Virus record (IMG/VR): IMGVR_UViG_3300033144_003548
Origin: a virus
Length of the DNA: 64,000 nucleotides
Reading direction: 5' to 3' (one strand)
A model generated the notes under the pieces. The model was not told the origin of the DNA and searched no databases. It was given only the letters and a program-made list of their open reading frames with translations. This document shows, piece by piece, positions 1 through 64,000 of the stretch (positions are counted from its first letter, which is position 1; every line of letters starts with the position of its first letter). The translations under genes were made by a program, and so were the position numbers.

Positions 1-372
1 AATGTTAGCAATATCAGGACTATAATAAAAATTATTTTCTGTCCAATCTTCGGGGTCCCAAGCCACTGACTGACTACCACGAGTCCTAGTTTTAAGGTCA
101 TCAAGTGAAGCCCACGTTGCAGGATTCGCTTCAGCAACCCCTTTAATTGTGATGTTAGTAAGACCACTCCTAGTAAGACTTGCCTTAACTTTTATTGTTG
201 CCGCACTAATTGTTGAACCCTTGGGGATAGTGACATTGACAAATCTAATCCCCGCATACCTAGCATATACCCAAAAACCAAATTGAAGAATATCTGCCGT
301 AGGGTAGTAGTTAGTTGAGTATCCATACACATCATCTGTTGATTGACCTGGGTATACTTTCACGTTACTCAT
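1..372 (-). CDS. Tail-associated protein (partial, runs off window start)
   Basis: Own translation MSNVKVYPGQSTDD...AGIRFVNVTIPKGSTISAATI..., open to base 1; beta-sandwich-like motif; directly downstream of tail fibre genes. Confidence 0.7.
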   Translation of the reverse strand, partial: MSNVKVYPGQSTDDVYGYSTNYYPTADILQFGFWVYARYAGIRFVNVTIPKGSTISAATIKVKASLTRSGLTNITIKGVAEANPATWASLDDLKTRTRGSQSVAWDPEDWTENNFYYSPDIANI

Positions 373-373
373 C

Positions 374-1258
374 TTACTTCCTCTCTATAACAGTTGTATC
401 AGGTTTGAACCAAACAATATTTGCAGCGTGTGCCCAACCTGCTTTAACAACAAACTCTCCAGATACGCTAGGTATACTCTCAGTCAAGTCACCGCTAGTT
501 GTTGCCAACCAAAGACCACTAGAAGTATCCCAATTCCAATCATCATCCCTAATGAAACCTAATGTTAGCAAAGTTATAGAACCATCTTCAATGCCAGAAG
601 CTACTACCAACGCCAAATGACCAGCAACTTGTTCTTCCACCGTAGCTATCGTTCTCTTCCACCTACCATCACTTGCATAATAAACGGACTCACCAAATGC
701 TAATGTTTCACCAGCAATTCCACTACAAACAAGTCCTGAATAGTCATGGTCAGAAGTTAGCTCAGACTCAATATTTATTGTTTTAGCAAATTCGAGACCA
801 GTTTCTCCTGCATTAACAGTAACAATTTTCTTTGCTGAACCAGTGTAGCTAGAAGGAGTATCGGTCAGTTCGGTAAATTGGTTAACTTCAGATGTGGCTC
901 CAGAGATTACAACAATTTGCCCTTCCTCTGTTACGCTAACCGTACCTTTTCCTGATATGGTAACAGCACCAATTAGTTCATTTATCGTATCAACATCAGT
1001 CTGACCAGATATTGTAATTACTTGACCAACAACCGAAACAACCACTTCACCCGCACCAGAAATAGTGATTGCACCGAACAAGTCATTCAGAGTATCAACT
1101 CCGACACTCTCACCACCGACAAAGATGCCTCCAGAGGTTGTTCCATCTCCCATATACAACCTTTTAAGGTCTGTAGCCCATACTGGTTCACCCTGTTCAG
1201 GAACAATAACCTCAATTTGAGGACGTGTTCCCCTTCTAAAATATATCTTTGTTGCCAT
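374..1258 (-). CDS. Tail fibre protein
   Basis: N-terminal KIYFRRGT...GEPVWATDLKRLYMGDG motif typical of Mtd/hyaluronidase-type fibre N-termini; internal repeat (DTLN.L.GA.TISG); tail module. Confidence 0.75.
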   Translation of the reverse strand: MATKIYFRRGTRPQIEVIVPEQGEPVWATDLKRLYMGDGTTSGGIFVGGESVGVDTLNDLFGAITISGAGEVVVSVVGQVITISGQTDVDTINELIGAVTISGKGTVSVTEEGQIVVISGATSEVNQFTELTDTPSSYTGSAKKIVTVNAGETGLEFAKTINIESELTSDHDYSGLVCSGIAGETLAFGESVYYASDGRWKRTIATVEEQVAGHLALVVASGIEDGSITLLTLGFIRDDDWNWDTSSGLWLATTSGDLTESIPSVSGEFVVKAGWAHAANIVWFKPDTTVIERK

Positions 1259-1260
1259 CT

Positions 1261-2409
1261 TTATCCACCTCTAATAAAATCCGTCCATATTATGCTAAGT
1301 CCAACACAAGCGGGGTTACTCAACGCATCACCTGTTGGAGTTATAGCCATTAGCTCCAAAGTAACACAATCACCAGGGTCAATCTCTGAGGATGGTATTA
1401 TCACCACATCAGTACAATATGCTACCTGTTCTGTAGTAGACGATGATTCATAAACATCCTCAACGGTTAATATTGACTCCCCTGAGTTAACATTTTCGTT
1501 TACGCCGTTTATAACAAGATACTTTACCTGCCACTTTACACGCTTACCTGAATCATCTGACCCTGTTGAACTCCGTGTCCAATGAATACGCATCGAAATA
1601 TCCTTACCAACAACCCAATTATCTGGTATATGAAATTTATAATAAGCTTTGTCATTGTCAACTGTAAATTCGAGTGCCGAACAAATACCATAAATATCTA
1701 CAGCGGGGGGTGAAGTGGGGTTTTTACCAAGACCATCAGCAGAAACTAGCAAATGCTCAGTAGTTATTTGTGGTGTTCCATCAAGAATGTCGTTCATAGT
1801 AGCAGAACCACCATCAGCCGCAGTCCTGTCTACTTCTACCGCACCAGAATATGTTTCATCAATACCCCCACCATCATAGTAATCAACTGGACGCCACTCC
1901 AAACCAGCCTCATCGTCTCTAATTGTTGGAACTTGGGTATATCTATTCCAATAACTACTTGGGGTATCATTTAAGTCAAGAAATGTTAGTGCTCCAATTA
2001 TAGCAAATAATTCGTGTAAAGCAGCTTCAACATCATCTTTAGTAAAATCTCCCTGTGGGTCGTAAACACCAATCAAACTTGCACCGTAACCACTGGCGGT
2101 AGAACCCAATCCAGATGAAGTGGGAACAACAGCTTCTCCTTCATCCGCTAATTTAACAACACCAAGTTCAGTTGTTGTTGCTACTTTGACCTTGCTTCCC
2201 TCAATTTGGGCATTAGGATTTATGTGACGGTTATAAACCGCTCCGTCAGCAATTGGGTCATCGGGGGAAGATGCAGTACCAGAGATAGTACCAACACCAA
2301 CTTTAGAATAATCAATCTTTCCGTCAGTTACATAAGGAAATTGGCGCTTCTTTATTTCTCTAATAACCCAATCTACTATTTGTTTTGCTTCTTGTCTAGT
2401 AATTGACAT
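1261..2409 (-). CDS. Tail fibre / structural protein
   Basis: ATTTELGVVKLA fibre motif; FLDLNDTPSSY motif shared with neighbour (FTELTDTPSSY). Confidence 0.7.
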   Translation of the reverse strand: MSITRQEAKQIVDWVIREIKKRQFPYVTDGKIDYSKVGVGTISGTASSPDDPIADGAVYNRHINPNAQIEGSKVKVATTTELGVVKLADEGEAVVPTSSGLGSTASGYGASLIGVYDPQGDFTKDDVEAALHELFAIIGALTFLDLNDTPSSYWNRYTQVPTIRDDEAGLEWRPVDYYDGGGIDETYSGAVEVDRTAADGGSATMNDILDGTPQITTEHLLVSADGLGKNPTSPPAVDIYGICSALEFTVDNDKAYYKFHIPDNWVVGKDISMRIHWTRSSTGSDDSGKRVKWQVKYLVINGVNENVNSGESILTVEDVYESSSTTEQVAYCTDVVIIPSSEIDPGDCVTLELMAITPTGDALSNPACVGLSIIWTDFIRGG

Positions 2410-4628
2410 TAAAAAATTACCCCTCTAATAGATGGGATATATTTATAAGTTGCATCTACAGCAGTAAACGTTTCACCAGTGCAAGGAATTTTGTCACCAG
2501 AAGCTTTCACAGCTTGCTCATTACTTACAAATCCATAGTCAGCGGCTATCGTCCCCGTTGAAGCATAAACACCAATAAAATCACCAATTTGTATGTCTAT
2601 ATTAGCAGTTATTCGGTGGTAACCTGCACTAAGACTTCCAACAACCACATACGCTCGTGTCGAATATGTAGAACCACCAGCACTGTAGAAGGTAGCAATT
2701 TTAACATCTGTCATGTCATATTTGACATATACATCCACGTAATTTAGCTTCCCGCCCTTTGTTGCGGGGTAAGCTTTGTTAATTAAAGTATTAGCACAAC
2801 TTATTGCCGTATATCTATCCACTGGTGCTGAACCCACAACACCTATATTCTTACCTCTATCATAAACCTCAAGGAAGATTTGGTCACACCTGCATACACC
2901 AGAGGCAACGTCCCCAACAGCAGGAGCTTGTAAATCTATTCCAGCTATTAAAGCGTTAACTCCACTAATAGTCCAAGGTTCGCTAGTGTAAGGGTCTAAG
3001 CAACAAGCACCAAGAAGATAGGTCTCAGTATCACTAAATTCCAAACGTGGGGTGCTGTATTGACTGCCACCACTCTTTAAGAACTGTTGAGCTTCAGCAA
3101 GGTCACCACCTGTACATTTACGAAATACAGGTTTAGGAGTCCAGTCATGGCTGTGAACTATCACAGTTTGACCACCTTTCGCACCTATTGTACGCTGCCT
3201 TCTAACTTCTCCACCCGACCTCAAGTCATTACCTTGTGAGTTATATGGTATCACCTCATTATACGGCGTACCTGTAATTACATTCCATACCCCAAAAGGT
3301 CCTTGTGATGGGTAATCCCAAACCTCACAACACCAAAAACGACCATCCTGTGTTGCATCGTTAAACAAGAAATATCCACCATTAAGACCAGTTGCGGTGT
3401 GTTGCGTGTAGGTATCAGTAGCTATCTCATAACTCCAATATTTACTCTGAACAGCACTGGAAAACCATACTTTACCATTGGCTACATCAAAGTAAGCGGC
3501 TCGTCCACGTGCAGTAGACCCTGTACTATTGCTATATTCTGTCCATGTATCAGTTGAAATGGTGTACTTTAAAACTTTACTAACACCACCAACACCAGTA
3601 CAAACCGCCCAAATTGTATTACTATCTTCGAAGCAGATGGCTTCCACTTGCTGACCATAAGGAGCGGCAGATGATACACTTTCCCACGCATCAGTAGTCT
3701 TGTTATAGATGCGGATATGGTTTGATTGTCCCCAATAAATCTTGTTACCCCTGGTTACAAAAGCACAGTGTCCTGGGTAAAAGGAATACTTGTTCGCTTT
3801 CTTAGTATAAGTACCAGATATTAGATTATATTTGTAGAAATTAGCATCTTCACCACCAAGATAAACGTCATTGTTATCGTCAATAGTCGAGAAGAACGTA
3901 ACAACCCTGTTCCAACTGTAACCAAACGGTGCATCTGGACAAGTTACCCACTCGGAGATAGCTCCACCTGTAGCACCTATCCAAGATTTTAGTCTAACCT
4001 CGGCTACTCCGTTTAAAGCCCCTATAGGAACATTCTCCATGTTAAAGAAAGCATATCCAGAACCAAACACCATTCTTTGGATATACGTAGCATCCTTCAA
4101 ATGTACTCTATACCAAAGGTCTCCTGTTGGACTAGCAACAAGTCCAGAGTAAGCATAATCAGCTTCAGTTAAAAGAAGTAACCCACTAATAGATGGTGTT
4201 CTAACTTCGGCAAGATAATTACCTCCAAGAGCCACATCAGTTACAGGTTCATCCAACAATTCCATAACCGAATTACCCCAACTAATAGTCTTATATAATT
4301 TTTGGTCAGTACCAACTACTGCTACAGCCGAATCCATGTCCACATCTATTTGAGTAACGACACCTGATATTGACACACCTTGCTTATAAGTAAAAACTTC
4401 TCCAGATGCCCCTGAGAAAGTATAAAGAATACCATCAGCACCGATTACTGAATTCCGCTCATCCGCAATATCAAAACCAATATCCTCGGCAGAGCTTGGT
4501 ACTCCTGACATCGGATACCAAGTTGTACCGAAATCAGAGCTTCTAAAACCATACCCTCCTTCAAATATAGCTTGAATTTCGTCACCACGAACAAACATTC
4601 CTTTAAACTTATGTTGTGTCATTACCAA
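2409..4628 (-). CDS. Tail spike/receptor-binding protein with beta-propeller repeats
   Basis: Asp-box (SSDFGTTW) and kelch-like Y..TD.W repeats; tail module. Confidence 0.6.
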   Translation of the reverse strand: MVMTQHKFKGMFVRGDEIQAIFEGGYGFRSSDFGTTWYPMSGVPSSAEDIGFDIADERNSVIGADGILYTFSGASGEVFTYKQGVSISGVVTQIDVDMDSAVAVVGTDQKLYKTISWGNSVMELLDEPVTDVALGGNYLAEVRTPSISGLLLLTEADYAYSGLVASPTGDLWYRVHLKDATYIQRMVFGSGYAFFNMENVPIGALNGVAEVRLKSWIGATGGAISEWVTCPDAPFGYSWNRVVTFFSTIDDNNDVYLGGEDANFYKYNLISGTYTKKANKYSFYPGHCAFVTRGNKIYWGQSNHIRIYNKTTDAWESVSSAAPYGQQVEAICFEDSNTIWAVCTGVGGVSKVLKYTISTDTWTEYSNSTGSTARGRAAYFDVANGKVWFSSAVQSKYWSYEIATDTYTQHTATGLNGGYFLFNDATQDGRFWCCEVWDYPSQGPFGVWNVITGTPYNEVIPYNSQGNDLRSGGEVRRQRTIGAKGGQTVIVHSHDWTPKPVFRKCTGGDLAEAQQFLKSGGSQYSTPRLEFSDTETYLLGACCLDPYTSEPWTISGVNALIAGIDLQAPAVGDVASGVCRCDQIFLEVYDRGKNIGVVGSAPVDRYTAISCANTLINKAYPATKGGKLNYVDVYVKYDMTDVKIATFYSAGGSTYSTRAYVVVGSLSAGYHRITANIDIQIGDFIGVYASTGTIAADYGFVSNEQAVKASGDKIPCTGETFTAVDATYKYIPSIRGVIF

Positions 4629-5824
4629 TCACCACTCTTAGCTAATATCCAGTTTTCGCCACCATCCATTGTTGTGTAAATATCAGTTTCTGTCGCTACA
4701 ACCACTTTATTAGAGTTCATTTCGCTTCCTCTTATTTCGACTACTTTAACACCAAAAGCCTTCACCTTATCCCAAGTAGCGAAAGAGTCTGTAGTCTTAT
4801 ATACATCTCCACTATCAGTACCAAACCACGCAGTAGCTTCTTCGGGATAATCCAACAGATTCTTTATATAATCAATATAAACAGCAGTTATTGCCGAATC
4901 AACTTCAAATATCTTATTCCAAAAACCTCCACCGCTCCAAACATACCATAGACCTCCGATTGAAGTTCCAGCAATGGCAGATTTTGCTTTGACATCTGCT
5001 GTAACACAATTGACTACTCCAGAGGCAGGATATGGGGTGCTACCGCTAACAGTTGTGTATGGTTCACCAGGCTCTTCTTGGTCTTCTTCAGGGGGTATCA
5101 CTGAATAAGAAATTTTCAACCAAGGAGTAACATGATTATAATCCTCTGGATGGTTTGGAGGAAGATTGTTGCTCCAATATGTTGTCATAGCACCTTGGAA
5201 TGTGATTTCTAACAACTGATTAGTGTCTGATGGACGATGGTCATAGTCCCAACCAATCGGAGCTTTGTGTGTTAATTGTAACCTAATTCCCAACCAACCC
5301 CAACCACTTGCTATAACAGTTTGAATAGCAGTTGTTATATCTAAACCATCCATCCAGTAAGGTCCATAGGTATTATAATCAGTCTGTATGCCTGCAACAG
5401 TATCAAATGTACCAATCTCTGTCCACCCTGCTGACCCTTCATCATCCTCATCAAGTGTCGCCCAAGGAAAATCGTTTGCATTATACGAACTCTTATAATA
5501 AGCTTTAAGAGACATTTGCGTAGTGTCAGGAACTTGGACATTAAGAATCGACCCCACCATAACGTATAAAGTAGCACTATCAAGAGTCACTCCACTCAAA
5601 GTTGGTACTTGTAACTTAAAATAAGAATGACTATAATAAGACTCGTAGTGGTCTGAAATAACGTCCAAAGGGAATGACCACTCTTTCACGCATTCAAATC
5701 CCGCATAGTAGAATTGGTTCTCTAAGCGAGTTTCATCAACGCTACCATCAGAGTTCTTTGATATTATTCGACCACCTGCAAGATTATTTCTTGGGGGGTC
5801 AATCCACCAATCACTTGTTGCCAT
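4622..5824 (-). CDS. Minor tail protein with C-terminal BNR/Asp-box repeats
   Basis: TTDSFATW and TTMDGGENW Asp-boxes; position after hub. Confidence 0.6.
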   Translation of the reverse strand: MATSDWWIDPPRNNLAGGRIISKNSDGSVDETRLENQFYYAGFECVKEWSFPLDVISDHYESYYSHSYFKLQVPTLSGVTLDSATLYVMVGSILNVQVPDTTQMSLKAYYKSSYNANDFPWATLDEDDEGSAGWTEIGTFDTVAGIQTDYNTYGPYWMDGLDITTAIQTVIASGWGWLGIRLQLTHKAPIGWDYDHRPSDTNQLLEITFQGAMTTYWSNNLPPNHPEDYNHVTPWLKISYSVIPPEEDQEEPGEPYTTVSGSTPYPASGVVNCVTADVKAKSAIAGTSIGGLWYVWSGGGFWNKIFEVDSAITAVYIDYIKNLLDYPEEATAWFGTDSGDVYKTTDSFATWDKVKAFGVKVVEIRGSEMNSNKVVVATETDIYTTMDGGENWILAKSGDW

Positions 5825-5833
5825 TATAAACCT

Positions 5834-7450
5834 CTAATACAAATGCCGTTCTACCCATGTCATACCACCATCATCCGTAGTCCAAACAGAACTACCAGAA
5901 GCGACATAAATTGTCTTCCACTCCATTTGTTGCCCAAATTCTATTGGAATTACTCTCGTTAGAGAATGACTTAATGGTGGGTCTCCCTTATCAGTAACCG
6001 TTAAAGTTACTGGTAAACTAAAAATACCACCAGATACCACATAGGAATTTGCTATGCCAGTCGCATTATCATACCCCGAACAAACCCATAAATAAGATAA
6101 GTCTTCTACAGGACCATTTGGGTCATAAGATGCCGCAGCATTTACGTAAACTTCACCCACAAACGAACCATCAGACAAAACTTCGGTTTCTATCCTATAA
6201 TCAAACAATGCTACAGGAGAGACATTTTCTATTGGTGGTGAACCAGGAACTTCTGCTCCTGCTCCTCCAACAAGGTTCAATATCATAGTCCACTCACCCG
6301 CAGCAAATCTGCTAGAATAATCATATAAAACATAACTAACATTCACCGCAGTTGCATAAGGGTCATATATACCTATCGTCTGTCCAATTCCGATTCTAGG
6401 GTCACCTTCTATAGTAGCAGTAGCAGTATGTCTCAACCTATTCAAATCACTGTAGACTCTCTGAGCTACAGTTGTAACCAATTCCTGCGTATCGAGCAAG
6501 TAAGACCTAATCTCTGTCCGCCTATACCTTGGTGGGTTAGGAACATACTCCGATTCACCTGCAACAGTAGATATTAAATCTCCATAACCAATTACAGTCA
6601 CCCAATTTCTCAAATCATCGTCTGTCCTACTTTCTACACTAATTAAATTACCTGGAGTAACTACTGTAAACTTTTCACTGTCGTAAGTTTCCTTTTGACT
6701 TCTATAGTACACTGATGCCGTTTCACCAGCAATCATCCTAACTTCCTTGCACTGGACTTGACCTACGGGGTCTGCCCAAATACGGTAACCAATCAAGTCA
6801 CAAATTCTGTTAATAGCTTCCATCGCAGATTCATAAACAAATACTGCTACAGCATTATTACCAATGACTATTGCTCCAGAAGCAGGATAATCCACAAAAT
6901 CTAGTTGTTGCCTACTTTCTGGTATCCCACTTTCAGTTAATAATGTACTTATAATCTTTTTTGCCGTTCTGTCAGCAGGTGCTTGCCCACCCATTGGGTT
7001 ACCATATTGGTCTAATTCATCATCAACCAAATCTTTGAAATAGACTTTCCTATTAGTTTGAGTTAAGTAGTTATCTTGGGCAAGCTTCAACATGTCACGA
7101 CATTCTAATCTTTGAAGCTGTGGTGGGTTAGTAAACTCAGCTTGGTCAACAAAGCCAAAGAAGGTTGTCCGAAGGGTTGATGTTTTATTCCAACCTTGTT
7201 CAACTTTGACTCTATCCATTGGTTCAAATCGAACAGGGTCGCCATTTAAATCAAGTGGAGTCTTAATTACCAAAGTACAAGTAGAGCTACCTTGGTCAAA
7301 CCCATAGTTTATATCACAGCTTATAACTTCGGGGTAATAGTTGTGCCCCTCAGCATCAACACCAGGAATATCATCTTCAAGAAACCTAGTGAGAGTTACC
7401 CTAATTAAAGGTGTTTTTACTCTTTTAGCATACTCCTCAGCAATACCCAT
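5834..7450 (-). CDS. Baseplate hub/Tal-like protein with C-terminal PKD-like domain
   Basis: Hub-like N-terminus (FFGFVD...ECRD; GYRIWADP.G); PVALF...ASYDPNG...SYLW...VTLTVTD PKD signature; order TMP-Dit-hub. Confidence 0.7.
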   Translation of the reverse strand: MGIAEEYAKRVKTPLIRVTLTRFLEDDIPGVDAEGHNYYPEVISCDINYGFDQGSSTCTLVIKTPLDLNGDPVRFEPMDRVKVEQGWNKTSTLRTTFFGFVDQAEFTNPPQLQRLECRDMLKLAQDNYLTQTNRKVYFKDLVDDELDQYGNPMGGQAPADRTAKKIISTLLTESGIPESRQQLDFVDYPASGAIVIGNNAVAVFVYESAMEAINRICDLIGYRIWADPVGQVQCKEVRMIAGETASVYYRSQKETYDSEKFTVVTPGNLISVESRTDDDLRNWVTVIGYGDLISTVAGESEYVPNPPRYRRTEIRSYLLDTQELVTTVAQRVYSDLNRLRHTATATIEGDPRIGIGQTIGIYDPYATAVNVSYVLYDYSSRFAAGEWTMILNLVGGAGAEVPGSPPIENVSPVALFDYRIETEVLSDGSFVGEVYVNAAASYDPNGPVEDLSYLWVCSGYDNATGIANSYVVSGGIFSLPVTLTVTDKGDPPLSHSLTRVIPIEFGQQMEWKTIYVASGSSVWTTDDGGMTWVERHLY

Positions 7451-7451
7451 A

Positions 7452-7859
7452 TTAACCCATCCTAATAAGTGTCATTTCAACATCATATGTATCTTCACCA
7501 GAACTAGGGAAAGTGCCAATAGTAGGTCGAACTGCGGCAACAAAAGCAGCCACAAAACAACCAAATTGGGGGGTTGTTGGATATAAATGGTCTCTGCAAT
7601 TATTAACTATCTGCTTGCGTAAAAAGAAATTCTGTAACGTTCGCATCATTGTACCAGTAACCGCAGTAAAACGCAGAGTTCTCCTCGCACCTCTAAAACC
7701 ATCAACCTGAATAGAAGGCACACTTGCTCCAATAACATCTAATTCAGTCATTCGGGGTTCATATCGCCAATAACTGTCCCCACCATAACGGTCTGGATTC
7801 CTTGGGAACGTGTAGTCATATGTTCCACCAATGTCAAATCTCCATCTAGTTACTTCCAT
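7452..7859 (-). CDS. Distal tail (Dit-like) protein
   Basis: 135 aa immediately downstream of tape measure; positional inference. Confidence 0.55.
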   Translation of the reverse strand: MEVTRWRFDIGGTYDYTFPRNPDRYGGDSYWRYEPRMTELDVIGASVPSIQVDGFRGARRTLRFTAVTGTMMRTLQNFFLRKQIVNNCRDHLYPTTPQFGCFVAAFVAAVRPTIGTFPSSGEDTYDVEMTLIRMG

Positions 7860-7860
7860 T

Positions 7861-10800
7861 TTATCTCCTCACGCTTACACCAAGTGAACTAACACCACTG
7901 TAATTTGACCTAGCAACTCTAGCAAATTCCTCTCCATCCCCTTCACCTCTCTTTTTAGTAAATAATTCCCTAAGACTAGCAATTTCTTGTTTTAATCCCA
8001 CAATACCAAGATTAATACTTGACAAATACTGCTGTGATGCCGCAAGAACCCTATATGAATTGTTCAAGATTGAATTAGTTCCTGCTAGGGTATCGCCTGA
8101 CATAACAACCTCTCTTCTATGTAGGAAGTAAGGTCCAGCCTCTTTAATTGTGCCACCACCCTGCATACCTCTGTTCTTTGCCAAAAACTCCATCCAAAGT
8201 TCCCACAAACTTCCCTGAGCAGGACCGAACTCGGTTGCTTCTGTAGTCTTCATAGCCCAATACCTGCTAGGTCTTGTATACCAACCAGGTAAGTTATACT
8301 CAGCTTCAAGAGCCTCAGCAGTATTCTTTTCAATATTCCTCAATTCGACAAGCATAGCTTGCCATACTTCAGGACGTGCTTCAAATGTTTCGTAAAATCC
8401 TCTGACCACACCTTCCTCATCCCTAATAAATGCGTGATAAATTTCCTTCTGAGAGTCAAGATACCTACCAAACATTGTCTCATAACGAGTTAATAAATCC
8501 TGAATTCTACCAAGTCCAGCACCACCTGCCTCAAAGAACTCTAAACGACCTGGTTCAACATATTGACTCATATATTTTAGTCGTTCTTCGCCAACAGCTA
8601 AAGCAGTATTATATTGGTTCTGGAAGTTAACTAAATCTTGAGTAGCTTCTTTGCCATCAGCAAGAGTTTGTACAATCTTATTGAGAATGTTCAAAGCTTC
8701 ATCAGCAGCCAACGTGGCATCCTCTGTAGTCACACCCCAAGCTTCGTAGAAGGGTTCTAAGGAAGCAGCACCTGCTGCTACCGCTTTCTGTATATCAGAC
8801 CAATATTTCCATTGATCAGTAATATTCTGAAGAGTAGCTTCAGTTCCACCCAACTCTGCCTTCAAGAGTTTTGTTGCTGCTGCTCTAGTTTTCTCAGCAT
8901 CAGCTATCTTTTGTTCCATACTTACGGCTGTGCTTAAAGCTTCAACAAGAGGACCGTAAGCTTCGGGTGCTAATTCAACAAAATCTTCATAGCTTGGATA
9001 TAGTGCCCTAAACTGTTCAGCCAAATCAGGTAAATATCTCTCAAGCTGTGCCACCATTCTTGAATACGTAATAGGAGCAGATGATGCCAAGCTAAGAAGC
9101 TCTTCTCTCTCATCAGACGTTAGTTCAAGAGTCCTCTCCTTGATCTCTTCTATACGCTTTTCCGCAGCTTCTTGTAAACCAAGCTCTTTTCTTACCTCTT
9201 CAGCCCTCAAAGCAAGTTCGTCATAAACAGTTAGTTGGGTTTCAGCCGCCTCAGTAGCTTTCCTCTGAGCTTCTTCCATTCGAGGAATCATTTCACGCTG
9301 AACTTCCATTTGAGGCTCTTGGAATAGACTTGCCCACCAACGAGCTATAGCAGCACCTTGTATAGCTTCCCCCATACCAGGACCGTAACCATACTCACCC
9401 ATCATCACATCTTCCAATCCTTTGATATACTCCTCACGTCTGCTCAAAAGATCCTTCTCTTGCTGAATAACCTTGTCATACATATCCTCTTGATCCTTCA
9501 TCAAATCCTCAAGAGGAATGATAACAGTATCACTCAAATCAAGTTGTTCCCTCATTCTACCAAGAGACGAAGCGATTTCGTCAGGTAGATCTTTCATCCA
9601 CTTCTCCCTCTCCCTAGCAACTCTTTCTTCAAAGGACATAGAAGCTTGTTCAATAAGTTTAGCTATACCGCCACCAATCACAGAGCCGATAGCTAGACCA
9701 GCAGGACCTAAGAAGAAACCACCTACGGCAGCCCCAAGAGCACCGCCAATACCTGACCAATCAGAATCATATAACTCACGCATAATCATCCCGCCAGCAG
9801 CAGTACCGAATGCCAAGCCAAGTCCACGCATAGGTGTTAATAGAGTTCTCTGTAATTGAGTACCAAGGTTACTCCAAGCAGTTCTGGCAACCTCTCCTCT
9901 AGTTAAAGTAGTAGCCATCATTGGCAAGAATTGACCACCCCTGTAGAACTGACCAGTTGGAGCAGTCCATCCACCAACAGGAGCTTGGAACTGCCCCCTC
10001 GCTGTTATGGCTGCTGCTCCTAACCCTGCGGGTCTTACAACTTGCCCAACACCAGGAGCAACACCTGCTAAGGCAGTCAAGTTTCTAAGACCACCAAGGG
10101 GTCTAGCCAGAGTAACCAACCAACCAATCAAGTTAAGTTTGGTTATAGCTACCGCAGCTAATTTCAGAGCAACAAAGGCAACCGCCAGTTCAGCAACAAG
10201 TTTGATAGTCTTGCCAAGAGGTTCATTCAAATCAGCGAACCAAGAGAACACACCTGCTAATCTTTGGAAGTGCTCAGTCAGGTCAGAAATAATACCAGAC
10301 TTATCACCAAGAGCGTACCAGAATTTGTTCTGTGCAGCAGTAAATTGATCCCAAGCATTTGTCAAAGTATTAACAATTCTCTCGTTAGCATTAAGAGCTT
10401 CACCGTGTGCCCCTGCTGATGTATTAGCTGCCCTGATAGCATTAGTCCAGTTTTTAAGCAAAGCCACGAACTGAGCATACCTTCTCTGACCAGCACCAGC
10501 AGCCTTAGCAATTTGTAGGATTTGATCTTCGTCCAAAGCACCAGTTACTACCATAGAAGATAGCTCATTCATAATGTCCCAAAATGACCTAAACTCACCA
10601 GTCGCATCTCTAACAGCAACACCGAATCTACGCATAGTTGCGATAGAACCAGGGTTATACAAAGTAGCCATCAAAGCTCTGATAGCATTACCAACTTCAA
10701 CAGGACCCAAGGTAACAGCTTCACTTAGGGCTGTGATAATACCATTAACCTGGTCAACATTCAAGCCTGCTGATGCAGCAGCACTTGACATAATAGCAAA

Positions 10801-11532
10801 ACCTTGCGATAGATCATTAACAGACACGGCAGCGTTCTTAGCTACAGCCACCCACTTGTCAAGCAATACAATACCTTGATCGAGTTCCATACCAGTCTGT
10901 CTCAAAGAACCAACCAAAATATCAATAGCTTGATCGAATTGCATACCAGCTACGTTACCAAGGATAGCAGCGTCTCTCAACATCAACTGTGCTGTTGCAG
11001 TTCTTTGAGCTTGGTCTTCATATTGAGCAGTAGCTCTCAAAGCCAGATCCATACCTCTTAGAGTTTGCTCAATAGGCATACCCATACGGATAGCAACATC
11101 AGCAGTTAAGTCAAAGAATTTGTATAGACTAGCACCAAACGTTGAAGTTGTGATACCAATTCTCTCCAGCGTAACTTCTAAGTCTTTCCAAAGCTGGAGA
11201 ACTTCTTGCATCTTACGAACTGTACCAATAACAAGCGTAGTTGCTGCTATCCACAACCCAACCTTCAAAACAGCGTTAGCAATGGCTTCACCAACGCCCT
11301 GAAAGCTCAGGTCTTGGACGTGCAGAGTTCTGCTTAAACTCTGAGAACCTCTTTTGGCACGATCTATCTCATCAGTGAATCTGCTTAGTTGCTGGTTATA
11401 CTTATCAGCACTCAAAGCACCCGCAGCATACTCACGATGTAAACCAGCCACAGCCTGTTGTGCTGCCCTGATTTCTTTAGCTTGTAAATATTTTGATTCT
11501 TCGGCTAGTAACCACTCTTTAAACCCTGGCAT
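7861..11532 (-). CDS. Tail tape measure protein
   Basis: 1223 aa, helical, TP901-like core (G.EVGNAIRA; G+AVRDATGEFRSFWDIM.EL), Gly-rich hydrophobic segments, follows chaperones. Confidence 0.92.
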   Translation of the reverse strand: MPGFKEWLLAEESKYLQAKEIRAAQQAVAGLHREYAAGALSADKYNQQLSRFTDEIDRAKRGSQSLSRTLHVQDLSFQGVGEAIANAVLKVGLWIAATTLVIGTVRKMQEVLQLWKDLEVTLERIGITTSTFGASLYKFFDLTADVAIRMGMPIEQTLRGMDLALRATAQYEDQAQRTATAQLMLRDAAILGNVAGMQFDQAIDILVGSLRQTGMELDQGIVLLDKWVAVAKNAAVSVNDLSQGFAIMSSAAASAGLNVDQVNGIITALSEAVTLGPVEVGNAIRALMATLYNPGSIATMRRFGVAVRDATGEFRSFWDIMNELSSMVVTGALDEDQILQIAKAAGAGQRRYAQFVALLKNWTNAIRAANTSAGAHGEALNANERIVNTLTNAWDQFTAAQNKFWYALGDKSGIISDLTEHFQRLAGVFSWFADLNEPLGKTIKLVAELAVAFVALKLAAVAITKLNLIGWLVTLARPLGGLRNLTALAGVAPGVGQVVRPAGLGAAAITARGQFQAPVGGWTAPTGQFYRGGQFLPMMATTLTRGEVARTAWSNLGTQLQRTLLTPMRGLGLAFGTAAGGMIMRELYDSDWSGIGGALGAAVGGFFLGPAGLAIGSVIGGGIAKLIEQASMSFEERVAREREKWMKDLPDEIASSLGRMREQLDLSDTVIIPLEDLMKDQEDMYDKVIQQEKDLLSRREEYIKGLEDVMMGEYGYGPGMGEAIQGAAIARWWASLFQEPQMEVQREMIPRMEEAQRKATEAAETQLTVYDELALRAEEVRKELGLQEAAEKRIEEIKERTLELTSDEREELLSLASSAPITYSRMVAQLERYLPDLAEQFRALYPSYEDFVELAPEAYGPLVEALSTAVSMEQKIADAEKTRAAATKLLKAELGGTEATLQNITDQWKYWSDIQKAVAAGAASLEPFYEAWGVTTEDATLAADEALNILNKIVQTLADGKEATQDLVNFQNQYNTALAVGEERLKYMSQYVEPGRLEFFEAGGAGLGRIQDLLTRYETMFGRYLDSQKEIYHAFIRDEEGVVRGFYETFEARPEVWQAMLVELRNIEKNTAEALEAEYNLPGWYTRPSRYWAMKTTEATEFGPAQGSLWELWMEFLAKNRGMQGGGTIKEAGPYFLHRREVVMSGDTLAGTNSILNNSYRVLAASQQYLSSINLGIVGLKQEIASLRELFTKKRGEGDGEEFARVARSNYSGVSSLGVSVRR

Positions 11533-11804
11533 TATTGTTCTACCTCATTCTCATCCCAAGCCATATTGAACTCAGTTTGAGCATTATCTCCATAAACTCT
11601 CTCAAACCACTCCTCAAGCTCCTTAGCATCGTCCCAAATTGACTCTGGAGGACGCTTCTCCTTTGGTAGTTCCATCCAGCTATCAATTTGCATCCTCTTC
11701 CTTATTAAATACGAAAAAGTGTAAGGAAGAACATTTACATCCTCAAACAGTTCATCAAACTTGATTTTGCTGTTCTGGACAACGTGCCACATACCAGCAA
11801 ACAC
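11532..11804 (-). CDS. Tail assembly chaperone gpT (expressed by -1 frameshift)
   Basis: Lies in the -1 frame of upstream gpG with no stop after the slippery site. Confidence 0.8.
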   Translation of the reverse strand: MFAGMWHVVQNSKIKFDELFEDVNVLPYTFSYLIRKRMQIDSWMELPKEKRPPESIWDDAKELEEWFERVYGDNAQTEFNMAWDENEVEQ

Positions 11805-11815
11805 GTTGTCCCTAC

Positions 11816-12517
11816 TTAGTTTTTTAATTGTTCACCTGTTAATTCTAACTTGAGATAAGCATCTGTCAGTTGTCTTTTCAGATTAGGTGAAGCATTCCTA
11901 AACTCATCAAAATCAGTAAAAACCCTATCCTTGAACTTTGGATCGCTATATGTTCCAGCAAAAATACAATAATCTCTAAAAGCCGTGCCGAACTCTTCTA
12001 AACATCTGTAATTGATGGAAGAATCAACAAAAATCTTTCTAATCTCTTCAATAGGAAGCTTCTCTAATTCAGCTTTACGTTCATTAGATTTCTCCTCCAT
12101 CTTCCCTCTTAATTTGTCAGCTTTCTCTTTAGCAGCCTCTTCCTCAGCTTCTTGCTGTTTCTCTCTATCTTCAAGTGTAGGATTATCAGGTAATTTTATA
12201 TCAAAGACAGAATCACCTAAATCCGCAACCGCAGCATCCCTAAAATTAGCCATTTCCGCAAGTAGGATGCCAAATATCAAATCTTGCTTTTCTCTTTCTT
12301 CCAGATCCAAGAACAGCGATTGATGGTCAATACTTTCTTTATCTCTTAGACGCTTTCTAAGTTTTCTACTTGCTAATAGACCATACTGTTGAGCTTGATT
12401 ATAGTCAAGATCGCCGACCAACCTGACATACATTGTCTCGGTTGTGTTACCCTCTCTATCTTTTATTTCTACTTTTGTGTTCCACTTAAATAGGTTTGCT
12501 AAATCCTTAGTTGCCAT
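11816..12517 (-). CDS. Tail assembly chaperone gpG
   Basis: Between tube and TMP; start MATKDL at 12517 with GGAG RBS; ends TTA AAA AAC TAA. Confidence 0.8.
   Translation of the reverse strand: MATKDLANLFKWNTKVEIKDREGNTTETMYVRLVGDLDYNQAQQYGLLASRKLRKRLRDKESIDHQSLFLDLEEREKQDLIFGILLAEMANFRDAAVADLGDSVFDIKLPDNPTLEDREKQQEAEEEAAKEKADKLRGKMEEKSNERKAELEKLPIEEIRKIFVDSSINYRCLEEFGTAFRDYCIFAGTYSDPKFKDRVFTDFDEFRNASPNLKRQLTDAYLKLELTGEQLKN
11819..11825 (-). promoter_or_regulatory. -1 ribosomal frameshift slippery site A-AAA-AAC
   Basis: X XXY YYZ heptamer just before the gpG stop; -1 frame reads KLSRDNVFAGMWH into gpT. Confidence 0.85.
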
Positions 12518-12554
12518 TTTCTTACTCTCCTTCCCTCTTTCTTTTTTCCTCTTC

Positions 12555-12608
12555 AAAATAAAAAGGGGAGTCCAACACAAGAAAAATATCTTGCTTAAAG
12601 ACTCCCCT
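12555..12608 (-). terminator. Rho-independent terminator after tail tube gene
   Basis: AGGGGAGTC...GACTCCCCT stem followed by TTTTATTTT on the minus strand. Confidence 0.7.
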
Positions 12609-12668
12609 AATAAATCGTTGTACGATTTCCCTTACTATCTTATGTAAGCAATTGAACCTTATTCTATT

Positions 12669-13838
12669 TTATGCTACCGCACCGCTATATACAACGCACT
12701 GAGCATCATCAGACATAAATGAGAATGTAGCTGTCAATTGACCACCAACATTTGAAGTTGTACCATCTGACGTAATTCTCATCTTAGGAACTCTGATTGT
12801 CTTCAATACTGTAGCGTTATCTGCGGGATCTTTGATAATAACGTCTAGTTGAAGTGTTCTCTCCTCATATTCGTTTACACCAAACTCACCATAACCATCC
12901 GCATCGTTAATGCTGCCAGTAGTTAGTAATGACACAATCTCGTTGTCGGTATCCATAACTGTAATATCACCTGTTATATCGGGTGGGTCAACAACGTAAC
13001 CAACAACCGAGGTATTACCCATTTCCATAATTTTAGTGTTAGGGAACGTACCTCTGATCGTAACACTCTGAACCCTGTACATATGATTTGCACCAATCTC
13101 AACAGGAATATTCTTACCACGAATAGCAGCAGGAACTGTAGCATCTGAAATATTGCTCCAAGTAAGCACACCACTCTGAGTGTGATACACAGCAAGAGCC
13201 ATTTCAGTTGTCGCACCACTGACTGTAACTGTTTGACCAGAAACACTGTAACCAGTTCCCTCTTCTAACCAGTCACCATCAACAATCATACTGATAAGCT
13301 TATTACCATTCTTCAGTGCGTTTGGTGCATAGGTTAGAGATAGTTGACCAGCAACAAGGTTACCTGAATCAACAACCACATCATTCGCAAAATATCTCTT
13401 CTCACTTCCAGCCAGACTGTACTCTTCCGTACTTTCACCATCTACTGAGTAGGTTAATGTGAAATCAGTAACTCTCATATATTTTGCGTGAATGCACTTC
13501 AAATGCTCATTAACATCAGCTTCTTTGACATATGCAATCATATCGCAGAATTTAAGCATATTAACATCTACACCACCAGCAGGGAAAGAATCTGGATCAT
13601 AACCAGTCATAAATGAAAATATCTTGTGAGATACATCAAAAGCTTGGAATGTAGCAGTCACCTCTGGAACATCTGTTACGATACCTGCGTGACCTGGATT
13701 ACCAAGCTCGTTAATCGTAGTGCTAGGTAAGTTTGCAGGTATATCCAACCTTTGTACACGGTGAGCAAAGAAATCACCAGAAGGTCCAACAATTCTTAAT
13801 TTAGTATCTTTATAAGGCACAGCCACTCTTTTAGTCAT
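12669..13838 (-). CDS. Major tail tube protein
   Basis: Beta-rich, internally duplicated motif (HRVQ....TINELGN / YRVQ....KIMEMGN); upstream of chaperones. Confidence 0.8.
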   Translation of the reverse strand: MTKRVAVPYKDTKLRIVGPSGDFFAHRVQRLDIPANLPSTTINELGNPGHAGIVTDVPEVTATFQAFDVSHKIFSFMTGYDPDSFPAGGVDVNMLKFCDMIAYVKEADVNEHLKCIHAKYMRVTDFTLTYSVDGESTEEYSLAGSEKRYFANDVVVDSGNLVAGQLSLTYAPNALKNGNKLISMIVDGDWLEEGTGYSVSGQTVTVSGATTEMALAVYHTQSGVLTWSNISDATVPAAIRGKNIPVEIGANHMYRVQSVTIRGTFPNTKIMEMGNTSVVGYVVDPPDITGDITVMDTDNEIVSLLTTGSINDADGYGEFGVNEYEERTLQLDVIIKDPADNATVLKTIRVPKMRITSDGTTSNVGGQLTATFSFMSDDAQCVVYSGAVA

Positions 13839-14259
13839 CTCTTCTACCTCTCTTATTCAACATTTTTACTTTGTCGTAAATTTCAAACTCCCTATTAGAA
13901 TAAGATGAACCACGTTTGTGCCACTGATTTTGTTTACTTAATCTAAGATCAATAAACTCAGTTAATAGCGTGGCTTGCTCCTTCTTGCTTGGTAAATAAC
14001 CAACAATATTAGTTAAGAGATGCCTGACATCATCAAAATCATTACATCTCCAAAAGTGTAGTGGTTTGTTAGAACGTTTACCATTGGTTTTATTAGTATA
14101 AACACCACCCACACCAACCAACTCACAGAAGGTATTTACAATGCTGCGATCAGTATTAAAAAATTTTATGCAGGGTTGAAGTAATTTACCATTTTTAACA
14201 AACCCTATGCTTCCTTCTAACGAAATACACCAAGCAATCAATTGCCAATCTTTATTCAT
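13831..14259 (-). CDS. Free-standing LAGLIDADG homing endonuclease
   Basis: IAWCISLEGSI LAGLIDADG-like motif, NTD, YLPSKKEQA, MLNKRG tail; RBS GAGGTG before ATG 14259. Confidence 0.8.
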   Translation of the reverse strand: MNKDWQLIAWCISLEGSIGFVKNGKLLQPCIKFFNTDRSIVNTFCELVGVGGVYTNKTNGKRSNKPLHFWRCNDFDDVRHLLTNIVGYLPSKKEQATLLTEFIDLRLSKQNQWHKRGSSYSNREFEIYDKVKMLNKRGRRDD

Positions 14260-14398
14260 AATAAACCACCTCTCAAATATCCTTGTAACCAATTCTCCTT
14301 GCTACCTTCTAAATCCTTTCCTTTATGTGAATCCGTAATCTCTTTACCCCCAACCTTGAGAGGCTAATCCCTTATTTTTATTTTATCCTTACCGTTCC

Positions 14399-14884
14399 TT
14401 ACGTAGCCTGCGTAGTCACAGTACTAAAAGTAATGGTAGTCCTCCAAAACTTTCTTTCCGATAATGATGGAAATGCGTAAGTAGGACGCATACTCCTGTC
14501 CTCTACGCTTGCCCACTCAATAATTCTAAGATCTGCTCCAGATTTTGCTTTACCATCCTCTCTAAAACCAACAGAGTAGTCTCTTATAGGAATAGATTTA
14601 TCCAACGCCTGAAATATAATATCAGACAGTTCATCTCTCTGAGCATCATTGTCAGCAAAGACATCTATAGCCCACGTACGTCTGAACCAGCTTGAACCAA
14701 GTTCACCACCGTCATCTACGGTCTGGCTGTGTTCTACCGACACGCAAGGTACTTCAAGTGTATTGTTCTCTACTTCGGTGTATGGATAGCTATCTACAAC
14801 TCTCTTAACCTTATCCCCAACCAGGTCCTTTATAAAGAAATAAACACTAAAATCTTCTTGTCTAAATTTTCCTATGACTACCAT
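14399..14884 (-). CDS. Tail terminator/completion protein
   Basis: IDVFADNDAQRDELSD motif; position before tube. Confidence 0.65.
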   Translation of the reverse strand: MVVIGKFRQEDFSVYFFIKDLVGDKVKRVVDSYPYTEVENNTLEVPCVSVEHSQTVDDGGELGSSWFRRTWAIDVFADNDAQRDELSDIIFQALDKSIPIRDYSVGFREDGKAKSGADLRIIEWASVEDRSMRPTYAFPSLSERKFWRTTITFSTVTTQAT

Positions 14885-14904
14885 ATCCTCACCTTCTTAA
14901 TTTG

Positions 14905-15132
14905 CTACGCAAAAATTAATACTAAAATTATTGAGACAAGTGTAGATATAAGACAACCAACAAATGTCCAAACAGCCTTATTTATTGATTTCTTCAGACT
15001 TTCAAAACCGTTGAACATAAGCATACCAAAGCAAGCAAGGACAACTTCCTTGTCGTCACAGCCTTCAATTCCATAGTTCGCTATTTTTTCGCAAGCCTCC
15101 TCGACTCTAGATCTTAGAATTTCGTGATTCAT
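14905..15132 (-). CDS. Small protein with C-terminal transmembrane helix
   Basis: Hydrophobic C-terminus; in operon. Confidence 0.6.
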   Translation of the reverse strand: MNHEILRSRVEEACEKIANYGIEGCDDKEVVLACFGMLMFNGFESLKKSINKAVWTFVGCLISTLVSIILVLIFA

Positions 15133-15142
15133 AATGTAACTC

Positions 15143-16009
15143 CTATCGTGGCAACCAACCGCTCCACCTTCTAATTACCGTTCCTGTCACGTCTAATATG
15201 AAACCTCTCCCAGTTAGACGACCAAGCCTATCAATTGCCGTTGTTCCTGAAATAGCAAAGACAATTGTTCCAGTGGGTGAAGTCCATACGTGCCCCGCAA
15301 ATAATTGCCCTCTATAGCTAACTGTAGTAGCTTGATAACCTGCGAACAAAGATGATGGTCTAGCAACTAATGCTCTTACCACCGATAAAGTTCTTAGGTA
15401 TGCAGCCTTCATCTCTCTATTATAGACCACCTTAAAAGCAAGAAGAGTTCGTTTAGGTCCATTTCTAGGATAAGCAGCAGGACCATTTCCATTCTCAATA
15501 AGCTCCCAAAAAGGGGCTTTGGTTTCCGCAAGCATTATACTTGTTCTCGCACCTACAATTTCTTCATATTTCTTACTTGTACCAGCTAACCAAGAATTGT
15601 AGATACCGATCCACCCTTGAAGCGTACCACCTGGATGAACCATTTTTTGGATTCTTTGCAGATCACCAATATCACCCAAAGCATCTAAATCCACAAATTT
15701 AGCTTGAATCAAACCTTTGCTGTCCCACTCGAAACCTATATTTCTAGGTTGAGATAGTGCTGTATCCATCACGGTAAAATACGCAGGAAACCTACTATAC
15801 TCATCAATTTCAGCCATATCTTTTCTATAAGCTTCTTTCAAATATTGGTTAAGTCTCTCTGCGGTGGTTATGGCTTGCGTCTCAATTATAGCGGTAACCT
15901 CTGGTAATAGCTGATAGTAAATCACACCGCTTAAAGGGGTTACACCTAATTGAGCCAAGACACCAACAGGATGAAAGGTAGGTATTCTATGCGTAAATGT
16001 CCTTATCAT
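15143..16009 (-). CDS. Putative neck/virion protein
   Basis: APFWELIENG motif, position in neck module. Confidence 0.5.
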   Translation of the reverse strand: MIRTFTHRIPTFHPVGVLAQLGVTPLSGVIYYQLLPEVTAIIETQAITTAERLNQYLKEAYRKDMAEIDEYSRFPAYFTVMDTALSQPRNIGFEWDSKGLIQAKFVDLDALGDIGDLQRIQKMVHPGGTLQGWIGIYNSWLAGTSKKYEEIVGARTSIMLAETKAPFWELIENGNGPAAYPRNGPKRTLLAFKVVYNREMKAAYLRTLSVVRALVARPSSLFAGYQATTVSYRGQLFAGHVWTSPTGTIVFAISGTTAIDRLGRLTGRGFILDVTGTVIRRWSGWLPR

Positions 16010-16230
16010 TCGTCCTTAATACCTTCTACATCAATGCCTATAACAGTGAAGACGCTCCTTGTGAATCCATTCATATTATCAAGAAATATTTTTCTTATTT
16101 TACTAAAGGAGTCACCCTTTCCCATCTCTTCCTCTAAATCGTTAAGAGCTATTGCACAATAACGCTTTTTCCTTTTATTTATTAGCTTAACGATTTCGAT
16201 TTCTGGTAATCCTTCCAATTCCTTACTCAT
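16006..16230 (-). CDS. Hypothetical protein
   Basis: ORF tightly packed in operon. Confidence 0.6.
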   Translation of the reverse strand: MSKELEGLPEIEIVKLINKRKKRYCAIALNDLEEEMGKGDSFSKIRKIFLDNMNGFTRSVFTVIGIDVEGIKDE

Positions 16231-16232
16231 AA

Positions 16233-16685
16233 TTACTCCTTACCAACTTCTCTACAAACAAATCTAATACGATCTCTTGTAGGTACTCCTCTCTTAATTG
16301 TTCTAAAAATTTCCAGTTTTCTACTATCCACTCTGACTTCTTTTATCTTAACTATTTGAGTCTCTGAAAGAGAGTCTATACCAATAGTTATAAAACAATC
16401 ACCAGTCAGAGTCTCACCAGCGATCCCAAAATCCGATTCATCACCAGTACGCCACCTAACGTGAGCAAGGACTCCAGACTCAACATCCTGAGTGATCCAA
16501 TACTGACCAGAACAAATAGGACAAAATTGATCCAAACTAAGCTCATTTACACTATCATATAAATCAGCACCACTGCACACAGGGCAAGCAGTTTCAACAC
16601 CCTGTATAACAAACGTTACGGTCTGTCCGATAGCGTCTCTGATAGCATCCTTCGTGCTTTTAGTGGTTGGGAACTGTATCGTCAT
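16233..16685 (-). CDS. Putative head-closure protein with Zn ribbon
   Basis: CPVC..CPIC insert in a beta-barrel-like protein; position. Confidence 0.55.
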   Translation of the reverse strand: MTIQFPTTKSTKDAIRDAIGQTVTFVIQGVETACPVCSGADLYDSVNELSLDQFCPICSGQYWITQDVESGVLAHVRWRTGDESDFGIAGETLTGDCFITIGIDSLSETQIVKIKEVRVDSRKLEIFRTIKRGVPTRDRIRFVCREVGKE

Positions 16686-17961
16686 CTTTCTTCACTGTCT
16701 CCTCTTTCGTTACCTCACCAGCGTTAGCTTCTATTCTTACAGGTTCTTCCTCAGTATACTTCTTAGATAATGATTTATCACCATTCTGTAGCATATCCTG
16801 AATAACTTTGTCAAATTGATTCGCAATATAAGCCCAAGTAAACCGCTCTTGCTGAACATATTCATAAGCCTTCTTAGCCAGTTCCTTAGTCTTGTCTCTA
16901 TTCTGATACAAGTCTTCTAGTATATCAGCCAAATGCTCGACATTAATTACACCACCCTCGGTATTAATACCACCAGTGAGAACTTCCCATTCTTGGATCT
17001 CAATAAGAGGAGCGATACCTTCCCATAACTCCTTACAAGCTGAATGATTTGGAACAACTTGAGCTACTCCACAAGCTGCACTCTCAAATGGACTTAGACC
17101 AAAACCCTCTCCCATAGAAGTCATTACGTGAACATCAGCCACATTGTAGATCTTGCATAACGAGCTAAGAGAAACTCCGTGAGCAGGGGTAAAGTTAGTT
17201 TGGTCTGTAATTAAGAACCTATCATCTATTCCCCATCTCTGAGCAAGATCGACGAGATTCCAACCAACATCCTTTAGGCTTCCGTGATAATAAAATGAGA
17301 TATTCTTTCTATCCTCTGGAGACTTACGGCTCAACCATAGCTGCATAGCTTTTAGGAATAAATCAAGCCTTTTTCTAGGTTGATTTCTATTAATATTTTG
17401 AACTACAAACGCATCGGGTGGGACATTCGCAAGAAACTTTCTAGCATCTTCCATCGGATAAAACTCATCAGTATCAACACCGTGACCTATAATATCAACA
17501 TTAATTCCTTCGTGTGCTGCTTGTATTCCATCCTTTGCAAAGTTAGTATAAGTACCAACTCTAGCATTAACTCTGGTTAGATTATTAATCCAGTTGCTAT
17601 GTACTGGTAGAGCATCAACAGGTGAATAAGTAAAAATCCTATTGTTTTCTGGAATAAATTTTACATACTCCGCAACAATCCATAAATCATTATTTATAAT
17701 TATGATATGAGGTTGCTCTTTGGCTACCAATTCCTCTACTCGATTAAAACCATAAATGTTCCCCTTCGCCCTGGCTGGATATATTCTAAACATCCCTTCA
17801 TAACGATGCGGATCACCTATAGGATGGTTAATGCCCAAAATTGACACATCATACCTATCGGTCTGAAATAAACCTTCCAGAACTCCTTGTGAAACCCTTC
17901 CAAAACCAGTAGAGACAGCAGGACTATCACCAATCCATAAAACTTTTATCTTTCCGTTCAT
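16660..17961 (-). CDS. GT4 (GT-B) glycosyltransferase
   Basis: TGFGRV, HGVD, NRNQPRK, YNVAD, GEGFGLSPFESAACG; likely start MNGKIK at 17961. Confidence 0.92.
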   Translation of the reverse strand: MNGKIKVLWIGDSPAVSTGFGRVSQGVLEGLFQTDRYDVSILGINHPIGDPHRYEGMFRIYPARAKGNIYGFNRVEELVAKEQPHIIIINNDLWIVAEYVKFIPENNRIFTYSPVDALPVHSNWINNLTRVNARVGTYTNFAKDGIQAAHEGINVDIIGHGVDTDEFYPMEDARKFLANVPPDAFVVQNINRNQPRKRLDLFLKAMQLWLSRKSPEDRKNISFYYHGSLKDVGWNLVDLAQRWGIDDRFLITDQTNFTPAHGVSLSSLCKIYNVADVHVMTSMGEGFGLSPFESAACGVAQVVPNHSACKELWEGIAPLIEIQEWEVLTGGINTEGGVINVEHLADILEDLYQNRDKTKELAKKAYEYVQQERFTWAYIANQFDKVIQDMLQNGDKSLSKKYTEEEPVRIEANAGEVTKEETVKKDDDTVPNH

Positions 17962-17971
17962 AACCTCTCCT

Positions 17972-18673
17972 TTACCAAGCTGTCCTTTTTGCACCTACCA
18001 TTTTAGGTACATTAATTATCTCATCATTATCCTTCACCAGCACAACAGCATAACAAGAATTGCCGTGAAATTTCATTGGAACTGCACTAAAACCGTGCCC
18101 AAAATGTCTCATAGGTTTGCTATACTTAAAGTAAAATTTTGCAGTTTCGTGAAGGTGACCAGAATAAATAGCTCTCAAGTTATCCCTCAAAAGCTCGTGC
18201 TTATTTTCCACAGGTCTAGACCAAAATGGGTGGTGCGAGAACATAATATGATACCCTTCACCCTTCATTCTGGCTTTCAACCATTGATATTGCTGCGGAT
18301 CTTCAGCAGCCATAACATCTGCCCAACCTACAGCAAACCTGTGCCTCATAAAAGAAGTGTCAAGAAACTCTAAATGATACCCACCAAGGTTTAGTGTCTT
18401 GTATCTATCACCAAAGTTATCACTCCAATGGTCACTACCATCATAATCACCAGGTAGAACTACAACCTTATGACGTATTTTATTAATGGTTTTTGTCGCC
18501 AAATCAATTGTTTCTTTGTCGGGAGTGTGAGCTATATCGCCAGTTGCAATAACCAAATCAACCGCTTCTTGGTTAATTGGATCTACCATAGGTTCAAGCA
18601 AATTCCTGTGTTTAGTAATGTGCAAGTCCGAAATCTGGATAAACCTTAAAACGAACCTTTCCTTTGTTTCCAT
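17972..18673 (-). CDS. Calcineurin-like metallophosphoesterase
   Basis: SDLH, TGD, PGDYD (GNHD variant), HHP, SGHLH. Confidence 0.85.
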   Translation of the reverse strand: METKERFVLRFIQISDLHITKHRNLLEPMVDPINQEAVDLVIATGDIAHTPDKETIDLATKTINKIRHKVVVLPGDYDGSDHWSDNFGDRYKTLNLGGYHLEFLDTSFMRHRFAVGWADVMAAEDPQQYQWLKARMKGEGYHIMFSHHPFWSRPVENKHELLRDNLRAIYSGHLHETAKFYFKYSKPMRHFGHGFSAVPMKFHGNSCYAVVLVKDNDEIINVPKMVGAKRTAW

Positions 18674-18688
18674 ATCCTCTCCTTTATT

Positions 18689-18717
18689 ATTATACCATTT
18701 TTTAATTTAATTGTCAA
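18689..18717 (-). promoter_or_regulatory. Sigma-A promoter TTGACA-17-TATAAT (extended -10)
   Basis: TTGACAATTAAATTAAAAAATGGTATAAT upstream of phosphoesterase. Confidence 0.85.
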
Positions 18718-18880
18718 TATATATAAAGTATACGGTAATAAGCACACGGCTCAGCACCTTAAACTATCATCAAGTATTAAATATTCATTAGTAGGTGATA
18801 GAAACTTTCCAGCACCAAGCGCCAATTGCGGGGGAGGGAAGCCACAAATCAGACCTCTCCTCCCCACAACCTGCACTATA

Positions 18881-19378
18881 TTATATCGTCTGAACCTGAA
18901 CGCCACCAATCTCCGCCTTACTTGGGCTTGTTGGTGAACCCTCAAGCTTCGTAATAACTTCCTTCAGGTAGTCAATAGTTCTTACTTGTTTGTTTTCTTC
19001 TTGAGCAATCTCCAGCAATCTTATAACTGGAACAGGTGAAGTAAACTTATCAACTCTAGGCTTCATCTTGCTCAAAGGTTTCTTTAACAAATCTCTCAGG
19101 TAACCATCGCTAACCGCATTAGTTTCATCGAGAGACAAAGTGTGCTCCGAAATCTCGATTAAATACCCTTGCACGATTGCTGACTTATTATTCTTTTTGA
19201 AATACTTTTCAGCTTCTCCATCGGTAAGCTCAATAGTCATCGCATCAACGTCAGCATTTGGATCATTCGGGTCACCTTTCAGTAAAAACTCTTCTGGATC
19301 TCCCTTCTTATTAAGAATTCTGCCACCTACAGATCCTCTGATGGCTTTTCTCCAAAATTTAGGATAACTGTCTTCCAT
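18881..19378 (-). CDS. Hypothetical virion-associated protein after major capsid
   Basis: ORF with GGAG RBS; position. Confidence 0.6.
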   Translation of the reverse strand: MEDSYPKFWRKAIRGSVGGRILNKKGDPEEFLLKGDPNDPNADVDAMTIELTDGEAEKYFKKNNKSAIVQGYLIEISEHTLSLDETNAVSDGYLRDLLKKPLSKMKPRVDKFTSPVPVIRLLEIAQEENKQVRTIDYLKEVITKLEGSPTSPSKAEIGGVQVQTI

Positions 19379-19486
19379 TTTAAACTCCTTTGTGTTTTTT
19401 ATACTAAGCTTCTGAACCTCTCTCCCGCCTAGTTAGGATTATTCGAGGGGAGGGAATTTAGCCCTCCCCATTTACATCAGCTTCGA

Positions 19487-20416
19487 TTAAGGCTTGTCCA
19501 GTCTGATTACAGCCACGTTCTCCATCCTGTCGAACATCAAACCAAATTGCTGGTAGATTCTGATGTGCCAAGTTGGAGGTGCTGTGCTCATATCAGTCCA
19601 CTGATCTTCTCTTGTGTCCCCATAAGTGATGAACTCACCGCACTCGTCACCTACCACGACAACCATATTGTCCTTGATAAGTGGAGTTCTGTCATATGGA
19701 TTATCATAGACTTGCTCCAAAGCGATGAAGTTAGCACCATAGTAAACACCAAACCAACCTGTTCTCCTGATCTCTTCAAGTGCTGAAGGAACAGGAATAG
19801 CAGCAGTAGGTGTAGCGATTTCTGTTGCTGTAGGTAGTCTGTAGCCAGCAAACTTTGTGATAGGAGCTAAGGCTGTTCTTCTGCCAACCACTGCCCTTAC
19901 TGCTCCAGCAGTATCAGCTATATAATCAATAGAATCTTCCAATGTGCTCCTAGTAATAGGACCTGTCACATAGTAGAAGTTATTACTATCGTTTATAGTA
20001 GCTAGGGTGTACATAGCATTCAATACCTTTGTTACATAGAAGTCAGAAAGCTTGGCTGTCATTTCCCTACGGATGTCATCGACAGTACCAATTTCTCCAG
20101 ACTCCACCTCCCACTCATTGTGGGAAACTTCTGCATATGCCTGATCCAAGTTGTAATTAACAACTTCTTTCACAGTGATCTGGCTAGATAGAGTTGTCTG
20201 ACCAGGAACTAACTGCCTGACCTCGATACCTCTACGCACTTTCTTTACCAGAGCATCACCAGGGTTAAGTGCTCTTGTATTCAAGAACATACCCACAATG
20301 TCCTGAGTAACGTGCTTAGGATCGATGTATTCGACAATCAATTCAGCCAGCGTATCTCTTGCAGCCTTGTTCTTAGCAATTTCCGCATAAGCTGTCTTAA
20401 ATTTCTCTAATTCCAT
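19487..20416 (-). CDS. Major capsid protein (HK97-fold, putative)
   Basis: 309 aa after scaffold and decoration genes; C-terminal QQFGL.FD...VAVIRL. Confidence 0.8.
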   Translation of the reverse strand: MELEKFKTAYAEIAKNKAARDTLAELIVEYIDPKHVTQDIVGMFLNTRALNPGDALVKKVRRGIEVRQLVPGQTTLSSQITVKEVVNYNLDQAYAEVSHNEWEVESGEIGTVDDIRREMTAKLSDFYVTKVLNAMYTLATINDSNNFYYVTGPITRSTLEDSIDYIADTAGAVRAVVGRRTALAPITKFAGYRLPTATEIATPTAAIPVPSALEEIRRTGWFGVYYGANFIALEQVYDNPYDRTPLIKDNMVVVVGDECGEFITYGDTREDQWTDMSTAPPTWHIRIYQQFGLMFDRMENVAVIRLDKP

Positions 20417-20477
20417 CTTTACTCCATTATTGGGGAGGGAGACTATCCCTCCCCGCCTACTCTATTTTTTTCAAAGG

Positions 20478-21029
20478 TTATCCAGTTTTGATAGTTAGTT
20501 CGCCCTTTGTGCTGTTAAACTCAAATACGATACCAACCTGTCCACCAGTTCCCTTATACCATTTACCACCAGACTTAACACTGATTCCATCACCCACATC
20601 AAATGAAGAGCCAGTGTAACAGCCAGATGTAACAGTGTAGATGCCATCATCATAAGCCAGCATCAACGCACCAGATAGAATTGTCTGCTCAGGACTCTTT
20701 AATCTAGGTGCAACCATTCTCAACTTTACGTCAGCAGGAAGATTCTCCTGTCCCTCTGGATACTCTCTCAAGGTATAAGGCTGAGATGTAGTATTACCAG
20801 TCTCATCAAGAGTTGGTAGAGACTCGTAAATAGGAGGTTTCTCATTGTAAACCCTGAACGCAGCTACGAAATGAGCAGCAGTATCATCATCGGCAGTAGG
20901 AAGTTGAGCACCCTGAACCACATCAGGGCTTGATTTGCCCGTAGCAGGAACAAGCTTCACAGCAAGCCCCGCCTGTATATCTTCCTGTGCAACGCAAGGA
21001 ATTGCTGTTCCTTGTAATTTAATTTCCAT
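20478..21029 (-). CDS. Head decoration/cement protein
   Basis: AQEDIQAGLAV...GIYTV...VGDGI pattern; between scaffold and capsid. Confidence 0.65.
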   Translation of the reverse strand: MEIKLQGTAIPCVAQEDIQAGLAVKLVPATGKSSPDVVQGAQLPTADDDTAAHFVAAFRVYNEKPPIYESLPTLDETGNTTSQPYTLREYPEGQENLPADVKLRMVAPRLKSPEQTILSGALMLAYDDGIYTVTSGCYTGSSFDVGDGISVKSGGKWYKGTGGQVGIVFEFNSTKGELTIKTG

Positions 21030-21052
21030 TATTTCTTACTCCTCTTAACAGT

Positions 21053-21994
21053 TTATTTTCTGTCCTTCTTCATCTCGTTCAGACCTTCCCTCACAGTTTC
21101 CACTGCATCAGAATCGTCTTCGCTAGAAATCTGAGGAACTTTTATGCTTGCTGAAGCCTTTGCTCCTTTCTTTAATTCACCCATCTTTGAAATTGTTACT
21201 TTCAAGACCTCTTCAGACATATTAAGCCAGTAATCAGCCTCAGCCTCAACATCAGCCTCGATGCCAGCTTCCTCTAATTGAGTTTTAATAGTCTTCAGCC
21301 TCTCCGCTTTTTCAGCAGCCTCTTCGGTATCGCTCTTGAACTTTCTCAAAGCCTCAAGCTCTTCCTTTTGATCGTTTAGCTCTTTTGTTAAGTCATCAAC
21401 TTGTGATGCTTTCTCTTCCAGAGCAGTCTTGTCAGCTTCTAATGTCTCTTTCTCTCTCTCTAAAGTTTCATTAGTAGCCTTAACAGTCTTCAACTCTGAC
21501 TCTAGAGCCTCAATCTTCTCTTTATCTTCCATATTTTCCTCCTCTGAACTATCAGATTCTAGAACGATGCTATCGCAACGCTCTCCCATCGTCTCGCTAT
21601 CATAGTATTCCACAAATGCTTGCGCCCAATCGAACTCATCTGACTCACCAACCTGAAGGTCCAGATTATAATGCCTTTTAGCGTAGCTCTTGATCCTTGA
21701 TTCAACGCTCTTGAACTTCTTACCTAAAATGGCTTTATTGTCAGCGTGATGGACATATCTCCAAGCAGCTAGGCATCTTGATTTTGTGTCTAATGGGTAT
21801 CTATAACACTCTGGATCACCATAGTCCGATTTGTTCTTTGGATACCCTTTTGGCGGACTCTTATGACAAAGCTGTTCCCTGCCCTGAGCAAACTCAGAAG
21901 GTTCTGTTTCTGCTTGAGAAGGAACACCAGCAACAAGAATCTGCCTAATAGCTTTCAATTGAGGAGTAGGTACATCTTTCAAATCAATATTCAT
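21053..21994 (-). CDS. Capsid scaffold protein (DUF6582-like N-terminal domain + coiled coil)
   Basis: YGDP...RYPLDT...AAWRY domain, long acidic coiled coil; between protease and capsid. Confidence 0.7.
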   Translation of the reverse strand: MNIDLKDVPTPQLKAIRQILVAGVPSQAETEPSEFAQGREQLCHKSPPKGYPKNKSDYGDPECYRYPLDTKSRCLAAWRYVHHADNKAILGKKFKSVESRIKSYAKRHYNLDLQVGESDEFDWAQAFVEYYDSETMGERCDSIVLESDSSEEENMEDKEKIEALESELKTVKATNETLEREKETLEADKTALEEKASQVDDLTKELNDQKEELEALRKFKSDTEEAAEKAERLKTIKTQLEEAGIEADVEAEADYWLNMSEEVLKVTISKMGELKKGAKASASIKVPQISSEDDSDAVETVREGLNEMKKDRK

Positions 21995-21996
21995 TT

Positions 21997-22620
21997 TTAT
22001 TTCACTCCAACAATTTGTTTTCTTCTCTTTAGCTCATCATCAATGGCTTTAATCATATCGAATGAACTAATAGAAACTAACGGTGTTCTACCCTCATAAG
22101 CAGGTGACTTGACCGCCGTTATTGCTTTAGTAGTAGTTCCAACTAACCACTCTACATCATCTTCCATTGAAGAGTCTTTGTATCTAATTTCCCACGAAAA
22201 GTTAACTGCCCTACCTTCGGATGTTTCTTTTTTGAAGAATTCAACAACATCAGGGAACTCATCATTATACAATGCACCAATAGCCACTACTTTATTTCCC
22301 TCTTGCTGACCCTCTTTCAAAACACCGATTTGAACAGCACCAGCGTGTCCTTGAACATCCGCCTCTTCAGGTTCATAATTTGCCTTAATAGGCATATATG
22401 ACATAGATTTGATCAGATTTGGAAACTCGTCTTGTCTTATGCCCTGGTTATTAGCATTAGGTTGATCATCAGCAAAAACGAGCTTGATCCAGGTTAGAAG
22501 AGGATTCTTATACTCGTCTGGAATTCCAGCCTCTGCCAAATTTTCAACAAATGCCAATGTCGTATTAAATGTTGCTTCTTTCATATTATTCCCACTCCCT
22601 CGGATTTGTATCCCATCCAT
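21997..22620 (-). CDS. Prohead protease
   Basis: NANNQG, GH, FSWE, PAY motifs; likely start MKEATF. Confidence 0.75.
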   Translation of the reverse strand: MDGIQIRGSGNNMKEATFNTTLAFVENLAEAGIPDEYKNPLLTWIKLVFADDQPNANNQGIRQDEFPNLIKSMSYMPIKANYEPEEADVQGHAGAVQIGVLKEGQQEGNKVVAIGALYNDEFPDVVEFFKKETSEGRAVNFSWEIRYKDSSMEDDVEWLVGTTTKAITAVKSPAYEGRTPLVSISSFDMIKAIDDELKRRKQIVGVK

Positions 22621-23086
22621 ACAGTCTACCGTATTTTGGTCGTGCCAGTTTCTTACCTGGTAATAACATATCTAATTCTCTAACATCATCTTCCAATGTA
22701 GAACTTCTTTGTCGTGCCGATTCAATATTAGAATAAGCGATCTCCTCATCCCGCCAACTAGCAACGTCACCCGATTCGGAAAATTTCTTTCCACTTTTTA
22801 TCATTACAGACGCTTGCAATACTATTGGTCGTCTATCTCTGTGTTGAATTACTGGTGGTGAAGACCAATCAAATGTTACGTTAGGATTCCTGTGAACCAC
22901 ACCTTCATTATCCACATAATACATATCATCCCACCTACGCATCAACGCAGCTACCGCTTCCCTCAAGACCATATGAAGATACTCGTCAGAAAATGTCGGA
23001 GTTGGGTCATTGTCTCCGATCTGAACTCTTAGAGGTATGATTAATTCTTCTAAATTGGATGTCTTAAATGCCATTTTCACCACCAA
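22586..23086 (-). CDS. Head-tail adaptor protein
   Basis: LRVQIGD...FSDE motif typical of adaptors. Confidence 0.65.
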   Translation of the reverse strand: MVVKMAFKTSNLEELIIPLRVQIGDNDPTPTFSDEYLHMVLREAVAALMRRWDDMYYVDNEGVVHRNPNVTFDWSSPPVIQHRDRRPIVLQASVMIKSGKKFSESGDVASWRDEEIAYSNIESARQRSSTLEDDVRELDMLLPGKKLARPKYGRLYGWDTNPREWE

Positions 23087-23140
23087 AATTATACTTAGAA
23101 ATGTGTCCTACAAATTTCTGACTACCTATGTCCTTCGCTA

Positions 23141-23407
23141 TCAAATTGTCTCCTTAACTTCCACCACCTGTCTTGAGGTAAATGTTTCTTGACCGACTAC
23201 GTAATCAAAATCAATTACATATACACCGATCTCATCAGGTTGCCACAAGCAATGCACAGTTTGATCTTGAACTCCACCAACACCACTGGCAACAACGCTC
23301 TCATCTTCCGTGTCATAGATTGTATATGTAACACCAGATATAGTCAAAGGAGCACTGCTAACAACTGCGTATGCGTATCTCTTTTCTCCGATAGTCCAAG
23401 GTTTCAT
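23141..23407 (-). CDS. Small Ig-like structural protein
   Basis: Beta-strand pattern, GVYVIDFDY. Confidence 0.55.
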   Translation of the reverse strand: MKPWTIGEKRYAYAVVSSAPLTISGVTYTIYDTEDESVVASGVGGVQDQTVHCLWQPDEIGVYVIDFDYVVGQETFTSRQVVEVKETI

Positions 23408-23503
23408 TAGTCCTCTATTTCCTCCACATTCTTATATTACACTTCCCCAAGAGGCACTCTATAAGTACCGTCTAACTTATCAATAGGCATTTACGCCCTC
23501 TAC

Positions 23504-23540
23504 TATATATATTACCATTTTTTGGGCGTTTCTTCCCAAA
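23504..23540 (-). promoter_or_regulatory. Candidate phage-specific (late) promoter TTTGGGAAGA-N9-AAAATGGTAATATATATA, copy 1
   Basis: Identical bipartite motif also at 41845-41881; both intergenic. Confidence 0.6.
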
Positions 23541-23574
23541 TAACGGCTAGGTTAATTTTAACGAAACTTCTAAA

Positions 23575-24720
23575 CTAAGAAATAAAAGATAATCTACCAG
23601 AATTTGCCCTAACCAAAGTCTTATATACCTTATTCGCTACAACCTTCCAAGAGAATTTATCACGCATACTTTGCTCTAGTGCTTCGTTGCCTCTTAAAGC
23701 TAGAAACTCTCTGTCTTTATACAACAACTCTAACTTATCAGCAAGACTATCCTCACTGATAACTCCACCAATAAAAGACGTTCCTGCTAAATACTCCTCA
23801 CGAGCTATGTCTATAAACTCCGCTCCCTGAGTCCATATATCCTTTAAATTGCCGTGTGGTGGGCAGAGGACTGGAACAGCACAAGCAGCACCTTCGATTA
23901 AGGATAAACCAAAGCCCTCCCCAAGAGAAGTATTAACATTCACATCCATTATATTGTAGAGCATATTAATCTTCTCAAAATCCAAAGGTGAGCCACTTAG
24001 TATGGTCTTATCGGAGATATTAAAATCCTTAACAAGAGTTGGAAGATCGTAAGCTATATCCTTGTTTGTTGCGTGAATCAAACATTTTACATCGTTCTTA
24101 CCCTTAGCAAACTTGGCGAAACCCGATAAGAACAAATCTAGTCTCTTTCTATATGTATTGGTATTGTTATTGCCAACAACAAAAAGCCCCTCTACACCTA
24201 AGCTGGCTTTGGCATCAGGAATCTTAAAGAAGACAGAAGGAGCAACACCGTGATAAATAGCTGTAACATCAAGGTTAGGGTTTATCTCTTCAACCTTCTT
24301 CTTAGAGTAGTCGGTATAAGTCATAACTGATTCGATACCATATCTAGAGAATTCCAACATCCTACCAGCATCAATAGGTAAGAGATTAACAGGAAACAGA
24401 GGAACAATTCGTGGTGGTGATGCTAAATCATTTAATAGCGTTCCCAAATACTTTTCGATTATGTGGTCATCATTGAACAGCACAACTACATCAGGAGTTT
24501 CTTCCTTTATAACAGTAGATAAATAATCAAAGGAATACATATCACCTAGTGCAGTCTGTGCTGGATAGATATAGTATGGATAAGGATGTCTCTTCCTACC
24601 ATCATATCTAATACCGTACACTATTAATTCACACTTTGTATAGAGTTCATTACATATGTTGTGCGTAACTATACTAAATCCTGAATTTACGATAGCATCA
24701 CCAACCCACAAAACCTTCAT
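23575..24720 (-). CDS. GT4 (GT-B) glycosyltransferase, paralog of 16660
   Basis: KVLWVGD, SGF, HGV, RKRLDLFL, GEGFGLSLIE. Confidence 0.92.
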   Translation of the reverse strand: MKVLWVGDAIVNSGFSIVTHNICNELYTKCELIVYGIRYDGRKRHPYPYYIYPAQTALGDMYSFDYLSTVIKEETPDVVVLFNDDHIIEKYLGTLLNDLASPPRIVPLFPVNLLPIDAGRMLEFSRYGIESVMTYTDYSKKKVEEINPNLDVTAIYHGVAPSVFFKIPDAKASLGVEGLFVVGNNNTNTYRKRLDLFLSGFAKFAKGKNDVKCLIHATNKDIAYDLPTLVKDFNISDKTILSGSPLDFEKINMLYNIMDVNVNTSLGEGFGLSLIEGAACAVPVLCPPHGNLKDIWTQGAEFIDIAREEYLAGTSFIGGVISEDSLADKLELLYKDREFLALRGNEALEQSMRDKFSWKVVANKVYKTLVRANSGRLSFIS

Positions 24721-24731
24721 AATTCCTCTCC

Positions 24732-25250
24732 TTATATCGTGTTAGGACCCCAGGTAATTCTCCTATGTTGAGGTGACCTCTTAATATTAGGAACTTTGGT
24801 AACTATTTCTCTCTCTTCCGATTCACCTTTAACGGGTTCGTATACAGTCACACGCTTCACCTCAACTGCTGAATCCCAATCAACGGTCACGTCATCGCCA
24901 GACATTGACCAGTTAACTTTATACATCTTTGCTCCCTTTTCAACAATGATATAATCATCAAAAACGTCTGCAACCCAAGGTCCCGTAGGTGGTGATTCAA
25001 CGATCTGAGATGGACCCATAATAGCCTCACGAATCTTCTTTTCAAGCTCCCAAAGCTCTTCTCTCATACTAAGCTCAGCATCCTCTTCCTCACTCTTTTT
25101 CACTTTCCAATTATTCTTTTTTAACTGAGCCTTGCAAATAGCAATTGCACGACTCTCTGGATATTTAGGGTTAGATTCCATTACAGACTCTACACACCTC
25201 TCCATCCATCTAGTCTGCTCAGGCTTTTCATTAGGTATTCCATATGGCAT
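24732..25250 (-). CDS. Putative head-associated protein
   Basis: MPY...WMERCV...AIAIC motif common in phage head genes. Confidence 0.55.
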   Translation of the reverse strand: MPYGIPNEKPEQTRWMERCVESVMESNPKYPESRAIAICKAQLKKNNWKVKKSEEEDAELSMREELWELEKKIREAIMGPSQIVESPPTGPWVADVFDDYIIVEKGAKMYKVNWSMSGDDVTVDWDSAVEVKRVTVYEPVKGESEEREIVTKVPNIKRSPQHRRITWGPNTI

Positions 25251-25253
25251 TTT

Positions 25254-25358
25254 TTACTCATCCTCCCTAAAGATTAAAGGGGTAAATTCGGTGCATCCAC
25301 ATTCGCACTCTTCTACCTCATCACTAACAACTCTGTGGCATTCATTACATACTTTCAT
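25254..25358 (-). CDS. 34-aa Zn-ribbon microprotein
   Basis: Own translation MKVCNECHRVVSDEVEECECGCTEF...; ATGA overlap with upstream gene. Confidence 0.55.
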   Translation of the reverse strand: MKVCNECHRVVSDEVEECECGCTEFTPLIFREDE

Positions 25359-25936
25359 CTCAGTATCAAACAAACTCTACGATTGTCATCAACCAAATCT
25401 TTCCTTGCCACTTCAAACCCATCTAGAAGATAATTCAGTGTTTCATCGTTATAAACACGCATCCAATTATCTCCCCACCTAGATTTATCCGCTCTCCAAT
25501 TACCGTAAGGAATGGTAACAAACATAAAACCACTATCAGTCAGAAGCTCTCTACTAGCAATTAAAGCTTGCCTATCACCCCCCTCGTCAATCCAAGTATT
25601 ATGATAAGCCTTCAAACCGATGTGTTCAAGACTAGACATAAAAATAATGTCATCAAACTTTACATCAAACGAATAATCTCTAATGTCACCGATAACGAAG
25701 TTATACTTTTTATCAGAAAAGTCACCCCAACAAGATCTCTCATTTATATCTATACCCCAAACCGTTTCATAATAGCTAACTAAGAAGTCAGCCAATCTAC
25801 TCTCCTGACAACCGACATCAAGAACACACCCCTTATATCTTATATTTTCTAAAATCCACCTAAGCTCTGGAACAGTCCCCGCATTAAAATTGCCTTTTAT
25901 TGGGTATTTAGCCACAAGCTCAGAATATTTATCCAT
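25355..25936 (-). CDS. Class I SAM-dependent methyltransferase
   Basis: VLDVGC, GID, FDDI, SSLEHIG. Confidence 0.85.
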   Translation of the reverse strand: MDKYSELVAKYPIKGNFNAGTVPELRWILENIRYKGCVLDVGCQESRLADFLVSYYETVWGIDINERSCWGDFSDKKYNFVIGDIRDYSFDVKFDDIIFMSSLEHIGLKAYHNTWIDEGGDRQALIASRELLTDSGFMFVTIPYGNWRADKSRWGDNWMRVYNDETLNYLLDGFEVARKDLVDDNRRVCLILR

Positions 25937-26669
25937 TCTTTCTCCAAAACAGAGAAGCTGACGTGAAGTTCACTGGTCTGGACGGAAAGTGCGTCCTGCC
26001 CCTCAGATACTCTGGTTCTAAATTTTTTGGGTTACTGCTTTGATAAGTATTCACTGGTTCTACTACAAGTAAACCAACCTCTTTCTCGATAATCTCCAGT
26101 ACATTGTTATCAAAGTACAGGATGTTACCAAATTTAATAATCTCATTAGTAGGTTCTAAATTCCACTCTGTAGTCATCCCACAAACACCACCAACTTTAA
26201 GAGTTCTTTTTATCTCTTTGAAGCACTGTAGAATATCTGGTAGCTCACCTATGTGCTCTACCGATGATGAACTCCAAATTACATCAAAAGTATTGTCCTC
26301 GAATTCGATGTGCTTCATATCCATTGGCATAACAGTCAATCTGGCTCTATCATAGGGAATTTTATTAAACCTATAAATTTGTTCTGGTGTATAGTTGTGC
26401 TTCCCCCAAAACTTACTGGGATAATAGGCTATATCAGTGGCATAAACGTGACCAAAATAATTAGCAAGCAAGAAAATAAGTGGTTCTCTCAAACAACCCA
26501 GTCCTAAAGCAATCTTCTCGTTACCAAAGCACCTCAATCTCTTAAAACCATAGCTTAATATGAAATTCTCCCAACTTTTCCTACGAACCCCAAACGTTGC
26601 AAATTCTCTAACTTCATTAAACTCTGGTGAAGAGAAATCATCGTAATCAAAAACTTTATTTAGGTTCAT
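25929..26669 (-). CDS. Class I SAM-dependent methyltransferase
   Basis: LGLGC, FDVIWSSSSVEH, RTLKVGG. Confidence 0.85.
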   Translation of the reverse strand: MNLNKVFDYDDFSSPEFNEVREFATFGVRRKSWENFILSYGFKRLRCFGNEKIALGLGCLREPLIFLLANYFGHVYATDIAYYPSKFWGKHNYTPEQIYRFNKIPYDRARLTVMPMDMKHIEFEDNTFDVIWSSSSVEHIGELPDILQCFKEIKRTLKVGGVCGMTTEWNLEPTNEIIKFGNILYFDNNVLEIIEKEVGLLVVEPVNTYQSSNPKNLEPEYLRGRTHFPSRPVNFTSASLFWRKNG

Positions 26670-27981
26670 TTAATCCGCTCTCTAATACTTCCAGTACCTT
26701 AGCTATGCTACTATCACTTATAACACTGGGTGGTTTTATTTTGAGAACATTACCTAGTCCAGCGTGCTTATCACAACCAAACACGACACCACCTTTGTAG
26801 ATACCATAGTCAATAACTTTCTGCACCTTCTCTGGATATGGTTCTTTGGTATCTGGATTTTTAACTAGCTCAACACCAATAAGCAATCCTTCCTGTCTAA
26901 TATCACCAATTATAGGATACTTCTCTTGAAGCTTAATGAGTTCGGATTCAAATATTTTACCTTTCTCATCAGCTTGCTCACATATCTTCTCTTCCTCTAT
27001 GATTTTTAGGGCTTCTATACCAGCAACCATACTTAATGGGAAACTAGCAAATGTAAATGTTTGATCACCACCCCTAAAATCGAACTCATCTCCGTATAGT
27101 GTAGCTGCAAGAGGAAATCCTCCACCCAGTGCTTTACCAACTGTCATAATATCTGGTTTAAACCCATAGTAATCTGCTGCAAACAGCGAACTCAACTTAC
27201 CAAAGGCGGTTTGCATCTCGTCTGCAACCATAATAACACTATACTTATCACACAACCCACGCAACAACCTGTGATATTCGTACGGAAATGTTATTTGCCC
27301 ACCATTACCTTGAATGGGTTCATATATAATAGCACTTGGTCTCTTTTTTGAAAATATCCTCTCAGTTTCTTCTAAGCATTCGTAACTACAGCTACCTCTA
27401 GATTTACCAAATTTACACCTGTAGCAATAAGGACTTGGTAATCTTACAACCTCAGTTTTTAAAACATCAAATTCTGGTTTTTCCTTATAATCCCAACTCA
27501 ACGAACCAGTTGCTAAACTCCTCCCGCAAAACCCAGTATCAAGAACCGCTATCGGTGATTTAGGGTACTTTATTAGAATTAGCTTTATTGCTCCCTCAAC
27601 TGCAAGAGAACCGTGCAGACAGAAATTTACTTTGGTTAAATTGTCTGGTACGATATTAATTAACTTATAAGCTAACTCTAATTTAGGAATTGTATAATAA
27701 CTGGGACGGATGTGAACAAGTCCGCTATCCATTGTCTTCTTGACCGCTTCTATAACTCTAGGATGACTATGCCCAATTGTAGCCGTCCAGCCTTGGGAGC
27801 AACAATCAACATACGAATCTCCCCACTCGTCATATATAAACTCTCTTTCTGCACGAGCAATAACAAAGAACCTATCTAAGTCACCAGCACTGGCAACACC
27901 CAATCTCTTTTTAGGCTCTTTAAGAATTTCTAAGTCTATCGCTTTATTCCTGCCAATTTGGTGAAAATCTATCGTAGTCAT
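26656..27981 (-). CDS. Class III PLP-dependent aminotransferase
   Basis: IGHSHP, GSLAVEGA, EPIQGNGG, DEMQTAFG, PDIMTVGKALGGG; likely start MTTIDF at 27981. Confidence 0.9.
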   Translation of the reverse strand: MTTIDFHQIGRNKAIDLEILKEPKKRLGVASAGDLDRFFVIARAEREFIYDEWGDSYVDCCSQGWTATIGHSHPRVIEAVKKTMDSGLVHIRPSYYTIPKLELAYKLINIVPDNLTKVNFCLHGSLAVEGAIKLILIKYPKSPIAVLDTGFCGRSLATGSLSWDYKEKPEFDVLKTEVVRLPSPYCYRCKFGKSRGSCSYECLEETERIFSKKRPSAIIYEPIQGNGGQITFPYEYHRLLRGLCDKYSVIMVADEMQTAFGKLSSLFAADYYGFKPDIMTVGKALGGGFPLAATLYGDEFDFRGGDQTFTFASFPLSMVAGIEALKIIEEEKICEQADEKGKIFESELIKLQEKYPIIGDIRQEGLLIGVELVKNPDTKEPYPEKVQKVIDYGIYKGGVVFGCDKHAGLGNVLKIKPPSVISDSSIAKVLEVLESGLNEPK

Positions 27982-29038
27982 ATCTCTTCTCCATAGCAGG
28001 TGCTCTGGTAATTTCCATACCAAACCTGCGATAAAAGTCTTCTTTCCCAGGGTCAGCAATCAAGAATACTTTGATTGGGTTAAGCATCTCAGCTTTCCTG
28101 AACAACTCCTTGACAATAGTAGTTCCTACCCCAATACCTTGATAGGCAGGTCTTACCATAACATCCCAAATAGCAACTGCATAAGCACCATCTGTAAAAT
28201 ATCTTCCAGAACCAATAACCCTACCATTTCTCCTCACCACTGCAAAGGTGGAATTTTTAATGATGGTGCTGTCTCTTTCAAGATTACGCATACTCAGATG
28301 TAAACCACCAAACTCCCCCATATCCTTATAAAGAGAATTAAGCTCCTTTAGAGTGATACTATCACCAAGCTCCAGTTCGGGTGCGTCAAACATTTTCTTT
28401 GCTTGTTCATACTCCTCTGGAGTATCTATTTCCATCCAGTCATACCTAACAAATTCTGGTATTGCGTGAAAGGAACTAATGTGCTTACGAACTATGGACA
28501 CCAACTCCTCTTTTTCCACATTGTTAAGTTGTTTTGCCAGCCTTCTCACAAACTCTGGAGGATAAACTGCCAGTCCAAGCATCACACAGTAATCATATTC
28601 ACGACCAATATCAGTAATTCTATTATTGAAGTCTACTTTTATACCAAGCTCACCTGGACTCCAATGGTGCTTTAGGTTGTCAACAAAATATTGGAACTTC
28701 GGTTGAATGTCAAAGTAGATACGGTAATCTAACATTAGATCACCATCCACGCAGATAACAAAGTCCTCAGTTCCACATTTATCTAAGGCTAATTTGAAAC
28801 TATAAGCATTTCCTGTAGTCTCAAATCTATCGTTACGAACATACTCTACTGAATCTCCAAAATCGGGGAGCATCTCACTTTTGTAGCCAGTGACCACATA
28901 AACTTTATCAACCCCAATATCCCTTAGACCAGTAATCTTATGTTCTAGTATTGTCTTACCATCTAATTTTAGCAGTGATTTGGGGAAATCAATTCCCATT
29001 CGTGAACCCTTACCTGCTGCTAATATTATTGCTTTCAT
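27944..29038 (-). CDS. Nucleotidyl(cytidylyl)transferase (LicC-like) fused to GNAT acetyltransferase
   Basis: MKAIILAAGKGSR..PK, DGD, WMEIDTPE; C-terminal DVMVRPAYQGIGVG...FYRRFG. Confidence 0.88.
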   Translation of the reverse strand: MKAIILAAGKGSRMGIDFPKSLLKLDGKTILEHKITGLRDIGVDKVYVVTGYKSEMLPDFGDSVEYVRNDRFETTGNAYSFKLALDKCGTEDFVICVDGDLMLDYRIYFDIQPKFQYFVDNLKHHWSPGELGIKVDFNNRITDIGREYDYCVMLGLAVYPPEFVRRLAKQLNNVEKEELVSIVRKHISSFHAIPEFVRYDWMEIDTPEEYEQAKKMFDAPELELGDSITLKELNSLYKDMGEFGGLHLSMRNLERDSTIIKNSTFAVVRRNGRVIGSGRYFTDGAYAVAIWDVMVRPAYQGIGVGTTIVKELFRKAEMLNPIKVFLIADPGKEDFYRRFGMEITRAPAMEKRYDYDRFSPNWQE

Positions 29039-29675
29039 TATCTAACCTCATTACATAAACTCTATCCCACACCATATCAACTAATCTCTTCGCTTTAAGA
29101 CTATCACTAATCTTCTGTTGAAGCAGACTGTCCACAGGTGCTAATAGTTTTATCCACTCCTCACGTGGTCGAAGATTTATATGAGTAGGATCACTTTTTC
29201 CTCGACCAATCGTTAGAACTGCCTTGCTAGTCCCAATTCTCCTAATTTCTCTGATTGCTTGCTCGGTAAGTTCGGGTGGCAAATGTTCCATTACTTCCAA
29301 GCAAACTACCAAATCAAAAGTGCTATCATCAAATCTTGATAAGTCGGTCATAGAACCTTCAATTATCAAATCACGAACTGGTGATTCACGGATCATAAAA
29401 TCAGCTATCTCTACACCGATAATGTCTATATCAAGTTGTTTAAATCTCTCTACATCAAACCCTATGCCACACCCTAATGAAATAGCTTTTTTAGGTTTGC
29501 CATAGAACTCCACAATAGTATCAACTATTTTATGATTGTATGGTCTATATCTGTTGAAGTAGCTTTTCTTAGTAAACGTCCCTCCTCCACCACCTACACC
29601 CTTCGCCCCCCAATAAGCATACTCCTCATTAGCTACCACAGAGTACTTGTCAGTATCTACACCAAACTTATCCAC
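29010..29675 (-). CDS. Class I SAM-dependent methyltransferase
   Basis: SLGCGIG, FDLVVCLEVMEH, DPTHIN. Confidence 0.88.
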   Translation of the reverse strand: MDKFGVDTDKYSVVANEEYAYWGAKGVGGGGGTFTKKSYFNRYRPYNHKIVDTIVEFYGKPKKAISLGCGIGFDVERFKQLDIDIIGVEIADFMIRESPVRDLIIEGSMTDLSRFDDSTFDLVVCLEVMEHLPPELTEQAIREIRRIGTSKAVLTIGRGKSDPTHINLRPREEWIKLLAPVDSLLQQKISDSLKAKRLVDMVWDRVYVMRLDNESNNISSR

Positions 29676-30612
29676 AAATTTCCTCTATCTTATCAACTAT
29701 CTTTTGCGTTGACTTACCATCACAATATCCAAGAGCTTTCTCTACCCAATATTCTCTTCTCCCTTTATACTTGTCTGAGTTGGCTAAACTACTCTCTACT
29801 GCTTGTTTAAGACCCGACAAATCGTCACGAGAAACTATCTCACCGAGATCAAGACTTTCAGTCATATTTTCTTTAGCTATCTTCAAGTAACTAGGATATT
29901 GAGGATTATCAATTAACACAATTGGTTTATCAAGAAGAGCAAACTCAAAAACCAGACTAGAAACATCTCCTATAAGCAAATCACAACCCAAGAGATAGTC
30001 AAACTTCCTATCATAATTAGACGCAACCTTCAAATGATATTCATATTTGTTCTTATAACTACACATTTCGTGAGGCATAAAAATTACATTACAATTAGGA
30101 AGCGATTTCACAATGTCCATAAGCTTATCGGCATTGCCAGGTGGTTGAGATGTGTTACTTTTGGTATAGGTAGGAGCAAACAAGATCAGAGGTTTATTAT
30201 CTGCTATCCCGTGACACCTCTTGACAAACTCCTTAAATTCGTGTTGTTTACTCTTATTGTTTATGTAGTAATCTGCCTTGGACCACCCTAAACCAAGAAT
30301 ATTGCCACGCAAGTTATCTTCAAAAAACTTGCTCGGAACAATTACGTAATCCCATTCAGGGTACTCTTGTGCCCAGTTCTTTATGAATGAGACTCCGTGA
30401 AAAATGAGAAAAGAAGGCTTAATAGGAGGTTTTTTGCAAATCCAACTTCCAGTTTGACACCCCAAACTACCTCTAACATTCTTGTCTATATTGTAACTAC
30501 TTGCTTTACCAGCTATAACCACCCAACCTCGCTTCCTCAACTCATCTTCAATAGGACTAAGAACTAGATCGTACTGAGTAAAGTCACGGATTATCTGGAA
30601 CTTCTTCTCCAT
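29668..30612 (-). CDS. CDP-glycerol glycerophosphotransferase (TagF/TagB) family transferase
   Basis: FHG...K, GWSKAD, LFAPTY, PH, D.LIGDVSS..FEF..LDKP; likely start MEKKFQ at 30612. Confidence 0.85.
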   Translation of the reverse strand: MEKKFQIIRDFTQYDLVLSPIEDELRKRGWVVIAGKASSYNIDKNVRGSLGCQTGSWICKKPPIKPSFLIFHGVSFIKNWAQEYPEWDYVIVPSKFFEDNLRGNILGLGWSKADYYINNKSKQHEFKEFVKRCHGIADNKPLILFAPTYTKSNTSQPPGNADKLMDIVKSLPNCNVIFMPHEMCSYKNKYEYHLKVASNYDRKFDYLLGCDLLIGDVSSLVFEFALLDKPIVLIDNPQYPSYLKIAKENMTESLDLGEIVSRDDLSGLKQAVESSLANSDKYKGRREYWVEKALGYCDGKSTQKIVDKIEEICG

Positions 30613-32056
30613 CCCTTTCACTCCTACCAAAACCACCACCAGGTGAAGAGAATGGAACGAATGGAGCTTCACGGATATTCTTCTCCTTGTAGTCCTGATC
30701 TTCCTTAGCAATTCTCTCCATCTCAGTAGCTTGATCAATACCTTGCAATTGGAGTCTAGTCCTCCTTGACATAGAACCCTCTCTATACAAATCCCTTGTA
30801 ATAATATTCAGGTCAACTAAACTGTATAATCTCATTGGTGTAAAGGCTGGAACAGGGGCATTCTTAAAACTATTCTTCTCCTTTATCTCATCGTATAGAT
30901 CCACAGTCCAAGCAAGAAGTTTAGACCTAATCGCCTCAAGAGTAGCGATAGGTGAAAAAGTAGCAATGTCAGAACCACCCTCAACGTTTGACCTTAAAGT
31001 TTCACCAGTAATTAGTGTACGAGGAAAGCCAAAACCAGCAATAATGTCATCATCAACTGTACTGTACTTCTCTCTGTTCAGCATAGCTGCGGTATCAGGA
31101 GCTACCCACTCAATAGTTAGAGTGTGGTTAGCAAAAAGCTGGAAAACCTTCTCAACCTGACCCTTTGCAGTTCTATAGTTCATTTGACTCTTAATGTAAT
31201 CAAAATCTTTGTCGTCTGTCACAGGAAAATCATCACTACCAAGTTTTATCAATTGGATAGCAGCGATAACTCTCGCTGCAATAGAATAATCCATTTTCCT
31301 CAAATTTCTCTTGTGCATCAAAGCCTCTAAAGCGTTTGTCATATATGGAATAGGATATGGATCTTCTGGCAAACATCTTGACAGAATCGGTCTTACGTTC
31401 TCCAAAAGGATTTCGACCTTAGTTCCTCTTTGATTCTGAATCGCTTTAACAAATTCAGGGTAATTGTCTACAAAGGCTTGATACGTTTCCTTATCTACAG
31501 ACCCGTCTGGTCTTTTCCCTTTGTTCTTGATGAACTGAACAGTCTCTGAACTAACCTGAACATAATAATCTTTTCTGTTTGGAATAGGAGACGATTTAAC
31601 TGTTATAGTAGCGGGGTCTCTAAACCAAATATTATCGGGGACCCAAACCCTCGTTCTTGAATTTAGAAGAGGAGTCAACTTTGCACCACTAACTCTTGCC
31701 CACTCATAATGAGGCACAACTAGACCAGATAGCAGATATTCCAAGCAAACGTTTCTGTAGAATTCTTCAAGCATACTATGTAAAGACTCATAAACGGCAA
31801 ACTCTTCGTCAGTACATTGAGCTTTTTGATTCATTAAAGGAGAAATCGCAAAGTCTACCATTTTGTTTGTCACAGTACCAGCAATTGGGTCGTGCTTATA
31901 AAAGAAACGACACATCTTGATTAAATCCTTATATTTCTTTGGTAGTTCCATATAATCAACAACACTACCAAAGACAGTGCCTGTCTGATTAGGATCATCA
32001 AGTAAATTAACTGATGCTTGTGCCAGTTTTAAATTCTTTTTAGTTGTTGCTGCCAT
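30584..32056 (-). CDS. Portal protein
   Basis: 490 aa directly after terminase; CRFFYKHDP, GFPR. Confidence 0.8.
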   Translation of the reverse strand: MAATTKKNLKLAQASVNLLDDPNQTGTVFGSVVDYMELPKKYKDLIKMCRFFYKHDPIAGTVTNKMVDFAISPLMNQKAQCTDEEFAVYESLHSMLEEFYRNVCLEYLLSGLVVPHYEWARVSGAKLTPLLNSRTRVWVPDNIWFRDPATITVKSSPIPNRKDYYVQVSSETVQFIKNKGKRPDGSVDKETYQAFVDNYPEFVKAIQNQRGTKVEILLENVRPILSRCLPEDPYPIPYMTNALEALMHKRNLRKMDYSIAARVIAAIQLIKLGSDDFPVTDDKDFDYIKSQMNYRTAKGQVEKVFQLFANHTLTIEWVAPDTAAMLNREKYSTVDDDIIAGFGFPRTLITGETLRSNVEGGSDIATFSPIATLEAIRSKLLAWTVDLYDEIKEKNSFKNAPVPAFTPMRLYSLVDLNIITRDLYREGSMSRRTRLQLQGIDQATEMERIAKEDQDYKEKNIREAPFVPFSSPGGGFGRSERDGEEVPDNP

Positions 32057-32059
32057 TTA

Positions 32060-33649
32060 TTACCTCGTAACGGTTGATGTATGCCAACCGCCTTGTGCTA
32101 AATCGCTATACTTACCTTTACCTTTTGGTTTTTCTGGAGAATAGAACTCGTAATAATAACCATAGACCCAAGTAAGCAAGGATGCTAAAATGTGGTCATC
32201 ACCTTTCTGACCACCCGTTGGTGAATAAACGAAGTATTTAGGTTGCCCTAACATATCCCTAGTAAACCCAACCCTCTCAAGCTCGGCAATCATATCGTCA
32301 TCTTTTTCGGAGAAGATTATAAGCTGATCGTTCTGACTCCACTTCTGCAAAGTTTGGATAGTAAACTTCTTAATCCTGTCTTTTACTTCTTTACCTTCCT
32401 CATCATAACCAGTTACCACGTTACCCTGGAAATCCACCAAGGTGAGTCTCTTTTCATAGTTCTTACCTTTGAACTCTTCAAGATCTTGTAACATTTGTCC
32501 TAAAGCCAATCCAGAACTACCAGCATCAAGAGTGATCATATTAAATCGGTAGACATTATCCAACCAGTCAATTATTTTGGCTTGCATTGGGTATTTAATT
32601 CTACGCAACTCATATCTAAGAAATATCCTCCACAAGTCACGCTGACGGTAGAGAATAGTAATCATAGTAGGTTCATTCGAGAAACCAGCATCTATCGCAC
32701 ACGCAATTAGTTCTGGTTGGATTTGTATAGGTAAGTCAGGAGCTTTAAGAATCTCATTGAATTTGCCACCAACTTGTTCTAGGGTCAAGTTGTTAAGAAT
32801 GCCAAGTGTAACTTCGTAATCCTCAATTTTCATCAGCTTACGATCAAAAACTGAGAATGCTGGCGAGCCGTGCTGCCCCATCACAAGATGGATATAGTCG
32901 TCACCCTCCTCACCACCATACTGCTTCAAATCAGCCCTATGTTGTGCTTTGGTATAACGTGAACTTTGCAGCCTAGAAACATTGTGTCTAGACCACCTTT
33001 TGTCAACCTGATCAGCTTCATAGAGGATATTCTTCTCACGCATACCATTAGGTACGCCACTAAGCCACATTTGAAATTTATCATCCCAGGTTGTCAAACA
33101 CTGTTGTAAAGAGTTCCAAGCAGTGTAGTTAAATACTTGAGCTTCGTCAACAAAGATGCAAGGAATGTGAAGACCGATAATATTACTATCTGCGGAAGAT
33201 CCAACAATTCTGCAACGAATTGTAGATCCATTAAGAAGTTTGATAAGATGCTCAGAAAAGTTTATACTCATCCTATCAACAAAATTTTTAAGGAAGGGTT
33301 GTCTTCTAAAGAACTGAGTAATACGTAAGAACACGGGTTCGAGTTGTGCCTTGTTTTGGACAACAAGAACTACTTCATTAGCACTAGCTCTATGGTACTT
33401 ACCAGATACAGCATTAAAAATAATCTTGTTTTCAAGACTGACAGTTTTACCAGTAGAACGTCCAGTACAAACACTAACATAAGGAGACTCGTCAAGAAGC
33501 ATCATTTTTTGGTAGTTATCAAATCTCCAACCAGTTCCCTCTTCTATCTCATCATCGGTACTCCTTACAAATTCACTGAATAAAACTATATCATCTAAAA
33601 GTTCAAGAACAGCTAGATCGCCTTCATCAAGAGTCTGTTTCTCCTTCAT
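32060..33649 (-). CDS. terL: Terminase large subunit
   Basis: Q-motif, GRSTGKT Walker A, FVDEAQ Walker B, AID and DDH nuclease acidic residues. Confidence 0.92.
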   Translation of the reverse strand: MKEKQTLDEGDLAVLELLDDIVLFSEFVRSTDDEIEEGTGWRFDNYQKMMLLDESPYVSVCTGRSTGKTVSLENKIIFNAVSGKYHRASANEVVLVVQNKAQLEPVFLRITQFFRRQPFLKNFVDRMSINFSEHLIKLLNGSTIRCRIVGSSADSNIIGLHIPCIFVDEAQVFNYTAWNSLQQCLTTWDDKFQMWLSGVPNGMREKNILYEADQVDKRWSRHNVSRLQSSRYTKAQHRADLKQYGGEEGDDYIHLVMGQHGSPAFSVFDRKLMKIEDYEVTLGILNNLTLEQVGGKFNEILKAPDLPIQIQPELIACAIDAGFSNEPTMITILYRQRDLWRIFLRYELRRIKYPMQAKIIDWLDNVYRFNMITLDAGSSGLALGQMLQDLEEFKGKNYEKRLTLVDFQGNVVTGYDEEGKEVKDRIKKFTIQTLQKWSQNDQLIIFSEKDDDMIAELERVGFTRDMLGQPKYFVYSPTGGQKGDDHILASLLTWVYGYYYEFYSPEKPKGKGKYSDLAQGGWHTSTVTR

Positions 33650-34178
33650 TGGTATTCACCATTTTGCCACATCTAGGGCATTCCACGTCAAAATTGTACT
33701 TTATAAGCTCAATAGGTTTTTTCTCCACAGCTATTGAACCTTTTTCACCTTTTTCGGTGATATATATGTAATATTTCATAATCGGTAGGTTGCAATCCTT
33801 ACACCTGAGAATCCTCAATCTAGAGTTCAAAACTTTTTTTGCCTGATCTTTAAGTTTATCAATGTAGCTAATAACACTCTCTTCACTCTCGCTTTGACGC
33901 TTTCTCCTGTCAACACCAAGAGTAGTCTGAAGATTAGTATAGGAATTAACGTGGTCACGAATAGCAGTACTTAAATCTTTAACTTTCTTAGTATCAGCAC
34001 CAACCGATTTCAATGCTGCTAATTCGCTTTGAAGCTTCTCAATAATAATCTCCTCTTGGGCAAGCTGCCTCAAAGAAGCCAGGTCATTAGCTCTATTAAG
34101 ATCGTCTACTTCGTATGTCTCAAGATAAGTATTAAGTTTTTGCTCTATTTCGTAACCTTTCGGTTTCCTACCTGCCAT
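33627..34178 (-). CDS. Terminase small subunit (putative) with Zn ribbon
   Basis: Upstream of terL; LGVDR motif; CxxC..CxxC. Confidence 0.65.
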   Translation of the reverse strand: MAGRKPKGYEIEQKLNTYLETYEVDDLNRANDLASLRQLAQEEIIIEKLQSELAALKSVGADTKKVKDLSTAIRDHVNSYTNLQTTLGVDRRKRQSESEESVISYIDKLKDQAKKVLNSRLRILRCKDCNLPIMKYYIYITEKGEKGSIAVEKKPIELIKYNFDVECPRCGKMVNTNEGETDS

Positions 34179-34407
34179 TATATCCGTCCCTTATAATCAA
34201 TCGTCCATCATCAGATATGTCGTATCTATCACCTAGATAGACCAGAGCTAGGGTTGGTCGTCTCCTTCTATTCTTCTCCTCGTACTGTAAAAATCTTGTC
34301 CAAGGTGCTTTAGCTTGTATAGCTTCTTTATGCTCTTTGTAACATTTAGGACAATACCAACCCCGACTGATTCTTTTCAAACATATCGAACATAAAAATT
34401 CTCTCAT
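34168..34407 (-). CDS. Small Zn-finger protein
   Basis: CSIC..CPKC. Confidence 0.6.
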   Translation of the reverse strand: MREFLCSICLKRISRGWYCPKCYKEHKEAIQAKAPWTRFLQYEEKNRRRRPTLALVYLGDRYDISDDGRLIIRDGYNGR

Positions 34408-34425
34408 CGGGTTTCACCTTCGTAA

Positions 34426-36465
34426 TTAGGTTTCCCGAATATCACCTAAATCAATTGGACAAATATCGTCCTCACACTCAACACATAAAGTCTGCAATAC
34501 TTGGCTAGACCTGCTATTATTACGAAAAACCGTAACCCCTTTGAGATTCATATCATAAGCCAGTTTAATAGCTTTTTCTACTTCCTCAATAGTGGCTTCA
34601 TACGGTAGATTAATCGTCTTAGATATAGAATTGTTAATGTGCCTTTGAAACGCAGCCTGCATCTTGATGTGCCAATCTGGAGAAATCTCCAAAGCAGTTT
34701 TGAATACACGCTGCCACTTATCGGGAACATCGGTTAACCCAAAAACGCAACCACCCGATCTTATTATTTTATTAATAAGCTCAGGCTTATACCAACCCTC
34801 TCTTTTGCTGATTTCCTCAAAAAGTGGGCTTACCTCAAAAAATGTATTGCCCTCTAATATGTTAGCCTTTTGATATACTACAGCAAATAAAGGCTCTATA
34901 CCACTTGATGTTTCCGCAATAATGCTGATACTACCCGTTGGTGCAATTGTAGTGAGTGTAGCATTTCTCTGCGGAGAATGCACCGTTGATCTGGTAATAT
35001 TGGGAAAGTCACCACGCTCTTCCGCCAACTTTGCGGATGCCTTCCTCGCCTCTACATTTATAAAGTCCATCACTTCCTCAGCAACGTTCAAAGCTTCATC
35101 AGAGTCATAGGGAATCTCTAATCTTATGAGCATATTAGCAAACCCCATAACCCCAAGACCTATTTTGCGATTACCTTGACACGTTTCCTTAATTTTATCA
35201 AGAGGATAGTTAGATACGTCAAGAACATTGTCTAAGAATCTAACTGCGTGATGAACTACCTTCCTCAACGAGCTATAGATCACTTTACCATCATCAACGA
35301 ACTTCTCAAGATTAATAGAACCTAATACACACGCTTCATAAGGAAGCAAATCCTGTTCTGCACACAAGTTCTTTATCAAATGACCCAATTCTGGAGTTGG
35401 ATTATCTTCCTCCATCTTATCCCAAAAAACGATCCCAGGTTCGCCATTAGTCCAGGCTGATTCAGCTAATTGCCTAAACAAGTGTCTAGCACTTATCTCA
35501 CGAACAACCTGATTAGTTTTCGGGTTAATTAATGGAAACTTAGAATCGTTCTTAACTGCTCGCATAAATTCATCAGTAATTGCTACTGATATATTAAAAT
35601 TATTGAATTTTGTTTCATCATTCTTGCAACCTACGAACTCAACAATGTCTGGATGAGACACTAGCATTAAACCCAAGTTACCACCACGTCTTATGCCGCC
35701 CTGCTTGATGACATCGCTAGTCATATCGTAGACTCTCATAAAATCTATAGGTCCACTAGCAATACCTTCAGTGGTCTTAACAGGATCACCTTTTGGTCTC
35801 AATTTGGAAAGGTTCAATCCAACACCACCACCAGTCTTCTGAACAACGGCACAATCCTTTGCAGTTTGGAAAATATCCTCGATGGAATCACCTACCTCAA
35901 ACGCATAGCAAGCAAAGAGGTAATTAAGCTCATCATTACCAGCATTGGCTAGACACGGTGTGTTAGGTAAGAAATATCTGTTTGCCATCAAGTTATAAAA
36001 AGCTCTGCTCCAGTAATCAGGATTACTACCGTAATTCTTTTCTACAGAAGCAACAGCTTTCGCTACTCTACGGAACATTTGAGATGGAGTTTCTTTCTTG
36101 CCATTAAATCTCTTCAAGTATCTTTTCTCAAGCAAAGACAGAGCATTTACACCAAATTTAAGATCGTCCTCTACACCAATCACTTGTCTAAATCCACGAA
36201 CTTGTGCTCGTTGTGCCCTGTAAAGAATATAAGCTTTGGCAAGCTTAGAGCTACCAGATTTGATTAATCCGTCCTCTACTTTATCTTGAATCTCCTCAAC
36301 AGATATTTCTCTGTTACCGTTAAGATTATTAGTCACCGTATCAGCAATAGTTTTCGCAAGTTGTTCGTTCACCTCATCAACCGCAACCATAGCTTTTATA
36401 ACGGCATTCACAATCTTCTCGGAATTGTACTTTACAATTCTACCATCACGTTTAATTACTCTCAT
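34426..36465 (-). CDS. nrdJ: Class II (B12-dependent) ribonucleotide reductase with ATP cone
   Basis: VIKRDG cone, PNTP, FAC, GGGVG, NLCAE, TIAPTG, SISKTIN, C-terminal Cys pair; no beta subunit nearby. Confidence 0.88.
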   Translation of the reverse strand: MRVIKRDGRIVKYNSEKIVNAVIKAMVAVDEVNEQLAKTIADTVTNNLNGNREISVEEIQDKVEDGLIKSGSSKLAKAYILYRAQRAQVRGFRQVIGVEDDLKFGVNALSLLEKRYLKRFNGKKETPSQMFRRVAKAVASVEKNYGSNPDYWSRAFYNLMANRYFLPNTPCLANAGNDELNYLFACYAFEVGDSIEDIFQTAKDCAVVQKTGGGVGLNLSKLRPKGDPVKTTEGIASGPIDFMRVYDMTSDVIKQGGIRRGGNLGLMLVSHPDIVEFVGCKNDETKFNNFNISVAITDEFMRAVKNDSKFPLINPKTNQVVREISARHLFRQLAESAWTNGEPGIVFWDKMEEDNPTPELGHLIKNLCAEQDLLPYEACVLGSINLEKFVDDGKVIYSSLRKVVHHAVRFLDNVLDVSNYPLDKIKETCQGNRKIGLGVMGFANMLIRLEIPYDSDEALNVAEEVMDFINVEARKASAKLAEERGDFPNITRSTVHSPQRNATLTTIAPTGSISIIAETSSGIEPLFAVVYQKANILEGNTFFEVSPLFEEISKREGWYKPELINKIIRSGGCVFGLTDVPDKWQRVFKTALEISPDWHIKMQAAFQRHINNSISKTINLPYEATIEEVEKAIKLAYDMNLKGVTVFRNNSRSSQVLQTLCVECEDDICPIDLGDIRET

Positions 36466-36473
36466 CTGCCCAC

Positions 36474-36620
36474 CTATGTCGTTGTTACCAGCTTGCCATC
36501 ACTATCAACTTTAACGATCTCGTAGTTATTATCACCCACTTTACCGACAAGCAACACTACTTTGCAATTATCGTTAAAACCTAATTCTTGTATAAGTTCT
36601 TTAAGCTCCGCTAATGTCAT
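36474..36620 (-). CDS. 48-aa hypothetical protein
   Basis: Own translation MTLAELKELIQELG...; fills operon gap. Confidence 0.5.
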   Translation of the reverse strand: MTLAELKELIQELGFNDNCKVVLLVGKVGDNNYEIVKVDSDGKLVTTT

Positions 36621-36626
36621 TCTTCT

Positions 36627-37100
36627 TTACCTCGTGTCGTATATTCCCGAACCTTTCCGATTCCAATACTTCTTCCAATGCTTTAAAACCCGCACTGCCT
36701 CATCAAAATTTTTGACCATTCTAGTAGCATAGTACTCCATCCAACCACCAACGTGATTTTCAGCAATAACCAGGGTTGGTTTGTTTGCTATCCAAGTACA
36801 ATAATAAAACTCACCTGCTGTCCCCCAACTTGCTGTATCACCAGTTAACACTACCAGAGCATCAACTTCACGTAGATCGCTCAAATCCCTTTGTATAACT
36901 TCTTGGATAGACAAACCATTTTTGAAAGCATCGCCAGTAATTTTTGTAGTACCTTTTAAATGTTGCTTTCCACGCATTGGAGTCCGACACTTAATTCCTA
37001 TCGCATTAAGTTTTTTTACCATTTCATCACGAGAAGCAACAGCTTCATCATAACTGAGGTTGGCAATCCTCCCTGCTAAATAAACCTCAAAATCCTTCAC
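36627..37100 (-). CDS. Nucleoside 2-deoxyribosyltransferase-like protein
   Basis: VYLAG, RDL, DALVV, SWGTAGE, KP. Confidence 0.75.
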   Translation of the reverse strand: MKDFEVYLAGRIANLSYDEAVASRDEMVKKLNAIGIKCRTPMRGKQHLKGTTKITGDAFKNGLSIQEVIQRDLSDLREVDALVVLTGDTASWGTAGEFYYCTWIANKPTLVIAENHVGGWMEYYATRMVKNFDEAVRVLKHWKKYWNRKGSGIYDTR

Positions 37101-37111
37101 TTTCCTCTCCT

Positions 37112-37546
37112 TTACTGTGTTCCAGTTGAACCGAAACCTCCTTCTCCTCTTTTCGTTTCTGATAGGTGACTAACCACCTTGATTTGTGTTGGAACTAATT
37201 TAACTAATTTTGCCTGAGCTATTCTAGACCCAAAGCCAAAAGCTTCAACACGATTTACAAATAAACCATAAAGGTTTATCATAATCTCCCCACGATAGTC
37301 TGAGTCAATTATTGCGGGTGCGTTTGGAATAATTATTCCCCTTCCAGCAATACCACTCCTGGGATAAACCTCTAGACAATACCCTTCTGGTATCTCGACA
37401 GCTATTCCAGTGTGTGCCTTTACTAGCTGTCCATTAGTAATCATTACATCTTCACTAATTGATAAATCAAAGCACGCTGACCCATCTGTAGCCAATCTCG
37501 GAATTTTTGCCTTGTTGTTAAGTTTCTTTACTTTCAAAACTACCAT
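37112..37546 (-). CDS. dut: Trimeric dUTPase
   Basis: FDL, PRSG, IDSDYRGE, RIAQ, RGEGGFGSTG. Confidence 0.95.
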   Translation of the reverse strand: MVVLKVKKLNNKAKIPRLATDGSACFDLSISEDVMITNGQLVKAHTGIAVEIPEGYCLEVYPRSGIAGRGIIIPNAPAIIDSDYRGEIMINLYGLFVNRVEAFGFGSRIAQAKLVKLVPTQIKVVSHLSETKRGEGGFGSTGTQ

Positions 37547-38110
37547 CTATTCTATCCTATCCACCAGTCCTATCTCCAGACTCTCGGTACTGCTAAAGAA
37601 TCTAGGAAGATTATCGGTAAGTAATTTTTTCCACCAGGACTCAGTATATTTATTGCACCTGGCTGCAACCATTCTTGAATATTCCCCCTGAAAGAATTTA
37701 AGCAATTTATCCTCAGCTTCACGGTTTCTCATATCACCGACACTGGTCGCTGTAAGACCGTGTGCCATAAGAACGTCCATTCCACCCATAACTCTTTCAT
37801 CACAGGCTTGAAGAATAAAAAATGCCATTGACATAGCCTGACCATAGACCTTACCAATGACGTTAATCCCTTGTCTCTGAGCCTCTCTTATCGCAGTAAT
37901 GCAGCCATTACCATACTCGGCATTACCACCATTAGATGAAATAAGGATGGTAATTGGTTTCTTGCTATCTAGACAAAGAAGCTTCATATCTTCAATAAAG
38001 GTATGTGCTGTGCCACTATCAATTTCACCCCAAATCCCGACTATCCTTGCCTTACGCAGCATAAGTCGTTCTAGTTCAGTTGTTGCCCCAATAACACTTT
38101 CAGATTCCAT
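37547..38110 (-). CDS. clpP: ClpP-like protease subunit
   Basis: GEID, SSNGG, AMSMA (Ser), LMAH (His), GLVD. Confidence 0.85.
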   Translation of the reverse strand: MESESVIGATTELERLMLRKARIVGIWGEIDSGTAHTFIEDMKLLCLDSKKPITILISSNGGNAEYGNGCITAIREAQRQGINVIGKVYGQAMSMAFFILQACDERVMGGMDVLMAHGLTATSVGDMRNREAEDKLLKFFQGEYSRMVAARCNKYTESWWKKLLTDNLPRFFSSTESLEIGLVDRIE

Positions 38111-38331
38111 TAATCAATCCACTCCGTTTTCCTTAGTATAATTTTTGCAGTTTCTTTATCCCTGTCGTGCTTCATTTGAGGAAGAACAGACTTAAAGACA
38201 CGTCTTATTAATTCCTGCTCCTCATAATCGAAAGTAATGTTACCAATGAACCCTTCAATCCTACCCCTAGTAGTTTTAAGTTTACTTATCAGACTGCTAA
38301 ATTCTCTAGAGATAGTGTCATACTGTCTCAT
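38110..38331 (-). CDS. Hypothetical protein (near-leaderless)
   Basis: ATG 5 nt from -10 box. Confidence 0.55.
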   Translation of the reverse strand: MRQYDTISREFSSLISKLKTTRGRIEGFIGNITFDYEEQELIRRVFKSVLPQMKHDRDKETAKIILRKTEWID

Positions 38332-38335
38332 CATT

Positions 38336-38364
38336 ATTATACCATATTAATAGTTAATTGTCAA
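38336..38364 (-). promoter_or_regulatory. Sigma-A promoter
   Basis: TTGACAATTAACTATTAATATGGTATAAT. Confidence 0.85.
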
Positions 38365-38366
38365 GC

Positions 38367-38845
38367 CTAACCACCCTGAGAGCACCTGCTACAAGTATGC
38401 CAAATCTCGTCCCAACTTCTGCCAGTCTCCTTAGCCACAACAGACTCATATTCAGGGTGTGCTAGTGAATAATCACCTCTCCTCAAAGGTTCTGCTATGT
38501 CACGAATGTGAAGACAACACCAAAAACAAATCTGTCTCCCGTTGAAAAGTGGGCAGTTAATAAAACTCTCAGCATACCTAGCATCTCTGATGCTTCTATG
38601 TTCATTTGGGGCTGCTTTTTCTAAAATACACTTCATTTCCAACCTCTCCTCTTTAAATAGTTGTATATCGCCACTTCGACCTTACCAATATTATCCATTA
38701 GCTCAAACATCGTAAATGTTATTTTATTTTGAGCGTGACGTTCAACAGTTTGATCCTCAGTATTAAGAGCCTCAAACCCGTTAATAATCTCTCCCAACCT
38801 CTCCTGATTTTTGCGGAGGTTTTTAATTATCTCCGATTTCCTCAT
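38367..38845 (-). CDS. Two small hypothetical proteins (38367-38642 Cys-rich; 38633-38845)
   Basis: ORF track, overlapping operon arrangement. Confidence 0.55.
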
Positions 38846-38972
38846 CTATATAGTACAAATATTATATATTCTTAGAAGTACATTAAGAGGTACTTATTAT
38901 ATTCTATGATCTTATATAAAACGCCTCAAAATGCCCTGGAAATTATCTAGCTGCCAATAAAAAATTTTTAAA

Positions 38973-39341
38973 TTATCTATCCAGGTGGTATTTGATATTT
39001 AACATTCCACCATATTTTTGACATTTAGTACATATTCCAGTTTTATTATCTACTCGTATACTACGCCCACATAACTTACACACATCAGGACAAAGAGATT
39101 TAACTAAATCTGGTTTGTCTTTAACAAATTGATCAATGGTGACAAACTCATTTATAAGTCCTCGATGTATCATTCTGTGACAATTCGGGCAAGCATATGT
39201 TAAATTTTTCAATGACCAGTGTGATCTATTACCATCAATGTGATGAACGTCACAAGCAGTTTGTTTCCACCCACAATAAAAACACCCCACTTTAATCAGC
39301 ACTCTTCTTATAAAATTAACGTTCTTTTTTATTCTTAACAT
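38973..39341 (-). CDS. HNH endonuclease
   Basis: CFYCG, VHHIDGN, NL...CPNCH...H. Confidence 0.88.
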   Translation of the reverse strand: MLRIKKNVNFIRRVLIKVGCFYCGWKQTACDVHHIDGNRSHWSLKNLTYACPNCHRMIHRGLINEFVTIDQFVKDKPDLVKSLCPDVCKLCGRSIRVDNKTGICTKCQKYGGMLNIKYHLDR

Positions 39342-39906
39342 CTATAATATCATCCATCTGCTTCTTTAATTCATCAATGTGCTTGTCAGTATAAAGGATA
39401 ATTCGTCCAACCCTCTTTCCCGAATCTAAATCAATTGGCATATCTATATGGTGACCACGAAATTGATGTCTACCATTTTTTACACTTCTCCAATACCTCC
39501 CATTTTCAGTATTGACAAAAGCGTGAATATTAAACTTACGTTTCCTATAATAAATAACGTAATCAACACCTAGAAGATCCGTTTTTTCATCATAAACAAC
39601 TTTCTTGAAGTGCTTCCGTAATAAAAACCCCAAATGGTATTCCCGAACATATGAGAGATAAGCTCTCTTCAATCTTGAAACCACACCTCTGTATTTTAAA
39701 TCTGGAAATTTTTCTTTGAAAGTTCTAATGAATTCTTCCTGTGTTGGGGGAACTTCTTCTTTTATCAGTTCCCTGAAAGTCGTTAGCATAAATGGTAACG
39801 ACCTATTCTCTACATCCTCTCCCCGAAATTTTGGTTTACTAATCTTATATTTGGAGAGAACCTCTTCCAACTCTTCAATTTTCATCCATATTCCCCTTTT
39901 AGGCAC
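39316..39906 (-). CDS. PD-(D/E)xK endonuclease (TaqI-like, putative)
   Basis: PPTQEEF, RL.RAY.S.VRE, D..GVD. Confidence 0.5.
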   Translation of the reverse strand: MPKRGIWMKIEELEEVLSKYKISKPKFRGEDVENRSLPFMLTTFRELIKEEVPPTQEEFIRTFKEKFPDLKYRGVVSRLKRAYLSYVREYHLGFLLRKHFKKVVYDEKTDLLGVDYVIYYRKRKFNIHAFVNTENGRYWRSVKNGRHQFRGHHIDMPIDLDSGKRVGRIILYTDKHIDELKKQMDDIIDVKNKKER

Positions 39907-40156
39907 AAAGAATTAGACTATGATCCCTCATATCTAAGAAAATCACGTCTAGTCTTCGTTTACTAGGGTCACCGTCATCATCTTCTGGATATTCATAGGT
40001 AATTTTTTCAATGTTGCACTCTCTACACTTCCACGCAGAACGGTGAGAAGCCAGGTGAGTATAGAGGTATCTCATTGGTCTATCACATCCAGGACAAATG
40101 GGTGAATTTTTGTAAACACGATATTTTTCTCCCATTGATGTCTCCTTTATCATCGT
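39899..40156 (-). CDS. Zn-ribbon protein
   Basis: CPGC..CREC; start uncertain. Confidence 0.55.
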   Translation of the reverse strand, partial: TMIKETSMGEKYRVYKNSPICPGCDRPMRYLYTHLASHRSAWKCRECNIEKITYEYPEDDDGDPSKRRLDVIFLDMRDHSLILCA

Positions 40157-40157
40157 G

Positions 40158-40376
40158 CTACTTACCATTTTGATTATTTTCTCCAGTTTGGCTCTTTCTG
40201 AAATAGAACTGCCACATATCACTGAATGCCTTCATTAATACACCACCCACAGTTCCAACACCTAACGCTTCTAGTGCGGTTAAAGCACCAAGAACTACAG
40301 CAGCATATACTGCTCCAGCATAAAACAGCAATATGATAGGAATTATAGCCACAGCTAACCAATTTCTAAATTCCAT
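40158..40376 (-). CDS. Holin-like membrane protein
   Basis: Two hydrophobic helices, FYF plus basic tail. Confidence 0.5.
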   Translation of the reverse strand: MEFRNWLAVAIIPIILLFYAGAVYAAVVLGALTALEALGVGTVGGVLMKAFSDMWQFYFRKSQTGENNQNGK

Positions 40377-40427
40377 CTTTTTTATCTCAAACTCGCTTAA
40401 CCTTCTTTTGGTGTGGATTCTTACATC

Positions 40428-40706
40428 TCATCTTGAGCTTGCCCCATTTAGTACCCACGATATAGGTTTACCAGCATACTTATTTATCTTGCTAGTGTAG
40501 CATACAAACCTACTTGGGCACTTATCACAACTGATGAAATGTGTCGCTCTCATATATTTGCAATTTTCTAGCATTGCAAATTCTTCGCCAGTAATCCTTA
40601 CCTCATCACCATCGCAAACTTCTGATAAGACGCAGGTTTCACACCTCATATTAGAAACCGCTTTGCAGTCTACAACGGGTTCATTGTCAACATATATCTT
40701 TACCAT
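40428..40706 (-). CDS. Cys-rich protein with two CxxCx5C motifs
   Basis: Likely start MVKIYV at 40706, just after the tmRNA 3' end. Confidence 0.6.
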   Translation of the reverse strand: MVKIYVDNEPVVDCKAVSNMRCETCVLSEVCDGDEVRITGEEFAMLENCKYMRATHFISCDKCPSRFVCYTSKINKYAGKPISWVLNGASSR

Positions 40707-40710
40707 TTTG

Positions 40711-41040
40711 TGGAGGTGGGGGAGAGTCGAACTCCCCGTCCAGACCGATCTAATATACACTTTCTACAAGTTTATTTACTTTGCATCTTAGCAACACTAC
40801 TAAGTAACAACTCGTGTTGAGCATCCAGCATTTTTAAGCTGAGACTGGAATTAGCTCTTTTTCCGCCACTGAACGGTCTTCCAAGAGAGTCGTAGCGGGA
40901 GTCTCATCTAGGAAGAGTAATCCTTCTTGCAGGACTACGAATAAATTAGGTTTGCCAGTTATTGGCTTTTGCTATTTATAGTCTTTGCCGACTACTTGCT
41001 TATGTATATCAACATCACCCTGTCGAAGCCACGCACCCCC
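40711..41040 (-). ncRNA. ssrA: Phage-encoded tmRNA
   Basis: 5' GGGGGTG pairs with 3' CACCTCC-A (G3-U70); TTCGAC D-loop analogue; T-arm GGGAG-TTCGACT-CTCCC; helix 2; pk1; TAACT-GGC resume context; CCA not encoded. Confidence 0.93.
40834..40956 (-). CDS. tmRNA tag reading frame (A)GKPNLFVVLQEGLLFLDETPATTLLEDRSVAEKELIPVSA
   Basis: Resume codon GGC 5 nt after the conserved UA; 40 codons to TAA. Confidence 0.75.
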   Translation of the reverse strand, partial: GKPNLFVVLQEGLLFLDETPATTLLEDRSVAEKELIPVSA

Positions 41041-41042
41041 GA

Positions 41043-41829
41043 TTATAAAGAACCAACTTCTTTGGCTGCTTTTATTATCTTATCTGCATCTCGAAGGCTC
41101 TTAACATATTCAAGATAGTGTGATTCGGGAAATGTATTCCAAAGCTCGAATTTCTTTTTAGCTAACCACTCCCTGACTATTTCTATTGCATATGTTGGTT
41201 TCCCTTGATCATCAACTACGTGTTCTGGTTTAACAAAAAAATACCACCTTAAAAACTTAAACATAATTACTCCGCTTTAATTACATTACCTTCTGCGTCA
41301 GCAATATAATTATTCTCTGTAAGTTCCAAACCAAAGTAATCATCATAGATAGGATGATCAATATCTGGAAAGAACTTCATATTATTTGTCGGTATCCCGA
41401 TTGGGTTTTCTAGGAACTCTAATCCCCTAGATACCATCATAGCATTTACTGCTTCTTGAACGTCTTCTAATTCACTCATTATTTTCCCTGCGGTCCGAAA
41501 ATTTTTCTAGCTTATTACACTCTGCGAGACTTTTCCAGAGGTTACGTTCTTAGGCAATTCGTCAGAAATTTAATTAACCCAGGTAAGTCCTCCTCCCGCA
41601 TAATAAACTCTTCTGTAACTGCATCTTCATCACGTAACAGCTTCCAAACCTGTTTTAACCTCCATTTGAGAGGTGCTCCACCACTGGAATTTAGATTGAA
41701 CGTCAGCATTATCAATCTGCCTGTCTTTTCATCACTCTCAGCACACACGTCTAGAGAGTGAAAAGCATCTTTGCAGTCACACGCTAATCTTATCATTTTG
41801 AAGTCAGAGTCATCGAATAGTTTATCCAT
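41043..41829 (-). CDS. Three hypothetical proteins (41043-41264, 41267-41479, 41542-41829)
   Basis: ORF track; RBS before each; third starts MDKLFD. Confidence 0.6.
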
Positions 41830-41844
41830 TAAAATACTCCCTAT

Positions 41845-41881
41845 TATATATATTACCATTTTATGCCCAAGTCTTCCCAAA
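41845..41881 (-). promoter_or_regulatory. Candidate phage-specific promoter, copy 2
   Basis: Same 10+9+18 bipartite motif as 23504-23540. Confidence 0.6.
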
Positions 41882-41896
41882 AATGGGGGATTTGTG

Positions 41897-42446
41897 CTAT
41901 ATCTGGAGATTTTCGGCGTGAAGTTGTTCCCAAGTATGTATCAAGTTCATATCACTCTCAGATAGGTATTTTTGGGCTTCTTGTTGCATCAGGCGGAATC
42001 TACGAGTTAACCATATAGAAGGAAGAGCAAGTAGATTATCTCCGTATTCTAGCAGGTTTTCCTCTTTCCAAGTCCTAACCAAAGCACACACGCTGTCAGC
42101 ACGTATAGCTAATCTGCACGTAATCCATTGACCTACGTTAAGGTGATAAACAGACGTATATATCCAGAGTTCTCCGTCAAAAGGACACCCCTGTAACCAC
42201 GCCTGGGCATTGGTGACTTCACTTAACGTTTCGTCACTTAGCACAAGACGATAAAAATTATCTGGATCTAAGCACGCTAGGATCGTTCTCATCAAACTCC
42301 AAAGCAATATAATTACATTCCGATTGACCATATTCAAGGTCATCACGTTGAGATAGAGCTATTGACTTAGCTTCTGCTGGATTATCAGCATCAACATTAA
42401 TCTCAGCCTTCCCACTCACCTTATATATATGAATATGAAATCTCAT
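41897..42446 (-). CDS. Two hypothetical proteins (41897-~42292; 42258-42446)
   Basis: ORF track. Confidence 0.5.
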
Positions 42447-42604
42447 CTTGCCTCCCTGCAAAGAGAAAACTCTTTTTTCTTTACTTTCAGGGTTCTATCC
42501 TTAGTAGTATAACATCTGAATCTCAGCACGCACACATCACACTGTTCATTACAAGGAACGGCGCAATTCCCGCCGTGTAGCTTTAAATATAACCCTCTTC
42601 TCAT
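42443..42604 (-). CDS. 53-aa Cys-rich protein (CxxCxxRFxCYT)
   Basis: Own translation MRRGLYLKLHGGNCAVPCNEQCDVCVLRFRCYTTK...; near-leaderless after promoter. Confidence 0.65.
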   Translation of the reverse strand: MRRGLYLKLHGGNCAVPCNEQCDVCVLRFRCYTTKDRTLKVKKKEFSLCREAR

Positions 42605-42613
42605 TCTGTTATT

Positions 42614-42642
42614 ATTATAACATATTGAGGGTTAATTGTCAA
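42614..42642 (-). promoter_or_regulatory. Sigma-A promoter driving left arm
   Basis: TTGACAATTAACCCTCAATATGTTATAAT. Confidence 0.85.
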
Positions 42643-42927
42643 GCCCTGTTGTAACGAAGGTGCAAGATGTATTGCTACGTGCTACCTTTTGCACGCAGGC
42701 TGAAAACTTTGAAAAATTGTCTAGACCAGTACGGGGATCACAACGTGGCGGATTATGTAAAGTAGGGGCGTTTTTTATGTAAACTAGGCGGGGGTTAAAA
42801 CTGGCGTGCTCTGAGACACTCTATAATCAAAATCCTGCCCGTTTTATCAATATGGGTATATTATACCAGTGAGAATTTACCACGCCCAAAAATCGCTTAA
42901 AATCGCTTAAAATCATACTCTAGGGTA

Positions 42928-42957
42928 TTGACAAGTAAAATAATTCTATGGTAAAAT
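42928..42957 (+). promoter_or_regulatory. Sigma-A promoter of the GGC/GCC-free gene
   Basis: TTGACA-18-TAAAAT with extended -10 TG; additional TATAAT at 42962. Confidence 0.7.
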
Positions 42958-43164
42958 TAGGTATAATTAAATAAGGTGGTATTGAGAATGAATGAATAAA
43001 CAAAGCTAGGTGTAAAGCTAAGAGTAAGCACCACAAAGCTATCAGTGGAGACACTGAATCCAGTTTGCTATACTGGTAATAAGTGGAGTAACAGAGATAA
43101 ACTCCAGTGTAACAGTAACAAAACTGTAAAACAATCTCAAAACTAAAATTGAGGTGATTATACA

Positions 43165-43872
43165 ATGTCTAACGAAATGGACAAGTCAACAAGCGGTAAC
43201 ACGGTAATTATATCTTCAACCGTTCTCGGTCAAAAAAGAGCTGAATATCAGCGACTTAAAGACAAGGGAATTGCTGAGGATAGAATAACCGAGAGAATGA
43301 CCGAGGATGCTCTCCAGTTCGGTATCACTCTTGAGAATTACCAGACACAGCTAAACAATCTCAAGAGCAAGTCAAGCGGTGGTGAGCAAATCGAGGAAAA
43401 GAGGAAAGAGCATACCGCTAAACTACAAAGCGAATTCCTTGACTACCTCGGTTATGCAAATGGGGTTACTCAAGTTGACTGGAAAAAAGTTCAGTTCAGC
43501 AAGGATAACTTCAAAAAGCTGGTAAAATTCCTTGCTGGTATGGGTGAAGCAACCGACAAGCTGATAACCTCACTTCAGAATACTGAATTTACACAGAAGA
43601 GGGGTAAACAAGCGTGGATGGTTATGCTTCACGCACCAGTCCATAATCACATCACGGATAAACCGACCAATACAAAGTTACTTGCTCCGTTTTGTGGTGG
43701 GTGGACTGATAAGGGTAGGTCGTATGACCAGTACGGTATCCGTATGGAAGCGTCTGGAGCAGCGACTTTTTACCGACCAGTTAGCTATGAGACTCCAGTA
43801 AAGACCACTGGACTTGAAGCACCAGCAAGCGATAATCCAGAGACTCCAGAGAATACCGACAATAAGAGCTAA
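43165..43872 (+). CDS. Hypothetical (candidate pre-early) protein, paralog of 47215
   Basis: GAGGTG RBS; own promoter; N-terminal similarity to 47215. Confidence 0.85.
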   Translation: MSNEMDKSTSGNTVIISSTVLGQKRAEYQRLKDKGIAEDRITERMTEDALQFGITLENYQTQLNNLKSKSSGGEQIEEKRKEHTAKLQSEFLDYLGYANGVTQVDWKKVQFSKDNFKKLVKFLAGMGEATDKLITSLQNTEFTQKRGKQAWMVMLHAPVHNHITDKPTNTKLLAPFCGGWTDKGRSYDQYGIRMEASGAATFYRPVSYETPVKTTGLEAPASDNPETPENTDNKS

Positions 43873-43942
43873 TCAGTCAAGGGTAAGGGTAGGGTAGTAA
43901 TACCCTACCCTACCCACTAAAAAAAACAAAGTGAGGTCAATT

Positions 43943-44086
43943 ATGTGTGAGCATTGTAATTTAGTCAATTGTCCAGTACTCAACAAAGCTGAATGTCCTA
44001 TCAATATCTTGTGGGCTGAGGCAGACAGGATAAGGGCAGAGACTGAGGCGGCAATCAAAGAGGCTGAGGCAATTATCGGCGACTGA
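43943..44086 (+). CDS. 47-aa Cys-rich protein
   Basis: Own translation MCEHCNLVNCPVLNKAECP...; GAGG RBS. Confidence 0.6.
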   Translation: MCEHCNLVNCPVLNKAECPINILWAEADRIRAETEAAIKEAEAIIGD

Positions 44087-44094
44087 GTAATTAT

Positions 44095-44128
44095 TGGGGC
44101 GGCTGAATAAGTCGCCCCACTTTTTTTA
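44095..44128 (+). terminator. Rho-independent terminator
   Basis: TGGGGCGGCT-GAATA-AGTCGCCCCA followed by T7. Confidence 0.85.
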
Positions 44129-44277
44129 TGCCCAAAAAGCAACATTATGTCAACTTTACATATAATTTATAGTGCGATCCAAGTTAGCTTCAAATTGAGC
44201 CTAAAAAGCTACTTTATGTAAAGTAGAGCCTAAAATTCACGCTCAAAGTGGGTCGCACTATCTACTATATGTCAAGT
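44128..44277. repeat. Cluster of four dif-like (XerC/XerD) 28-bp sites
   Basis: 11-6-11 sites with WTATGTMAAST arms; GGATCGCACTA/GGGTCGCACTA arms in inverted orientation. Confidence 0.6.
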
Positions 44278-44288
44278 AAAGCATCAGT

Positions 44289-44431
44289 GGCAAATGAGCC
44301 AGCGTGCCTGAACGCCAATTCTGGCAGATTCGCCAATAGCCTGAACGGCAAATAAGCCTGTATGCCTGAACAATGTGCCTAGAGCCTTGCCTGAACTGCC
44401 GTTGATGGCGAATAAGCCAAAAAGCCTGAAC
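44289..44431. repeat. Interleaved GCCTGAAC (x5) and GGC-N6-GCC (x4) repeats
   Basis: GCCTGAAC at 44306, 44339, 44364, 44389, 44424; palindromes at 44289, 44323, 44347, 44407. Confidence 0.85.
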
Positions 44432-44592
44432 AGCACGCCACAGAGCAGGAGCAAGGTAAGTTGGTGGCAGGATTTCAAATCGAGGTTACTCTCAGGCAGA
44501 TTTACCAGATGGGGGTAACAGAGCCAAAGCCAAAAGGCACGCCAAAGCTGCTGGCAGAACAACCAGCAACTCTGAACGTGCCTCGTTAGAGA

Positions 44593-45196
44593 CTAATTCA
44601 GGTTAAGCCATCCACGCTCTTCAGCAGGGATGGGGTCGCCAAAGTGGTCGTAGTCAGAACACCTCTGACAAATGCCGAACTCTAGGGTATCACCCCTAGC
44701 TGCCCTCAAAGTGTCAATCGTTCCATCTTTTCTCTGAGACAGCTTATGTCCAGCAGCACAAGCCACTTTGTCTCCCTGACATCTTGCGTTACCGCACTGC
44801 CAGAGACTCCTCATTAGTCACCTCCTTCGGCTTGATAGTGTCTTGGAAACTCAGCAGCCAGGTGCGATGCTTCCAGTTACGAGGATTGTCGGGGTCAGCG
44901 TGAGGAGTCTTGAGACAATATCCCTGCCGAGTAATCAGCAGAGTGCAACCACAAGACAATCCTTCAACTGAGTGCATCCTATCAGGCTGAAAGTTCCGAG
45001 TCAGCACCACTACTTCACCGTGAGTCGGACAAGTTCGGGTCAAGGCGTGGAATTTTACCACTTTCGCAGTAAACTCCATCGCAGGCGGAGCACTCTGCGA
45101 CTTTTTCTTGAAAGTCCACAGCCCGTTGTCGTCAAGCTCAAGGTCTGGATGTGGTGCTTCTGGATTAAGAGGAATAGTCTTGACTTCGCCGTGCAT
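44593..45196 (-). CDS. Two Cys-containing hypothetical proteins (44593-44814; 44789-45196)
   Basis: AAGGAG RBSs; downstream of promoter 45227-45255. Confidence 0.65.
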
Positions 45197-45226
45197 CTCG
45201 CTCACTCCTTTCTCTAGACTACCTCT

Positions 45227-45255
45227 ATTATACCATCGCCTTGTGTAAATGTCAA
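45227..45255 (-). promoter_or_regulatory. Early sigma-A promoter, GGC class
   Basis: TTGACATTTACACAAGGCGATGGTATAAT. Confidence 0.88.
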
Positions 45256-45468
45256 GTGTTTTGAGATGCCACGCAAAAATTTTTTCGCAGGCAAATCTGC
45301 CGATCAAGCCAAGCCGAACAGAACTCAGGCAAGTGTGCCAGGGCATAGAACGGGAGCGGTAGGCAACTCGCCCAACGCTCCCTTTGTTTAGTAATTAAAA
45401 ATGCCAATATAGTAACAGTCTTTATTTAATCGGCGGTCTAATCCTCCTTTCCTAGATTTGGCTCGCAG

Positions 45469-45983
45469 TTACTTGACTTTAACTACGATGCCATCCCTCA
45501 CCTCAACCTGAGCATACCACCTGTGAGGCTCAGGGTAATGAGGACCCTCAACGAACTCAGTGCCGTTTTGCTTGGGAGAACCAAGTCCTGGGGAATAGAG
45601 TCTGACCTCTTTCCCACTGGCGACTGCTTCCTTGAGTGCTTTTTTGGTCTTGAAGTTAGTATCAGTATACATTAGCCACCTCCTTCTTAGTGTGTTGGGT
45701 CTGAGCCATCTTCGGGGATACCGTTTACCAGCATAAAGTCCCAATGCTCTTTGAAGACTTTGCTGCCAGCGTTGTGCTTCCGATTGCACTTTTTGCAGAA
45801 GTAAGACTTGATGGTAGCTTTCTTAGCCATCTCCTCAGCAACAGCTTTGTCAACTGCTGCCTGACGCTCTAGGAGCATCTGACGAGTTGGGTGTGCCGCA
45901 TACCAATCTTCCTTCTTCCACAATCGACCATCTCGGAAGATGATGCCCGACTCTGCTCTAGCTCTATCCTTTGCTCGGCTCAT
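45469..45983 (-). CDS. Two hypothetical proteins (45469-45672; 45687-45983)
   Basis: RBS GGAGG; downstream of promoter 46020-46048. Confidence 0.7.
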
Positions 45984-46019
45984 CGGTTTTGCTAACCCCC
46001 TTTCCTCTAGGATACTTCT

Positions 46020-46048
46020 ATTATAGCAACGCCTTTGTTAAAAGTCAA
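46020..46048 (-). promoter_or_regulatory. Early sigma-A promoter, GGC class
   Basis: TTGACTTTTAACAAAGGCGTTGCTATAAT. Confidence 0.8.
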
Positions 46049-46294
46049 GGGGGAAAATGTACGCCAGAAGTTCACGCTCAAAATAAGGGCAAAACTGCCC
46101 TCAAATTGCCGATTAGGCGTCTCAGAACAGGTGGCTATACATTACGCCTAATGGCAAGCCAAACTGCCTCTTCGGCAAATCTGCCAAAAGGCTGAACAGG
46201 CTGCCATAAAGACAGCCTGTTAGCTCGGCGGGTGCGTGGCTAAGAAGTCCGAATCTGCCCTCTTACCATATTTCAGGTTATCAGTTCCGAGCCA

Positions 46295-46712
46295 CTACCA
46301 CTTAATCCACTTATCTTCTGGCTGAGCGTAGATAAGTGCCCTCATCGCTGGTTTATAGCCAGCTTTGAGTCCAGCCTCTCTCAGAACTTCGAGAGCCTCC
46401 GCTTTACCTTCGGCTTTGCGGAGATTGGCTTGTGCTTCTTTGAGATACTGGATGGTTTCCTCTTTATCCATTCTCTCCATTAGATGCCTCCTTCACTTTG
46501 AATAGGGTTACCTTGTTCTGCCCAGTTCTACGAAGGATGTAGTCTTTCTTGTTGCCTTCAAGTTCACATACCACCTCAACAGGGGTAAACGAACCATCCC
46601 GCTTGCCAAGTCCTTCAATAACCATACTATCACCTCCATTATCTAGTATAGCATCGCCTGCGTTTAATGTCAAGTAGGTCTTAGAGGCAAAAGGGATGTC
46701 GGTGCGTGGCAA
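46295..46712 (-). CDS. Two small hypothetical proteins (46295-46480; 46464-~46625)
   Basis: ORF track; hairpin AACAGGCTG/CAGCCTGTT downstream at ~46195-46221. Confidence 0.6.
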
Positions 46713-47129
46713 ATCAGCCTAAATACTCTGCTCTCCCACTGGTTCTGCTGTGGCAGAACTGCCGTCCATTCTGTGCGTGGCATTTAATATCACTTCTTAC
46801 TCTTGGCAAAGGCAAATAAAGAGGTAACAGAACCTACGGCAAACTTGCACGTAACGTGGCAAGGCAAGATTTCCTACATAACACTGGCAACGTTACACAC
46901 AGAGTAACGACACGGCGAAAACTTTGAAAATTTCTCGAACACAAGAGAATTGCCATTCAGATCGTTACGTCTCATGGCTTAATTCTGAGATTGTATCTAA
47001 TGTGGCAGTATTCTACAACACTCTAAGCATTTTATGGGAAAGGGATATTCTATGGCAGATATAGGAGTAACAGTGTTATGTTGTGTATGGCAAGGGTGAA
47101 GAATTTACTCCTTCGCCACGCACAAAAGC

Positions 47130-47158
47130 TTGACATTTCCAGTTGGCGATGATATAAT
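47130..47158 (+). promoter_or_regulatory. Early sigma-A promoter, GGC class
   Basis: TTGACATTTCCAGTTGGCGATGATATAAT. Confidence 0.9.
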
Positions 47159-47214
47159 TATAGTGTAAAGGTCGAGAAACCAAAGCACGAAATCTAAAGA
47201 AAGGAGAAGCCACA

Positions 47215-47751
47215 GTGGGTAAGACTCAAACAGTCGAAATCCAGCCAACGGTTCTCGGTAGGAAAAATGCCGAGTATGCTCGTCTGCGTGAGAAAGGCAT
47301 CGCAGAAGAGCGTGTTGTTGAGCGGATGGCAGAGGATGCAAAAGTCTTCGGCGTGACTCTTGAGGACTATCAGGGTCGTCTGGCTGAAGTTGGTCGAAAG
47401 ACTGGCGATGGTAAGCGGGCAGCTTTGAAAGCCCGAAAGGAAGCGGTGCAGGCGAAGCATCTGGAAGTCTGTTCGTTTCTGAATGAGGTTATCACCACAG
47501 GTCAGACTGACTTAGCCGCTTTCCAAACCTCTCTTAAAGAGTTGGCTGAGAAAGCTGATGGGTGGGTTCTGATGACCGCCTGTGAGAAGGATGGCTCGAC
47601 TGGGGAAGGCTTGTTTACCATCAATGACTCTGGATGGAATGACGGCAGCAACCGTTCAAACCAGTATTCAGACCGCCCTCAGATGGTGGGTAAGTCGGGC
47701 AAGCACGTTCCTCATCCATTCCTTATCAGGGGCATCGAGCAGGGGAGCTAG
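47215..47751 (+). CDS. Hypothetical early protein, paralog of 43165
   Basis: AAGGAG RBS, GTG start; TVLG.K.AEY.RL..KGIAE.R..ERM.EDA..FG.TLE.YQ shared. Confidence 0.85.
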   Translation: MGKTQTVEIQPTVLGRKNAEYARLREKGIAEERVVERMAEDAKVFGVTLEDYQGRLAEVGRKTGDGKRAALKARKEAVQAKHLEVCSFLNEVITTGQTDLAAFQTSLKELAEKADGWVLMTACEKDGSTGEGLFTINDSGWNDGSNRSNQYSDRPQMVGKSGKHVPHPFLIRGIEQGS

Positions 47752-47776
47752 TAAGCTCTACGGCACACAACCAGAG

Positions 47777-47807
47777 GAGAGGGGAGTCGAAAGGCTTCCC
47801 TCTCTTT
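47777..47807 (+). terminator. Rho-independent terminator
   Basis: GAGAGGGGAGTC-GAAA-GGCTTCCCTCTC followed by TTT. Confidence 0.75.
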
Positions 47808-47887
47808 GTGCCCTCTTTCTTCGGGCAAATCTACCAGTTGGGGGTAACAGGGTGCTGGACTTGCTCGCTGTGGCAAACGGGATTAGC

Positions 47888-47916
47888 TTGACATCCTCAG
47901 ATGGCGATGCTATACT
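47888..47916 (+). promoter_or_regulatory. Early sigma-A promoter, GGC class
   Basis: TTGACATCCTCAGATGGCGATGCTATACT. Confidence 0.88.
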
Positions 47917-47951
47917 GGGGATAGTGGGAAATACTGTGAAAGGAGAAAGCG

Positions 47952-48365
47952 ATGGCAAGGAAGAAAAGTCAAGAGCAGGCATATCATTGTGATATGTATT
48001 ACTTTGACAATGTATGCCCCCATCGTGGGAGTCAAGACCCTGCCGACATCCGCTATCGGTCAGGGTGGACTCTCCAGCCACGTTCTCTATGCAAAAACTT
48101 TGGGCTAGACGCAAATGATAGGTTGTGTCGGCATTGTGTAGAGAATAAGAAACTCTTCCCTCCAGCCCTAGTCAAAGTGAGATACTCAGCACCAGCGAGC
48201 CGAGTTATCAGTCGGACTCCATTTCAGGCTAAAAATTCCAAAGCGGAAACTATCAAAGCATATTCCAAGCCAAGACCACTAATTGAGTATCTCAAAAAAC
48301 ATCCTCGTTTATACGGAGTCAATGTCGAGACAGGCGAAATCATCAATGCGAAGGTTGCGGTATAG
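47952..48365 (+). CDS. Cys-rich hypothetical protein
   Basis: AAGGAG RBS after promoter. Confidence 0.7.
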   Translation: MARKKSQEQAYHCDMYYFDNVCPHRGSQDPADIRYRSGWTLQPRSLCKNFGLDANDRLCRHCVENKKLFPPALVKVRYSAPASRVISRTPFQAKNSKAETIKAYSKPRPLIEYLKKHPRLYGVNVETGEIINAKVAV

Positions 48366-48655
48366 TGGCTGAATTATACATTCTTCATTTCAAGAAGCCC
48401 TACTGGAAGAATTGTCAACACTATGTTGGCTACACAAAATTTACCGCAGAAGAGCGGTGTGCCGTTCATCGTGGGGTGATGAAGAATGGTAGCAAGCCTA
48501 GCAAACTTGTTCAGTATGCACTCAATCACGGCAATGACTTTGTTATTGCTCTTGTGGAGCAATTCAATGAGGATTGGGAAGCTCGTCAGGCAGAGCGGAA
48601 AATCAAAAGAAGTGGAGGTGGCAAGCGATTATGTCCAATATGTCAAAACAGATAA
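48365..48655 (+). CDS. GIY-YIG nuclease-like protein
   Basis: LYIL...HYVGYT...R...H...E..IK. Confidence 0.75.
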   Translation: MAELYILHFKKPYWKNCQHYVGYTKFTAEERCAVHRGVMKNGSKPSKLVQYALNHGNDFVIALVEQFNEDWEARQAERKIKRSGGGKRLCPICQNR

Positions 48656-48828
48656 TGGAGAAACTCAAGTTTTGGTGGCATTACAGCATCTTGCGTGAAT
48701 GTATCTTTTGTGGCGAACCTAGCACCACTAGAAGTGTCGGCGTCAGGGTTTGCGACAGATGTGCAAGGCACGTTCAGGAAGGTTGGGATAGCTACGGCAG
48801 GTAGAGAAAAATCTCGTAGGGAGGCATT

Positions 48829-49281
48829 ATGCTGGACGAAAGCAAAATGTCTGAGGCAGAAAGAAAAGCGTATGCTAATAAGCTCGCTATGAGGCAAGAG
48901 GAAGAAAGAGTAAAGCGTGAACGGGCACGACATAATTTATCTTGGAGAATAGCCAGAGAATACGATGTGCTGGTAATCACGAAAGCTGGCGAGACTTGGT
49001 TGGTTGATTGTAAGCGGTCAAACAATGGTGAGTTCATTATAGATGGCTCAGACATTATCAAGTTACTTGACATCGCTAATAACTGGAGAGCAAAGCAACC
49101 TGGCGTAGTAGTTGAAGCTAGGTTTGAGATGTGGTTTAGCCGAACCAGACAAGCAAACAATAGGCGTGATGTGGTGGTTACTGAGGATGATAGAGGCTGG
49201 AGCATAAAATGCACCAAAACTCCAAAGAAAATCACCACACAGAAAGTTAAGCGTGGAAGCCAAGAAGAAAGGGGTGAGTAA
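48829..49281 (+). CDS. PD-(D/E)xK nuclease (Hjc-like)
   Basis: EE, YDVL, LVDCK. Confidence 0.55.
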   Translation: MLDESKMSEAERKAYANKLAMRQEEERVKRERARHNLSWRIAREYDVLVITKAGETWLVDCKRSNNGEFIIDGSDIIKLLDIANNWRAKQPGVVVEARFEMWFSRTRQANNRRDVVVTEDDRGWSIKCTKTPKKITTQKVKRGSQEERGE

Positions 49282-49282
49282 G

Positions 49283-51186
49283 ATGGTAAAAGTCGGGACT
49301 ATCAAAGACTTCAGGCGTGCAGAGAAGATGTTGAGAGATGCTGGCTTTGAGGTAACGGAAGATGGGGGCGATCTTGTAAAGAAAGCATATGTCAACGGAG
49401 TCGAAGCCATCGGTATTGCAAAGTTTCGGGGCAATACTTGGATATTCCGCTATAATCCGAAATTCTTTAGCGAAAGCTAGAAAGGAGAGGCAGATGGGAA
49501 ATATGTTGGTTGATGCGGCACTCAAACAGGTCGAGAGGGATACTGAGAAAGTGCAAGAGGCAATCAGCCATAGCACCACTGAGCATTATCGCAAAGCTGT
49601 GGTGAAGCGGGCAATTGCTTCTGTGGAAGCTCTCAAGGCATCCCTAAAAACTCTATAAGAGAGGTAATTGGCAATGGGTATGATGAAGCGATACTTGATG
49701 GAGAAGATAGCAGAGTTCGCCATCAAAATCGGGGTAACGGAAGAAGCCATCTACAACGATGACTTCCTCTATGAGCGGGCAACTGCTTACGCTCAACTAA
49801 AACTTCAGCAGGAGGGCATAGATGAAACCTTCAGAAAAATCGCCTGAATTGAATTCATTCCTTAATGAGTTCAGCCAGAATGTGTTTGGTCGAAACAGAA
49901 CAGAGGCTATTGAGAATGACGTTTGTGTTGAGTGCGGTGAGTCTGCAAAAGAATTCAAAGATGCACTCAGCCAAAAGGAATACTCAATCTCTGGTCTGTG
50001 CCAAAAATGTCAAGATAAAATATGGGGGTGAGTGATGAGGCTAACTTGTATCAGGGATAAATGTCCAAAGGCAGGTCTGTTCGTAGATTACAGACGTTGC
50101 CTAGAGTGTCATTCCTTTGCTGGACAAGTCGAGTTTGGCACAGTGGACTGTAATCATCCCGAAGCCAAGAAGGGTGGGGGGTATAGTGGAAGTCTCAAAG
50201 ACATATTCCCTACCCTCTGCCGACAAACTTATTAAAAGGAGAGGTTAAATGGGTGGCAATATAAGATTACATCCAGAGCACGGGCTTAATCCGACAATCT
50301 CACAGTGTATCATCTGCGGTGGTGATAAAAATGAAATCGCACTACTTGGTGCGGCATACAAAGGGCACGCACCGATGAAGATGGTAACCAGCCTCGAACC
50401 TTGTGATGCCTGCAAAGAGAAATATCTCAAAGAAGGGATAATGCTTGCAGAGGCAGATGGAAAACGAGTTCCTACTGGTAGTGTAGCAGTTATCACCGAA
50501 GAGGCGTTTACAAGGATATTCAAGGATACTCCCATTCCGCCACGTAGGATTGCGATGGTGGAGCAGGGAATGTTAGCGATGCTTGGCATCAACTAACAGC
50601 TTGACAATCGCTGATGGCGATGATAGAATTAAGACAGTGGAGCAAACACTGGAAAGGAGTTGGCAAGTGAATAAGAAAGAGTTACCAGTTGAGCTGCCAG
50701 AAAAGTGTCCTCATTGTGGGGCAGAGACAGAAGATGGTATCTATGTCTGTATGTCTTGCGATGAGCAACTTATTCGTGGCGAGCTTTGCAACGGGTGTGG
50801 TGGAGTAATCTGTGTCGGCGAACCAGCTTATGCTCTTCAATCTGGCTACATAGACGATGATGGAGAGTTCGTGAGGGTTGATAGCCAATCACAGATATTC
50901 CACACTGGTCAGTGCCTGAATTCGGAAGAATGAAAGGAGATGGCAAATGGTTGGAGATAAAGAGATAGTTAGTGGGCGTTATTACAACGCAAATGGGAGT
51001 GCTGTTGCCATTATTGCTGTGGTAACAGAAGGAATAGACTGGGCAGCATATATTGGTGGTACTCAACCTGATATTCCAATGGAAGAAACCCAAAAGTGGG
51101 TGGCAAAATATGGTTGCAAACTATCTGAAGCGGATGCTCGGCATTACTTCGGAGAAGATGTAACCTCGCTGCCTTACAGACCATAG
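49283..51186 (+). CDS. Run of eight small early hypothetical proteins, several with Zn ribbons
   Basis: 49283-49480, 49493-49658, 49674-49847, 49822-50031, 50035-50235, 50249-50596, ~50667-50933, 50947-51186; RBSs and tight packing. Confidence 0.6.
50601..50629 (+). promoter_or_regulatory. Early sigma-A promoter, GGC class
   Basis: TTGACAATCGCTGATGGCGATGATAGAAT. Confidence 0.85.
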
Positions 51187-51194
51187 AAAGGTAG

Positions 51195-52553
51195 GTGATT
51201 AAAATGGCAGACAAAAGGACTCTCACTGTTGAGAGTAACTACTGCAAAGACTGGACAGTAACCGATGCCGTAAGAGAACTAATCCAAAATGCTCTCGATA
51301 CTGGCACAAAGGTTGAGATTGTCCAGATGGGTAACCTGTGGGAGATAAAGGACTATGGGGCAGGAATTAACCTCTCCGACTTCCTTATCGGGCGGAGTTC
51401 AAAGCGTGATGATACTGATTTGATTGGGCAGTTTGGTGAGGGTGCTCCTATTGGTTGCCTAGTGCTTGCAAGAGCGGGGCGAGACGTTAAGATATATTCC
51501 AAAGGAAAACGTTTCGCCTTTTCTTTTGAGCACGATAGTCAGTGGGGTTGCCCTCTGCTTACCATTACAATTGATGAGGTGGCTACGGATGATGGGACAA
51601 GTGTAAGGGTAGAGTGCAGTGCCGAGGAAATGGATAAGGTTAGAGGACAATTCCTCAAGTTAACACCCCAACCAGTCTTGGCACGAGGAAAGCATACTGA
51701 CATCTTATCCCCTGCGGGGTCAATTTATGTTAATGGTCTCTGCGTGAGCCACGTTAATTCTCTATTTGGATACAATTTCAAAGGGCGGAAAGATTTAGTT
51801 AATCGGGATAGAAATGCCATCGGTCATTCTCAAATTGTGTCAGCAATCCAAGATACGATGGCGCACATCACCAATCCCGATTTAATGCGTGAAGTCCTGT
51901 TAGCAGGTGCACGTGATGAGCCAAAAGGAGCAATTGAGTTTACTCAAGAGTTCTCCACATCATACCCCTACAAGTGGAAGGCAGCAATCAAAGATATTTG
52001 GGGAGATAAAGTCTGCCTTGCTGATAATTCAGCGTATGACCAACTGGCTACCGAGAATAATTGGAAAGTCCTGTCATTGCCTTGGGGTCTCAAATGGACT
52101 CTGCGACACATTCTACCAAATTCAAAGGATGTTTTCAATAAAGGCAAGAAAAAGCAGTATATCCTGCAAAAAGACCTTACTCCAGACGATAAAGAAATCT
52201 TAAAAGAGGGCAAAGAAATTGCGGGTTGGCTCGCAAAAGAAGTCGGGTTAGAGACGTTTCCTATAAAAATATTCAGAGACTTACAAAGACAAGAAGGCAC
52301 AAAGCAATTCACTACTCACGGTCAATTTGTGGGCGGGACTGTCGAGCTTGAAATTGAATTACTAAAGCGTCAAGACATAACCAAGCTTGTCGGCACTACT
52401 CTCCACGAATATACTCACGGGACAACGGGCAGTCCAGACACTACGAGGGACTTTGAAAATCACCTCACCGACTTAATTGCTACTCTTGGCATTAAGTGCT
52501 ATATGCAGGCTAAGAAAATTGAGGAGTTGGAGAAGTGCAGAATACAGATTTAG
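51195..52553 (+). CDS. GHKL (HATPase) ATPase with C-terminal HExxH zincin-like motif
   Basis: RELIQNALD, DYGAG, IGQFGEG, GT; LHEYTH. Confidence 0.8.
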   Translation: MIKMADKRTLTVESNYCKDWTVTDAVRELIQNALDTGTKVEIVQMGNLWEIKDYGAGINLSDFLIGRSSKRDDTDLIGQFGEGAPIGCLVLARAGRDVKIYSKGKRFAFSFEHDSQWGCPLLTITIDEVATDDGTSVRVECSAEEMDKVRGQFLKLTPQPVLARGKHTDILSPAGSIYVNGLCVSHVNSLFGYNFKGRKDLVNRDRNAIGHSQIVSAIQDTMAHITNPDLMREVLLAGARDEPKGAIEFTQEFSTSYPYKWKAAIKDIWGDKVCLADNSAYDQLATENNWKVLSLPWGLKWTLRHILPNSKDVFNKGKKKQYILQKDLTPDDKEILKEGKEIAGWLAKEVGLETFPIKIFRDLQRQEGTKQFTTHGQFVGGTVELEIELLKRQDITKLVGTTLHEYTHGTTGSPDTTRDFENHLTDLIATLGIKCYMQAKKIEELEKCRIQI

Positions 52554-52828
52554 CAGGCAGCTTCGTAGGGTTAAGTTCTCTGGATGCCGTGCTCACTAAG
52601 GTAGTAGTGGGCAATGGTGGGTATGAGCTAAATCCAGTAGTTCGGCGTATTCTTGAACAACCTGAGTGGGTGTTTTGGGCATTCAAAATTGGTGGAGCGA
52701 TTGTTTGTGCCTTAGTCCTGCTTCTACTTGCACGAAGATTTCCTCGCCAGATTAAAAATATACTTATTCTTTTAACAGTAATAATGCTAGGAGTTTGCCT
52801 ATTCAATCTAATAGGTGTAGTGATATAA
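52535..52828 (+). CDS. Membrane protein (DUF5658-like)
   Basis: LDAVLT...ELNP...K with three hydrophobic helices. Confidence 0.6.
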   Translation: MQNTDLAGSFVGLSSLDAVLTKVVVGNGGYELNPVVRRILEQPEWVFWAFKIGGAIVCALVLLLLARRFPRQIKNILILLTVIMLGVCLFNLIGVVI

Positions 52829-52840
52829 AAGGAGAAAAGA

Positions 52841-53762
52841 ATGAAAGCTCACACGGCAAGGCAGATCCTATGTGATGTAACTGGAGAACTGGCTCAGAAA
52901 ATTGCATCAGCGAGAGGCGGAACAGCTACTCCAGAGCGAGTCACGAAAGAGGCACGCAATTTAATAACTCGCTTGAACAAGCGGGAACGGCAAAGGAGAA
53001 AGGACAATGAAAACAATCGGTAAGTATTCCTACAAACGCTATAAATGCCGAGCTTGTGGTTTCGAGAAGGAAATCGGCACAAATCATTGGGGTGAGTGCT
53101 ATTCCTTTGGCACTTACAACTCCTGTCCGAATTGTGGCTGGAAGCATCCACTTGAGGTTACAGTTTGGGATTGCCAAGAAGCACCACCAGAGGGATATGG
53201 CAAGCCCGAACCTTGGCGAATTGTTAAGCTTGGCGAGGTGTGTGAGATGAAATGAGAATAATCAGGGCGATTTTCTGGAATATCATTTATCTGTTCAAAA
53301 GGAAACCCACAGACCTCAAAGGTATTCCGAAGGAGGCAAAATGAGCAATGTAATTTATACCATTGACCAATTCAAAGAGGATGTTGACTCTGGCAATGTT
53401 TGGTATATTCAAGCACTCAAGGGTGAGTGGGCAGACAATAAGATTGATTACTGGAACTTCAATTGTTGCCTACACCCCGAATTGAGACCAGCGATTGTTA
53501 CAAGGGATGAGCCTGCGGCAAGGGAGCAGTTCAAGGATTGGGATGAGGCTTGCACCTACAAAGGCTTCATCTTCTGGATACCAAGAAACTAAGGAGGCAA
53601 AGAATGAAATACAGAGTTCTTTGGGGAATAGCCTTAGAAGCAGAGGTAGATGCTGACTCTGAGGAAGAAGCCGTTCATCAAGTCGAAAATCTGGATTGCC
53701 AGAATGAGGGTGAATATGTTGAGGACAGCTTCCATATTCTCAAAGTTGAGCCAGCAACATAG
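52841..53762 (+). CDS. Small early hypothetical proteins (52841-53023, 53007-53255, 53341-53592, 53604-53762)
   Basis: ORF track, GGAG RBSs. Confidence 0.6.
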
Positions 53763-53763
53763 C

Positions 53764-53792
53764 TTGACATTTGCGGGAGGCGGTGATATACT
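53764..53792 (+). promoter_or_regulatory. Early sigma-A promoter, GGC class
   Basis: TTGACATTTGCGGGAGGCGGTGATATACT. Confidence 0.85.
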
Positions 53793-53798
53793 TATACT

Positions 53799-55132
53799 AT
53801 GAGCAAGTCTAAAATGCGGAAATATGAGGTCGGCAAGTCAAGACCCACCGAAAATCGAGCAAGTAATGCCATTTCTAATGAGGTAGCGGATAGGTGGGTC
53901 GCCAAAATTGATGAAGCATCAAAGGTCGAGGGCATACATTCTCAGATAGAAGCGGTAGCACAAGTGCTGATAGAATTGGCAGAGGAAATCAAAGCAGGTC
54001 GGGTGGACATAGACGTTTTCAAGGTGGTGCTCAGGCGAAGAAATGTTACTGCTTCTCTCCAGATTGCTTACAACAAACTAAGGTATATGCCGATTTTTCA
54101 GAATGGATAAAGTAAAGGCACATCGCACCCACGTTCCAGCAAAGTCTTATCGGCACAGACCGAAAGGGACAGCAAGGCAGGTGCGGCAGATTGCCAAAAG
54201 GTTAGGTGTCAAGTATGTTGCTTAAAGATGGTGGGCACGGGGTAACTGAGGAAAGTCTAAAATTCTGGCACGCAAATAAGAGTAAGCTCGGTCTAATTCT
54301 TGGATTGGAAGCTACCTTTGAACCTCTTGGCGTTGACCAAGATGATTCGGGGGTGCTGGAGTATAATTGCCGTATTTATGGTTATAACGGTGAGATATTA
54401 CTATCAGGGTGTAACTGTGGATACGGTGGCACTGGACCGAATGGAACAGCGAAGATACTGGCAGAACTTGGAGTTCCTATTGAGAGTGCTAGGACAGCGT
54501 GCTGGCACAAGGAAGTAAAGTGGGATGTGCTGGCTAATAAATTAACTGCTGATGGTGAGGAATTGACTTTTCCATTAGCAAAGCAAAGACGAAAGGAGTG
54601 GGCGGAATTTATTGACAGACATAATATTCCTCAGTGCCGTGCTGAGGGATTATGTAAAACCTGCACCACAACAAATGAATGCCCTGATTTTGAGGGCAAA
54701 TAAAGTATGGAGTAAAAAATGTATAGAAGCAAAATTAAAGCAGTAGTAGTGGTGGATGAGGCAAACAACTGGTTAGCTTATAATCTTGGGCATAATGTTC
54801 GTGATGCTTTGAGATTAGCTAAACAGGCAACTGAGTATGAGAAGGATACCACTATGATTGCCTATAAGGTGGTGGAAGAAGTAGAAGTTAAGCCAAACGA
54901 AAAATTCTGAGGAGCAAATACAATGACGCAGGTTAATCAATTACGGAAGGCAATCAAAGAGAAATTCCCCGATTTGAAATTCAAAGTACGAACCATAGAC
55001 TTCGCAGACTTGGCAAGGGATAGCAAAGTATTTGTGGAGTCTGATGCGTGGGGAATGACAAAGGGTAACGGCGAACTTTATCACCAAGTAGAGGAAATTG
55101 CCAAAAAGTTTGGTGCGGTTGTCTCTTGGTGA
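53799..55132 (+). CDS. Hypothetical proteins (53799-54110 leaderless, 54206-54703, 54719-54910, 54923-55132)
   Basis: ORF track. Confidence 0.65.
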
Positions 55133-55177
55133 GAGAGAAAAAATTAGTATGAGGCTAAGCCTCAGAAGGAGAGTAAA

Positions 55178-55975
55178 ATGTTTTCAATGGAAGATTATCT
55201 AGTGGAGACAGAGAAGTATCGGGGGCACAAGATTAAAATCTATCAAGACATTGACCCACCTAATCCGAGAGAGTGGGAAGAAAATCTTGGCAAGATGGTG
55301 TGTTTTCACAGGCGGTATGATTTGGGTGATAAACACGACTTTTCTGATGCCAGAGACTTAATCAGCTTTGTGGAGAGTAAGGACATTGTGTCCTTGCCTC
55401 TGTTCCTGATTGACCATTCTGGACTGGCAATGAATACTGGTGGGTTTAGGCATTGTGACCCTCAAGGATGGGATTGGGGGCAGGTCGGATTTATCTATGC
55501 TGACAAAGACGCTCTACGAAACGAGTATGGCGTTAAGCACGTTACAAAGAAAGTCCGAGAAAAAGCCTTAGCGGTTCTGCAAAGCGAGGTCGAACAGTAT
55601 GATAAGTTTCTGCGTGGCTGGATTTATGGTTACTTGATTGAGGATGCCGATGGGGAGCAATTAGACTCCTGTTGGGGCTATTTTGATGACCCTGCTGACA
55701 TTATCAAGGAGTGTAAAGCAATCATAGACCGCCATATTCAGGCAGAGAATGAGAAGAAGCACTACCCAAAGGTTGAGGTATTTGTTACCAAGACACACAA
55801 ATTTAGGGCACGTATTAGGGAGAGCATAGAAGAGCCTTCCTATGAAGTGAGTATTGGTGGTGAGGAGTGGAGTAAAGGGAAAGGGAAAAATCACAAAGCC
55901 AAAATCCTAGAGAAGATGGATGAAATTGGCAAAGCTTTAGGGCAAGAGTTTGCTCGTGCCATTCACGAAAAGTAA
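55178..55975 (+). CDS. Conserved phage hypothetical protein
   Basis: NPREW..NLG, DHSG, WD.GQVG, DSCWG motifs recognised from phage early regions. Confidence 0.7.
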   Translation: MFSMEDYLVETEKYRGHKIKIYQDIDPPNPREWEENLGKMVCFHRRYDLGDKHDFSDARDLISFVESKDIVSLPLFLIDHSGLAMNTGGFRHCDPQGWDWGQVGFIYADKDALRNEYGVKHVTKKVREKALAVLQSEVEQYDKFLRGWIYGYLIEDADGEQLDSCWGYFDDPADIIKECKAIIDRHIQAENEKKHYPKVEVFVTKTHKFRARIRESIEEPSYEVSIGGEEWSKGKGKNHKAKILEKMDEIGKALGQEFARAIHEK

Positions 55976-56183
55976 ATGAGGTGGCAATGGAATATCGGGT
56001 AGCTGAGTTTCAGCGACTATTTGAAAGCGTTCACCGCCACAAGTCGCAGGGTGATGTCCTTGCCTATAACTCTCTGCGTAAAGAGATGGAGCAAGACGGA
56101 TATAAAATCGAACAGGCGTGGGGATGGTATCTCCATTGTCCTGATGGCACAACAATTACACTTGACTACTGGAATGAACTACC

Positions 56184-56212
56184 TTGACAAATTGTGCTGG
56201 CGATGTTATACT
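56184..56212 (+). promoter_or_regulatory. Early sigma-A promoter, GGC class
   Basis: TTGACAAATTGTGCTGGCGATGTTATACT. Confidence 0.88.
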
Positions 56213-56231
56213 AATAGAATAGGAGAGGTTA

Positions 56232-57666
56232 ATGGACTTTGCGAGAATACAGGCAGAAAAAATGACATATGAGGGCAAATTAGTAGAGTGTGTTCGCTGC
56301 CATAAATCACCGTTTCTCGTAATAACGGTATTAGGAACAGTGGTTTATTTATGCCCCAACTGTCTCTACTTTGAAGAGCCCTGGGAAAGAGGGGATTAAA
56401 TGAAATCGGCAATTGTAGACTCAAAAAGTTTAGGCACAAACTGTTGGTCGCTAAAGAGATTTTGTGGCGGGAGATGTGATAAAGTTATGACCTGCAATTA
56501 CCCCGAAAAGCACACCTGCGAGGCGGTCAAATCTGAAATTCTCTACTTGGAGAACAGGCGAGAGGAACTCGTAGCGGAGTTCGGGAAAAGGCTTGAACAG
56601 CTTCAAGATAAAATTTCAGAGGGCATCAGAAAGCTGAGGGGTGAAGAATGAAATTTCAATTCAGGTGCATTGGCTGTAGCACAATCTTTGAACAAGACAT
56701 CGAGGGGGAGGCAGTGGAAACCTTTCTTGATGCTTTTGAAGCTGGTGGTTGTGAGATAATGCAAGGCTGTTGTCCAAAGTGTAGAGAAACTAAGAATGGT
56801 CTTGCCATCAATGAGTTACTTGAGGCATTACCGAGTGGAAAAAGAGTATAAGTTCTACGATGGTACAATCTTTTGGAAATATCCTTGTCCGAGATGTATT
56901 GGCGGGAGTCTTACTTGGGTGAGGGAAAGAGGCTTTGAACCATCGTTACACTGTATAAATTGTGGCTATGACCACCAACAGCAAAAAAACTTTGAAAAGT
57001 TTGAACGGAAATGGCTTAAAAAGGCAAGAAATCAGCTTCGGAAGCAGAAAAAACGGCAAGAGAAAGGGGTCAAAAAAGACTAATTTCTGGCGTATTTTTT
57101 CACATTTCCCACGCTCAAAACCTTAATTAGAGGCAATTAAATGCAATTTAGTGAAATGGCTATTGAGGAAGCGGAAGCAAAAAAGAAGATGCTTGAATGC
57201 CAGTGGGGAAAGCATAATGAGAAGCTTGGCATCGAGTGGATAGAAAAAACTCCAGAGTGTCAAAAGTGTAAAAATCGCTTTCAATGCCTCACTATGTCAG
57301 CAAAGCGTTTCAAGCTAACTGTGACTCAAACAATCTGGACTACTTATGAGGTGTTCGCCGAAAATGAGGATGAGGTAATGGAACTATTTGCCTCATTCGG
57401 AACTGACGAACCTCTTATGCGTGAATTAAAAAGTGATGGGGATGGCGGAGATGTGGAGATAGAGGAGTGGAGTGATAGTGTATAAATGTATCCACACAAT
57501 CTCTTGTCCTAGCAGGCTGTGGTGTGGTAAATGCACAAGTCCTGCCGAATGTCGCTTCGCATTACCCATCGTGGCAGAGGATGGGATGGTCAAAAATTGC
57601 GAAATGTGTATGACAAAATTTACTTGCTGGACTGAGCGAGAGCCAGAGAGAGCAATTATCTTATGA
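56232..57666 (+). CDS. Run of small Cys-rich proteins (56232-56399, 56400-56651, 56648-56851, 56796-57083, 57141-57485, 57472-57666)
   Basis: ORF track plus own translation of 56232; CxxC pairs. Confidence 0.65.
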
Positions 57667-58580
57667 AAACTTGGATGAATAAATTAGACCCTCTTTACGA
57701 GGGGTTGCCATTTATGGAAATTGAGGGTGAGATGATTTCTTACCCCTGTGTGGCAGAAGTGAAGCTGGATGGTGAGTTTCAATATATTATTAAGCGGAAT
57801 GGTATTGTCTATCTCGCTAACAAACGAGAGCACGGCAGAATAAGGACTGATATGCCTGTGACCAATATTGACATTCCCGACAACTCCGTTTTTCTCGGTG
57901 AGTTAGTGTGGGGAGCAGGCAAAGATTTCTATGATTTTGCGAGACATAAACTTGACCCTGACTGTAATCTTGGCATCTATGGTTGTATCAAATATGCTGG
58001 TAAGCAATTGTGGGGAAAGGCAACATATACCGAGACAAGACAATTGCTTGAGAGTCTGAAATTCTATACTGATAAAGTAGTGCTAGTCCCTGCCGTTGAG
58101 ATACACGATACTCAAGAATTAGAAGATTTCTTCAAACAAGTGGTAGCTAGTGGGTATGAGGGGCTGGTAATCAAACAGCTAGACTCTAAATACATAAATG
58201 GAAAGAGTTATCATTGGGCAAAAAAGAAGTTCCAAACTGAAGCAGATTTGGTTATCTGTGGTTATCAAACTGGAACTAAGAGGGCAAAGAATTTAACGGT
58301 TCTGGTCGGACATTTGGTGGATGGGGAAATCAAACCACTTACTCACGTTGGTGGCGGTTTTAAGTATGAAGAAAAAATGGAATTGCTTAGTGCTTTGCAA
58401 GGATGCCCATCCATTGGCAAGCTAAAGGATGACGTTCTTGTTGAACCTAAAATCGTAATTAAGGTAATTTACAATGGAGTAATATACAATCCTGATGGGA
58501 GCATTAACTCATTAAGGCATCCAAGATTTGATAGATTTCGCTTTGATAAAGCCGTGAAGGAGATAGATACAATAAAATGA
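57663..58580 (+). CDS. ATP-dependent DNA ligase
   Basis: EVKLDG, FLGE, YEGLVIK, W.KKK, OB domain, LRHPRF. Confidence 0.92.
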   Translation: MKTWMNKLDPLYEGLPFMEIEGEMISYPCVAEVKLDGEFQYIIKRNGIVYLANKREHGRIRTDMPVTNIDIPDNSVFLGELVWGAGKDFYDFARHKLDPDCNLGIYGCIKYAGKQLWGKATYTETRQLLESLKFYTDKVVLVPAVEIHDTQELEDFFKQVVASGYEGLVIKQLDSKYINGKSYHWAKKKFQTEADLVICGYQTGTKRAKNLTVLVGHLVDGEIKPLTHVGGGFKYEEKMELLSALQGCPSIGKLKDDVLVEPKIVIKVIYNGVIYNPDGSINSLRHPRFDRFRFDKAVKEIDTIK

Positions 58581-58891
58581 ATTATGATGAAATAAATGAC
58601 AAAGACCTCGAAAAAGCCGTAAGGCGAGCTTTCGAGCTTGAGGAAGGCAAGACGGTGGTGATCAACTTCAAAGATTGCCCTGTGAGAGTTGACTATCGCT
58701 GTATGGATAAGGATACCGATATTTGTGACGGGTGCAGGCTGAGATTTACCTGTTACTCTAGTCAATATCTTACTCTTGAGCCAAAGGACTTGCGATTTCC
58801 TCAAGACCTGAAAGAGACAATCAATGAGCGGGTCGAGGCATACGTAGAAAGCTTCAAACCTGCAAAGAAGGCTGAACAAAAAACCGCCTAG
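58577..58891 (+). CDS. Cys-rich protein (CxxCxxRFxCY)
   Basis: CDGCRLRFTCYS. Confidence 0.65.
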   Translation: MNYDEINDKDLEKAVRRAFELEEGKTVVINFKDCPVRVDYRCMDKDTDICDGCRLRFTCYSSQYLTLEPKDLRFPQDLKETINERVEAYVESFKPAKKAEQKTA

Positions 58892-58901
58892 ATGGACGAC
58901 C

Positions 58902-58930
58902 TTGACTTTTTTGCTTGGCGATGCTAAACT
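58902..58930 (+). promoter_or_regulatory. Early sigma-A promoter, GGC class
   Basis: TTGACTTTTTTGCTTGGCGATGCTAAACT. Confidence 0.75.
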
Positions 58931-58939
58931 ATATAGATA

Positions 58940-59656
58940 ATGAGATACCATTGTAATCGGTGCAATAAAGATTTTACCACGCTGTCAGAGGATAAAGGCA
59001 AAAAGTTTGCGTTCTCTCACTTTATCCTTGACAAAATGCGGTGTCCCCATTGTGGGGCAACTAATCAATCGCACATTCCACGCAGACCACTCAAGACAAC
59101 GAGACATAGGTATCAGCCAAAGCGGAGAAGTATGGATACCGATGATTATTCTCCACCAAGTATAGTATTACATCCAATCTGCCAAAAGAGGATAGTCGGT
59201 AATCCGATGTCAATTGAGGGTATGCAGGTAATGTGCGAAGGTTGCCCTTCCGCTTTTAATTGTCTTGCTGGTAATGTGGATGATGGGACTCTTACTGAGA
59301 ATGTCATAGACCAGCAAGAGGCTAGGGAGAGGGAGAAAGCCAAAGCAGTAGAAGAGGCGAAAGCGAAAGCTGCCGAGAATAAAAAGAGGGATGAACAGCT
59401 TTATCTTAAAAAGCTACGGGATACTCTTGGCAGTTGGGGTTTCGGTTATGTGTTTCAAAATGGTTTGTGCTACGCAAGGTTTGGTGGCACGGTCTGGAAA
59501 CTGGATGCTGAGGATATAAAAGCAATAATGGAGCAGACTTGGCACACACCCAAAACTACTGTCATAAAGAATACGCTTGATAAGCGACAAATCAAACCAG
59601 CGATGGCACAGAAGCTTCTCCAGTGGGAGAATTACTGCGGTAATTTAAGGGCTTGA
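58940..59656 (+). CDS. Zn-ribbon/Cys-rich hypothetical protein
   Basis: CNRC..CPHC and CEGCPSAFNC. Confidence 0.7.
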   Translation: MRYHCNRCNKDFTTLSEDKGKKFAFSHFILDKMRCPHCGATNQSHIPRRPLKTTRHRYQPKRRSMDTDDYSPPSIVLHPICQKRIVGNPMSIEGMQVMCEGCPSAFNCLAGNVDDGTLTENVIDQQEAREREKAKAVEEAKAKAAENKKRDEQLYLKKLRDTLGSWGFGYVFQNGLCYARFGGTVWKLDAEDIKAIMEQTWHTPKTTVIKNTLDKRQIKPAMAQKLLQWENYCGNLRA

Positions 59657-59681
59657 CAAAATGCTAAGGCTATGCTATAAT
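59653..59681 (+). promoter_or_regulatory. Early sigma-A promoter, GGC class
   Basis: TTGACAAAATGCTAAGGCTATGCTATAAT. Confidence 0.88.
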
Positions 59682-59689
59682 TATAGAAG

Positions 59690-60128
59690 ATGGAGAAATG
59701 TTTAATCTGTGGAGAGCGAGATGCCGATTTCGAGGGGGTTATCTGCTATGAGTGTAAGCAAAAAGCAGATGAGCAACTCATTGCCGAAGAGCGTGAGTTC
59801 TTTGAGAGAGAGGGAAACAATCCCGATGGTCTGCCAGCAGAATGACTATTGGATAAAATGTAGTTGCGGATGGGAAGGGTTTGAATGGCAGATGAAGCGT
59901 GGGTATGCTCCGCTCTTTCCTGATGATGTAGTTCCAATGCTTAAATGCCCTGAGTGCGGGAGACAAGAGGATATGTGTGATTGGAAAGAAATTGGTAAGT
60001 GTCCGCACTGTGGCAGGAGATTGGAGCACTTTAGCGGGCTTGAACAGATACCTGAATACTTTTATTGTCCAGTCTGTAACGATACCGCTTATGGTTATGA
60101 CGGCAAAGAGTTGTTTAAGCTGGTATGA
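59690..60128 (+). CDS. Two Zn-ribbon proteins (59690-59845; ~59826-60128)
   Basis: Own translation MEKCLICGERD...CYEC; second has multiple CxxC. Confidence 0.6.
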
Positions 60129-60155
60129 TACCAAAATCCAAAATGGAGGTTCAAA

Positions 60156-60911
60156 ATGGCGGATAGACCTATCTTCAAGGGTGCTATTTCGTTGGGTTCG
60201 TTCCTTATCCCAATGAGAATAGTGAAAGCCACAAAGGAGCACGATGTCAAATTCCACGAATATCACGCAACGGATTTGGGTCGGGTTGGCAGGTCAAAAC
60301 CTTGTAAGTCCTGCGGCAACATTCTGACCGAAGCAGACATCATCAAGGGTGTGGAAATTACCAAAGGCAACGTGATTTCCTTTACCAAAGAGGAACTGGA
60401 AAATCTCCCCATCAAGTCGGCTAAGACAATCGAGATAGACCGCTTCGTTAAAGCTGACGAACTCAGTCCTTTGATGATGGAAGATGCCTACTACGTTCTT
60501 CCAGAGGAAATCGGGGTCAAGGCATTTGAACTTTTTGTCAAGGGTCTGAAAAAGCAACGCAAGGTTGCTATCGGTAAAATCGTTATGAGGCAACGAGAGC
60601 ACATCTGTGCTATGCAGCCGATGGGTAGCGGACTTCTGCTTAATACGGTCTATTATGCAGATGAAATCAGGGATATGCCTCAAGTACCAAAGGCTCAGGT
60701 GGTAGATGATGAGGTAGAGCTTATCTGTCAAGTTATCAACAAATACACCAAGCCATTTGAGCACGGAGCATACACCGATGAATACACAGATGCGGTGCAA
60801 GCTCTGATTGATGCCAAGCTAAAGGGAGAGACACCTCCAGTAGCACCAACGGCTCAAGCTAAGGAAGCACCTAATCTGAAAGACGCCCTGACAGACCTAC
60901 TTAATAAATAA
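60156..60911 (+). CDS. ku: Ku DNA end-binding protein
   Basis: R.I.KGAIS.G...IP, DIIKG.E, IEIDRFV, YYV.P, VAIGKIVMRQRE, DE.R, D.Y, L.DAL. Confidence 0.92.
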   Translation: MADRPIFKGAISLGSFLIPMRIVKATKEHDVKFHEYHATDLGRVGRSKPCKSCGNILTEADIIKGVEITKGNVISFTKEELENLPIKSAKTIEIDRFVKADELSPLMMEDAYYVLPEEIGVKAFELFVKGLKKQRKVAIGKIVMRQREHICAMQPMGSGLLLNTVYYADEIRDMPQVPKAQVVDDEVELICQVINKYTKPFEHGAYTDEYTDAVQALIDAKLKGETPPVAPTAQAKEAPNLKDALTDLLNK

Positions 60912-61015
60912 GGGAGTTGCGGAGCAGGATGGCTAAGAATAAGGTCGGTAAGTATTAGTAATAATTTATCGGACACCTTGCTTGACCATCCTGCCCGACT
61001 CGGTAAGGAGTAATA

Positions 61016-63398
61016 ATGAAGGCTAAAACTTTGCTAAAGGGACTAGCACCACTGGTTGTATTGGGTGGAGCGATAGCACTCTCGGCACTTATCTTTATGG
61101 TACTGTGGAACGCTTTTCTTGTGCCTGCGGTTGGAGTTGCGGTTCTGTCCTTCTGGCTAGCGGTAAAGGGGTGGGCTTTTGTCTATTTCGTTACTGCTAT
61201 GGTGCTAGGGGCAAAGCAATTTGTGGACTTTTTACTATTTAATCTGACTATCCACGTTGCGAGAAGGCAGGCAGAAAAGGAAATGAGTGCTCACACCGAC
61301 CTGATGAAGCATTTCAGTATGTTTGGAGGGCAGGGCGAACAGAATGAACAGAATTAAGAATATTTACTACTCGGTATTTAACTTCTTTTGTCGCCCGAAC
61401 CTGTCGGGTCGGGTGCGTCTTGCTATCCTGAACGACCCGAACATCCAATTTGCCTTTATGATGTGCATAATGAGGGCATTAAATGTATGATGAAGATTTT
61501 AGCCTTTGTTTGAGTTGTGGATTTTGTGATGTGTGTGCCGAATTATCAGGTGGAGAACCTGTGGCATACGAATGTGACGCATACTCACCAAGAGAGGAAC
61601 AATGGGTAAACGTGGCAGACCACCAGGAACGGTCAAGACCAAAATCCCCACAGCCGTCATAAATGAGTGGGCTACCGTCTATAATGAGGGTGGAGATACT
61701 GGTAAGGCACTTGTTCTCGATAGAATTGATAGCTTAGGATTAGAGAAAGATGTAATCCTTGAGCGGATGTCTGTTGCCTACTACAAGAAACGTAGTCCAG
61801 AGTTGGCTAAGATAGTTGAAGCTGAAGTCGGTCAATTACTACATAATGTTAATGAGTTAATTCACAGCAATAAGGACTTTAAGAGACTATCAGAAATCTT
61901 GCCTCGTGATAACTTGATAATAAATCTAGAGACACTGGAAATCCAGAGAGTGAAGCGACCAGTGCCTCGGACAAAGGTAAAGAATGACAATAGAAGAAAT
62001 ACCAAAAATAAGCGATAGCCAAGTAATCCAGCAGAATAAGGATATGAGGCAGAGGATTTCTAGTGGGACTATCACTCAGTGGTTAGACGAGCAGTTACGT
62101 TCTCTTGCCAATTCTAATCCAATTCTGTATAAGTATATTATGGAACACAGCCAAAAATTTGCGATGGGTGCTATGATGGTGCAAGACCCACAATCTATAG
62201 CTATGTCACTTGCCCTTGAGCAAACGCTATTATTGACGTTGATTGGGGCAGCTTACAAAGGGAATAAAAATTTACAAGATTTTACTAATCTGATGAAGGA
62301 TTGGTTTGGCAACGGTGAAATTAAAGGTCTGGATGATTTAGGTGAGAAGAAATAATTACTGGAATTTGAGGCAGCGTAGATATACTTTTGTTCCTGTACC
62401 CGACTTTCCAGAGGAAGAAAAGAAGAAAAACCTTGCCAAGTTCGTAAAGAAACATCCAAGAGCGATGGAAATGCTTGAGGAAATTAAAGAGAGAATTCCC
62501 TGGCAACGACAATTCGTTGGTAGTTTACTTGTTCAGGTGGAGCAAAAAGGCGAATTATCACCGAAGCAGAGAAGCCTGATTACATCACTCTATGCTGATT
62601 GCTGTATCAAATCTGATGCAGATATTCGGGAACAAGTAGAGTGCAGAAAGTTATGCTTGAGGCTATTGGAAACTGAGTTGGGTAGAATGAGAGACTTCGT
62701 TCAAAGCGTGGCTAATTTCACTTATAACCGACCTTTCTCTCCGTTGCAGATGAGAAGCATTAGAAATATGGCAGAGAGGAAGAGGAAAGATTTAGAGCAT
62801 ATTCCAGACTTTAATGAGAAGAATTTTGATGGCTGGAATTTTGCTAGATGGTCTGAGGGAGACAATGTGGACAAGGTTGAAGAATAATATAGCAATCGTT
62901 CCGAAAGCATATGATGTGCGGGCAAATAATGTCTTGGTCTTAGAGACTAATAAACTCTACTTCTTTGTTCCTCTACAAGACCTTGAAGGCAGTCCTGTTG
63001 GCGACTACTGCGGTTCATCAGCTTTTACTGAGGATTATCATCCTCTAGCTGCCTTTGAAGCATATAAGGATACTGACAATAAGTATCACCAATTTATGAT
63101 TGTGGATGGTGAGAGGCGAGACGAGTGGTTGTGCTGTATCTGCAAACATAGATTTATGGGACTTACAGGTGGGTGCAAGTGGAAGCTAATTATGGATAAT
63201 GCTGATGAAAGACCCTGCTCGCCAGAGTTTGATAGGAAACCCGACCCACCTGTTTTGCAGGTAAAGGGTGGGATTTATGTGCCACCGAAATATTTCAATG
63301 CTAATTTCAGACGTTATTATCGGGATAGGGCTTTAGGTGATTATGATTTTAACGTTGATGTAGTGGATATGGTATTGAAGGTTCAGTCGCCAAAATGA
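61016..63398 (+). CDS. Hypothetical proteins (61016-61357 membrane; 61602-62018; 61984-62355; 62342-62887; ~62865-63398)
   Basis: ORF track, overlapping operon. Confidence 0.65.
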
Positions 63399-63403
63399 AA
63401 AAC

Positions 63404-63432
63404 TTGACAAATCAAGTAGGCTATGTTATAAT
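63404..63432 (+). promoter_or_regulatory. Early sigma-A promoter, GGC class
   Basis: TTGACAAATCAAGTAGGCTATGTTATAAT. Confidence 0.88.
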
Positions 63433-63460
63433 TATACTATACTGATAAAGGAGATTTCGG

Positions 63461-64000
63461 ATGGAAGATATTAGCCTGTTGGAGTTAATCCTTACTCAAT
63501 GTGTCGAGAAAAAGCTCACACCGTTGGTGTGGGGCAAGCACGGTATCGGTAAGTCGCAGATTATCCGTGCTATCTTTGAAAAACTCGGCTACGAGGTCAT
63601 TGACCTTCGTTTGGGTCAATTAGAGGTTGGTGACCTTATCGGTGTTCCCGCCCAAGAATATTACTGTCCCGTATGTGAAACGAAATTCGGGTTCAGCACC
63701 AGAGAGTCTTATTGCCCTATCTGTGCTCAAGAAAATAAGAAAATCCCTATATCTGGTAGGACTGTGTGGCTCGCTCCAAGCTGGTTTCCTCAGAATGGAG
63801 AGAAACGCCTCATATTCTTCGATGAGTTGAATAGAGGTAGGTTAGATGTCCAGCAGGCAACATTCCAGATTGTATTAGACCGCAGAATACACACCCATAA
63901 AATACCTGATAACTGCGGTATTGTTTGTGCCTGTAATCCTAGTGGTGGGGATTATTTTGTAGAAGAACTTGACCCTGCCCTGCTTGATAGGTTCGTGAAC
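63461..64000 (+). CDS. MoxR-like AAA+ ATPase with Zn-ribbon insert (partial)
   Basis: Own translation: GKHGIGKS, DLRL...GDLIGVP, CPVC..CPIC, FFDELNR, CNP, DPALLDRF. Confidence 0.88.
   Translation, partial: MEDISLLELILTQCVEKKLTPLVWGKHGIGKSQIIRAIFEKLGYEVIDLRLGQLEVGDLIGVPAQEYYCPVCETKFGFSTRESYCPICAQENKKIPISGRTVWLAPSWFPQNGEKRLIFFDELNRGRLDVQQATFQIVLDRRIHTHKIPDNCGIVCACNPSGGDYFVEELDPALLDRFVN

Follow-up and report, generated by a model that had tools for sequence, protein, structure and literature searches.

The 64,000-nucleotide stretch of DNA analysed here (the window) belongs to an uncultured phage of 139 kb and raises the question of what a cassette of TagF-like, methyltransferase and other tailoring enzymes does between portal and capsid genes. 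An earlier note on this DNA had read it as a complete pathway inserted in the head module and acting on virion proteins or on DNA. Beyond that note, the main point of the present analysis is that the window cassette represents one allele of a hypervariable locus, which lies in the head-gene operon of a phage lineage with genomes of about 130-150 kb and probably serves in glycan tailoring.

Genomic setting

The landmarks around the cassette are the following:

32060-33649, minus strand, large terminase (phrog_2)
30584..32056, minus strand, portal
24732..25250, minus strand, o172, small conserved protein marking the 3' edge of the variable locus
19487..23407, minus strand, head genes o88, o166, o207, o313 (scaffold-like coiled coil), o183b (cement-like candidate, a Phage_cement lead only) and o309, in an order kept in relatives
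19487-20416, minus strand, o309, HK97-fold major capsid protein
18689..18717, minus strand, perfect extended -10 promoter of the sigma-70 type, ahead of the phosphoesterase and GT4b genes

The portal was assigned by a weak PHROG match (phrog_2739, E 1.5e-9) together with its position after the large terminase, and it forms the conserved 5' flank of the variable locus, with 59-82% identity across 38 related contigs. At the opposite edge, o172 stands directly 3' of every complete cassette and matches, weakly, the N-terminus of a prohead-protease PHROG and nothing else. The head-tail adaptor named in the earlier note could not be identified; past GT4a lie unknowns, the scaffold-like coiled-coil protein and the cement-like candidate. 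Homologues of o309 (about 50% identity) carry PF27364, the YonB capsid family. For o309 itself, the ESM Atlas gave 0.98, and a structural model (pLDDT 64.7) matched exclusively HK97-fold capsid and encapsulin shell proteins in Foldseek (best E 1.3e-8). Thus, the setting of the cassette is truly a head module. Neighbouring cassette genes overlap or lie end to end, on the same strand as the terminase, portal and capsid genes. The promoter at 18689..18717 has 12 of 12 consensus bases, with the TG; in the left arm, the minus strand has only three such perfect sites, at 18717, 38364 and 42642. Between those at 38364 and 18717, neither a consensus promoter nor a convincing terminator was found.

Enzymes of the locus

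All genes claimed previously (TagF-like, three SAM methyltransferases, LicC-like-GNAT fusion, aminotransferase, GT4s and phosphoesterase) were recovered on the minus strand and at the same positions:

29668..30612, minus strand, TagF-like CDP-alcohol phosphotransferase (PF04464, E 1.2e-22)
29010..29675, minus strand, SAM methyltransferase MT1 (Methyltransf_11, E 5e-12), adjoining the TagF-like gene
27944..29038, minus strand, LicC/IPCT/GlmU-N-like nucleotidyltransferase fused to a GNAT N-acetyltransferase (NTP_transf_3, 5e-18; Acetyltransf_1, 4e-11)
26656..28059, minus strand, class III (omega-type) PLP aminotransferase (PF00202, E 6e-78)
25929..26669, minus strand, accessory SAM methyltransferase MT2 (Methyltransf_11, E 3.5e-13)
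25355..25936, minus strand, accessory SAM methyltransferase MT3 (DUF268 / Methyltransf_25)
23575..24720, minus strand, GT4a glycosyltransferase (Glyco_trans_1_4 / Glycos_transf_1, E ~1e-11)
17972..18673, minus strand, calcineurin-like metallophosphoesterase, core (PF00149, E 5e-12)
16660..17994, minus strand, GT4b glycosyltransferase, core (phrog_2170, E 4e-45)

The TagF-like open reading frame spans 29668-30738, and its start was set, as in relatives, at Met43, i.e., base 30612, which coincides exactly with the end of the region in the earlier note. The protein matches the solved TagF, TarL and Cps3D, with the histidine equivalent to H584 aligned, and two histidines are invariant in an alignment of six sequences. 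The nucleotidyltransferase-GNAT fusion is rare, occurring in only 14 protein clusters; its solved relatives are LicC, IPCT, the GlmU N-domain and serotonin N-acetyltransferase, and across 12 homologues neither the GxGTR..K motif of the nucleotidyltransferase nor motif A of the GNAT varies. The aminotransferase probably begins some 20 codons into its open reading frame. Among solved structures it comes closest to GABA aminotransferase and amino-acid racemases (E 1e-51); its NCBIfam matches are all far below the curated cut-offs and point to no particular substrate. MT1 (family 2 of our tally) occurs in 8/10 TagF-type cassettes and MT2 (family 6) in a subset of them, and MT3 (family 20) turned up in three cassettes only, those of the window, L128 and L130. 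Over their full length, GT4a and GT4b are paralogous to each other (31% identity, E 4e-57).

A hypervariable locus with conserved flanks

The main new result is comparative: the post-portal site swaps cassettes between related phages, with at least 10 gene arrangements in 33 portal-linked related contigs. Alternative cassettes include 6-deoxyhexose, heptose, C-methyl, radical-SAM and CMP-sugar/Maf-like sets, built from families such as GDP-mannose dehydratase, epimerase/RmlD, GT2, C- and O-methyltransferases, B12-radical SAM, HldE-like and ThDP enzymes, DegT and CMP-sugar synthetase. The distribution of cassette types over the portal tree is patchy and does not follow the tree. In contigs G006 and G009, the portals are 91% identical and the cassettes share only distant paralogues (23-31% identity), with no detectable DNA similarity; L006 and G006, with portals of 64% identity, have four cassette genes that are 69-87% identical. 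The alleles of L138 and L134 each contain three tandem, putatively Maf-type genes of PF01973, a Pfam family that covers archaeal MptE kinases too; in L138, the allele scanned, a CMP-sugar synthetase gene (PF02348) adjoins them.

Despite the change of cassettes, nearly all relatives retain GT4a, GT4b and the phosphoesterase. GT4a is nearly core, being missing among the long contigs from G001 only (orthologues 45-62% identical), and GT4b shows 63-74% identity in relatives. GT4b and the phosphoesterase come after the capsid gene. The phosphoesterase had been counted as part of the pathway, a role that its distribution does not bear out: it is not specific to the cassette, and its orthologues (42-60% identity) adjoin GT4b in relatives with quite different cassettes. 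A sequence search found no solved relative for it.

The best NCBIfam matches at the locus bring to mind a different product, namely a soluble small molecule such as a CDP-activated or N-acetylated amino compound or an osmolyte-like phosphodiester, made as auxiliary metabolism at a head-operon site that would be accidental and permissive. The nucleotidyltransferase best matches the archaeal inositol-1-phosphate cytidylyltransferase of di-myo-inositol-phosphate synthesis and GT4b best matches MshA; the two are enzymes of small-molecule pathways, and each match falls far short of its cut-off. In addition, sites just past the portal gene often tolerate inserted genes. Nevertheless, at least 10 different sugar-nucleotide/transferase sets at one site, next to two conserved glycosyltransferases, agree better with the building of glycans on a shared acceptor than with unrelated metabolites, and the Maf-type genes of the sister alleles would encode protein glycosyltransferases. 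We therefore consider a small-molecule product very improbable.

Proposed function and its alternatives

The likeliest job of the locus, which we put at about an even chance, would be to glycosylate the virion proteins of the phage in the cytoplasm during assembly, the glycan carrying an N-acetylated or N-methylated amino compound through a phosphodiester. Starting from the observed gene content, conserved catalytic motifs, operon position, locus variability and lack of membrane steps, we infer every chemical step, donor and acceptor of the following pathway. GT4a and GT4b would attach a sugar to Ser/Thr residues in a head protein. The group added after glycosylation would begin with the class III aminotransferase, aminating a phosphorylated carbonyl metabolite of host origin. 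In the fusion enzyme, the GNAT half could then N-acetylate the amine and the LicC-like half activate the phosphate as a CDP-ester, with methyl groups added by MT1 and optionally by MT2 and MT3. Finally, the TagF-like enzyme would use the CDP donor to attach the phospho-linked group to a hydroxyl of the sugar, giving a phosphodiester. Since N-acetyltransferase and N-methyltransferases on one amine partly conflict, some of the methyltransferases may be O-methyltransferases. As relatives carry different sets of sugar-nucleotide and tailoring genes at this site, the surface glycans would be many and varied across the lineage.

The logic proposed earlier (amine formation, N-acylation/methylation, CDP activation and TagF-type phosphodiester transfer onto a glycosyltransferase-laid sugar) is sound, has a precedent in FtaB/C/D of Clostridioides difficile and agrees with the retained catalytic motifs. 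That the pathway is complete is unproven: a search limited to the APH family found no such kinase gene in the genome. On the acceptor side, no shared C-terminal Gly-Ser or Thr tags were seen on structural proteins, and the one hypervariable, Thr/Ser/Ala/Pro-rich capsid loop (residues 194-208) showed no co-variation with cassette type.

The enzymes might instead modify a host structure (wall polymer, S-layer protein, pilin or flagellin), blocking superinfection or keeping progeny off debris. TagF-family enzymes normally work on wall teichoic acids and capsules, and soluble GT4-type enzymes, e.g., TarM, modify wall polymers from the cytoplasmic side. That host wall polymers can be modified from inside the cell by soluble transferases counts against the virion reading. 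The Maf and Fta precedents, moreover, target a host surface protein, flagellin. Similar marine myophage gene islands are usually read as host modification: in pelagimyophages and cyanomyophages, structural regions contain hypervariable islands rich in glycosyltransferase and deoxy-sugar genes, which their authors interpret as modifying the host O-chain (PMC7029224). This published reading likewise counts against a virion target. However, no membrane-embedded step is found among the cassette proteins: 0/127 from 13 relatives have more than one hydrophobic 19-mer and none resembles a multi-pass membrane protein, and thus flippase, polymerase and initiating polyprenyl-phosphate transferase are missing. 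Besides, the genes lie inside the head block and, judging from strand and promoter layout, are transcribed together with those for terminase, portal and capsid, not with early or lysogeny genes, and both GT4s stay by the capsid genes throughout the lineage. Accordingly, modification of a host structure appears unlikely.

Proximity to terminase and portal would also suit a hypermodification of phage DNA, in which the glycosyltransferases act on a modified base around packaging, the TagF-like enzyme adds a phospho-group and restriction drives the diversity. Phage glycosyltransferases related to LPS and teichoic-acid enzymes place mono- to trisaccharides, including heptose, on 5hmC, and the clusters that encode them may be located close to genes for terminase and structural proteins (bioRxiv 10.1101/2023.12.21.572611). 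The precursor of arabinosylated cytosine is made by thymidylate-synthase homologues (PMC13326640), and the present genome carries a divergent thymidylate-synthase-like gene of 215 aa, its sole candidate precursor enzyme. Yet this gene lies about 30 kb off in the replication module, and 2/5 near-complete genomes (G008 and G009, both 100% complete) lack the homologue but keep GT4a, GT4b and a cassette. C5 DNA methylases were found in 0/5 near-complete genomes; a TET/JBP search gave no match, but neither did its control, and the negative therefore carries little weight. We know of no Maf-type or TagF-type enzyme with a demonstrated action on DNA. Nothing ties the cassette to the GGC/GCC pattern, the suggested DNA mark is unsupported, and we regard DNA modification as distinctly improbable.

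Comparison with known systems

For virion-protein glycosylation, the closest working model is the type A flagellin pathway of C. difficile, consisting of the glycosyltransferase CD0240 and FtaABCD (CD0241-CD0244), which is proven on protein and in which the TagF-like FtaD moves a phospho-linked group onto a protein-bound sugar (PMC10714395; bioRxiv 10.64898/2026.02.12.704994). The b-type flagellin locus of P. aeruginosa (PA1088-PA1091) is a variant of it. Both the Fta system and the phage cassette comprise a glycosyltransferase, a LicC-like enzyme, a SAM methyltransferase and a TagF-like enzyme, all of them soluble. In C. difficile, they work in the cytoplasm on a self-assembling structural protein; the LicC-like cytidylyltransferase makes a CDP-linked amino compound, which the methyltransferase modifies. 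This likeness to FtaB, FtaC and FtaD is one of enzyme types. In the phage, a class III aminotransferase would supply the amine, whereas C. difficile uses an FtaA-type phosphotransferase; the phage nucleotidyltransferase is fused to GNAT, up to three methyltransferases occur and the presumed acceptor is a head protein. Maf proteins, known as Ser/Thr O-glycosyltransferases of flagellin (bioRxiv 10.1101/2020.06.03.131540) that transfer nonulosonic acids, have putative counterparts in the L138 and L134 alleles but not in that of the window.

The locus resembles the "host recognition cluster" of pelagimyophages and cyanomyophages in being a non-syntenic island of glycosyltransferase and deoxy-sugar/heptose genes amid conserved structural genes; that cluster, however, lies between VrlC and the neck protein gp14, includes tail fibres and averages 34-45 kb (PMC7029224), whereas the present site, between portal and head genes, has soluble enzymes only, no fibres and two bracketing conserved GT4s. 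With sugar hypermodification of DNA (T-even glucosylation, 5hmC glycans, arabinosyl-5hoC), it shares glycosyltransferases from envelope-glycan families, diverse glycans and, sometimes, nearby packaging genes (bioRxiv 10.1101/2023.12.21.572611; PMC13326640). Such clusters need either a thymidylate-synthase homologue encoded close by or a methyltransferase together with a dioxygenase, none of which is linked to the locus here.

Virion glycosylation itself is described for the mycobacteriophages Che8, Corndog and Myrna, whose glycosyltransferases, according to the accounts of Freeman et al. (2023) in PMC11600133 and PMC12582341, O-glycosylate capsid and tail-tube proteins; in cluster O, an O-methyltransferase also takes part (PMC11600133). 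Compared with these, the present cassettes are much larger and extend to the de novo synthesis of sugar nucleotides and to a phosphodiester step of the TagF type. Among close relatives the locus is hypervariable, no C-terminal acceptor tags were seen and the host is likely different (a Chloroflexota lead from one MAG annotation). GT4b has no detectable homologue in mycobacteriophages known for virion glycosylation. A homologue of 34% identity lies between the portal and the protease/capsid genes of the cultured Synechococcus phage S-CBS4, followed there by a second transferase and a methyltransferase.

Gene order and transcription of the structural arm

The window spans bases 25924-89923 of a 138,618-bp IMG/VR record, which carries direct terminal repeats and is rated 100% complete. 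The gene order of its head region was derived from Pfam, PHROGs and NCBIfam scans and places every gene considered here on the minus strand, in the following direction of transcription:

Minus strand, first in the direction of transcription: ribonucleotide reductase, then large terminase (32060-33649)
30584-32056, minus strand: portal, after the large terminase
Minus strand, after the portal, in this order: TagF-like protein, methyltransferase MT1, NTP_transf_3 + GNAT fusion (NT-GNAT), class III aminotransferase, methyltransferases MT2 and MT3 (together the cassette)
Minus strand, after MT3: o172, glycosyltransferase GT4a, o88, o166, o207
Minus strand, after o207: o313, DUF6582 plus coiled coil, scaffold-like
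Minus strand, after o313: o183b, o309, o165
Minus strand, after o165: metallophosphoesterase and glycosyltransferase GT4b, followed by unannotated genes, presumably tail genes

The domain scans bear out the claim of an earlier note that enzymes of glycan type lie within the head module, with nine such genes present. The end coordinate given there, 30612, corresponds to Met43 of the TagF-like ORF, which is the start in all relatives, the ORF itself beginning further upstream. The same note had named a head-tail adaptor, for which no gene identifiable as such was found in the region. GT4a and GT4b are full-length paralogues (31% identity, E 4e-57) and the only Glycos_transf_1 genes of the whole genome. 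The G+C content is 0.38-0.43 across the region and, at 0.38-0.39 in the cassette, near that of the flanks. A megablast search with the complete region as query found no match among 50,697 phage records.

Strict promoter sites (TTGACA-N16-18-TAHAAT) occur eight times in the window, compared to 0.09 expected by chance, and the left arm features just three consensus promoters on the minus strand, at 42642, 38364 and 18717. These three (18689-18717, 38336-38364 and 42614-42642, minus strand) have a near-identical spacer start (TTGACAATTAA) and an extended -10 of the form ATGGTATAAT or ATGTTATAAT, common elements which suggest that the structural arm is served by a single class of regulated promoters. 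Since the cassette genes overlap or abut and no convincing terminator lies between them, cassette and head genes would most simply be read as a single transcription unit starting from 38364 and taking in reductase, terminase and portal. The next unit probably begins with the phosphoesterase and GT4b and would continue into the downstream genes.

A hypervariable locus between portal and o172

Portal, capsid and TagF-like proteins served as queries to fetch relatives, and long contigs were then extended. The upstream flank of the cassette (reductase, terminase, portal) is kept in these relatives, as is the downstream flank comprising o172, GT4a, o207, o313, o183b, o309, o165, in part o166, the phosphoesterase, GT4b and o150. 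The interval between portal and o172, however, is not conserved among them. In the 149-kb genome G001, which has terminal repeats, it encodes an Asn-synthase-like protein, an epimerase, a GDP-mannose 4,6-dehydratase, a C-methyltransferase, other methyltransferases and a B12-radical SAM protein. The corresponding interval of G002 holds a GT2, a short-chain dehydrogenase, two ThDP enzymes, an HldE-like kinase/cytidylyltransferase, an intein-bearing epimerase, a PanB-like enzyme and a zinc dehydrogenase. Counts over another 62 cassette proteins came to six each for GDP_Man_Dehyd, Epimerase and GT2, five for RmlD, three for radical SAM and two each for DegT, NTP_transferase and PfkB/CTP_transf_like; GNATs and many methyltransferases occurred as well.

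At least ten arrangements, being mosaics of common gene families, were distinguished among 33 portal-linked contigs with downstream ORFs. The commonest is the TagF type of the window (10 of the 33 contigs, plus one hybrid), whose core consists of the TagF-like gene and the NT-GNAT fusion, joined by the aminotransferase wherever the contig extends that far; eight of the ten have MT1, some have MT2, and MT3 occurs in three. Next in frequency (five contigs) is an arrangement with SIS, GT2-like, NT plus kinase-like and HAD genes, which in one of its representatives, L138, also includes, further on, three PF01973 genes in tandem together with a PF02348 cytidylyltransferase and two methyltransferases.

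In the portal tree, both the TagF type and a further type, 'D', fall in two well-supported clades each (100/100 and 99/98). The portals of the relatives G006 and G009 are 91% identical; their cassettes share distant paralogues only (23-31% identity), with no detectable DNA similarity. Conversely, L006 and G006 have portals of 64% identity, yet four of their cassette genes are 69-87% identical and the cassette DNA is 80% identical over 1.5 kb. Such comparisons indicate that cassettes are transferred between lineages. The TagF-type allele may be old rather than a recent mover, as the identity of its genes between clades (52-84%) is similar to that of the portal (63-66%).

Virion glycosylation in mycobacteriophages and glyco-gene islands in phage structural regions are already known. 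What is new is that at least ten exchangeable alleles occupy one fixed position between the portal and the head genes, that two conserved GT4s bracket the head genes, and that one allele combines aminotransferase, NT-GNAT and TagF-like genes.

The capsid protein and its neighbors

Homologues of o309 with about 50% identity (E ~1e-90) carry PF27364, the YonB capsid family, and the ESM Atlas grouped o309 with capsid clusters (0.98). A first AlphaFold model from an 11-sequence alignment was unusable (pLDDT 35); a deeper alignment of 38 sequences gave a usable model of moderate quality (pLDDT 64.7), for which the Foldseek matches listed were solely HK97-fold capsids and encapsulin shell proteins (best E 1.3e-8; 349 matches with E <= 0.001). 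Neither hhalign to the capsid protein of phage S-CBS4 nor a profile search of PDB sequences gave a match. Taking homology and predicted fold together, o309 is assigned as the major capsid protein with an HK97 fold. Residues 194-208 form a hypervariable loop rich in Thr/Ser/Ala/Gly/Pro in an otherwise 80%-identical protein; the loop lies in a low-confidence part of the model and showed no co-variation with cassette type. The protein o183b, located at the position of lambda gpD, gave a weak lead to phage cement proteins.

Enzymes of the TagF-type allele

The TagF-like protein matches PF04464 with 80.9 bits (cut-off 22.1) over profile positions 127-366 of 367. Scores against the NCBIfam equivalogs TarF, TarL and TarB were all far under their cut-offs, and the protein is therefore none of these named enzymes. 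Two histidines, in 'FHGVS' and 'MPHEM', are invariant in six homologues. The equivalent of H584 of Staphylococcus epidermidis TagF was aligned (phmmer, 3l7j), and the 'FHGVS' histidine would be equivalent to H444, judged by motif rather than by alignment; we take H444 and H584 to be the catalytic histidines of that enzyme. In the fusion, the NT half has retained GxGTR..K and, among solved structures, is closest to LicC, inositol-1-phosphate cytidylyltransferase and the GlmU N-domain; motif A is kept in the GNAT half, which is closest to amine N-acetyltransferases. The aminotransferase, a class III enzyme of full length, is closest to GABA aminotransferase and related racemases and reached the cut-off of none of the specific subfamilies.

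The fusion is also encoded on a 62-kb 'Chloroflexota bacterium' contig and on other contigs. In cellular genomes, the NT-GNAT profile found distant NT domains only (25-44% identity) and no fused form, and a second cassette homologue lay close by in just 4/80 of the matching cellular loci. The best of these four, on a 7.8-kb contig of an uncultured bacterium (L035, 301-7779), encodes radical SAM, QueC, QueF, a TagF-like protein, an ABC exporter, a 419-aa NT and NUDIX; this joining of 7-deazaguanine genes to TagF-like and NT genes is an odd combination and gives no clue to the acceptor.

The earlier note had also listed a phosphoesterase after the capsid gene. This enzyme adjoins GT4b in relatives whichever cassette is present and is therefore no TagF-specific partner. 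Sequence searches retrieved no solved relative of it, and it is not genuinely similar to the phosphoesterase of S-CBS4.

Proposed chemistry

Because no APH-type kinase was found in the genome, the simplest scheme would provide the aminotransferase with a host-derived carbonyl compound that is already phosphorylated. The resulting phospho-amine would be converted to an N-acetyl and/or methyl derivative, activated as a CDP-ester and transferred with formation of a phosphodiester; the NT-GNAT fusion implies that acetylation and nucleotide activation would act on one and the same small molecule. We infer every step of this chain from the enzyme families encoded. Candidate compounds are serinol-, ethanolamine-, serine- or threonine-phosphate-like. 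The O-methyl-phosphoramidate pathway of Campylobacter jejuni was considered because automatic annotation calls some NT homologues 'L-glutamine-phosphate cytidylyltransferase', and was dropped since its kinase and amidohydrolase are absent. Likewise, a 2-aminoethylphosphonate route (LicC-like PntC plus transaminase; PDB 6pd1 is among the NT matches) was dropped, PEP mutase being absent from the window cassette.

Virion proteins, host surface or DNA as acceptor

Four lines of evidence favor a macromolecule in the cytoplasm as acceptor, most simply virion proteins. A simple hydropathy scan of 127 cassette proteins from 13 relatives found none with more than one hydrophobic 19-mer, and no flippase, polymerase, ABC permease or initiating transferase was found among them. 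In contrast, phage modules for seroconversion or envelope-glycan modification would be expected to have membrane components such as a flippase, polymerase, Gtr-type or initiating transferase. This difference bears on the reading that the enzymes modify a host structure instead of the virion, as has been proposed for pelagimyophages and cyanomyophages, whose structural regions contain hypervariable islands of glyco-genes that were taken to modify the host O-chain (PMC7029224). Transferases that are soluble are also able to modify wall polymers from the cell interior; a host acceptor is considered less likely than virion proteins.

The second result in favor of virion proteins is the position of the locus inside the head-gene block, with two glycosyltransferases retained beside the capsid genes across the lineage. 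The cultured Synechococcus phage S-CBS4 has a GT4b homologue (34% identity) at the same position, and Tetrasphaera phage TJE1 has one accompanied by sugar-nucleotide genes before the terminase. Thirdly, PF01973 Maf-type genes occur in sister alleles, and known Maf proteins are flagellin Ser/Thr O-glycosyltransferases (bioRxiv 10.1101/2020.06.03.131540).

Fourthly, the enzyme set bears its closest likeness to the type A flagellin system of Clostridioides difficile, in which the LicC-like FtaB forms CDP-threonine, the SAM methyltransferase FtaC N-methylates it, and the TagF-like FtaD moves the N-methylated group onto protein O-GlcNAc (PMC10714395; bioRxiv 10.64898/2026.02.12.704994). By domain type, the window and the C. 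difficile system (CD0240-CD0244) share a glycosyltransferase, a LicC-like NT, a SAM methyltransferase and a TagF-like enzyme, which in the window lie within 7 kb on one strand. However, the Fta system features an FtaA-type HAD/phosphoserine-phosphatase-like enzyme for a phospho-amino acid, whereas the window cassette has a class III aminotransferase and no HAD. C-terminal Gly-Ser or Thr-Thr acceptor tags common to the structural proteins were not found. A tblastn search with GT4b against the 50,697 phage records retrieved Synechococcus, Tetrasphaera and Microcystis phages only and none of the glycosyltransferases of Che8, Corndog or Myrna; with GT4b as query, no homology to the enzymes of mycobacteriophage virion glycosylation was thus detected. 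To our knowledge, phage-encoded virion glycosylation has been proven by experiment only in a few mycobacteriophages.

Hypermodification of phage DNA by the cassette appears quite improbable. Hypermodification of DNA with diverse glycans is indeed carried out by phage glycosyltransferases, whose genes are sometimes near packaging genes (bioRxiv 10.1101/2023.12.21.572611; PMC13326640). Nevertheless, DNA sugar hypermodification clusters link a precursor-base enzyme, either a thymidylate-synthase homologue or a C5 methyltransferase with a TET/JBP dioxygenase, to their glycosyltransferases, and none is linked here: the single candidate is a thymidylate-synthase-like gene in the replication module, about 30 kb off and outside the window (G000:C1:20073-20720; L034 4074-4721, minus strand). 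Flanked by a NUMOD3 endonuclease and a PD-(D/E)XK nuclease, beside a DnaB helicase, it encodes a divergent 215-aa protein with PPCL replacing the usual PCH and a PF00303 match in the C-terminal third only. It is present in three of five near-complete genomes (G000, G001 and G007) but missing from G008 and G009, both 100% complete, by profile and protein search. The five genomes gave no match to the C5 DNA methylase family (PF00145); the lack of TET/JBP (PF12851) matches in the near-complete genomes is a weak result, as the control matched nowhere either. The earlier suggestion that the cassette produces a GGC/GCC mark on DNA found no support, nothing tying the cassette to that pattern.

Returning to virion proteins, we tentatively propose a serotype-like, recombining head-operon locus, comparable to an O-antigen or capsule locus but serving the phage's own particle. 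Its alleles, at least ten in number, would give different glycan coats with 6-deoxy and C-methyl sugars, heptoses, nonulosonic acids and, in the window, a phosphodiester-linked N-acetylated/N-methylated amino compound not yet described on any virus. If this holds true, large environmental phages, probably of Chloroflexota, bear an exchangeable glycan locus, and particle-surface chemistry would be a fast-evolving phage trait that affects adsorption, stability and aggregation as well as how host defences or grazers recognize the particle. The window allele would likewise take TagF-type phosphodiester 'post-glycosylation', proven so far on bacterial flagellin, to a virus. Besides, the locus is a compact source of soluble sugar-tailoring enzymes.

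Insertions in the structural genes

An HNH endonuclease gene (phrog_5046; 13831-14292, minus strand) lies among the genes downstream of GT4b; relative L025 has a homologue at the same place, L029 a 37-residue remnant match, and most others none. The large terminase is uninterrupted in the window and split in several relatives (L003 6498-9125, L004 5754-8303, L009 2985-5693 and L010 4525-8772), where tblastn matches it in two to four pieces; the insertions between these, up to about 1.1 kb long, may be inteins, introns or homing-endonuclease insertions. In L022 (7000-8805), about 870 bp interrupt the capsid gene between residues 36 and 34 as numbered in the window protein, possibly an intron or homing element. 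The 152.7-kb genome G007 has a second insertion of about 9 kb after o165 (L026 6691-15551), with ORFs of 520, 811 and 716 aa, none of which occurs in the window. In G002, the cassette NDP-sugar epimerase/dehydratase contains an intein with a LAGLIDADG endonuclease (L016 8884-10896; PF14890, PF14528). The same genome has an enlarged GT4b (L017 11176-13515; 779 aa vs 444) and o150 (L017 9620-11185; 521 aa vs 150), each aligning with its window counterpart in two separate parts, a pattern suggestive of large in-frame insertions, for example inteins.

Follow-up and report, generated by a model that had tools for sequence, protein, structure and literature searches.

A phage tmRNA family with a probable tag reading frame of about 40 codons that runs through a pseudoknot

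The peptide tags encoded by tmRNAs are textbook short degrons, and pseudoknots 2 to 4 of the RNA are viewed as a ring lying outside the decoding centre. The 2025 tmRNA database paper gives 10 aa as the commonest tag length and also reports tags of 2 aa (PMC11915505). The 1300 tag strings built into ARAGORN have the same mode of 10 aa, and the longest of them, at 31 aa, comes from Mollicutes; all tags of 26 aa or more in that set are from Mollicutes except two (Coriobacterium glomerans and a Cardinium endosymbiont). The long Mollicutes tags are read by Lon and not by ClpXP (Gur and Sauer 2008, as cited in PMC3985003), and they provide a precedent for a long tag paired with a different protease. 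Phage tmRNAs are also known, from Bxz1-group mycobacteriophages, from Bacillus phage G and, in a TLD-only form, from DS6A (PMC4131195; PMC11915505), and huge phages carry tmRNAs as well (PMC7162821). We re-derived the tags of Bxz1 (ATDTDATVTDAEIEAFFAEEAAALV, 25 aa) and of phage G (AKLNITNNELQVA, 13 aa).

Here we describe a tmRNA in a 64,000-nt stretch of phage DNA, called the window below. It is part of a 138,618-bp IMG/VR virus record that has direct terminal repeats and is rated 100% complete. An earlier note on the window had proposed, from the letters of the sequence, that positions 40,711 to 41,040 encode a phage tmRNA with a 40-residue tag. A tmRNA is indeed present: Rfam model RF00023 matches with 103.9 bits (cut-off 47; E 1.6e-39) over model positions 1-374, and it is the sole Rfam family exceeding its cut-off in the window. 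The coordinates given earlier correspond to G1 and the discriminator A of the RNA, and the strand, which had not been named, is minus. RNA positions are numbered from RNA 1 at window position 41040. The features of the locus, in window coordinates, are these:

42614-42642, minus strand: candidate promoter of the tmRNA unit, TTGACA-17-TATAAT with an extended -10 TG, from a consensus scan alone
40708-41040, minus strand: tmRNA gene, 333 nt as matched by RF00023
41034-41040, minus strand: 5' strand of the acceptor stem, GGGGGUG, with G3 of the G3.U alanine identity pair; pairs with 40712-40718
40964-40995, minus strand: pseudoknot 1 (PK1; RNA 46-77), stem 1 GUAGUC/GACUAU and stem 2 GGC/GCC, from pairing and covariation
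40957-40961, minus strand: frame-setting UAACU (U at -5, A at -4) immediately ahead of the resume codon, from the 20-sequence alignment
40834-40956, minus strand: tag reading frame opening at GGC, 40 sense codons (GKPNLF...IPVSA) and stop codon UAA at 40834-40836, from covariance-model alignment and sequence
40917-40938, minus strand: helix 5 (GUAGUCCU / AGGAUUAC), inside the frame, from RNAalifold; 99.4% of cells paired, with two covarying pairs
40865-40916, minus strand: pseudoknot 2 (pk2; RNA 125-176), wholly in frame, stems UCUUCC/GGAAGA and GCUAC/GUGGC, from alignment A4
40824-40849, minus strand: tentative hairpin UCCAG...CUGGA with the stop codon in its loop, from sequence and relatives by eye; 61% paired
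40776-40819, minus strand: last pseudoknot, past the stop codon, stems CAACAC/GUGUUG and UUACUU/AAGUAA; 81-90% paired, with double changes at every pair
40712-40737, minus strand: T arm, loop UUCGACU on a stem of 6 bp (GGGGAG/CUCCCC), with the acceptor 3' strand CACCUCC next to it downstream, from the alignment
37547-38110, minus strand: ClpP-family protein, 187 aa (Pfam PF00574, 3e-13, full-length; PDB ClpP, E 9e-7)

We searched for relatives by exact-pattern scans with the 3' and 5' tRNA-like ends, which found tmRNAs in IMG/VR, in JGI metagenomes and in one GTDB genome. More relatives were recovered with a profile of the conserved neighbour gene (196 aa) as query. A locus search with a single 196-aa protein found nothing, and an alignment was needed. 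One search pattern, TACTCTTCCTNGATGAGA, was rejected, its matches being mostly chance hits lacking a tmRNA. The resulting family comprises 22 distinct tmRNA sequences, of which 20 align closely (alignment A4) and two are divergent (L064 and L065); the relatives score 90-122 bits against RF00023. All 22 share one genomic spot, and the relatives' TerL proteins are 67-83% identical to that of the window. Gene order in the family loci runs from a 149-aa ORF through the tmRNA, the 196-aa gene and usually the ClpP-like gene to dUTPase, ribonucleotide reductase and TerL. A blastn search with the tmRNA against 50,697 GenBank phages returned no match. The family is thus one lineage of large phages, known only from metagenomes. 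In one member (L012, positions 4645-7272) the large terminase gene matches as two pieces about 970 nt apart, and the same is seen in L034; this suggests an intron, intein or homing-endonuclease insertion.

Both structural elements that the earlier note had called intact are there. The tRNA-like domain has the acceptor stem GGGGGUG/CACCUCC with its G3.U pair, as well as a T loop. The 7 bp of the acceptor stem are paired in 100% of alignment cells, two pairs covary, the G.U pair is invariant in 20 sequences and the discriminator is A. PK1 was also found, with stem 1 99% paired and three of its pairs covarying; its stem 2 covaries between relatives (UGGUG/CACCA, GUGGG/CCCAC, UGGUC/GACCG, GUGU/GCAC). 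The T stem has 6 bp in every family member and covaries (GGGGAG/CUCCCC, AGGGAG/CUCCCU, GGGAAG/CUUCCC, GGGCAG/CUGCCC), and the Rfam alignment needs one inserted base on each strand to accommodate it. Together with the acceptor stem it makes a 13-bp stack. Comparator T stems have 5 bp in four of four cases (one bacterial tmRNA, that of a WWE3 metagenome-assembled genome, Bxz1's and phage G's). The covariance model detects this RNA, whereas ARAGORN at default settings reports no gene in the window, despite finding 28 tRNAs elsewhere in the phage genome, and recovers the tmRNA only at a lowered threshold. The 6-bp T stem probably explains why ARAGORN misses this family by default. The gene ends in CAA in place of CCA, so the discriminator, A40711, is probably the last transcribed base of the mature RNA, and CCA would be attached later. 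This fits the presence of the phage's own CCA-adding-type nucleotidyltransferase (PF01743, 1e-35; a 461-aa frame at genome C1:116451-116819, outside the window).

The tag frame was proposed earlier to open with GGC and to continue for 40 codons, and the covariance-model alignment agrees: it sets the consensus GCa onto this GGC, and the peptide is identical. In the alignment, the model consensus 'AAUAAuU|GCa' falls exactly on 'AAUAACU|GGC'. GGC lies at RNA 85-87 (window 40956-40954) and the stop codon UAA at RNA 205-207, so that the frame occupies 123 of 333 nt (37%), in line with the earlier figure of over one third. In E. coli, the frame is set by UAGUC ahead of the resume codon, and almost all tmRNAs have the A at -4 that is A86 there (PMC2481249; PMC3985003). 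The spacing in E. coli, UAGUC|GCA (U85, A86, G90; PMC2481249), is the same as in the phage motif. T80, A81 and G85, which are U-5, A-4 and G+1 of the GGC frame, are invariant in alignment A4. The resume codon in this frame is GGC in seven of the 20 aligned members, GAC in six, GCA in four and GCU, GUC or GAG in one each; all begin with G.

Frame 0 is open for 35-54 codons in 20 of 20 aligned members, and frames +1 and +2 carry two to five stops each. Reading the two divergent members by eye gives about 35 and about 27 open codons. On a tree of the whole RNA, parsimony counts at least 318 in-frame changes with 15 sequences, or 414 with 20. About 4% of random substitutions create stops, which gives 13-17 expected stop-creating changes; none was seen (P about 1e-6 to 1e-7). 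This expectation is a crude parsimony estimate that ignores transition bias. Transitions alone seldom create stops (0.5%), and with 50% transitions the expectation is still estimated at about 13. When alignment columns were shuffled, every sequence remained stop-free in one of 5000 trials. Insertions and deletions within the frame are multiples of three except in L029, where insertions of +2 and +1 are separated by about 40 nt and the frame is open throughout. Between the two insertions, the conserved nucleotides that spell the family motif KDRFS elsewhere are read as PKTASQ, and the tail EPVKILVTV* is restored. The last tag residue is A, V or I in 20 of 20 aligned members; the window's tag ends in IPVSA, and relatives end in ATV, VTV, STI, VAV, KVA and, in one case, PVAA. 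One member (L026, positions 179-523) is open for 54 codons, and its final 25 residues (…GRTERPHALLGACVKPCGGIEKKGGA) differ from those of the others. It seems to have lost the usual stop codon, hence its extended frame.

The earlier note reasoned that so long a frame leaves little room for pk2-4. This is misleading, because the reading frame itself contains a pk2 with covariation support, and one more pseudoknot follows past the stop codon. RNAalifold run on the family predicts helix 5 plus a second helix in the frame. We wrote out the full structure and counted its pairs on alignment A4. The whole structure is 90% paired, with 46 pairs showing double changes; none of 500 shuffles reached any of the measures, and controls in which the structure was slid along the alignment gave 42-50%. 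Pairing in pk2 reaches 94% in stem 1 and 99% in stem 2, where two pairs show 11 and 9 double changes. The loop of helix 5 contains no stop codon.

This pairing bears directly on how the peptide should be read. The median dN/dS in the tag frame is 0.58. In the hydrophobic core, changes at the three codon positions number 25/4/39, a strong conservation of second positions that U-A and G-C pairing in helix 5 and pk2 explains as well as coding does. A good part of the apparent conservation of the peptide (the FVVLEEGLLFL core and EDRF) arises from RNA pairing in these two elements. We considered the diversity of Leu codons as proof of selection on the peptide and rejected it, since the changes are those that RNA pairing allows: C/U opposite G, A/G opposite U, or four-fold sites. 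Outside the core, codon positions change about equally (27/20/22, 43/39/42 and 30/29/37), which indicates that individual residues are under little selection. Selection clearly maintains the open frame and the point at which it ends, together with a final residue that is small and nonpolar and a C-terminal tail that stays in frame. We infer that the tag is useful for its length and for having a C-terminus that is small and nonpolar.

With the standard one-piece SsrA (RF00023; E. coli ANDENYALAA), the phage RNA shares the G3.U tRNA-like domain, a long helix 2, PK1, a U-A motif 4-5 nt before a resume codon that starts with G, a nonpolar last residue, a stop codon in a hairpin loop and pseudoknots downstream. 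It differs in the length of its frame, which is 40 codons here and 27-54 across the family where the mode is 10, and in a helix 5 without a stop, so that the frame crosses helix 5 and all of pk2 and stops in a later hairpin. It differs also in the 6-bp T stem in place of one of 5 bp, in an unencoded CCA and in belonging to a phage without SmpB. The C-terminal (A)LAA of ClpXP-type ssrA degrons is absent, the family ending instead in VSA, ATV or VAV. The Bxz1-group RNA (Bixzunavirus; PMC4131195) is likewise a complete phage tmRNA with a long, acidic, non-LAA tag, in that case ending in V. Unlike the present family, it has a 25-aa tag and a 5-bp T stem, is detected by ARAGORN at default settings and comes from a 63% GC locus and a Mycobacterium host group; we saw no similarity between its tag sequence and those of the family. 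Mollicutes (M. pneumoniae, Mesoplasma florum) have the longest ARAGORN tags, at 26-31 residues, which start with GK, DK, AK or AN and have a hydrophobic middle. Those tags, however, end in (Y/L)AFA, do not exceed 31 aa and belong to cellular genes, and the phage is not linked to Mollicutes hosts. The TLD-only tmRNA of DS6A is also a phage-borne derivative, but it has no tag template, whereas here the template is enlarged and open. The earlier note had set the tag against typical ones of about 10-15 aa, and at 40 aa it does exceed even the longest ARAGORN entry. Phage tmRNAs as such are already known; it is the family's combination of about 27-54 codons, pk2 in frame and a 6-bp T stem that exceeds the tag collections compared.

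The tmRNA sits flush between two ORFs. The stop codon TAA of the upstream ORF ends 2 nt ahead of G1 (window 41041-41045), and the ATG of the downstream neighbour is at 40706, 4 nt past the tmRNA discriminator, with no space for a ribosome-binding site (window 40704-40711). A 110-aa ORF listed with a GTG start at 40760, overlapping the tmRNA, is probably over-extended. The consensus scan found a perfect sigma-70-type match (12/12) 1.6 kb upstream on the tmRNA strand. No integrase match was found in the phage genome, which is complete, so the tmRNA is not a fragment of the type that integrating elements carry, and the 139-kb phage is lytic-looking. No SmpB gene was found in the phage genome either.

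The 196-aa protein (window 39316-39906, minus strand) adjoins the tmRNA and is 47-85% identical across 87 protein clusters of the phage lineage. It gave zero Pfam or PHROG matches. Its AlphaFold model has a pLDDT of 92, a helical N-terminal part and weak fold matches, mostly to PD-(D/E)xK nucleases (Can1, AvaII, PA-N). We rejected the idea that it is a hidden SmpB or adaptor, given the absence of Pfam and PHROG matches, the weak nuclease-like folds and its presence in relatives that lack the tmRNA. Between this gene and the ClpP-like gene lies a small HNH-endonuclease-like ORF (PHROG, 2e-7; window 38973-39341, minus strand).

Taken together, we consider it likely, on the sequence evidence, that this is a working one-piece tmRNA of the phage, from a phage-only family, with its tag template stretched to about 40 codons. 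Two other placements of the resume codon would shorten the tag. The earlier note had itself raised the doubt that tagging uses the +1 frame, in which translation would resume one base later at GCA and yield a six-residue tag, ANLIYS, ending at a UAG in the 5' arm of helix 5, with the long frame being accidental. GCA (Ala) is the commonest resume codon of bacteria, and the +1 UAG is present in all members, GUAGU being conserved. That doubt was not realised, however, because U-A spacing, G-starting codons and the openness of frame 0 all favour GGC. With GCA the invariant A would fall at -5 and not at -4, the relatives' +1 'resume codons' would be ACA, UCA, CAG, CAA, CUG and AGA, and the +1 peptides end in S or L and are unconserved. 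Nor would it explain why frame 0 stayed open over 414 changes or why the frameshift of L029 is compensated, and we regard a restart at GCA as very improbable. The other placement puts the true resume codon after pk2, at the GCG at RNA 175, which is in frame with GGC; the tag would then be the ten residues AEKELIPVSA, and the module from PK1 to helix 5 a vestige of duplication. ARAGORN proposes this codon at the lowered threshold, and the last ten codons do resemble a normal tag (A-E and a hydrophobic end) that follows a pseudoknot and ends in a hairpin loop, as in the canonical PK1-tag-helix 5 layout. Yet GCG is not preceded by a single-stranded U-A frame-setting motif (the -4 base is C or G), the codon is itself paired within stem 2 of pk2, and the Rfam alignment sets the resume codon at RNA 85. 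Moreover, the 32 codon columns upstream would be neutral, and in these columns 13 stop gains were expected and none was seen. We therefore think it quite improbable that GCG is the true start of the tag.

Other alternatives concern what the RNA or its peptide does. The ClpP-family gene starts 2.6 kb downstream of the tmRNA on the same strand, as the earlier note said, and accompanies the tmRNA in at least 13 related loci, so the long tag might be a functional peptide through which rescued chains reach the ClpP of the phage itself. The rerouting to phage ClpP that the note had suggested is not supported. ClpP by itself does not read tags, and no AAA_2 (ClpX/ClpA-type) unfoldase was found in the phage genome. 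Ser and His of the protein align with ClpP motifs, but among PHROGs it scores best against head maturation proteases; 4-6 kb beyond it come the genes for terminase and portal. A complete 149-kb relative (G002) has the ClpP-like gene and no tmRNA, another (L060) has the tmRNA and no ClpP-like gene in its 10.7-kb record, a 6%-complete fragment, and a third (G004) has neither. The association looks like shared descent and not a functional tie, and we give the handover to phage ClpP little credence. The RNA could instead act mainly as a decoy or inhibitor, soaking up host SmpB or competing with host tmRNA, with the peptide irrelevant. The phage has no SmpB of its own, and there is a parallel in DS6A, which has a TLD-only tmRNA, a similar molecule being known to inhibit tmRNA (PMC4131195, PMC11915505). 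A decoy, however, could do without an open frame, a conserved stop position or insertions and deletions that restore the frame, and conservation here extends to PK1, the frame-setting motif and the resume codon, which makes a pure decoy hard to credit. A less remote, though still unlikely, alternative is that the 40-residue extension is a phage-specific functional peptide and not a degron alone, added to every protein rescued during infection and redirecting its fate. It would then consist of a hydrophobic hairpin, an acidic linker and a nonpolar end, and would give rescued proteins a fate apart from the host ssrA route, either through a different protease or through sequestration that spares host ClpXP from saturation. 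The flood of non-stop messages would come from phage- or defence-induced RNA cleavage, and the tRNA-like end would have adapted in parallel through its 13-bp acceptor/T stack. The note's further idea, that the tag counters anti-phage translation arrest, is purely speculative.

Evidence on the host comes from a few records. A 4.4-kb contig binned with candidate division WWE3 (L039; GenBank PXDX01000110) carries the 149-aa ORF, a long-tag tmRNA, the 196-aa gene and a ClpP-like gene. The WWE3 (CPR) genome bin has its own tmRNA, which is ordinary, differs in sequence and encodes a 16-aa tag, ADYEMAEAPALAGAMA; it is the sole cellular tmRNA linked to the family by binning. The contig is syntenic phage DNA and is either mis-binned or a weak hint to the host. 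Among 400 Patescibacteria genomes, only generic tRNA-like-domain similarity to the tmRNA was found. A protein of another relative is labelled 'Bacilli bacterium', but it lies on a 2.7-kb phage-like contig. The long tag is provisionally a phage trait, as tags of equal length may also occur in the host clade.

If the GGC frame is read as we propose, the tmRNA would be cut from a polycistronic transcript and given its CCA, possibly by the phage's CCA-adding-type enzyme. The invariant G3.U would let host AlaRS attach alanine to it, and SmpB and EF-Tu of the host would then bring it to stalled ribosomes; SmpB is assumed to be the host's because the phage encodes none. The 6-bp T stem is unusual and may affect the binding of EF-Tu or SmpB, and this counts against our reading. 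Translation would resume at GGC (RNA 85), placed by the invariant U(-5) and A(-4), and the ribosome would read 40 codons through helix 5 and the entire pk2, stopping at UAA in the loop of the next hairpin. We know of no studied precedent for a ribosome unwinding pk2 at every rescue, and this too weighs against the long frame. The ribosome would be freed by a premature stop as well, so selection against stops implies that the tag is important as a whole or, at the least, in its C-terminal tail. Judged from its sequence, the tag is most simply interpreted as a non-LAA degron on a long spacer, which would be read by a host AAA+ protease. Lon or FtsH is as plausible a candidate for that protease as ClpXP.

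ARAGORN, the standard finder used in huge-phage surveys (PMC7162821), misses this tmRNA family at its default settings, and phage tmRNAs of the long-tag, 6-bp T-stem kind are probably under-counted. The phage lineage keeps a template about four times the normal length, in which the same nucleotides would serve both as RNA structure and as message. It may therefore serve as a natural system for asking how far the pseudoknot ring is still required after resumption, what tag length contributes, and why phages replace the host tag rather than add more host-type tmRNA.

Follow-up and report, generated by a model that had tools for sequence, protein, structure and literature searches.

A phage transcription unit kept free of GGC and GCC beside GGC-bearing promoters and arrays, and its GGC-saturated counterpart in a sister clade

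Organization of the locus and its relatives

The window, i.e. the whole stretch of 64,000 nucleotides that was analysed, corresponds to bases 25924-89923 of a phage record that is complete, at 138,618 bp, and bears direct terminal repeats. Genes located to the left of about 42.7 kb in the window are on the minus strand, including those for the tape measure, terminase, portal and ribonucleotide reductase as well as a tmRNA, and genes to the right are on the plus strand. The GC skew of the genome flips sign at the locus of the gene starting at 43165 (gene 43165, encoding gp43165), which is the subject of this study.

This gene is the core of a compact unit on the plus strand. A strong sigma-A/70-type promoter (P42928, 42928..42957) consists of TTGACA, an 18-nt spacer, TG and TAAAAT, in agreement with a previous sequence-only reading of this DNA, which had included a promoter in the unit; its spacer displays TTC where the class-E promoters described below carry GGC. 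The promoter is followed by a long 5' leader (42965..43164), a reduced form of the conserved structured RNA of about 170 nt found in relatives, where the leader is 200-300 nt long and its helices covary, with compensatory changes in 13 of 27 predicted base pairs. The gene itself (43165..43872) encodes an orphan protein of 235 amino acids without any GGC or GCC and with a conserved C-terminal domain (GGW-DKGR-YDQYG-R...ATFYR). Directly 3' of its stop codon lies a G/C-rich hairpin (43876..43918) devoid of a T-run and of GGC/GCC, also present at this place in relatives. Then come a small Cys-rich ORF (43944..44086), the final 90 nt of which contain eight sense-strand GGC and no GCC, and a canonical intrinsic terminator (44095..44119), made of a stem holding two GGC and a T-run.

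The structural model of gp43165 (39 sequences, pLDDT 87.5) comprises three short N-terminal helices, a long helical hairpin and the small conserved C-terminal domain. Neither Pfam nor PHROGs returned a significant match for gp43165, its paralog or eight neighbours, and no RNase family of these two collections matched gp43165 or nine neighbouring proteins. The PDB-sequence HMM search, Foldseek with two models, VIA-align wide and the protein Atlas returned no informative match for gp43165, the sole fold alignment being a generic helical hairpin over residues 67-146 (Z of about 7), and the model matched no Ocr-like fold. The paralog gp47215 (178 amino acids; 47215..47751, plus strand) shares about 100 N-terminal residues with gp43165 at 45% identity (E = 4e-22), and tblastn indicated a full-length relationship.

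Beyond the terminator, on no particular strand, TTATGT[AC]AAGT repeats and a 29-nt inverted repeat (44153-44181 / 44249-44277) occupy 44128..44277, where the GC skew changes sign; this segment is a candidate origin or control centre. It is adjoined by a non-coding array (44280..44590) of 26 GGC/GCC sites, in which GGCAAATAAGCC-type palindromes alternate with GCCTGAAC units. The array is GCC-rich on the plus strand, which gives leftward transcription a GGC-rich non-template strand; a leftward promoter at 44293 is weak (10 of 12 matches). Array sites are spaced by about 8.5 bp within repeat units of 25-34 bp, a spacing and repeat length on which the possibility of a coding sequence was rejected, gene callers having also found none in the arrays of relatives. 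On the opposite side, the left border of the unit (42747..42806) presents two TTATGTAAA[GC]T repeats (42753 and 42775) among four GGCG.

The triplet GGC also belongs to the promoters of the early region. Ten extended -10 promoters located between 45255 and 63404, referred to as class E, share the consensus TTGAC-N10-GGC-K-N-TG-N-TAWAMT, and all ten have GGC at -20..-18. Leftward representatives lie on the minus strand at 45227..45255, with GGC-N6-GCC palindromes upstream at 45290 and 45328, at 46020..46048, with a dense array upstream (46058-46258), and at 46645..46673, with palindromes at 46708 and 46752; a further one, at 47130..47158 on the plus strand, drives the gene of gp47215. Ten of the 12 GGC-N6-GCC palindromes of the genome are located within 44289-46763, where each leftward early promoter has a pair of them upstream; their reading as sigma-54 promoters was discarded, the spacing being wrong. 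Class-E genes contain 15-18 sense-strand GGC per kb. The GGC element is present neither in P42928 nor in the left-arm promoters.

Relatives of gp43165 were retrieved from metagenome assemblies only. Megablast of positions 42000-46000 gave no match among phage records, searches with the protein and its alignment found no relatives among IMG/VR viral contigs, and the phage and IMG/VR collections contained no close relative of this phage. Homologs of gp43165 amounted to 17 among 5.8 billion proteins and to 27 representative clusters among 1.84 billion. In the loci for which DNA was retrieved, synteny is conserved, and ribonucleotide reductase, dUTPase, ClpP and tmRNA stand to the left of the 43165-type gene. 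Every locus with enough flanking sequence shares the same downstream layout, composed of the post-stop hairpin, a terminator, TTATGT[AC]AAGT-type repeats and a non-coding array of 250-400 bp, and the closest relatives also possess a small Cys-rich ORF before the terminator. Relatives retain the promoter GGC, positioned 5-6 bp upstream of TG, and the promoter of the 43165-type gene never carries it. Rfam recognised no family in the leader and the arrays, its sole match being the tmRNA.

Zero and near-maximal GGC content among orthologs

By direct count, no GGC or GCC occurs from 42885 to 44013, the last site before being a GCC at 42884 and the first after a GGC at 44014. The absence proposed by the sequence-only reading for 42887-44013 was therefore borne out over a gap two bases longer on its left side. 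From the dinucleotide content of the zone itself, about 16 sites were expected (GGC 9.2, GCC 6.9), and synonymous resampling with genome-wide codon usage predicted 9.8 sites in the 235-codon gene, where there are none. Measuring 1130 bp, the gap exceeds every other one in the window and in the entire genome; the runner-up reaches 686 bp, so that the genome-wide count revealed no chance gap of similar length, again as the earlier reading implied. Its counts in the flanks were also correct (six sites in 42747-42886 and 26 in 44289-44580), as was its statement that the paralog at 47215 uses both triplets normally (13 GGC and 6 GCC, i.e. 19 for about 17 expected). Its description of the flanks as saturated held for these counts, but outside the arrays the content is roughly compositional, so that higher GC and the arrays suffice to explain it. 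Thus, early genes outside the island and the arrays display 1.0-1.2 times the compositional expectation for GGC/GCC, late genes display 0.87 for GGC and 0.58 for GCC, and the genome averages 14.1 sites per kb over 138.6 kb. Ranked by GGC/GCC density, the top five windows of the genome are all found at 43978-46898, adjoining the empty zone.

The gap is conspicuous in this genome, but taken alone it would not be decisive. A uniform Poisson model gives it an expected frequency of 2e-4 for this genome only, and the null is heavy-tailed, as an unrelated 574-bp gap in GGA/TCC reaches 5e-4. The relatives decide the matter, because there the motif was fixed in advance. Ten distinct orthologs with 55-84% amino-acid identity contain a single GGC/GCC altogether in their coding sequences. 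When synonymous codons were permuted within each gene, a procedure that preserves codon content and tests the junctions alone, GCC was found 0 times for 27.5 expected and GGC once for 37.3 expected, with P <= 0.006 in each gene; the runner-up in trinucleotide depletion under the same permutation, TAG, was at merely 0.66 of expectation. The leaders and 3' hairpins of these orthologs contain 0 sites for about 29 expected. Overall, about 130 sites were expected in the ten diverged orthologs (about 94 in junctions, leaders and hairpins, plus roughly 40 in-frame codons estimated from codon usage) and one was observed. Empty zones in the orthologous loci are 1.0-2.9 kb long, starting 44-330 bp upstream of the -35 element and ending at or after the hairpin 3' of the stop codon. 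Two distant homologs, with 33% and 43% identity, are also site-free over at least 1310 bp and at least 930 bp, respectively, and in some relatives the adjacent genes, a third paralog among them, are site-free as well.

The absence of GGC/GCC is not due to chance. Its replication among relatives, together with the permutation test, excludes codon usage, chance and constraint on the protein, the last being also what the sequence-only reading had argued and what the single site for about 65 expected at the codon junctions of the ten orthologs confirms. Selection removes both orientations of the triplet from the unit, and the island is an exclusion maintained by selection. To chance, codon bias or a context-specific mutation bias we accordingly assign a negligible probability: the moderate GCC poverty of late genes and the heavy-tailed null in this genome alone would agree with such an origin, but the near-complete replication of the absence, its significance gene by gene and the sister clade described hereafter are all opposed to it. 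Codon bias alone was discarded on the permutation across the ten orthologs, and mutation bias on its inability to produce the near-maximal GGC of that clade.

Homologs of gene 43165 likewise lack the triplets in the empty lineages, both orthologs and distant homologs, but a sister clade shows the reverse. Three homologs forming one clade (99/100 support), nested among site-free lineages, carry 34 of 41, 33 of 38 and 29 of 41 of the theoretical maximum of sense-strand GGC (71-87%), and GCC remains ordinary in them, with only 9-15 occurrences. Nearly every alanine codon is preceded by a codon ending in G, glycine is encoded by GGC or by GGG followed by C, and alanine remains GCT, not GCC. The neighbouring genes on these contigs show no such enrichment. 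The genes of the sister clade have short leaders without the structured leader of the empty clade, and their promoter resembles P42928 in having no GGC. One clade being at zero and its sister clade packed with GGC, selection is tuning a three-letter signal.

The orientation of the triplet also differs between the clades. In five loci of the empty clade, the GGC-rich strand of the downstream array is the non-template strand of incoming leftward transcription, and in the saturated clade the orientation of the array is flipped. The GGC of the promoters and the GGC of the sister-clade genes are both on the non-template strand. In the early region beside gene 43165, GGC is a working cis signal.

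Possible readers of the triplet

These results support the view that something reads GGC/GCC and that gene 43165 must stay invisible to this reader. They agree in this general part with the sequence-only reading, which had proposed that the gene evades an agent recognising the motif, whereas its particular mechanism, a putative bulky modification or nick of virion DNA, is partly contradicted, as detailed below.

We tentatively prefer, as possible rather than probable, a factor that recognises single GGC sites on DNA, reading them along the direction of transcription, and to which the unit is blind from both sides. The total exclusion suggests that a single site is sufficient to matter; the fixed position in promoters and the palindromes indicate that GGC is read on DNA; and the sense-only enrichment, together with the oriented arrays, indicates that this reading is polar relative to transcription. 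The reader could be the host RNA polymerase in association with a phage protein, or else a phage protein that binds DNA asymmetrically, and each GGC site would act as a pause, a roadblock or a switch-off. With zero sites on both strands, polymerases entering the unit from either side would not be delayed, and the unit would thereby escape the control exerted on class-E genes. As the gene is at an extreme in both clades, the motif is tied to the gene or to its product, and as the extreme content is found mainly in gene 43165 and a few neighbours, gp43165 or its paralogs are the leading candidates for the reader; we conjecture that they would be self-immune in one clade and self-limiting in the other. 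Several points count against a polar reader of DNA. Ordinary transcription factors do not force the total exclusion of a 3-mer, class-E genes carry GGC and are presumably still expressed, and the searches of Pfam, PHROGs, the PDB and folds matched nothing in gp43165 beyond the generic helical hairpin. Moreover, the exclusion of GCC through antisense transcription depends on the weak promoter at 44293, and a strand-specific enrichment would suit a reader acting on RNA equally well. More doubtful still is the complete scheme in which GGC would constitute a three-letter regulatory code: a polar reader, possibly gp43165 or its paralogs with the host RNA polymerase, would respond to single sites, genes would be tuned from zero (insulated and leader-controlled) to near-maximal (self-limiting), and promoters, operators and oriented barrier arrays would be built from the same triplet.

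The main rival, which we consider unlikely, is that the reader acts at the RNA level, as a phage or host sequence-specific endoribonuclease or an RNA-binding protein acting on GGC (perhaps GSC) in transcripts. The site-free mRNA would then be immune and long-lived, the 3' hairpin would shield its processed end, and the GGC-dense 3' regions and the GGC-loaded mRNA of the sister clade would be meant for rapid cutting or binding. This reading accounts well for an empty zone shaped like a transcript, from promoter to 3' hairpin, and for the hairpin without T-run immediately 3' of the stop codon; the long structured leader and the sense-strand specificity of the enrichment, in the sister clade as well as over the 3' half of the small ORF that follows the gene, also agree with it, and a precedent is offered by genes that are devoid of, or abound in, the target motif of a MazF-type mRNA interferase (PMC5408214). 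It leaves unexplained that GCC is excluded as fully as GGC and yet unenriched in the sister clade, and that, as DNA elements, the palindromes and the GGC of the promoters lie outside transcripts; in addition, gp43165 contains no RNase-like domain among those searched. The mechanism of the sequence-only reading, in which a bulky modification or nick at GGC/GCC of virion DNA stops the host polymerase, so that upon entry only the site-free unit is transcribed, its product then opening up the remainder of the genome, seems to us improbable. Total exclusion on both strands would suit such a one-hit mechanism, and the GGC of all class-E promoters could serve as a lock. A GGC-specific DNA modification does exist, through the DpdA of phage CAjan (PMC7544227), and the present genome encodes a weak thymidylate-synthase-like ORF as well as a cluster of glycosyl-, glycerophospho- and methyltransferase and aminotransferase genes. 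Conversely, no match to DpdA/TGT (PF01702) was obtained in the complete genome, in which positive controls matched, nor was any C5 or N4/N6 DNA methyltransferase domain found there. The sister-clade ortholog is saturated with GGC and ordinary in GCC under a similar promoter, left-arm promoters are without GGC too, and the ten near-consensus host-type promoters that do hold GGC drive GGC-rich genes. The strand specificity of the enrichment likewise suggests a reading that follows the direction of transcription or takes place on RNA, not a symmetric block on virion DNA.

Models based on host defence or on replication fit fewer facts. If GGC/GCC were a short host target, such as a CRISPR PAM or the site of a frequent-cutting nuclease, the unit could be a target-free leading region delivering an anti-defence gene first, in the manner of gene 0.3 in T7, and avoidance of a PAM or cleavage site on double-stranded DNA would indeed deplete the motif in both orientations; phages widely avoid restriction sites (PMC6286503), and an orphan gene with a strong promoter would be in keeping with this role. 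We nevertheless regard this as very improbable, as the rest of the genome keeps 14 sites per kb, the densest clusters adjoin the gene and the sister clade maximises the motif. Furthermore, we know of no three-base restriction target. Equally little credit is given to GCC as the triplet of a replicative primase, with the arrays as priming zones around an origin at 44128-44277 and the gene as a priming-free zone. The known phage primase sites of T7 (GTC) and T4 (GTT or GCT) are G-Y-N triplets, the 44128-44277 repeats have a GCC-rich lagging-strand template on either side, and the GC skew switches sign here. However, the presumed lagging-strand template is GCC-poor genome-wide, the genome yielded no DnaG-type zinc ribbon and a single Toprim match, below the cut-off, and the benefit of a priming-free zone is not evident.

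Significance and comparison with known systems

A three-base word held at zero over 1-3 kb, and at 71-87% of its maximum in the sister clade, points to an activity of very short specificity for which single sites matter. Its reader, if found, would represent a new way for phages to encode timing or insulation within coding sequence, and would assign a role to this family of orphan genes and maybe yield a tool with 3-nt specificity. The contrast between free and saturated genes also provides a signature by which other genomes can be screened.

In its general principle, the phenomenon is of a known kind, the avoidance of a motif to escape a sequence-specific agent (PMC6286503; PMC5408214). In the literature searched, we found no description of the combination of a unit-wide zero for a three-base word, a near-maximum in a sister clade and the reuse of the same word in promoters, operators and oriented arrays. 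Restriction-site avoidance is widespread in phage genomes (PMC6286503) and, like PAM avoidance, shares with the present case the removal of a short motif from both strands by selection. Here, however, the motif has only three bases, it is missing from one island of 1-3 kb in a genome that otherwise keeps its ordinary density, and it is clustered next door and maximised in the sister clade. Genes without, or packed with, the motif of a MazF-type mRNA interferase, such as ACA-less mRNAs, are also known (PMC5408214). They resemble the present genes in that single genes are at the extremes of a motif of 3-7 nt, with enrichment on the sense strand and escape or response as the outcome; as in a motif-less mRNA, the leader, the coding sequence and the 3' hairpin of the unit are all free of GGC on the sense strand. 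They differ in that here the reverse complement is excluded too and the triplet doubles as a promoter and operator element on DNA.

Phage CAjan modifies its DNA with 7-deazaguanine at GA and GGC by means of DpdA (PMC7544227). An activity of the phage aimed at GGC in DNA would be common to CAjan and to the reading preferred here, but our genome has no TGT/DpdA homolog among the matches sought and no GGC-free gene has been reported for CAjan. RegB of phage T4 cuts GGAG in early mRNAs, a short motif thereby marking early transcripts for a phage activity that shapes timing; the motif here is another one, no RegB-like protein was found, and the exclusion is total and on both strands. Gene 0.3 (Ocr) of T7 and the pre-early, first-step-transfer genes of T5 possess strong host-type promoters, are expressed before or apart from the others and condition the later programme. 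Gene 43165, a candidate early gene with a strong host-type promoter, would be comparable to them in this respect, whereas its unit is distinguished by its position at the divergence point of the map and by the exclusion of a triplet.

A structured leader upstream of the site-free gene

The site-free gene (gene 43165, which lacks GGC and GCC) is preceded by a 5' leader of about 170 nt with a conserved structure, present in the window as a reduced copy at 42965-43164 and found in six loci of relatives from metagenome assemblies (L006:9795-9950, L011:2805-2960, L014:355-510, L021:1425-1585, L020:1935-2100 and L003:9800-9965). Compensatory changes affect 13 of its 27 predicted pairs and a comparison with Rfam gave no match; the leader is a candidate for a new cis-regulatory RNA.

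In L016, from the sister clade whose orthologous gene is loaded with GGC, the neighbouring non-coding array (L016:1487-1720) contains about ten successive GGCTTGCC-type units, in which a GGC/GCC recurs every 5 bp, followed by repeated GGCTGTTCT units.

Promoters and repeats around the strand-switch point

Ten early promoters share the pattern TTGAC-N10-GGC-K-N-TG-N-TAWAMT, three of them on the minus strand (45255, 46048 and 46673) and seven on the plus strand (47130, 47888, 53764, 56184, 58902, 59653 and 63404). Their GGC element is kept in related phages, with a one-base shift in some. In place of this pattern, the promoters of the leftward genes (left of about 42.7 kb) have TTGACAATT in common, with an AT-rich spacer.

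TTATGT[AC]AAGT repeats flank the site-free gene on both sides (42753-42788 and 44128-44277), and the GC skew changes sign at a 29-nt inverted repeat (44153-44181/44249-44277). The repeat region at 44128-44277 is possibly a replication origin or control centre.

Other encoded functions

A phage-encoded tmRNA was identified on the minus strand at 40708-41040 (Rfam RF00023, 103.9 bits, E = 2.6e-40), and also in L003, L006 and L021. Also on the minus strand, a head-module cluster of enzymes that may act on either DNA or the virion (16660-30738) comprises a TagF-like glycerophosphotransferase, a nucleotidyltransferase-GNAT fusion, three SAM methyltransferases, a class-III aminotransferase and two GT4 glycosyltransferases. 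Outside the window, a minus-strand ORF of 215 aa (genome 20073-20720; L023:1495-2142) partially matches thymidylate synthase (E = 1.3e-11). The ribonucleotide reductase large subunit of the window (679 aa) is devoid of intein; that of two relatives, L006 and L009 (989 aa), carries one (PF14890), the gene being in both the first of the locus and cut at the locus end.

Composition and other depleted words

Along the rightward arm (44000-93000 in window numbering, genome 70-119 kb), GC declines smoothly from 0.48 to 0.38 and GGC/GCC density drops alongside, from roughly 40 sites per kb to roughly 10. Near the second strand-switch point, beyond the window, 574 bp (genome 118382-118956) are free of GGA/TCC, about 16 being expected. 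GATC is scarce across the whole genome (192 copies) and leaves gaps some 10 kb long at genome 91477-101737, a rarity which suggests the avoidance of a GATC-specific system.

Follow-up and report, generated by a model that had tools for sequence, protein, structure and literature searches.

Dif-type sites and lone XerD arms around an early gene of a large tailed phage: probable mimicry of Chloroflexota dif

The early locus and its motifs

The window, the whole stretch of 64,000 nucleotides analyzed here, corresponds to bases 25924-89923 of a virus record of 138,618 bp, which was assembled as circular with a 97-bp end overlap. The genome encodes a tape-measure protein, a large terminase, a ribonucleotide reductase, and an ATP-dependent ligase, which indicates a tailed phage. 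This 139-kb phage also carries tRNAs. Genes are directed leftward up to ~42.6 kb of the window and rightward from ~47-48 kb, and the sign of the GC skew switches in the same region of divergence. Thus, the Xer motifs described below sit in a divergent early-control region, which is rich in near-consensus sigma-70 promoters.

The local order begins with a leftward promoter at 42642, followed by two boxes at 42753 and 42775. A sigma-70-type promoter on the plus strand (42928-42957; TTGACA-18-TAAAAT, with TG) is separated by a leader of ~200 nt (42960-43164) from a conserved early gene (43165-43872, plus strand), which encodes a protein of 235 aa assigned to no family and has half-site clusters on both sides. 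A hairpin lies 3' of this gene and is followed by a small plus-strand ORF (43943-44086) for a Cys-rich protein of 47 aa. An intrinsic terminator (44095-44127, plus strand; 10-bp stem and T run) abuts the motif cluster, which begins directly after it and extends over 44128-44277, and an array of GGC-N6-GCC/GCCTGAAC repeats occupies 44300-44440. The terminator before the cluster is conserved in the three close relatives L009, L010, and L018. Just upstream of the -35 element of the 42928 promoter, two direct copies of CGCTTAAAAT are present (42886-42915); this repeat is conserved in L009 and L018, and TTAAAATCG recurs beside XerD arms in L010. An Rfam search over 41-49 kb found no known RNA and only a sub-threshold tmRNA fragment.

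The 235-aa protein showed no PHROG and no significant Pfam match, and its AlphaFold model (pLDDT 70) had no Foldseek match in PDB at E <= 0.001. No Pfam match above the curated cut-off was obtained for ten neighboring ORFs. The N-terminal three-helix domain of the 235-aa protein is common to two paralogues. A paralogue at 47215-47751, 34% identical in the N-terminal domain, has its own strong promoter (47130) and no flanking XerD arms. The leader contains blocks conserved down to 33% protein identity, such as ..GATCAAGCGAAAGCTAGGAAGAGT.. (window 42960-43164, L009:5720-6000, L012:5740-6000, and L026:500-790), and may be a structured RNA. The slot of the 47-aa ORF, between the 3' hairpin and the terminator, is occupied by unrelated small ORFs in L009, L010, and L018, and a Cys-rich ORF like that of the window is kept there in the distant relatives L019, L026, and L027.

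All six motifs of the original prediction are present, at 44128-44155, 44197-44224, and 44250-44277 on the plus strand, at 44153-44180 on the minus strand, and at 42753 and 42775. They had been described as four dif-like sites and two half-sites. Two of the four are full 11-6-11 sites, while the other two turned out to be half-sites, 10 mismatches away from host dif and matching in the XerD arm only. The corrected tally in the window is two full dif-type sites and four lone XerD arms.

The full site B1, GGATCGCACTA-TAAATT-ATATGTAAAGT, occupies 44153-44180 on the minus strand (XerC arm 44170-44180, central region 44164-44169, and XerD arm 44153-44163), and the full site B2, GGGTCGCACTA-TCTACT-ATATGTCAAGT, occupies 44250-44277 on the plus strand. 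As had been predicted, the two are inverted, forming a 29-nt inverted repeat (44153-44181/44249-44277) with 83% complementarity. Their central regions are unlike (TAAATT vs TCTACT), and the inverted pair encloses 69 bp with no gene.

The four lone arms are all on the plus strand, one pair preceding the promoter and the other following the terminator of the 235-aa gene. U1 (TTATGTAAAGT, 42753-42763) has the sequence that is most frequent among the XerD arms of the listed Chloroflexota dif, and has no XerC-like arm at 5-8 bp when scored with the matrix of published dif sites. U2 (TTATGTAAACT, 42775-42785) lies 22 bp after U1. A1 (TTATGTCAACT, 44145-44155) overlaps head-to-head with the XerD arm of B1, and its 28-mer (44128-44155) differs from any listed host dif by 10 mismatches. 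A2 (TTATGTAAAGT), at 44214-44224, lies between B1 and B2; its 28-mer (44197-44224) likewise has 10 mismatches from host dif, the match being restricted to the XerD arm. Several arms overlap or are 12-14 bp apart, which leaves too little room for simultaneous occupancy of all arms by a clamp-shaped recombinase.

TATGTMAAST occurs in seven copies in the window against 0.80 expected, and none of 100 shuffles reached seven. Six of the eight copies in the whole genome fall within 1.5 kb (42754-44277), for which our own binomial estimate gives a chance of ~5e-11. The motif cluster is not due to chance. The reverse complement, ACTTKACATAA, resembles the -35 element of early promoters, but no box is accompanied by a -10 element at 16-18 bp, and the promoter reading was rejected. 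A likeness of the XerC arm (CACTAT) to promoters of the T7/SP6 type was unproductive.

Correspondence to dif of Chloroflexota

A dif matrix was built from 11 published sites of proteobacterial, firmicute, and actinobacterial origin (PMC2731167, PMC3025954). The phage 11-mer, which is of the type TTATGTNAANT, is a perfect XerD arm by this matrix; TTATGTAAAGT is the XerD arm of Bordetella, Geobacter, and Caulobacter dif, and TTATGTCAAGT is that of Frankia dif (PMC2731167, PMC3025954). The XerC arms of the phage score 0.6-2.7 bits, compared with 8.5-14.4 bits for real sites, with a matrix made from sites of other lineages. These scores are poor because the Chloroflexota XerC arm has a lineage-specific CACTA ending. 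E. coli and B. subtilis dif, to which the original prediction referred, are thus no more than approximate references, and the fitting model is Chloroflexota dif.

The pattern CGCACTA-N6-WTATGTMAAST, derived from B1 and B2, was searched against the genomes of 185,579 species, one genome per species. It matched at least 120 places, and 113 of the 120 listed belong to Chloroflexota, mostly Dehalococcoidia and SAR202. The fixed columns of the pattern match the phage by construction, and the agreement counts in the free columns, which are conserved in the listed hosts (TT at positions 3-4 and central TAAATG) and agree with the phage. The host dif consensus among the listed matches is RGTTCGCACTA-TAAATG-TTATGTAAAGT.

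B1 is identical to a Dehalococcoidia dif (L036) at 25 of 28 positions, including the central TAAAT, and lies within four mismatches of 18 listed host sites; its central region agrees with the host majority at five of six positions among the matches listed. B2 is identical at 23 of 28 positions to the closest listed host dif, and its XerC arm is found unchanged in L085 and L154:5775. The next-best 28-mers of the phage show 7-8 mismatches from listed host dif, and none besides B1 and B2 comes closer than seven. An XerC arm with ..TCGCACTA, as in Chloroflexota dif, is found in B1 and B2 only; no host-type XerC arm is present at 44128-44155, 44197-44224, 42753, and 42775 (at least 10 mismatches, or a background score). 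In both B1 and B2 the first base of the XerD arm is A, not T, which is rare in hosts (2/80). The comparison with a predicted host dif, proposed originally as a check, therefore came out in favor of the prediction, with three and five mismatches for B1 and B2, respectively.

This resemblance makes it likely, on balance, that the cluster imitates the chromosome dimer-resolution locus of the probable host lineage. The probable lineage is Chloroflexota, class Dehalococcoidia, an assignment made from dif mimicry alone. As to the host from gene content, the Atlas neighbors of the class II ribonucleotide reductase were taxonomically mixed.

The XerD-arm 11-mer occurs exactly once in each of the complete chromosomes G001 and G004. 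In four chromosomes, dif-type sites are located at 51%, 53%, 43%, and 44% of the circle from dnaA, and an XerD scoring above its curated threshold is encoded in all four, together with another Xer paralogue; examples are the XerD and XerC-like genes at G001:C1:2935517-2936398 and 2832645-2833511. The single 11-mer in G001 and G004, the location opposite dnaA, and the presence of Xer proteins together indicate that the matched sites are host dif.

Extra XerD arms are present at 27 of the 107 listed host dif loci with enough flank. They are nearly all inverted and lie 16-43 bp beyond the XerD arm (for example, L039:6971-7040 and L043:7330-7410). In L087, there are 9-10 inverted arms in a 30-bp tandem repeat, which ends at a second lone XerC arm. 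The phage shares this inverted-arm theme: an arm overlaps the XerD arm of B1, the same is seen in L010, and one full site of L009 has an inverted arm at a distance of 19 bp from its XerD arm. We know of no description of such an architecture, in which dif is combined with inverted XerD arms.

SMC was not found in G001-G005, five complete Dehalococcoidia chromosomes with this dif type, in searches with TIGR02168 (E <= 1e-20) and the hinge PF06470 (E <= 1e-3), for which controls were positive in 11/14 and 10/14 genomes. Judging from these searches, the Dehalococcoidia lineage with this dif may be without Smc-ScpAB. Since SMC is not found in the five chromosomes, the lone arms beside host dif should have another role, most simply that of helping to load or regulate XerD for recombination. 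The idea that the phage sites act as a shield from SMC-type complexes is disfavored by the same five chromosomes.

One 4.3-Mb Dehalococcoidia chromosome, G003 (OZ253472.1), contains 38 XerD-arm 11-mers (control 4). Full dif-like sites were located at L154:1585, 5775, 13768, and 13803, and at L155:1731, 3959, and 10765. Direct dif-like sites 2-8 kb apart flank accessory genes for a GH31 protein and a dehydrogenase, and for a Fic protein and an IS110 transposase. These site-flanked genes have the appearance of Xer-dependent modules or IMEX arrays. Two to five dif-like sites each are present in several further MAGs.

Conservation of the locus among relatives

Relatives were found through homologues of the 235-aa protein and the contigs encoding them, which are mostly short. 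The metagenome scan yielded six loci; blastn of 42.6-46.6 kb against 50,697 phage records gave no match, and scans of viral contigs found no relatives. The 235-aa gene is syntenic in all relatives, and its product is 84%, 76%, and 74% identical in L018, L010, and L009, respectively. In these three relatives, 2-4 XerD arms are located upstream of the promoter, at the same place as U1 and U2, and 2-10 arms after the terminator. Lone XerD arms number four in the window and 6-12 in the relatives. The original prediction had named absence of the motif from relatives as evidence against it; half-site clusters are present on both flanks in L009, L010, and L018, and full sites in L009 and L010.

In L009, two full sites point the same way, separated by 105 bp. 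Those of L010, also two, are inverted and combine the XerC arm GGAGCGTATAA with spacers of 6 and 8 bp, 8 bp being the rarer length in dif-type sites. L018, a 4-kb contig of the closest relative, has half-sites only and no full site at the locus, and it differs from the phage of the window by an indel bounded by XerD arms. The central regions of the two full sites are unrelated within each phage (that of the window, L009, and L010), and therefore the two full sites of one phage should not be substrates for each other; the persistence of the direct full sites in L009 is explained by this difference. Inversion or deletion between B1 and B2 was rejected, given TAAATT vs TCTACT and the two direct copies kept 105 bp apart in L009. 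The arms are conserved across the phages and the central regions vary, as is expected when binding is under selection.

A clade with ~60% identity (L012, L016, and L019) retains a single perfect arm, located ~60-80 bp before the promoter, and a few degenerate ones. Extensive arrays of another box, TATAAGAACA, adjoin these arms. More distant relatives have only one or two good arms and arrays of other boxes. On both flanks in other clades, 10-bp boxes (TATAAGAACA/TATATGAACA, and also TATGTGAGCT) form dense arrays, partly as perfect 16-bp palindromes; such arrays were seen at L012:5340-5630 and 6950-7200, in L016 and L019, and at L022:1080-1445. The arrays of the TATAAGAACA type (GAACA) look like counterparts of the GCCTGAAC array at 44300-44440, not of the XerD boxes.

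Possible roles and comparison with known systems

No tyrosine recombinase was found in the 138.6-kb genome with PF00589 at E <= 1, while the control was positive in 14/14 genomes. ParA (PF13614), ParB (PF02195), XafT (DUF3653), FtsK gamma, and FtsK/SpoIIIE were also not found in the phage. Because the phage has no recombinase found, any Xer activity must be that of the host. The proposal of host-type Xer sites on a phage is strongly supported: two full sites match Chloroflexota dif, no phage tyrosine recombinase was found, and the motif is kept in relatives. Taken together, the sequence evidence favors mimicry of host XerCD or XerD sites by the phage, which is considered probable.

Host XerD would bind all six arms, and host XerC would bind the two full sites. 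Each full site would then recombine with the identical copy on another phage DNA, so that a terminally redundant genome is closed into a circle or multimers are split. Such recombination between phage copies is possible, if short of probable. Alternatively, a full site would recombine with host dif, leading to integrase-free integration as in IMEX elements, which is less likely. The lone arms would help as accessory sites at which XerD is loaded, apparently their role beside host dif as well.

The use for integration that had been proposed is so far unsupported: searches with the large terminase in 401 Dehalococcoidia genomes, where one weak match of 29% was obtained, and in 50 genomes with this dif type revealed no close integrated relative. 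The pdif-like exchange of the 43165 gene fares poorly as well, as this gene is flanked by half-sites only and is found at the same position in all relatives.

A Xer recombination locus is the favored reading, and its main rival is binding by XerD without recombination. Arrays on the lone arms would form a barrier or anchor bracketing the early gene, for example as a roadblock that reinforces the terminator and insulates divergent and convergent early transcription, or as a stop for a DNA translocase, and the full sites would be later and dispensable. Such a role would account for the retention of half-sites at either flank in all four close genomes, against full sites that vary in presence and orientation, for the one perfect arm that even the 60%-identity clade has before its promoter, and for the arrays of XerD arms that also lie beside host dif. 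Sites of this kind with no recombination are established in B. subtilis (Karaboja et al. 2021, as cited in PMC11894783). Their one known role, however, is SMC unloading, and neither the TIGR02168 nor the hinge search found SMC in the five chromosomes; nor does a barrier explain the retention, in three phages, of full sites whose XerC arm and central region are host-like. Binding by XerD only is accordingly regarded as unlikely.

A protein of the phage itself could instead recognize the 11-bp boxes as iteron-like sites, the XerD likeness being incidental. The 235-aa product is a candidate: the boxes flank its single gene, and the N-terminal three-helix domain is common to two paralogues. In P1, iteron boxes flank a replication gene (incC-repA-incA). 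Direct repeats and overlapping palindromes are typical of dimeric DNA-binding proteins, and every clade of relatives has boxes at both places in a clade-specific sequence (TATAAGAACA or TATGTGAGCT). The match to host dif at 25 of 28 positions, XerC arm and central region included, is not explained in this way, and neither is the same architecture of dif and inverted arms in host chromosomes. The 235-aa protein has no recognizable DNA-binding family or fold, and the TATAAGAACA-type arrays seem to correspond to the GCCTGAAC array rather than to the XerD boxes, which leaves a phage-encoded binder quite unlikely. The full sites may otherwise be a passive relic without use to the phage, acquired by recombination from host dif or from a host module flanked by dif. 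They are missing in L018 and differ in orientation and in the number of flanking boxes among the phage of the window, L009, and L010; XerD arms bound the indel relative to L018, and possible donors exist in at least one Dehalococcoidia chromosome, where numerous dif-like sites flank accessory modules. A relic fits poorly, however, with the conservation of both arms across three diverged phages whose central regions and surrounding DNA have changed, and with the half-site clusters kept at two separate places in all close relatives, so that this origin is very improbable. Both the phage-encoded binder and the relic are less likely than a Xer recombination locus or an XerD-only barrier.

Xer borrowing has so far been described for small non-tailed phages and plasmids only, and no report of it by a large tailed phage was found. 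In the boldest reading, a large tailed phage of Chloroflexota would exploit the host Xer machinery in a manner so far undescribed. The locus would represent either the first tailed, integrase-free IMEX, a 139-kb phage with lysogeny at dif, or a recombination-independent device of XerD arrays, copied from the architecture of dif and inverted arms in SMC-less chromosomes; this is possible but somewhat unlikely. To our knowledge, almost no phages of Chloroflexota/Dehalococcoidia are known. The dif match has the specificity needed for a host marker, placing an uncultured phage family on this lineage, and dif mimicry could be a general signal for host prediction. The analysis also exposes traits of the host lineage (a CACTA-ending dif, inverted XerD arms, chromosomes in which accessory genes lie between numerous dif-like sites, and a seeming lack of SMC), which make the role of XerD at lone arms testable in a new setting. 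In a survey from 2025 (PMC12715192), tailed phages are treated as integrase-encoding.

The phage sites share with Chloroflexota dif the 11-6-11 layout, the XerC-arm ending CACTA instead of CATAA, the central TAAAT, the XerD arm, and an extra inverted XerD arm nearby, as in 27 of 107 listed host loci. They differ from it in being present as two copies with different central regions and four additional lone arms, in having A instead of T as the first base of the XerD arm, and in their location at the divergence point of early transcription instead of the replication terminus.

Like the integrase-free phages that use Xer (CTX/VGJ), this phage offers a dif-like site to host XerC/XerD and encodes no integrase. 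Within the central region, B1 agrees with host dif next to the XerC arm and departs from it next to the XerD arm, which is the pattern of attP in CTX/VGJ and some IMEX. Unlike these phages, it is a tailed phage of 139 kb with two sites and half-site arrays instead of one attP, with no integrated copies in the 451 genomes searched and no XafT (DUF3653). As in IMEX, an own integrase is lacking and a dif-like site is present; integration at host dif was not found in the genomes searched.

The multiple lone XerD arms with no XerC arm resemble the XDS at the B. subtilis terminus (Karaboja et al. 2021), although the phage arms are tightly clustered and partly overlapping. XDS unload Smc-ScpAB, whereas no SMC was found in the five candidate host-lineage chromosomes. 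Inverted site pairs are also known from Acinetobacter pdif, but the inverted full sites of the phage enclose 69 bp and no gene, unlike a pdif module.

Plasmids use cer/psi, and P1 uses Cre/lox, to close circles or split multimers. As in cer/psi, an XerC/XerD core site is carried on an extrachromosomal replicon, and the 8-bp spacer of L010 recalls cer. In contrast to cer/psi, there is no sign of accessory DNA of the PepA/ArgR/ArcA type on the XerC side, where XerD arms are found instead, and the phage has no partition genes, its assembly being circular with a 97-bp overlap. Cre/loxP of P1 is a possible functional analogue, in closing terminally redundant DNA into a circle and resolving dimers. 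P1 is a plasmid prophage with its own recombinase, whereas here the recombinase would be that of the host.
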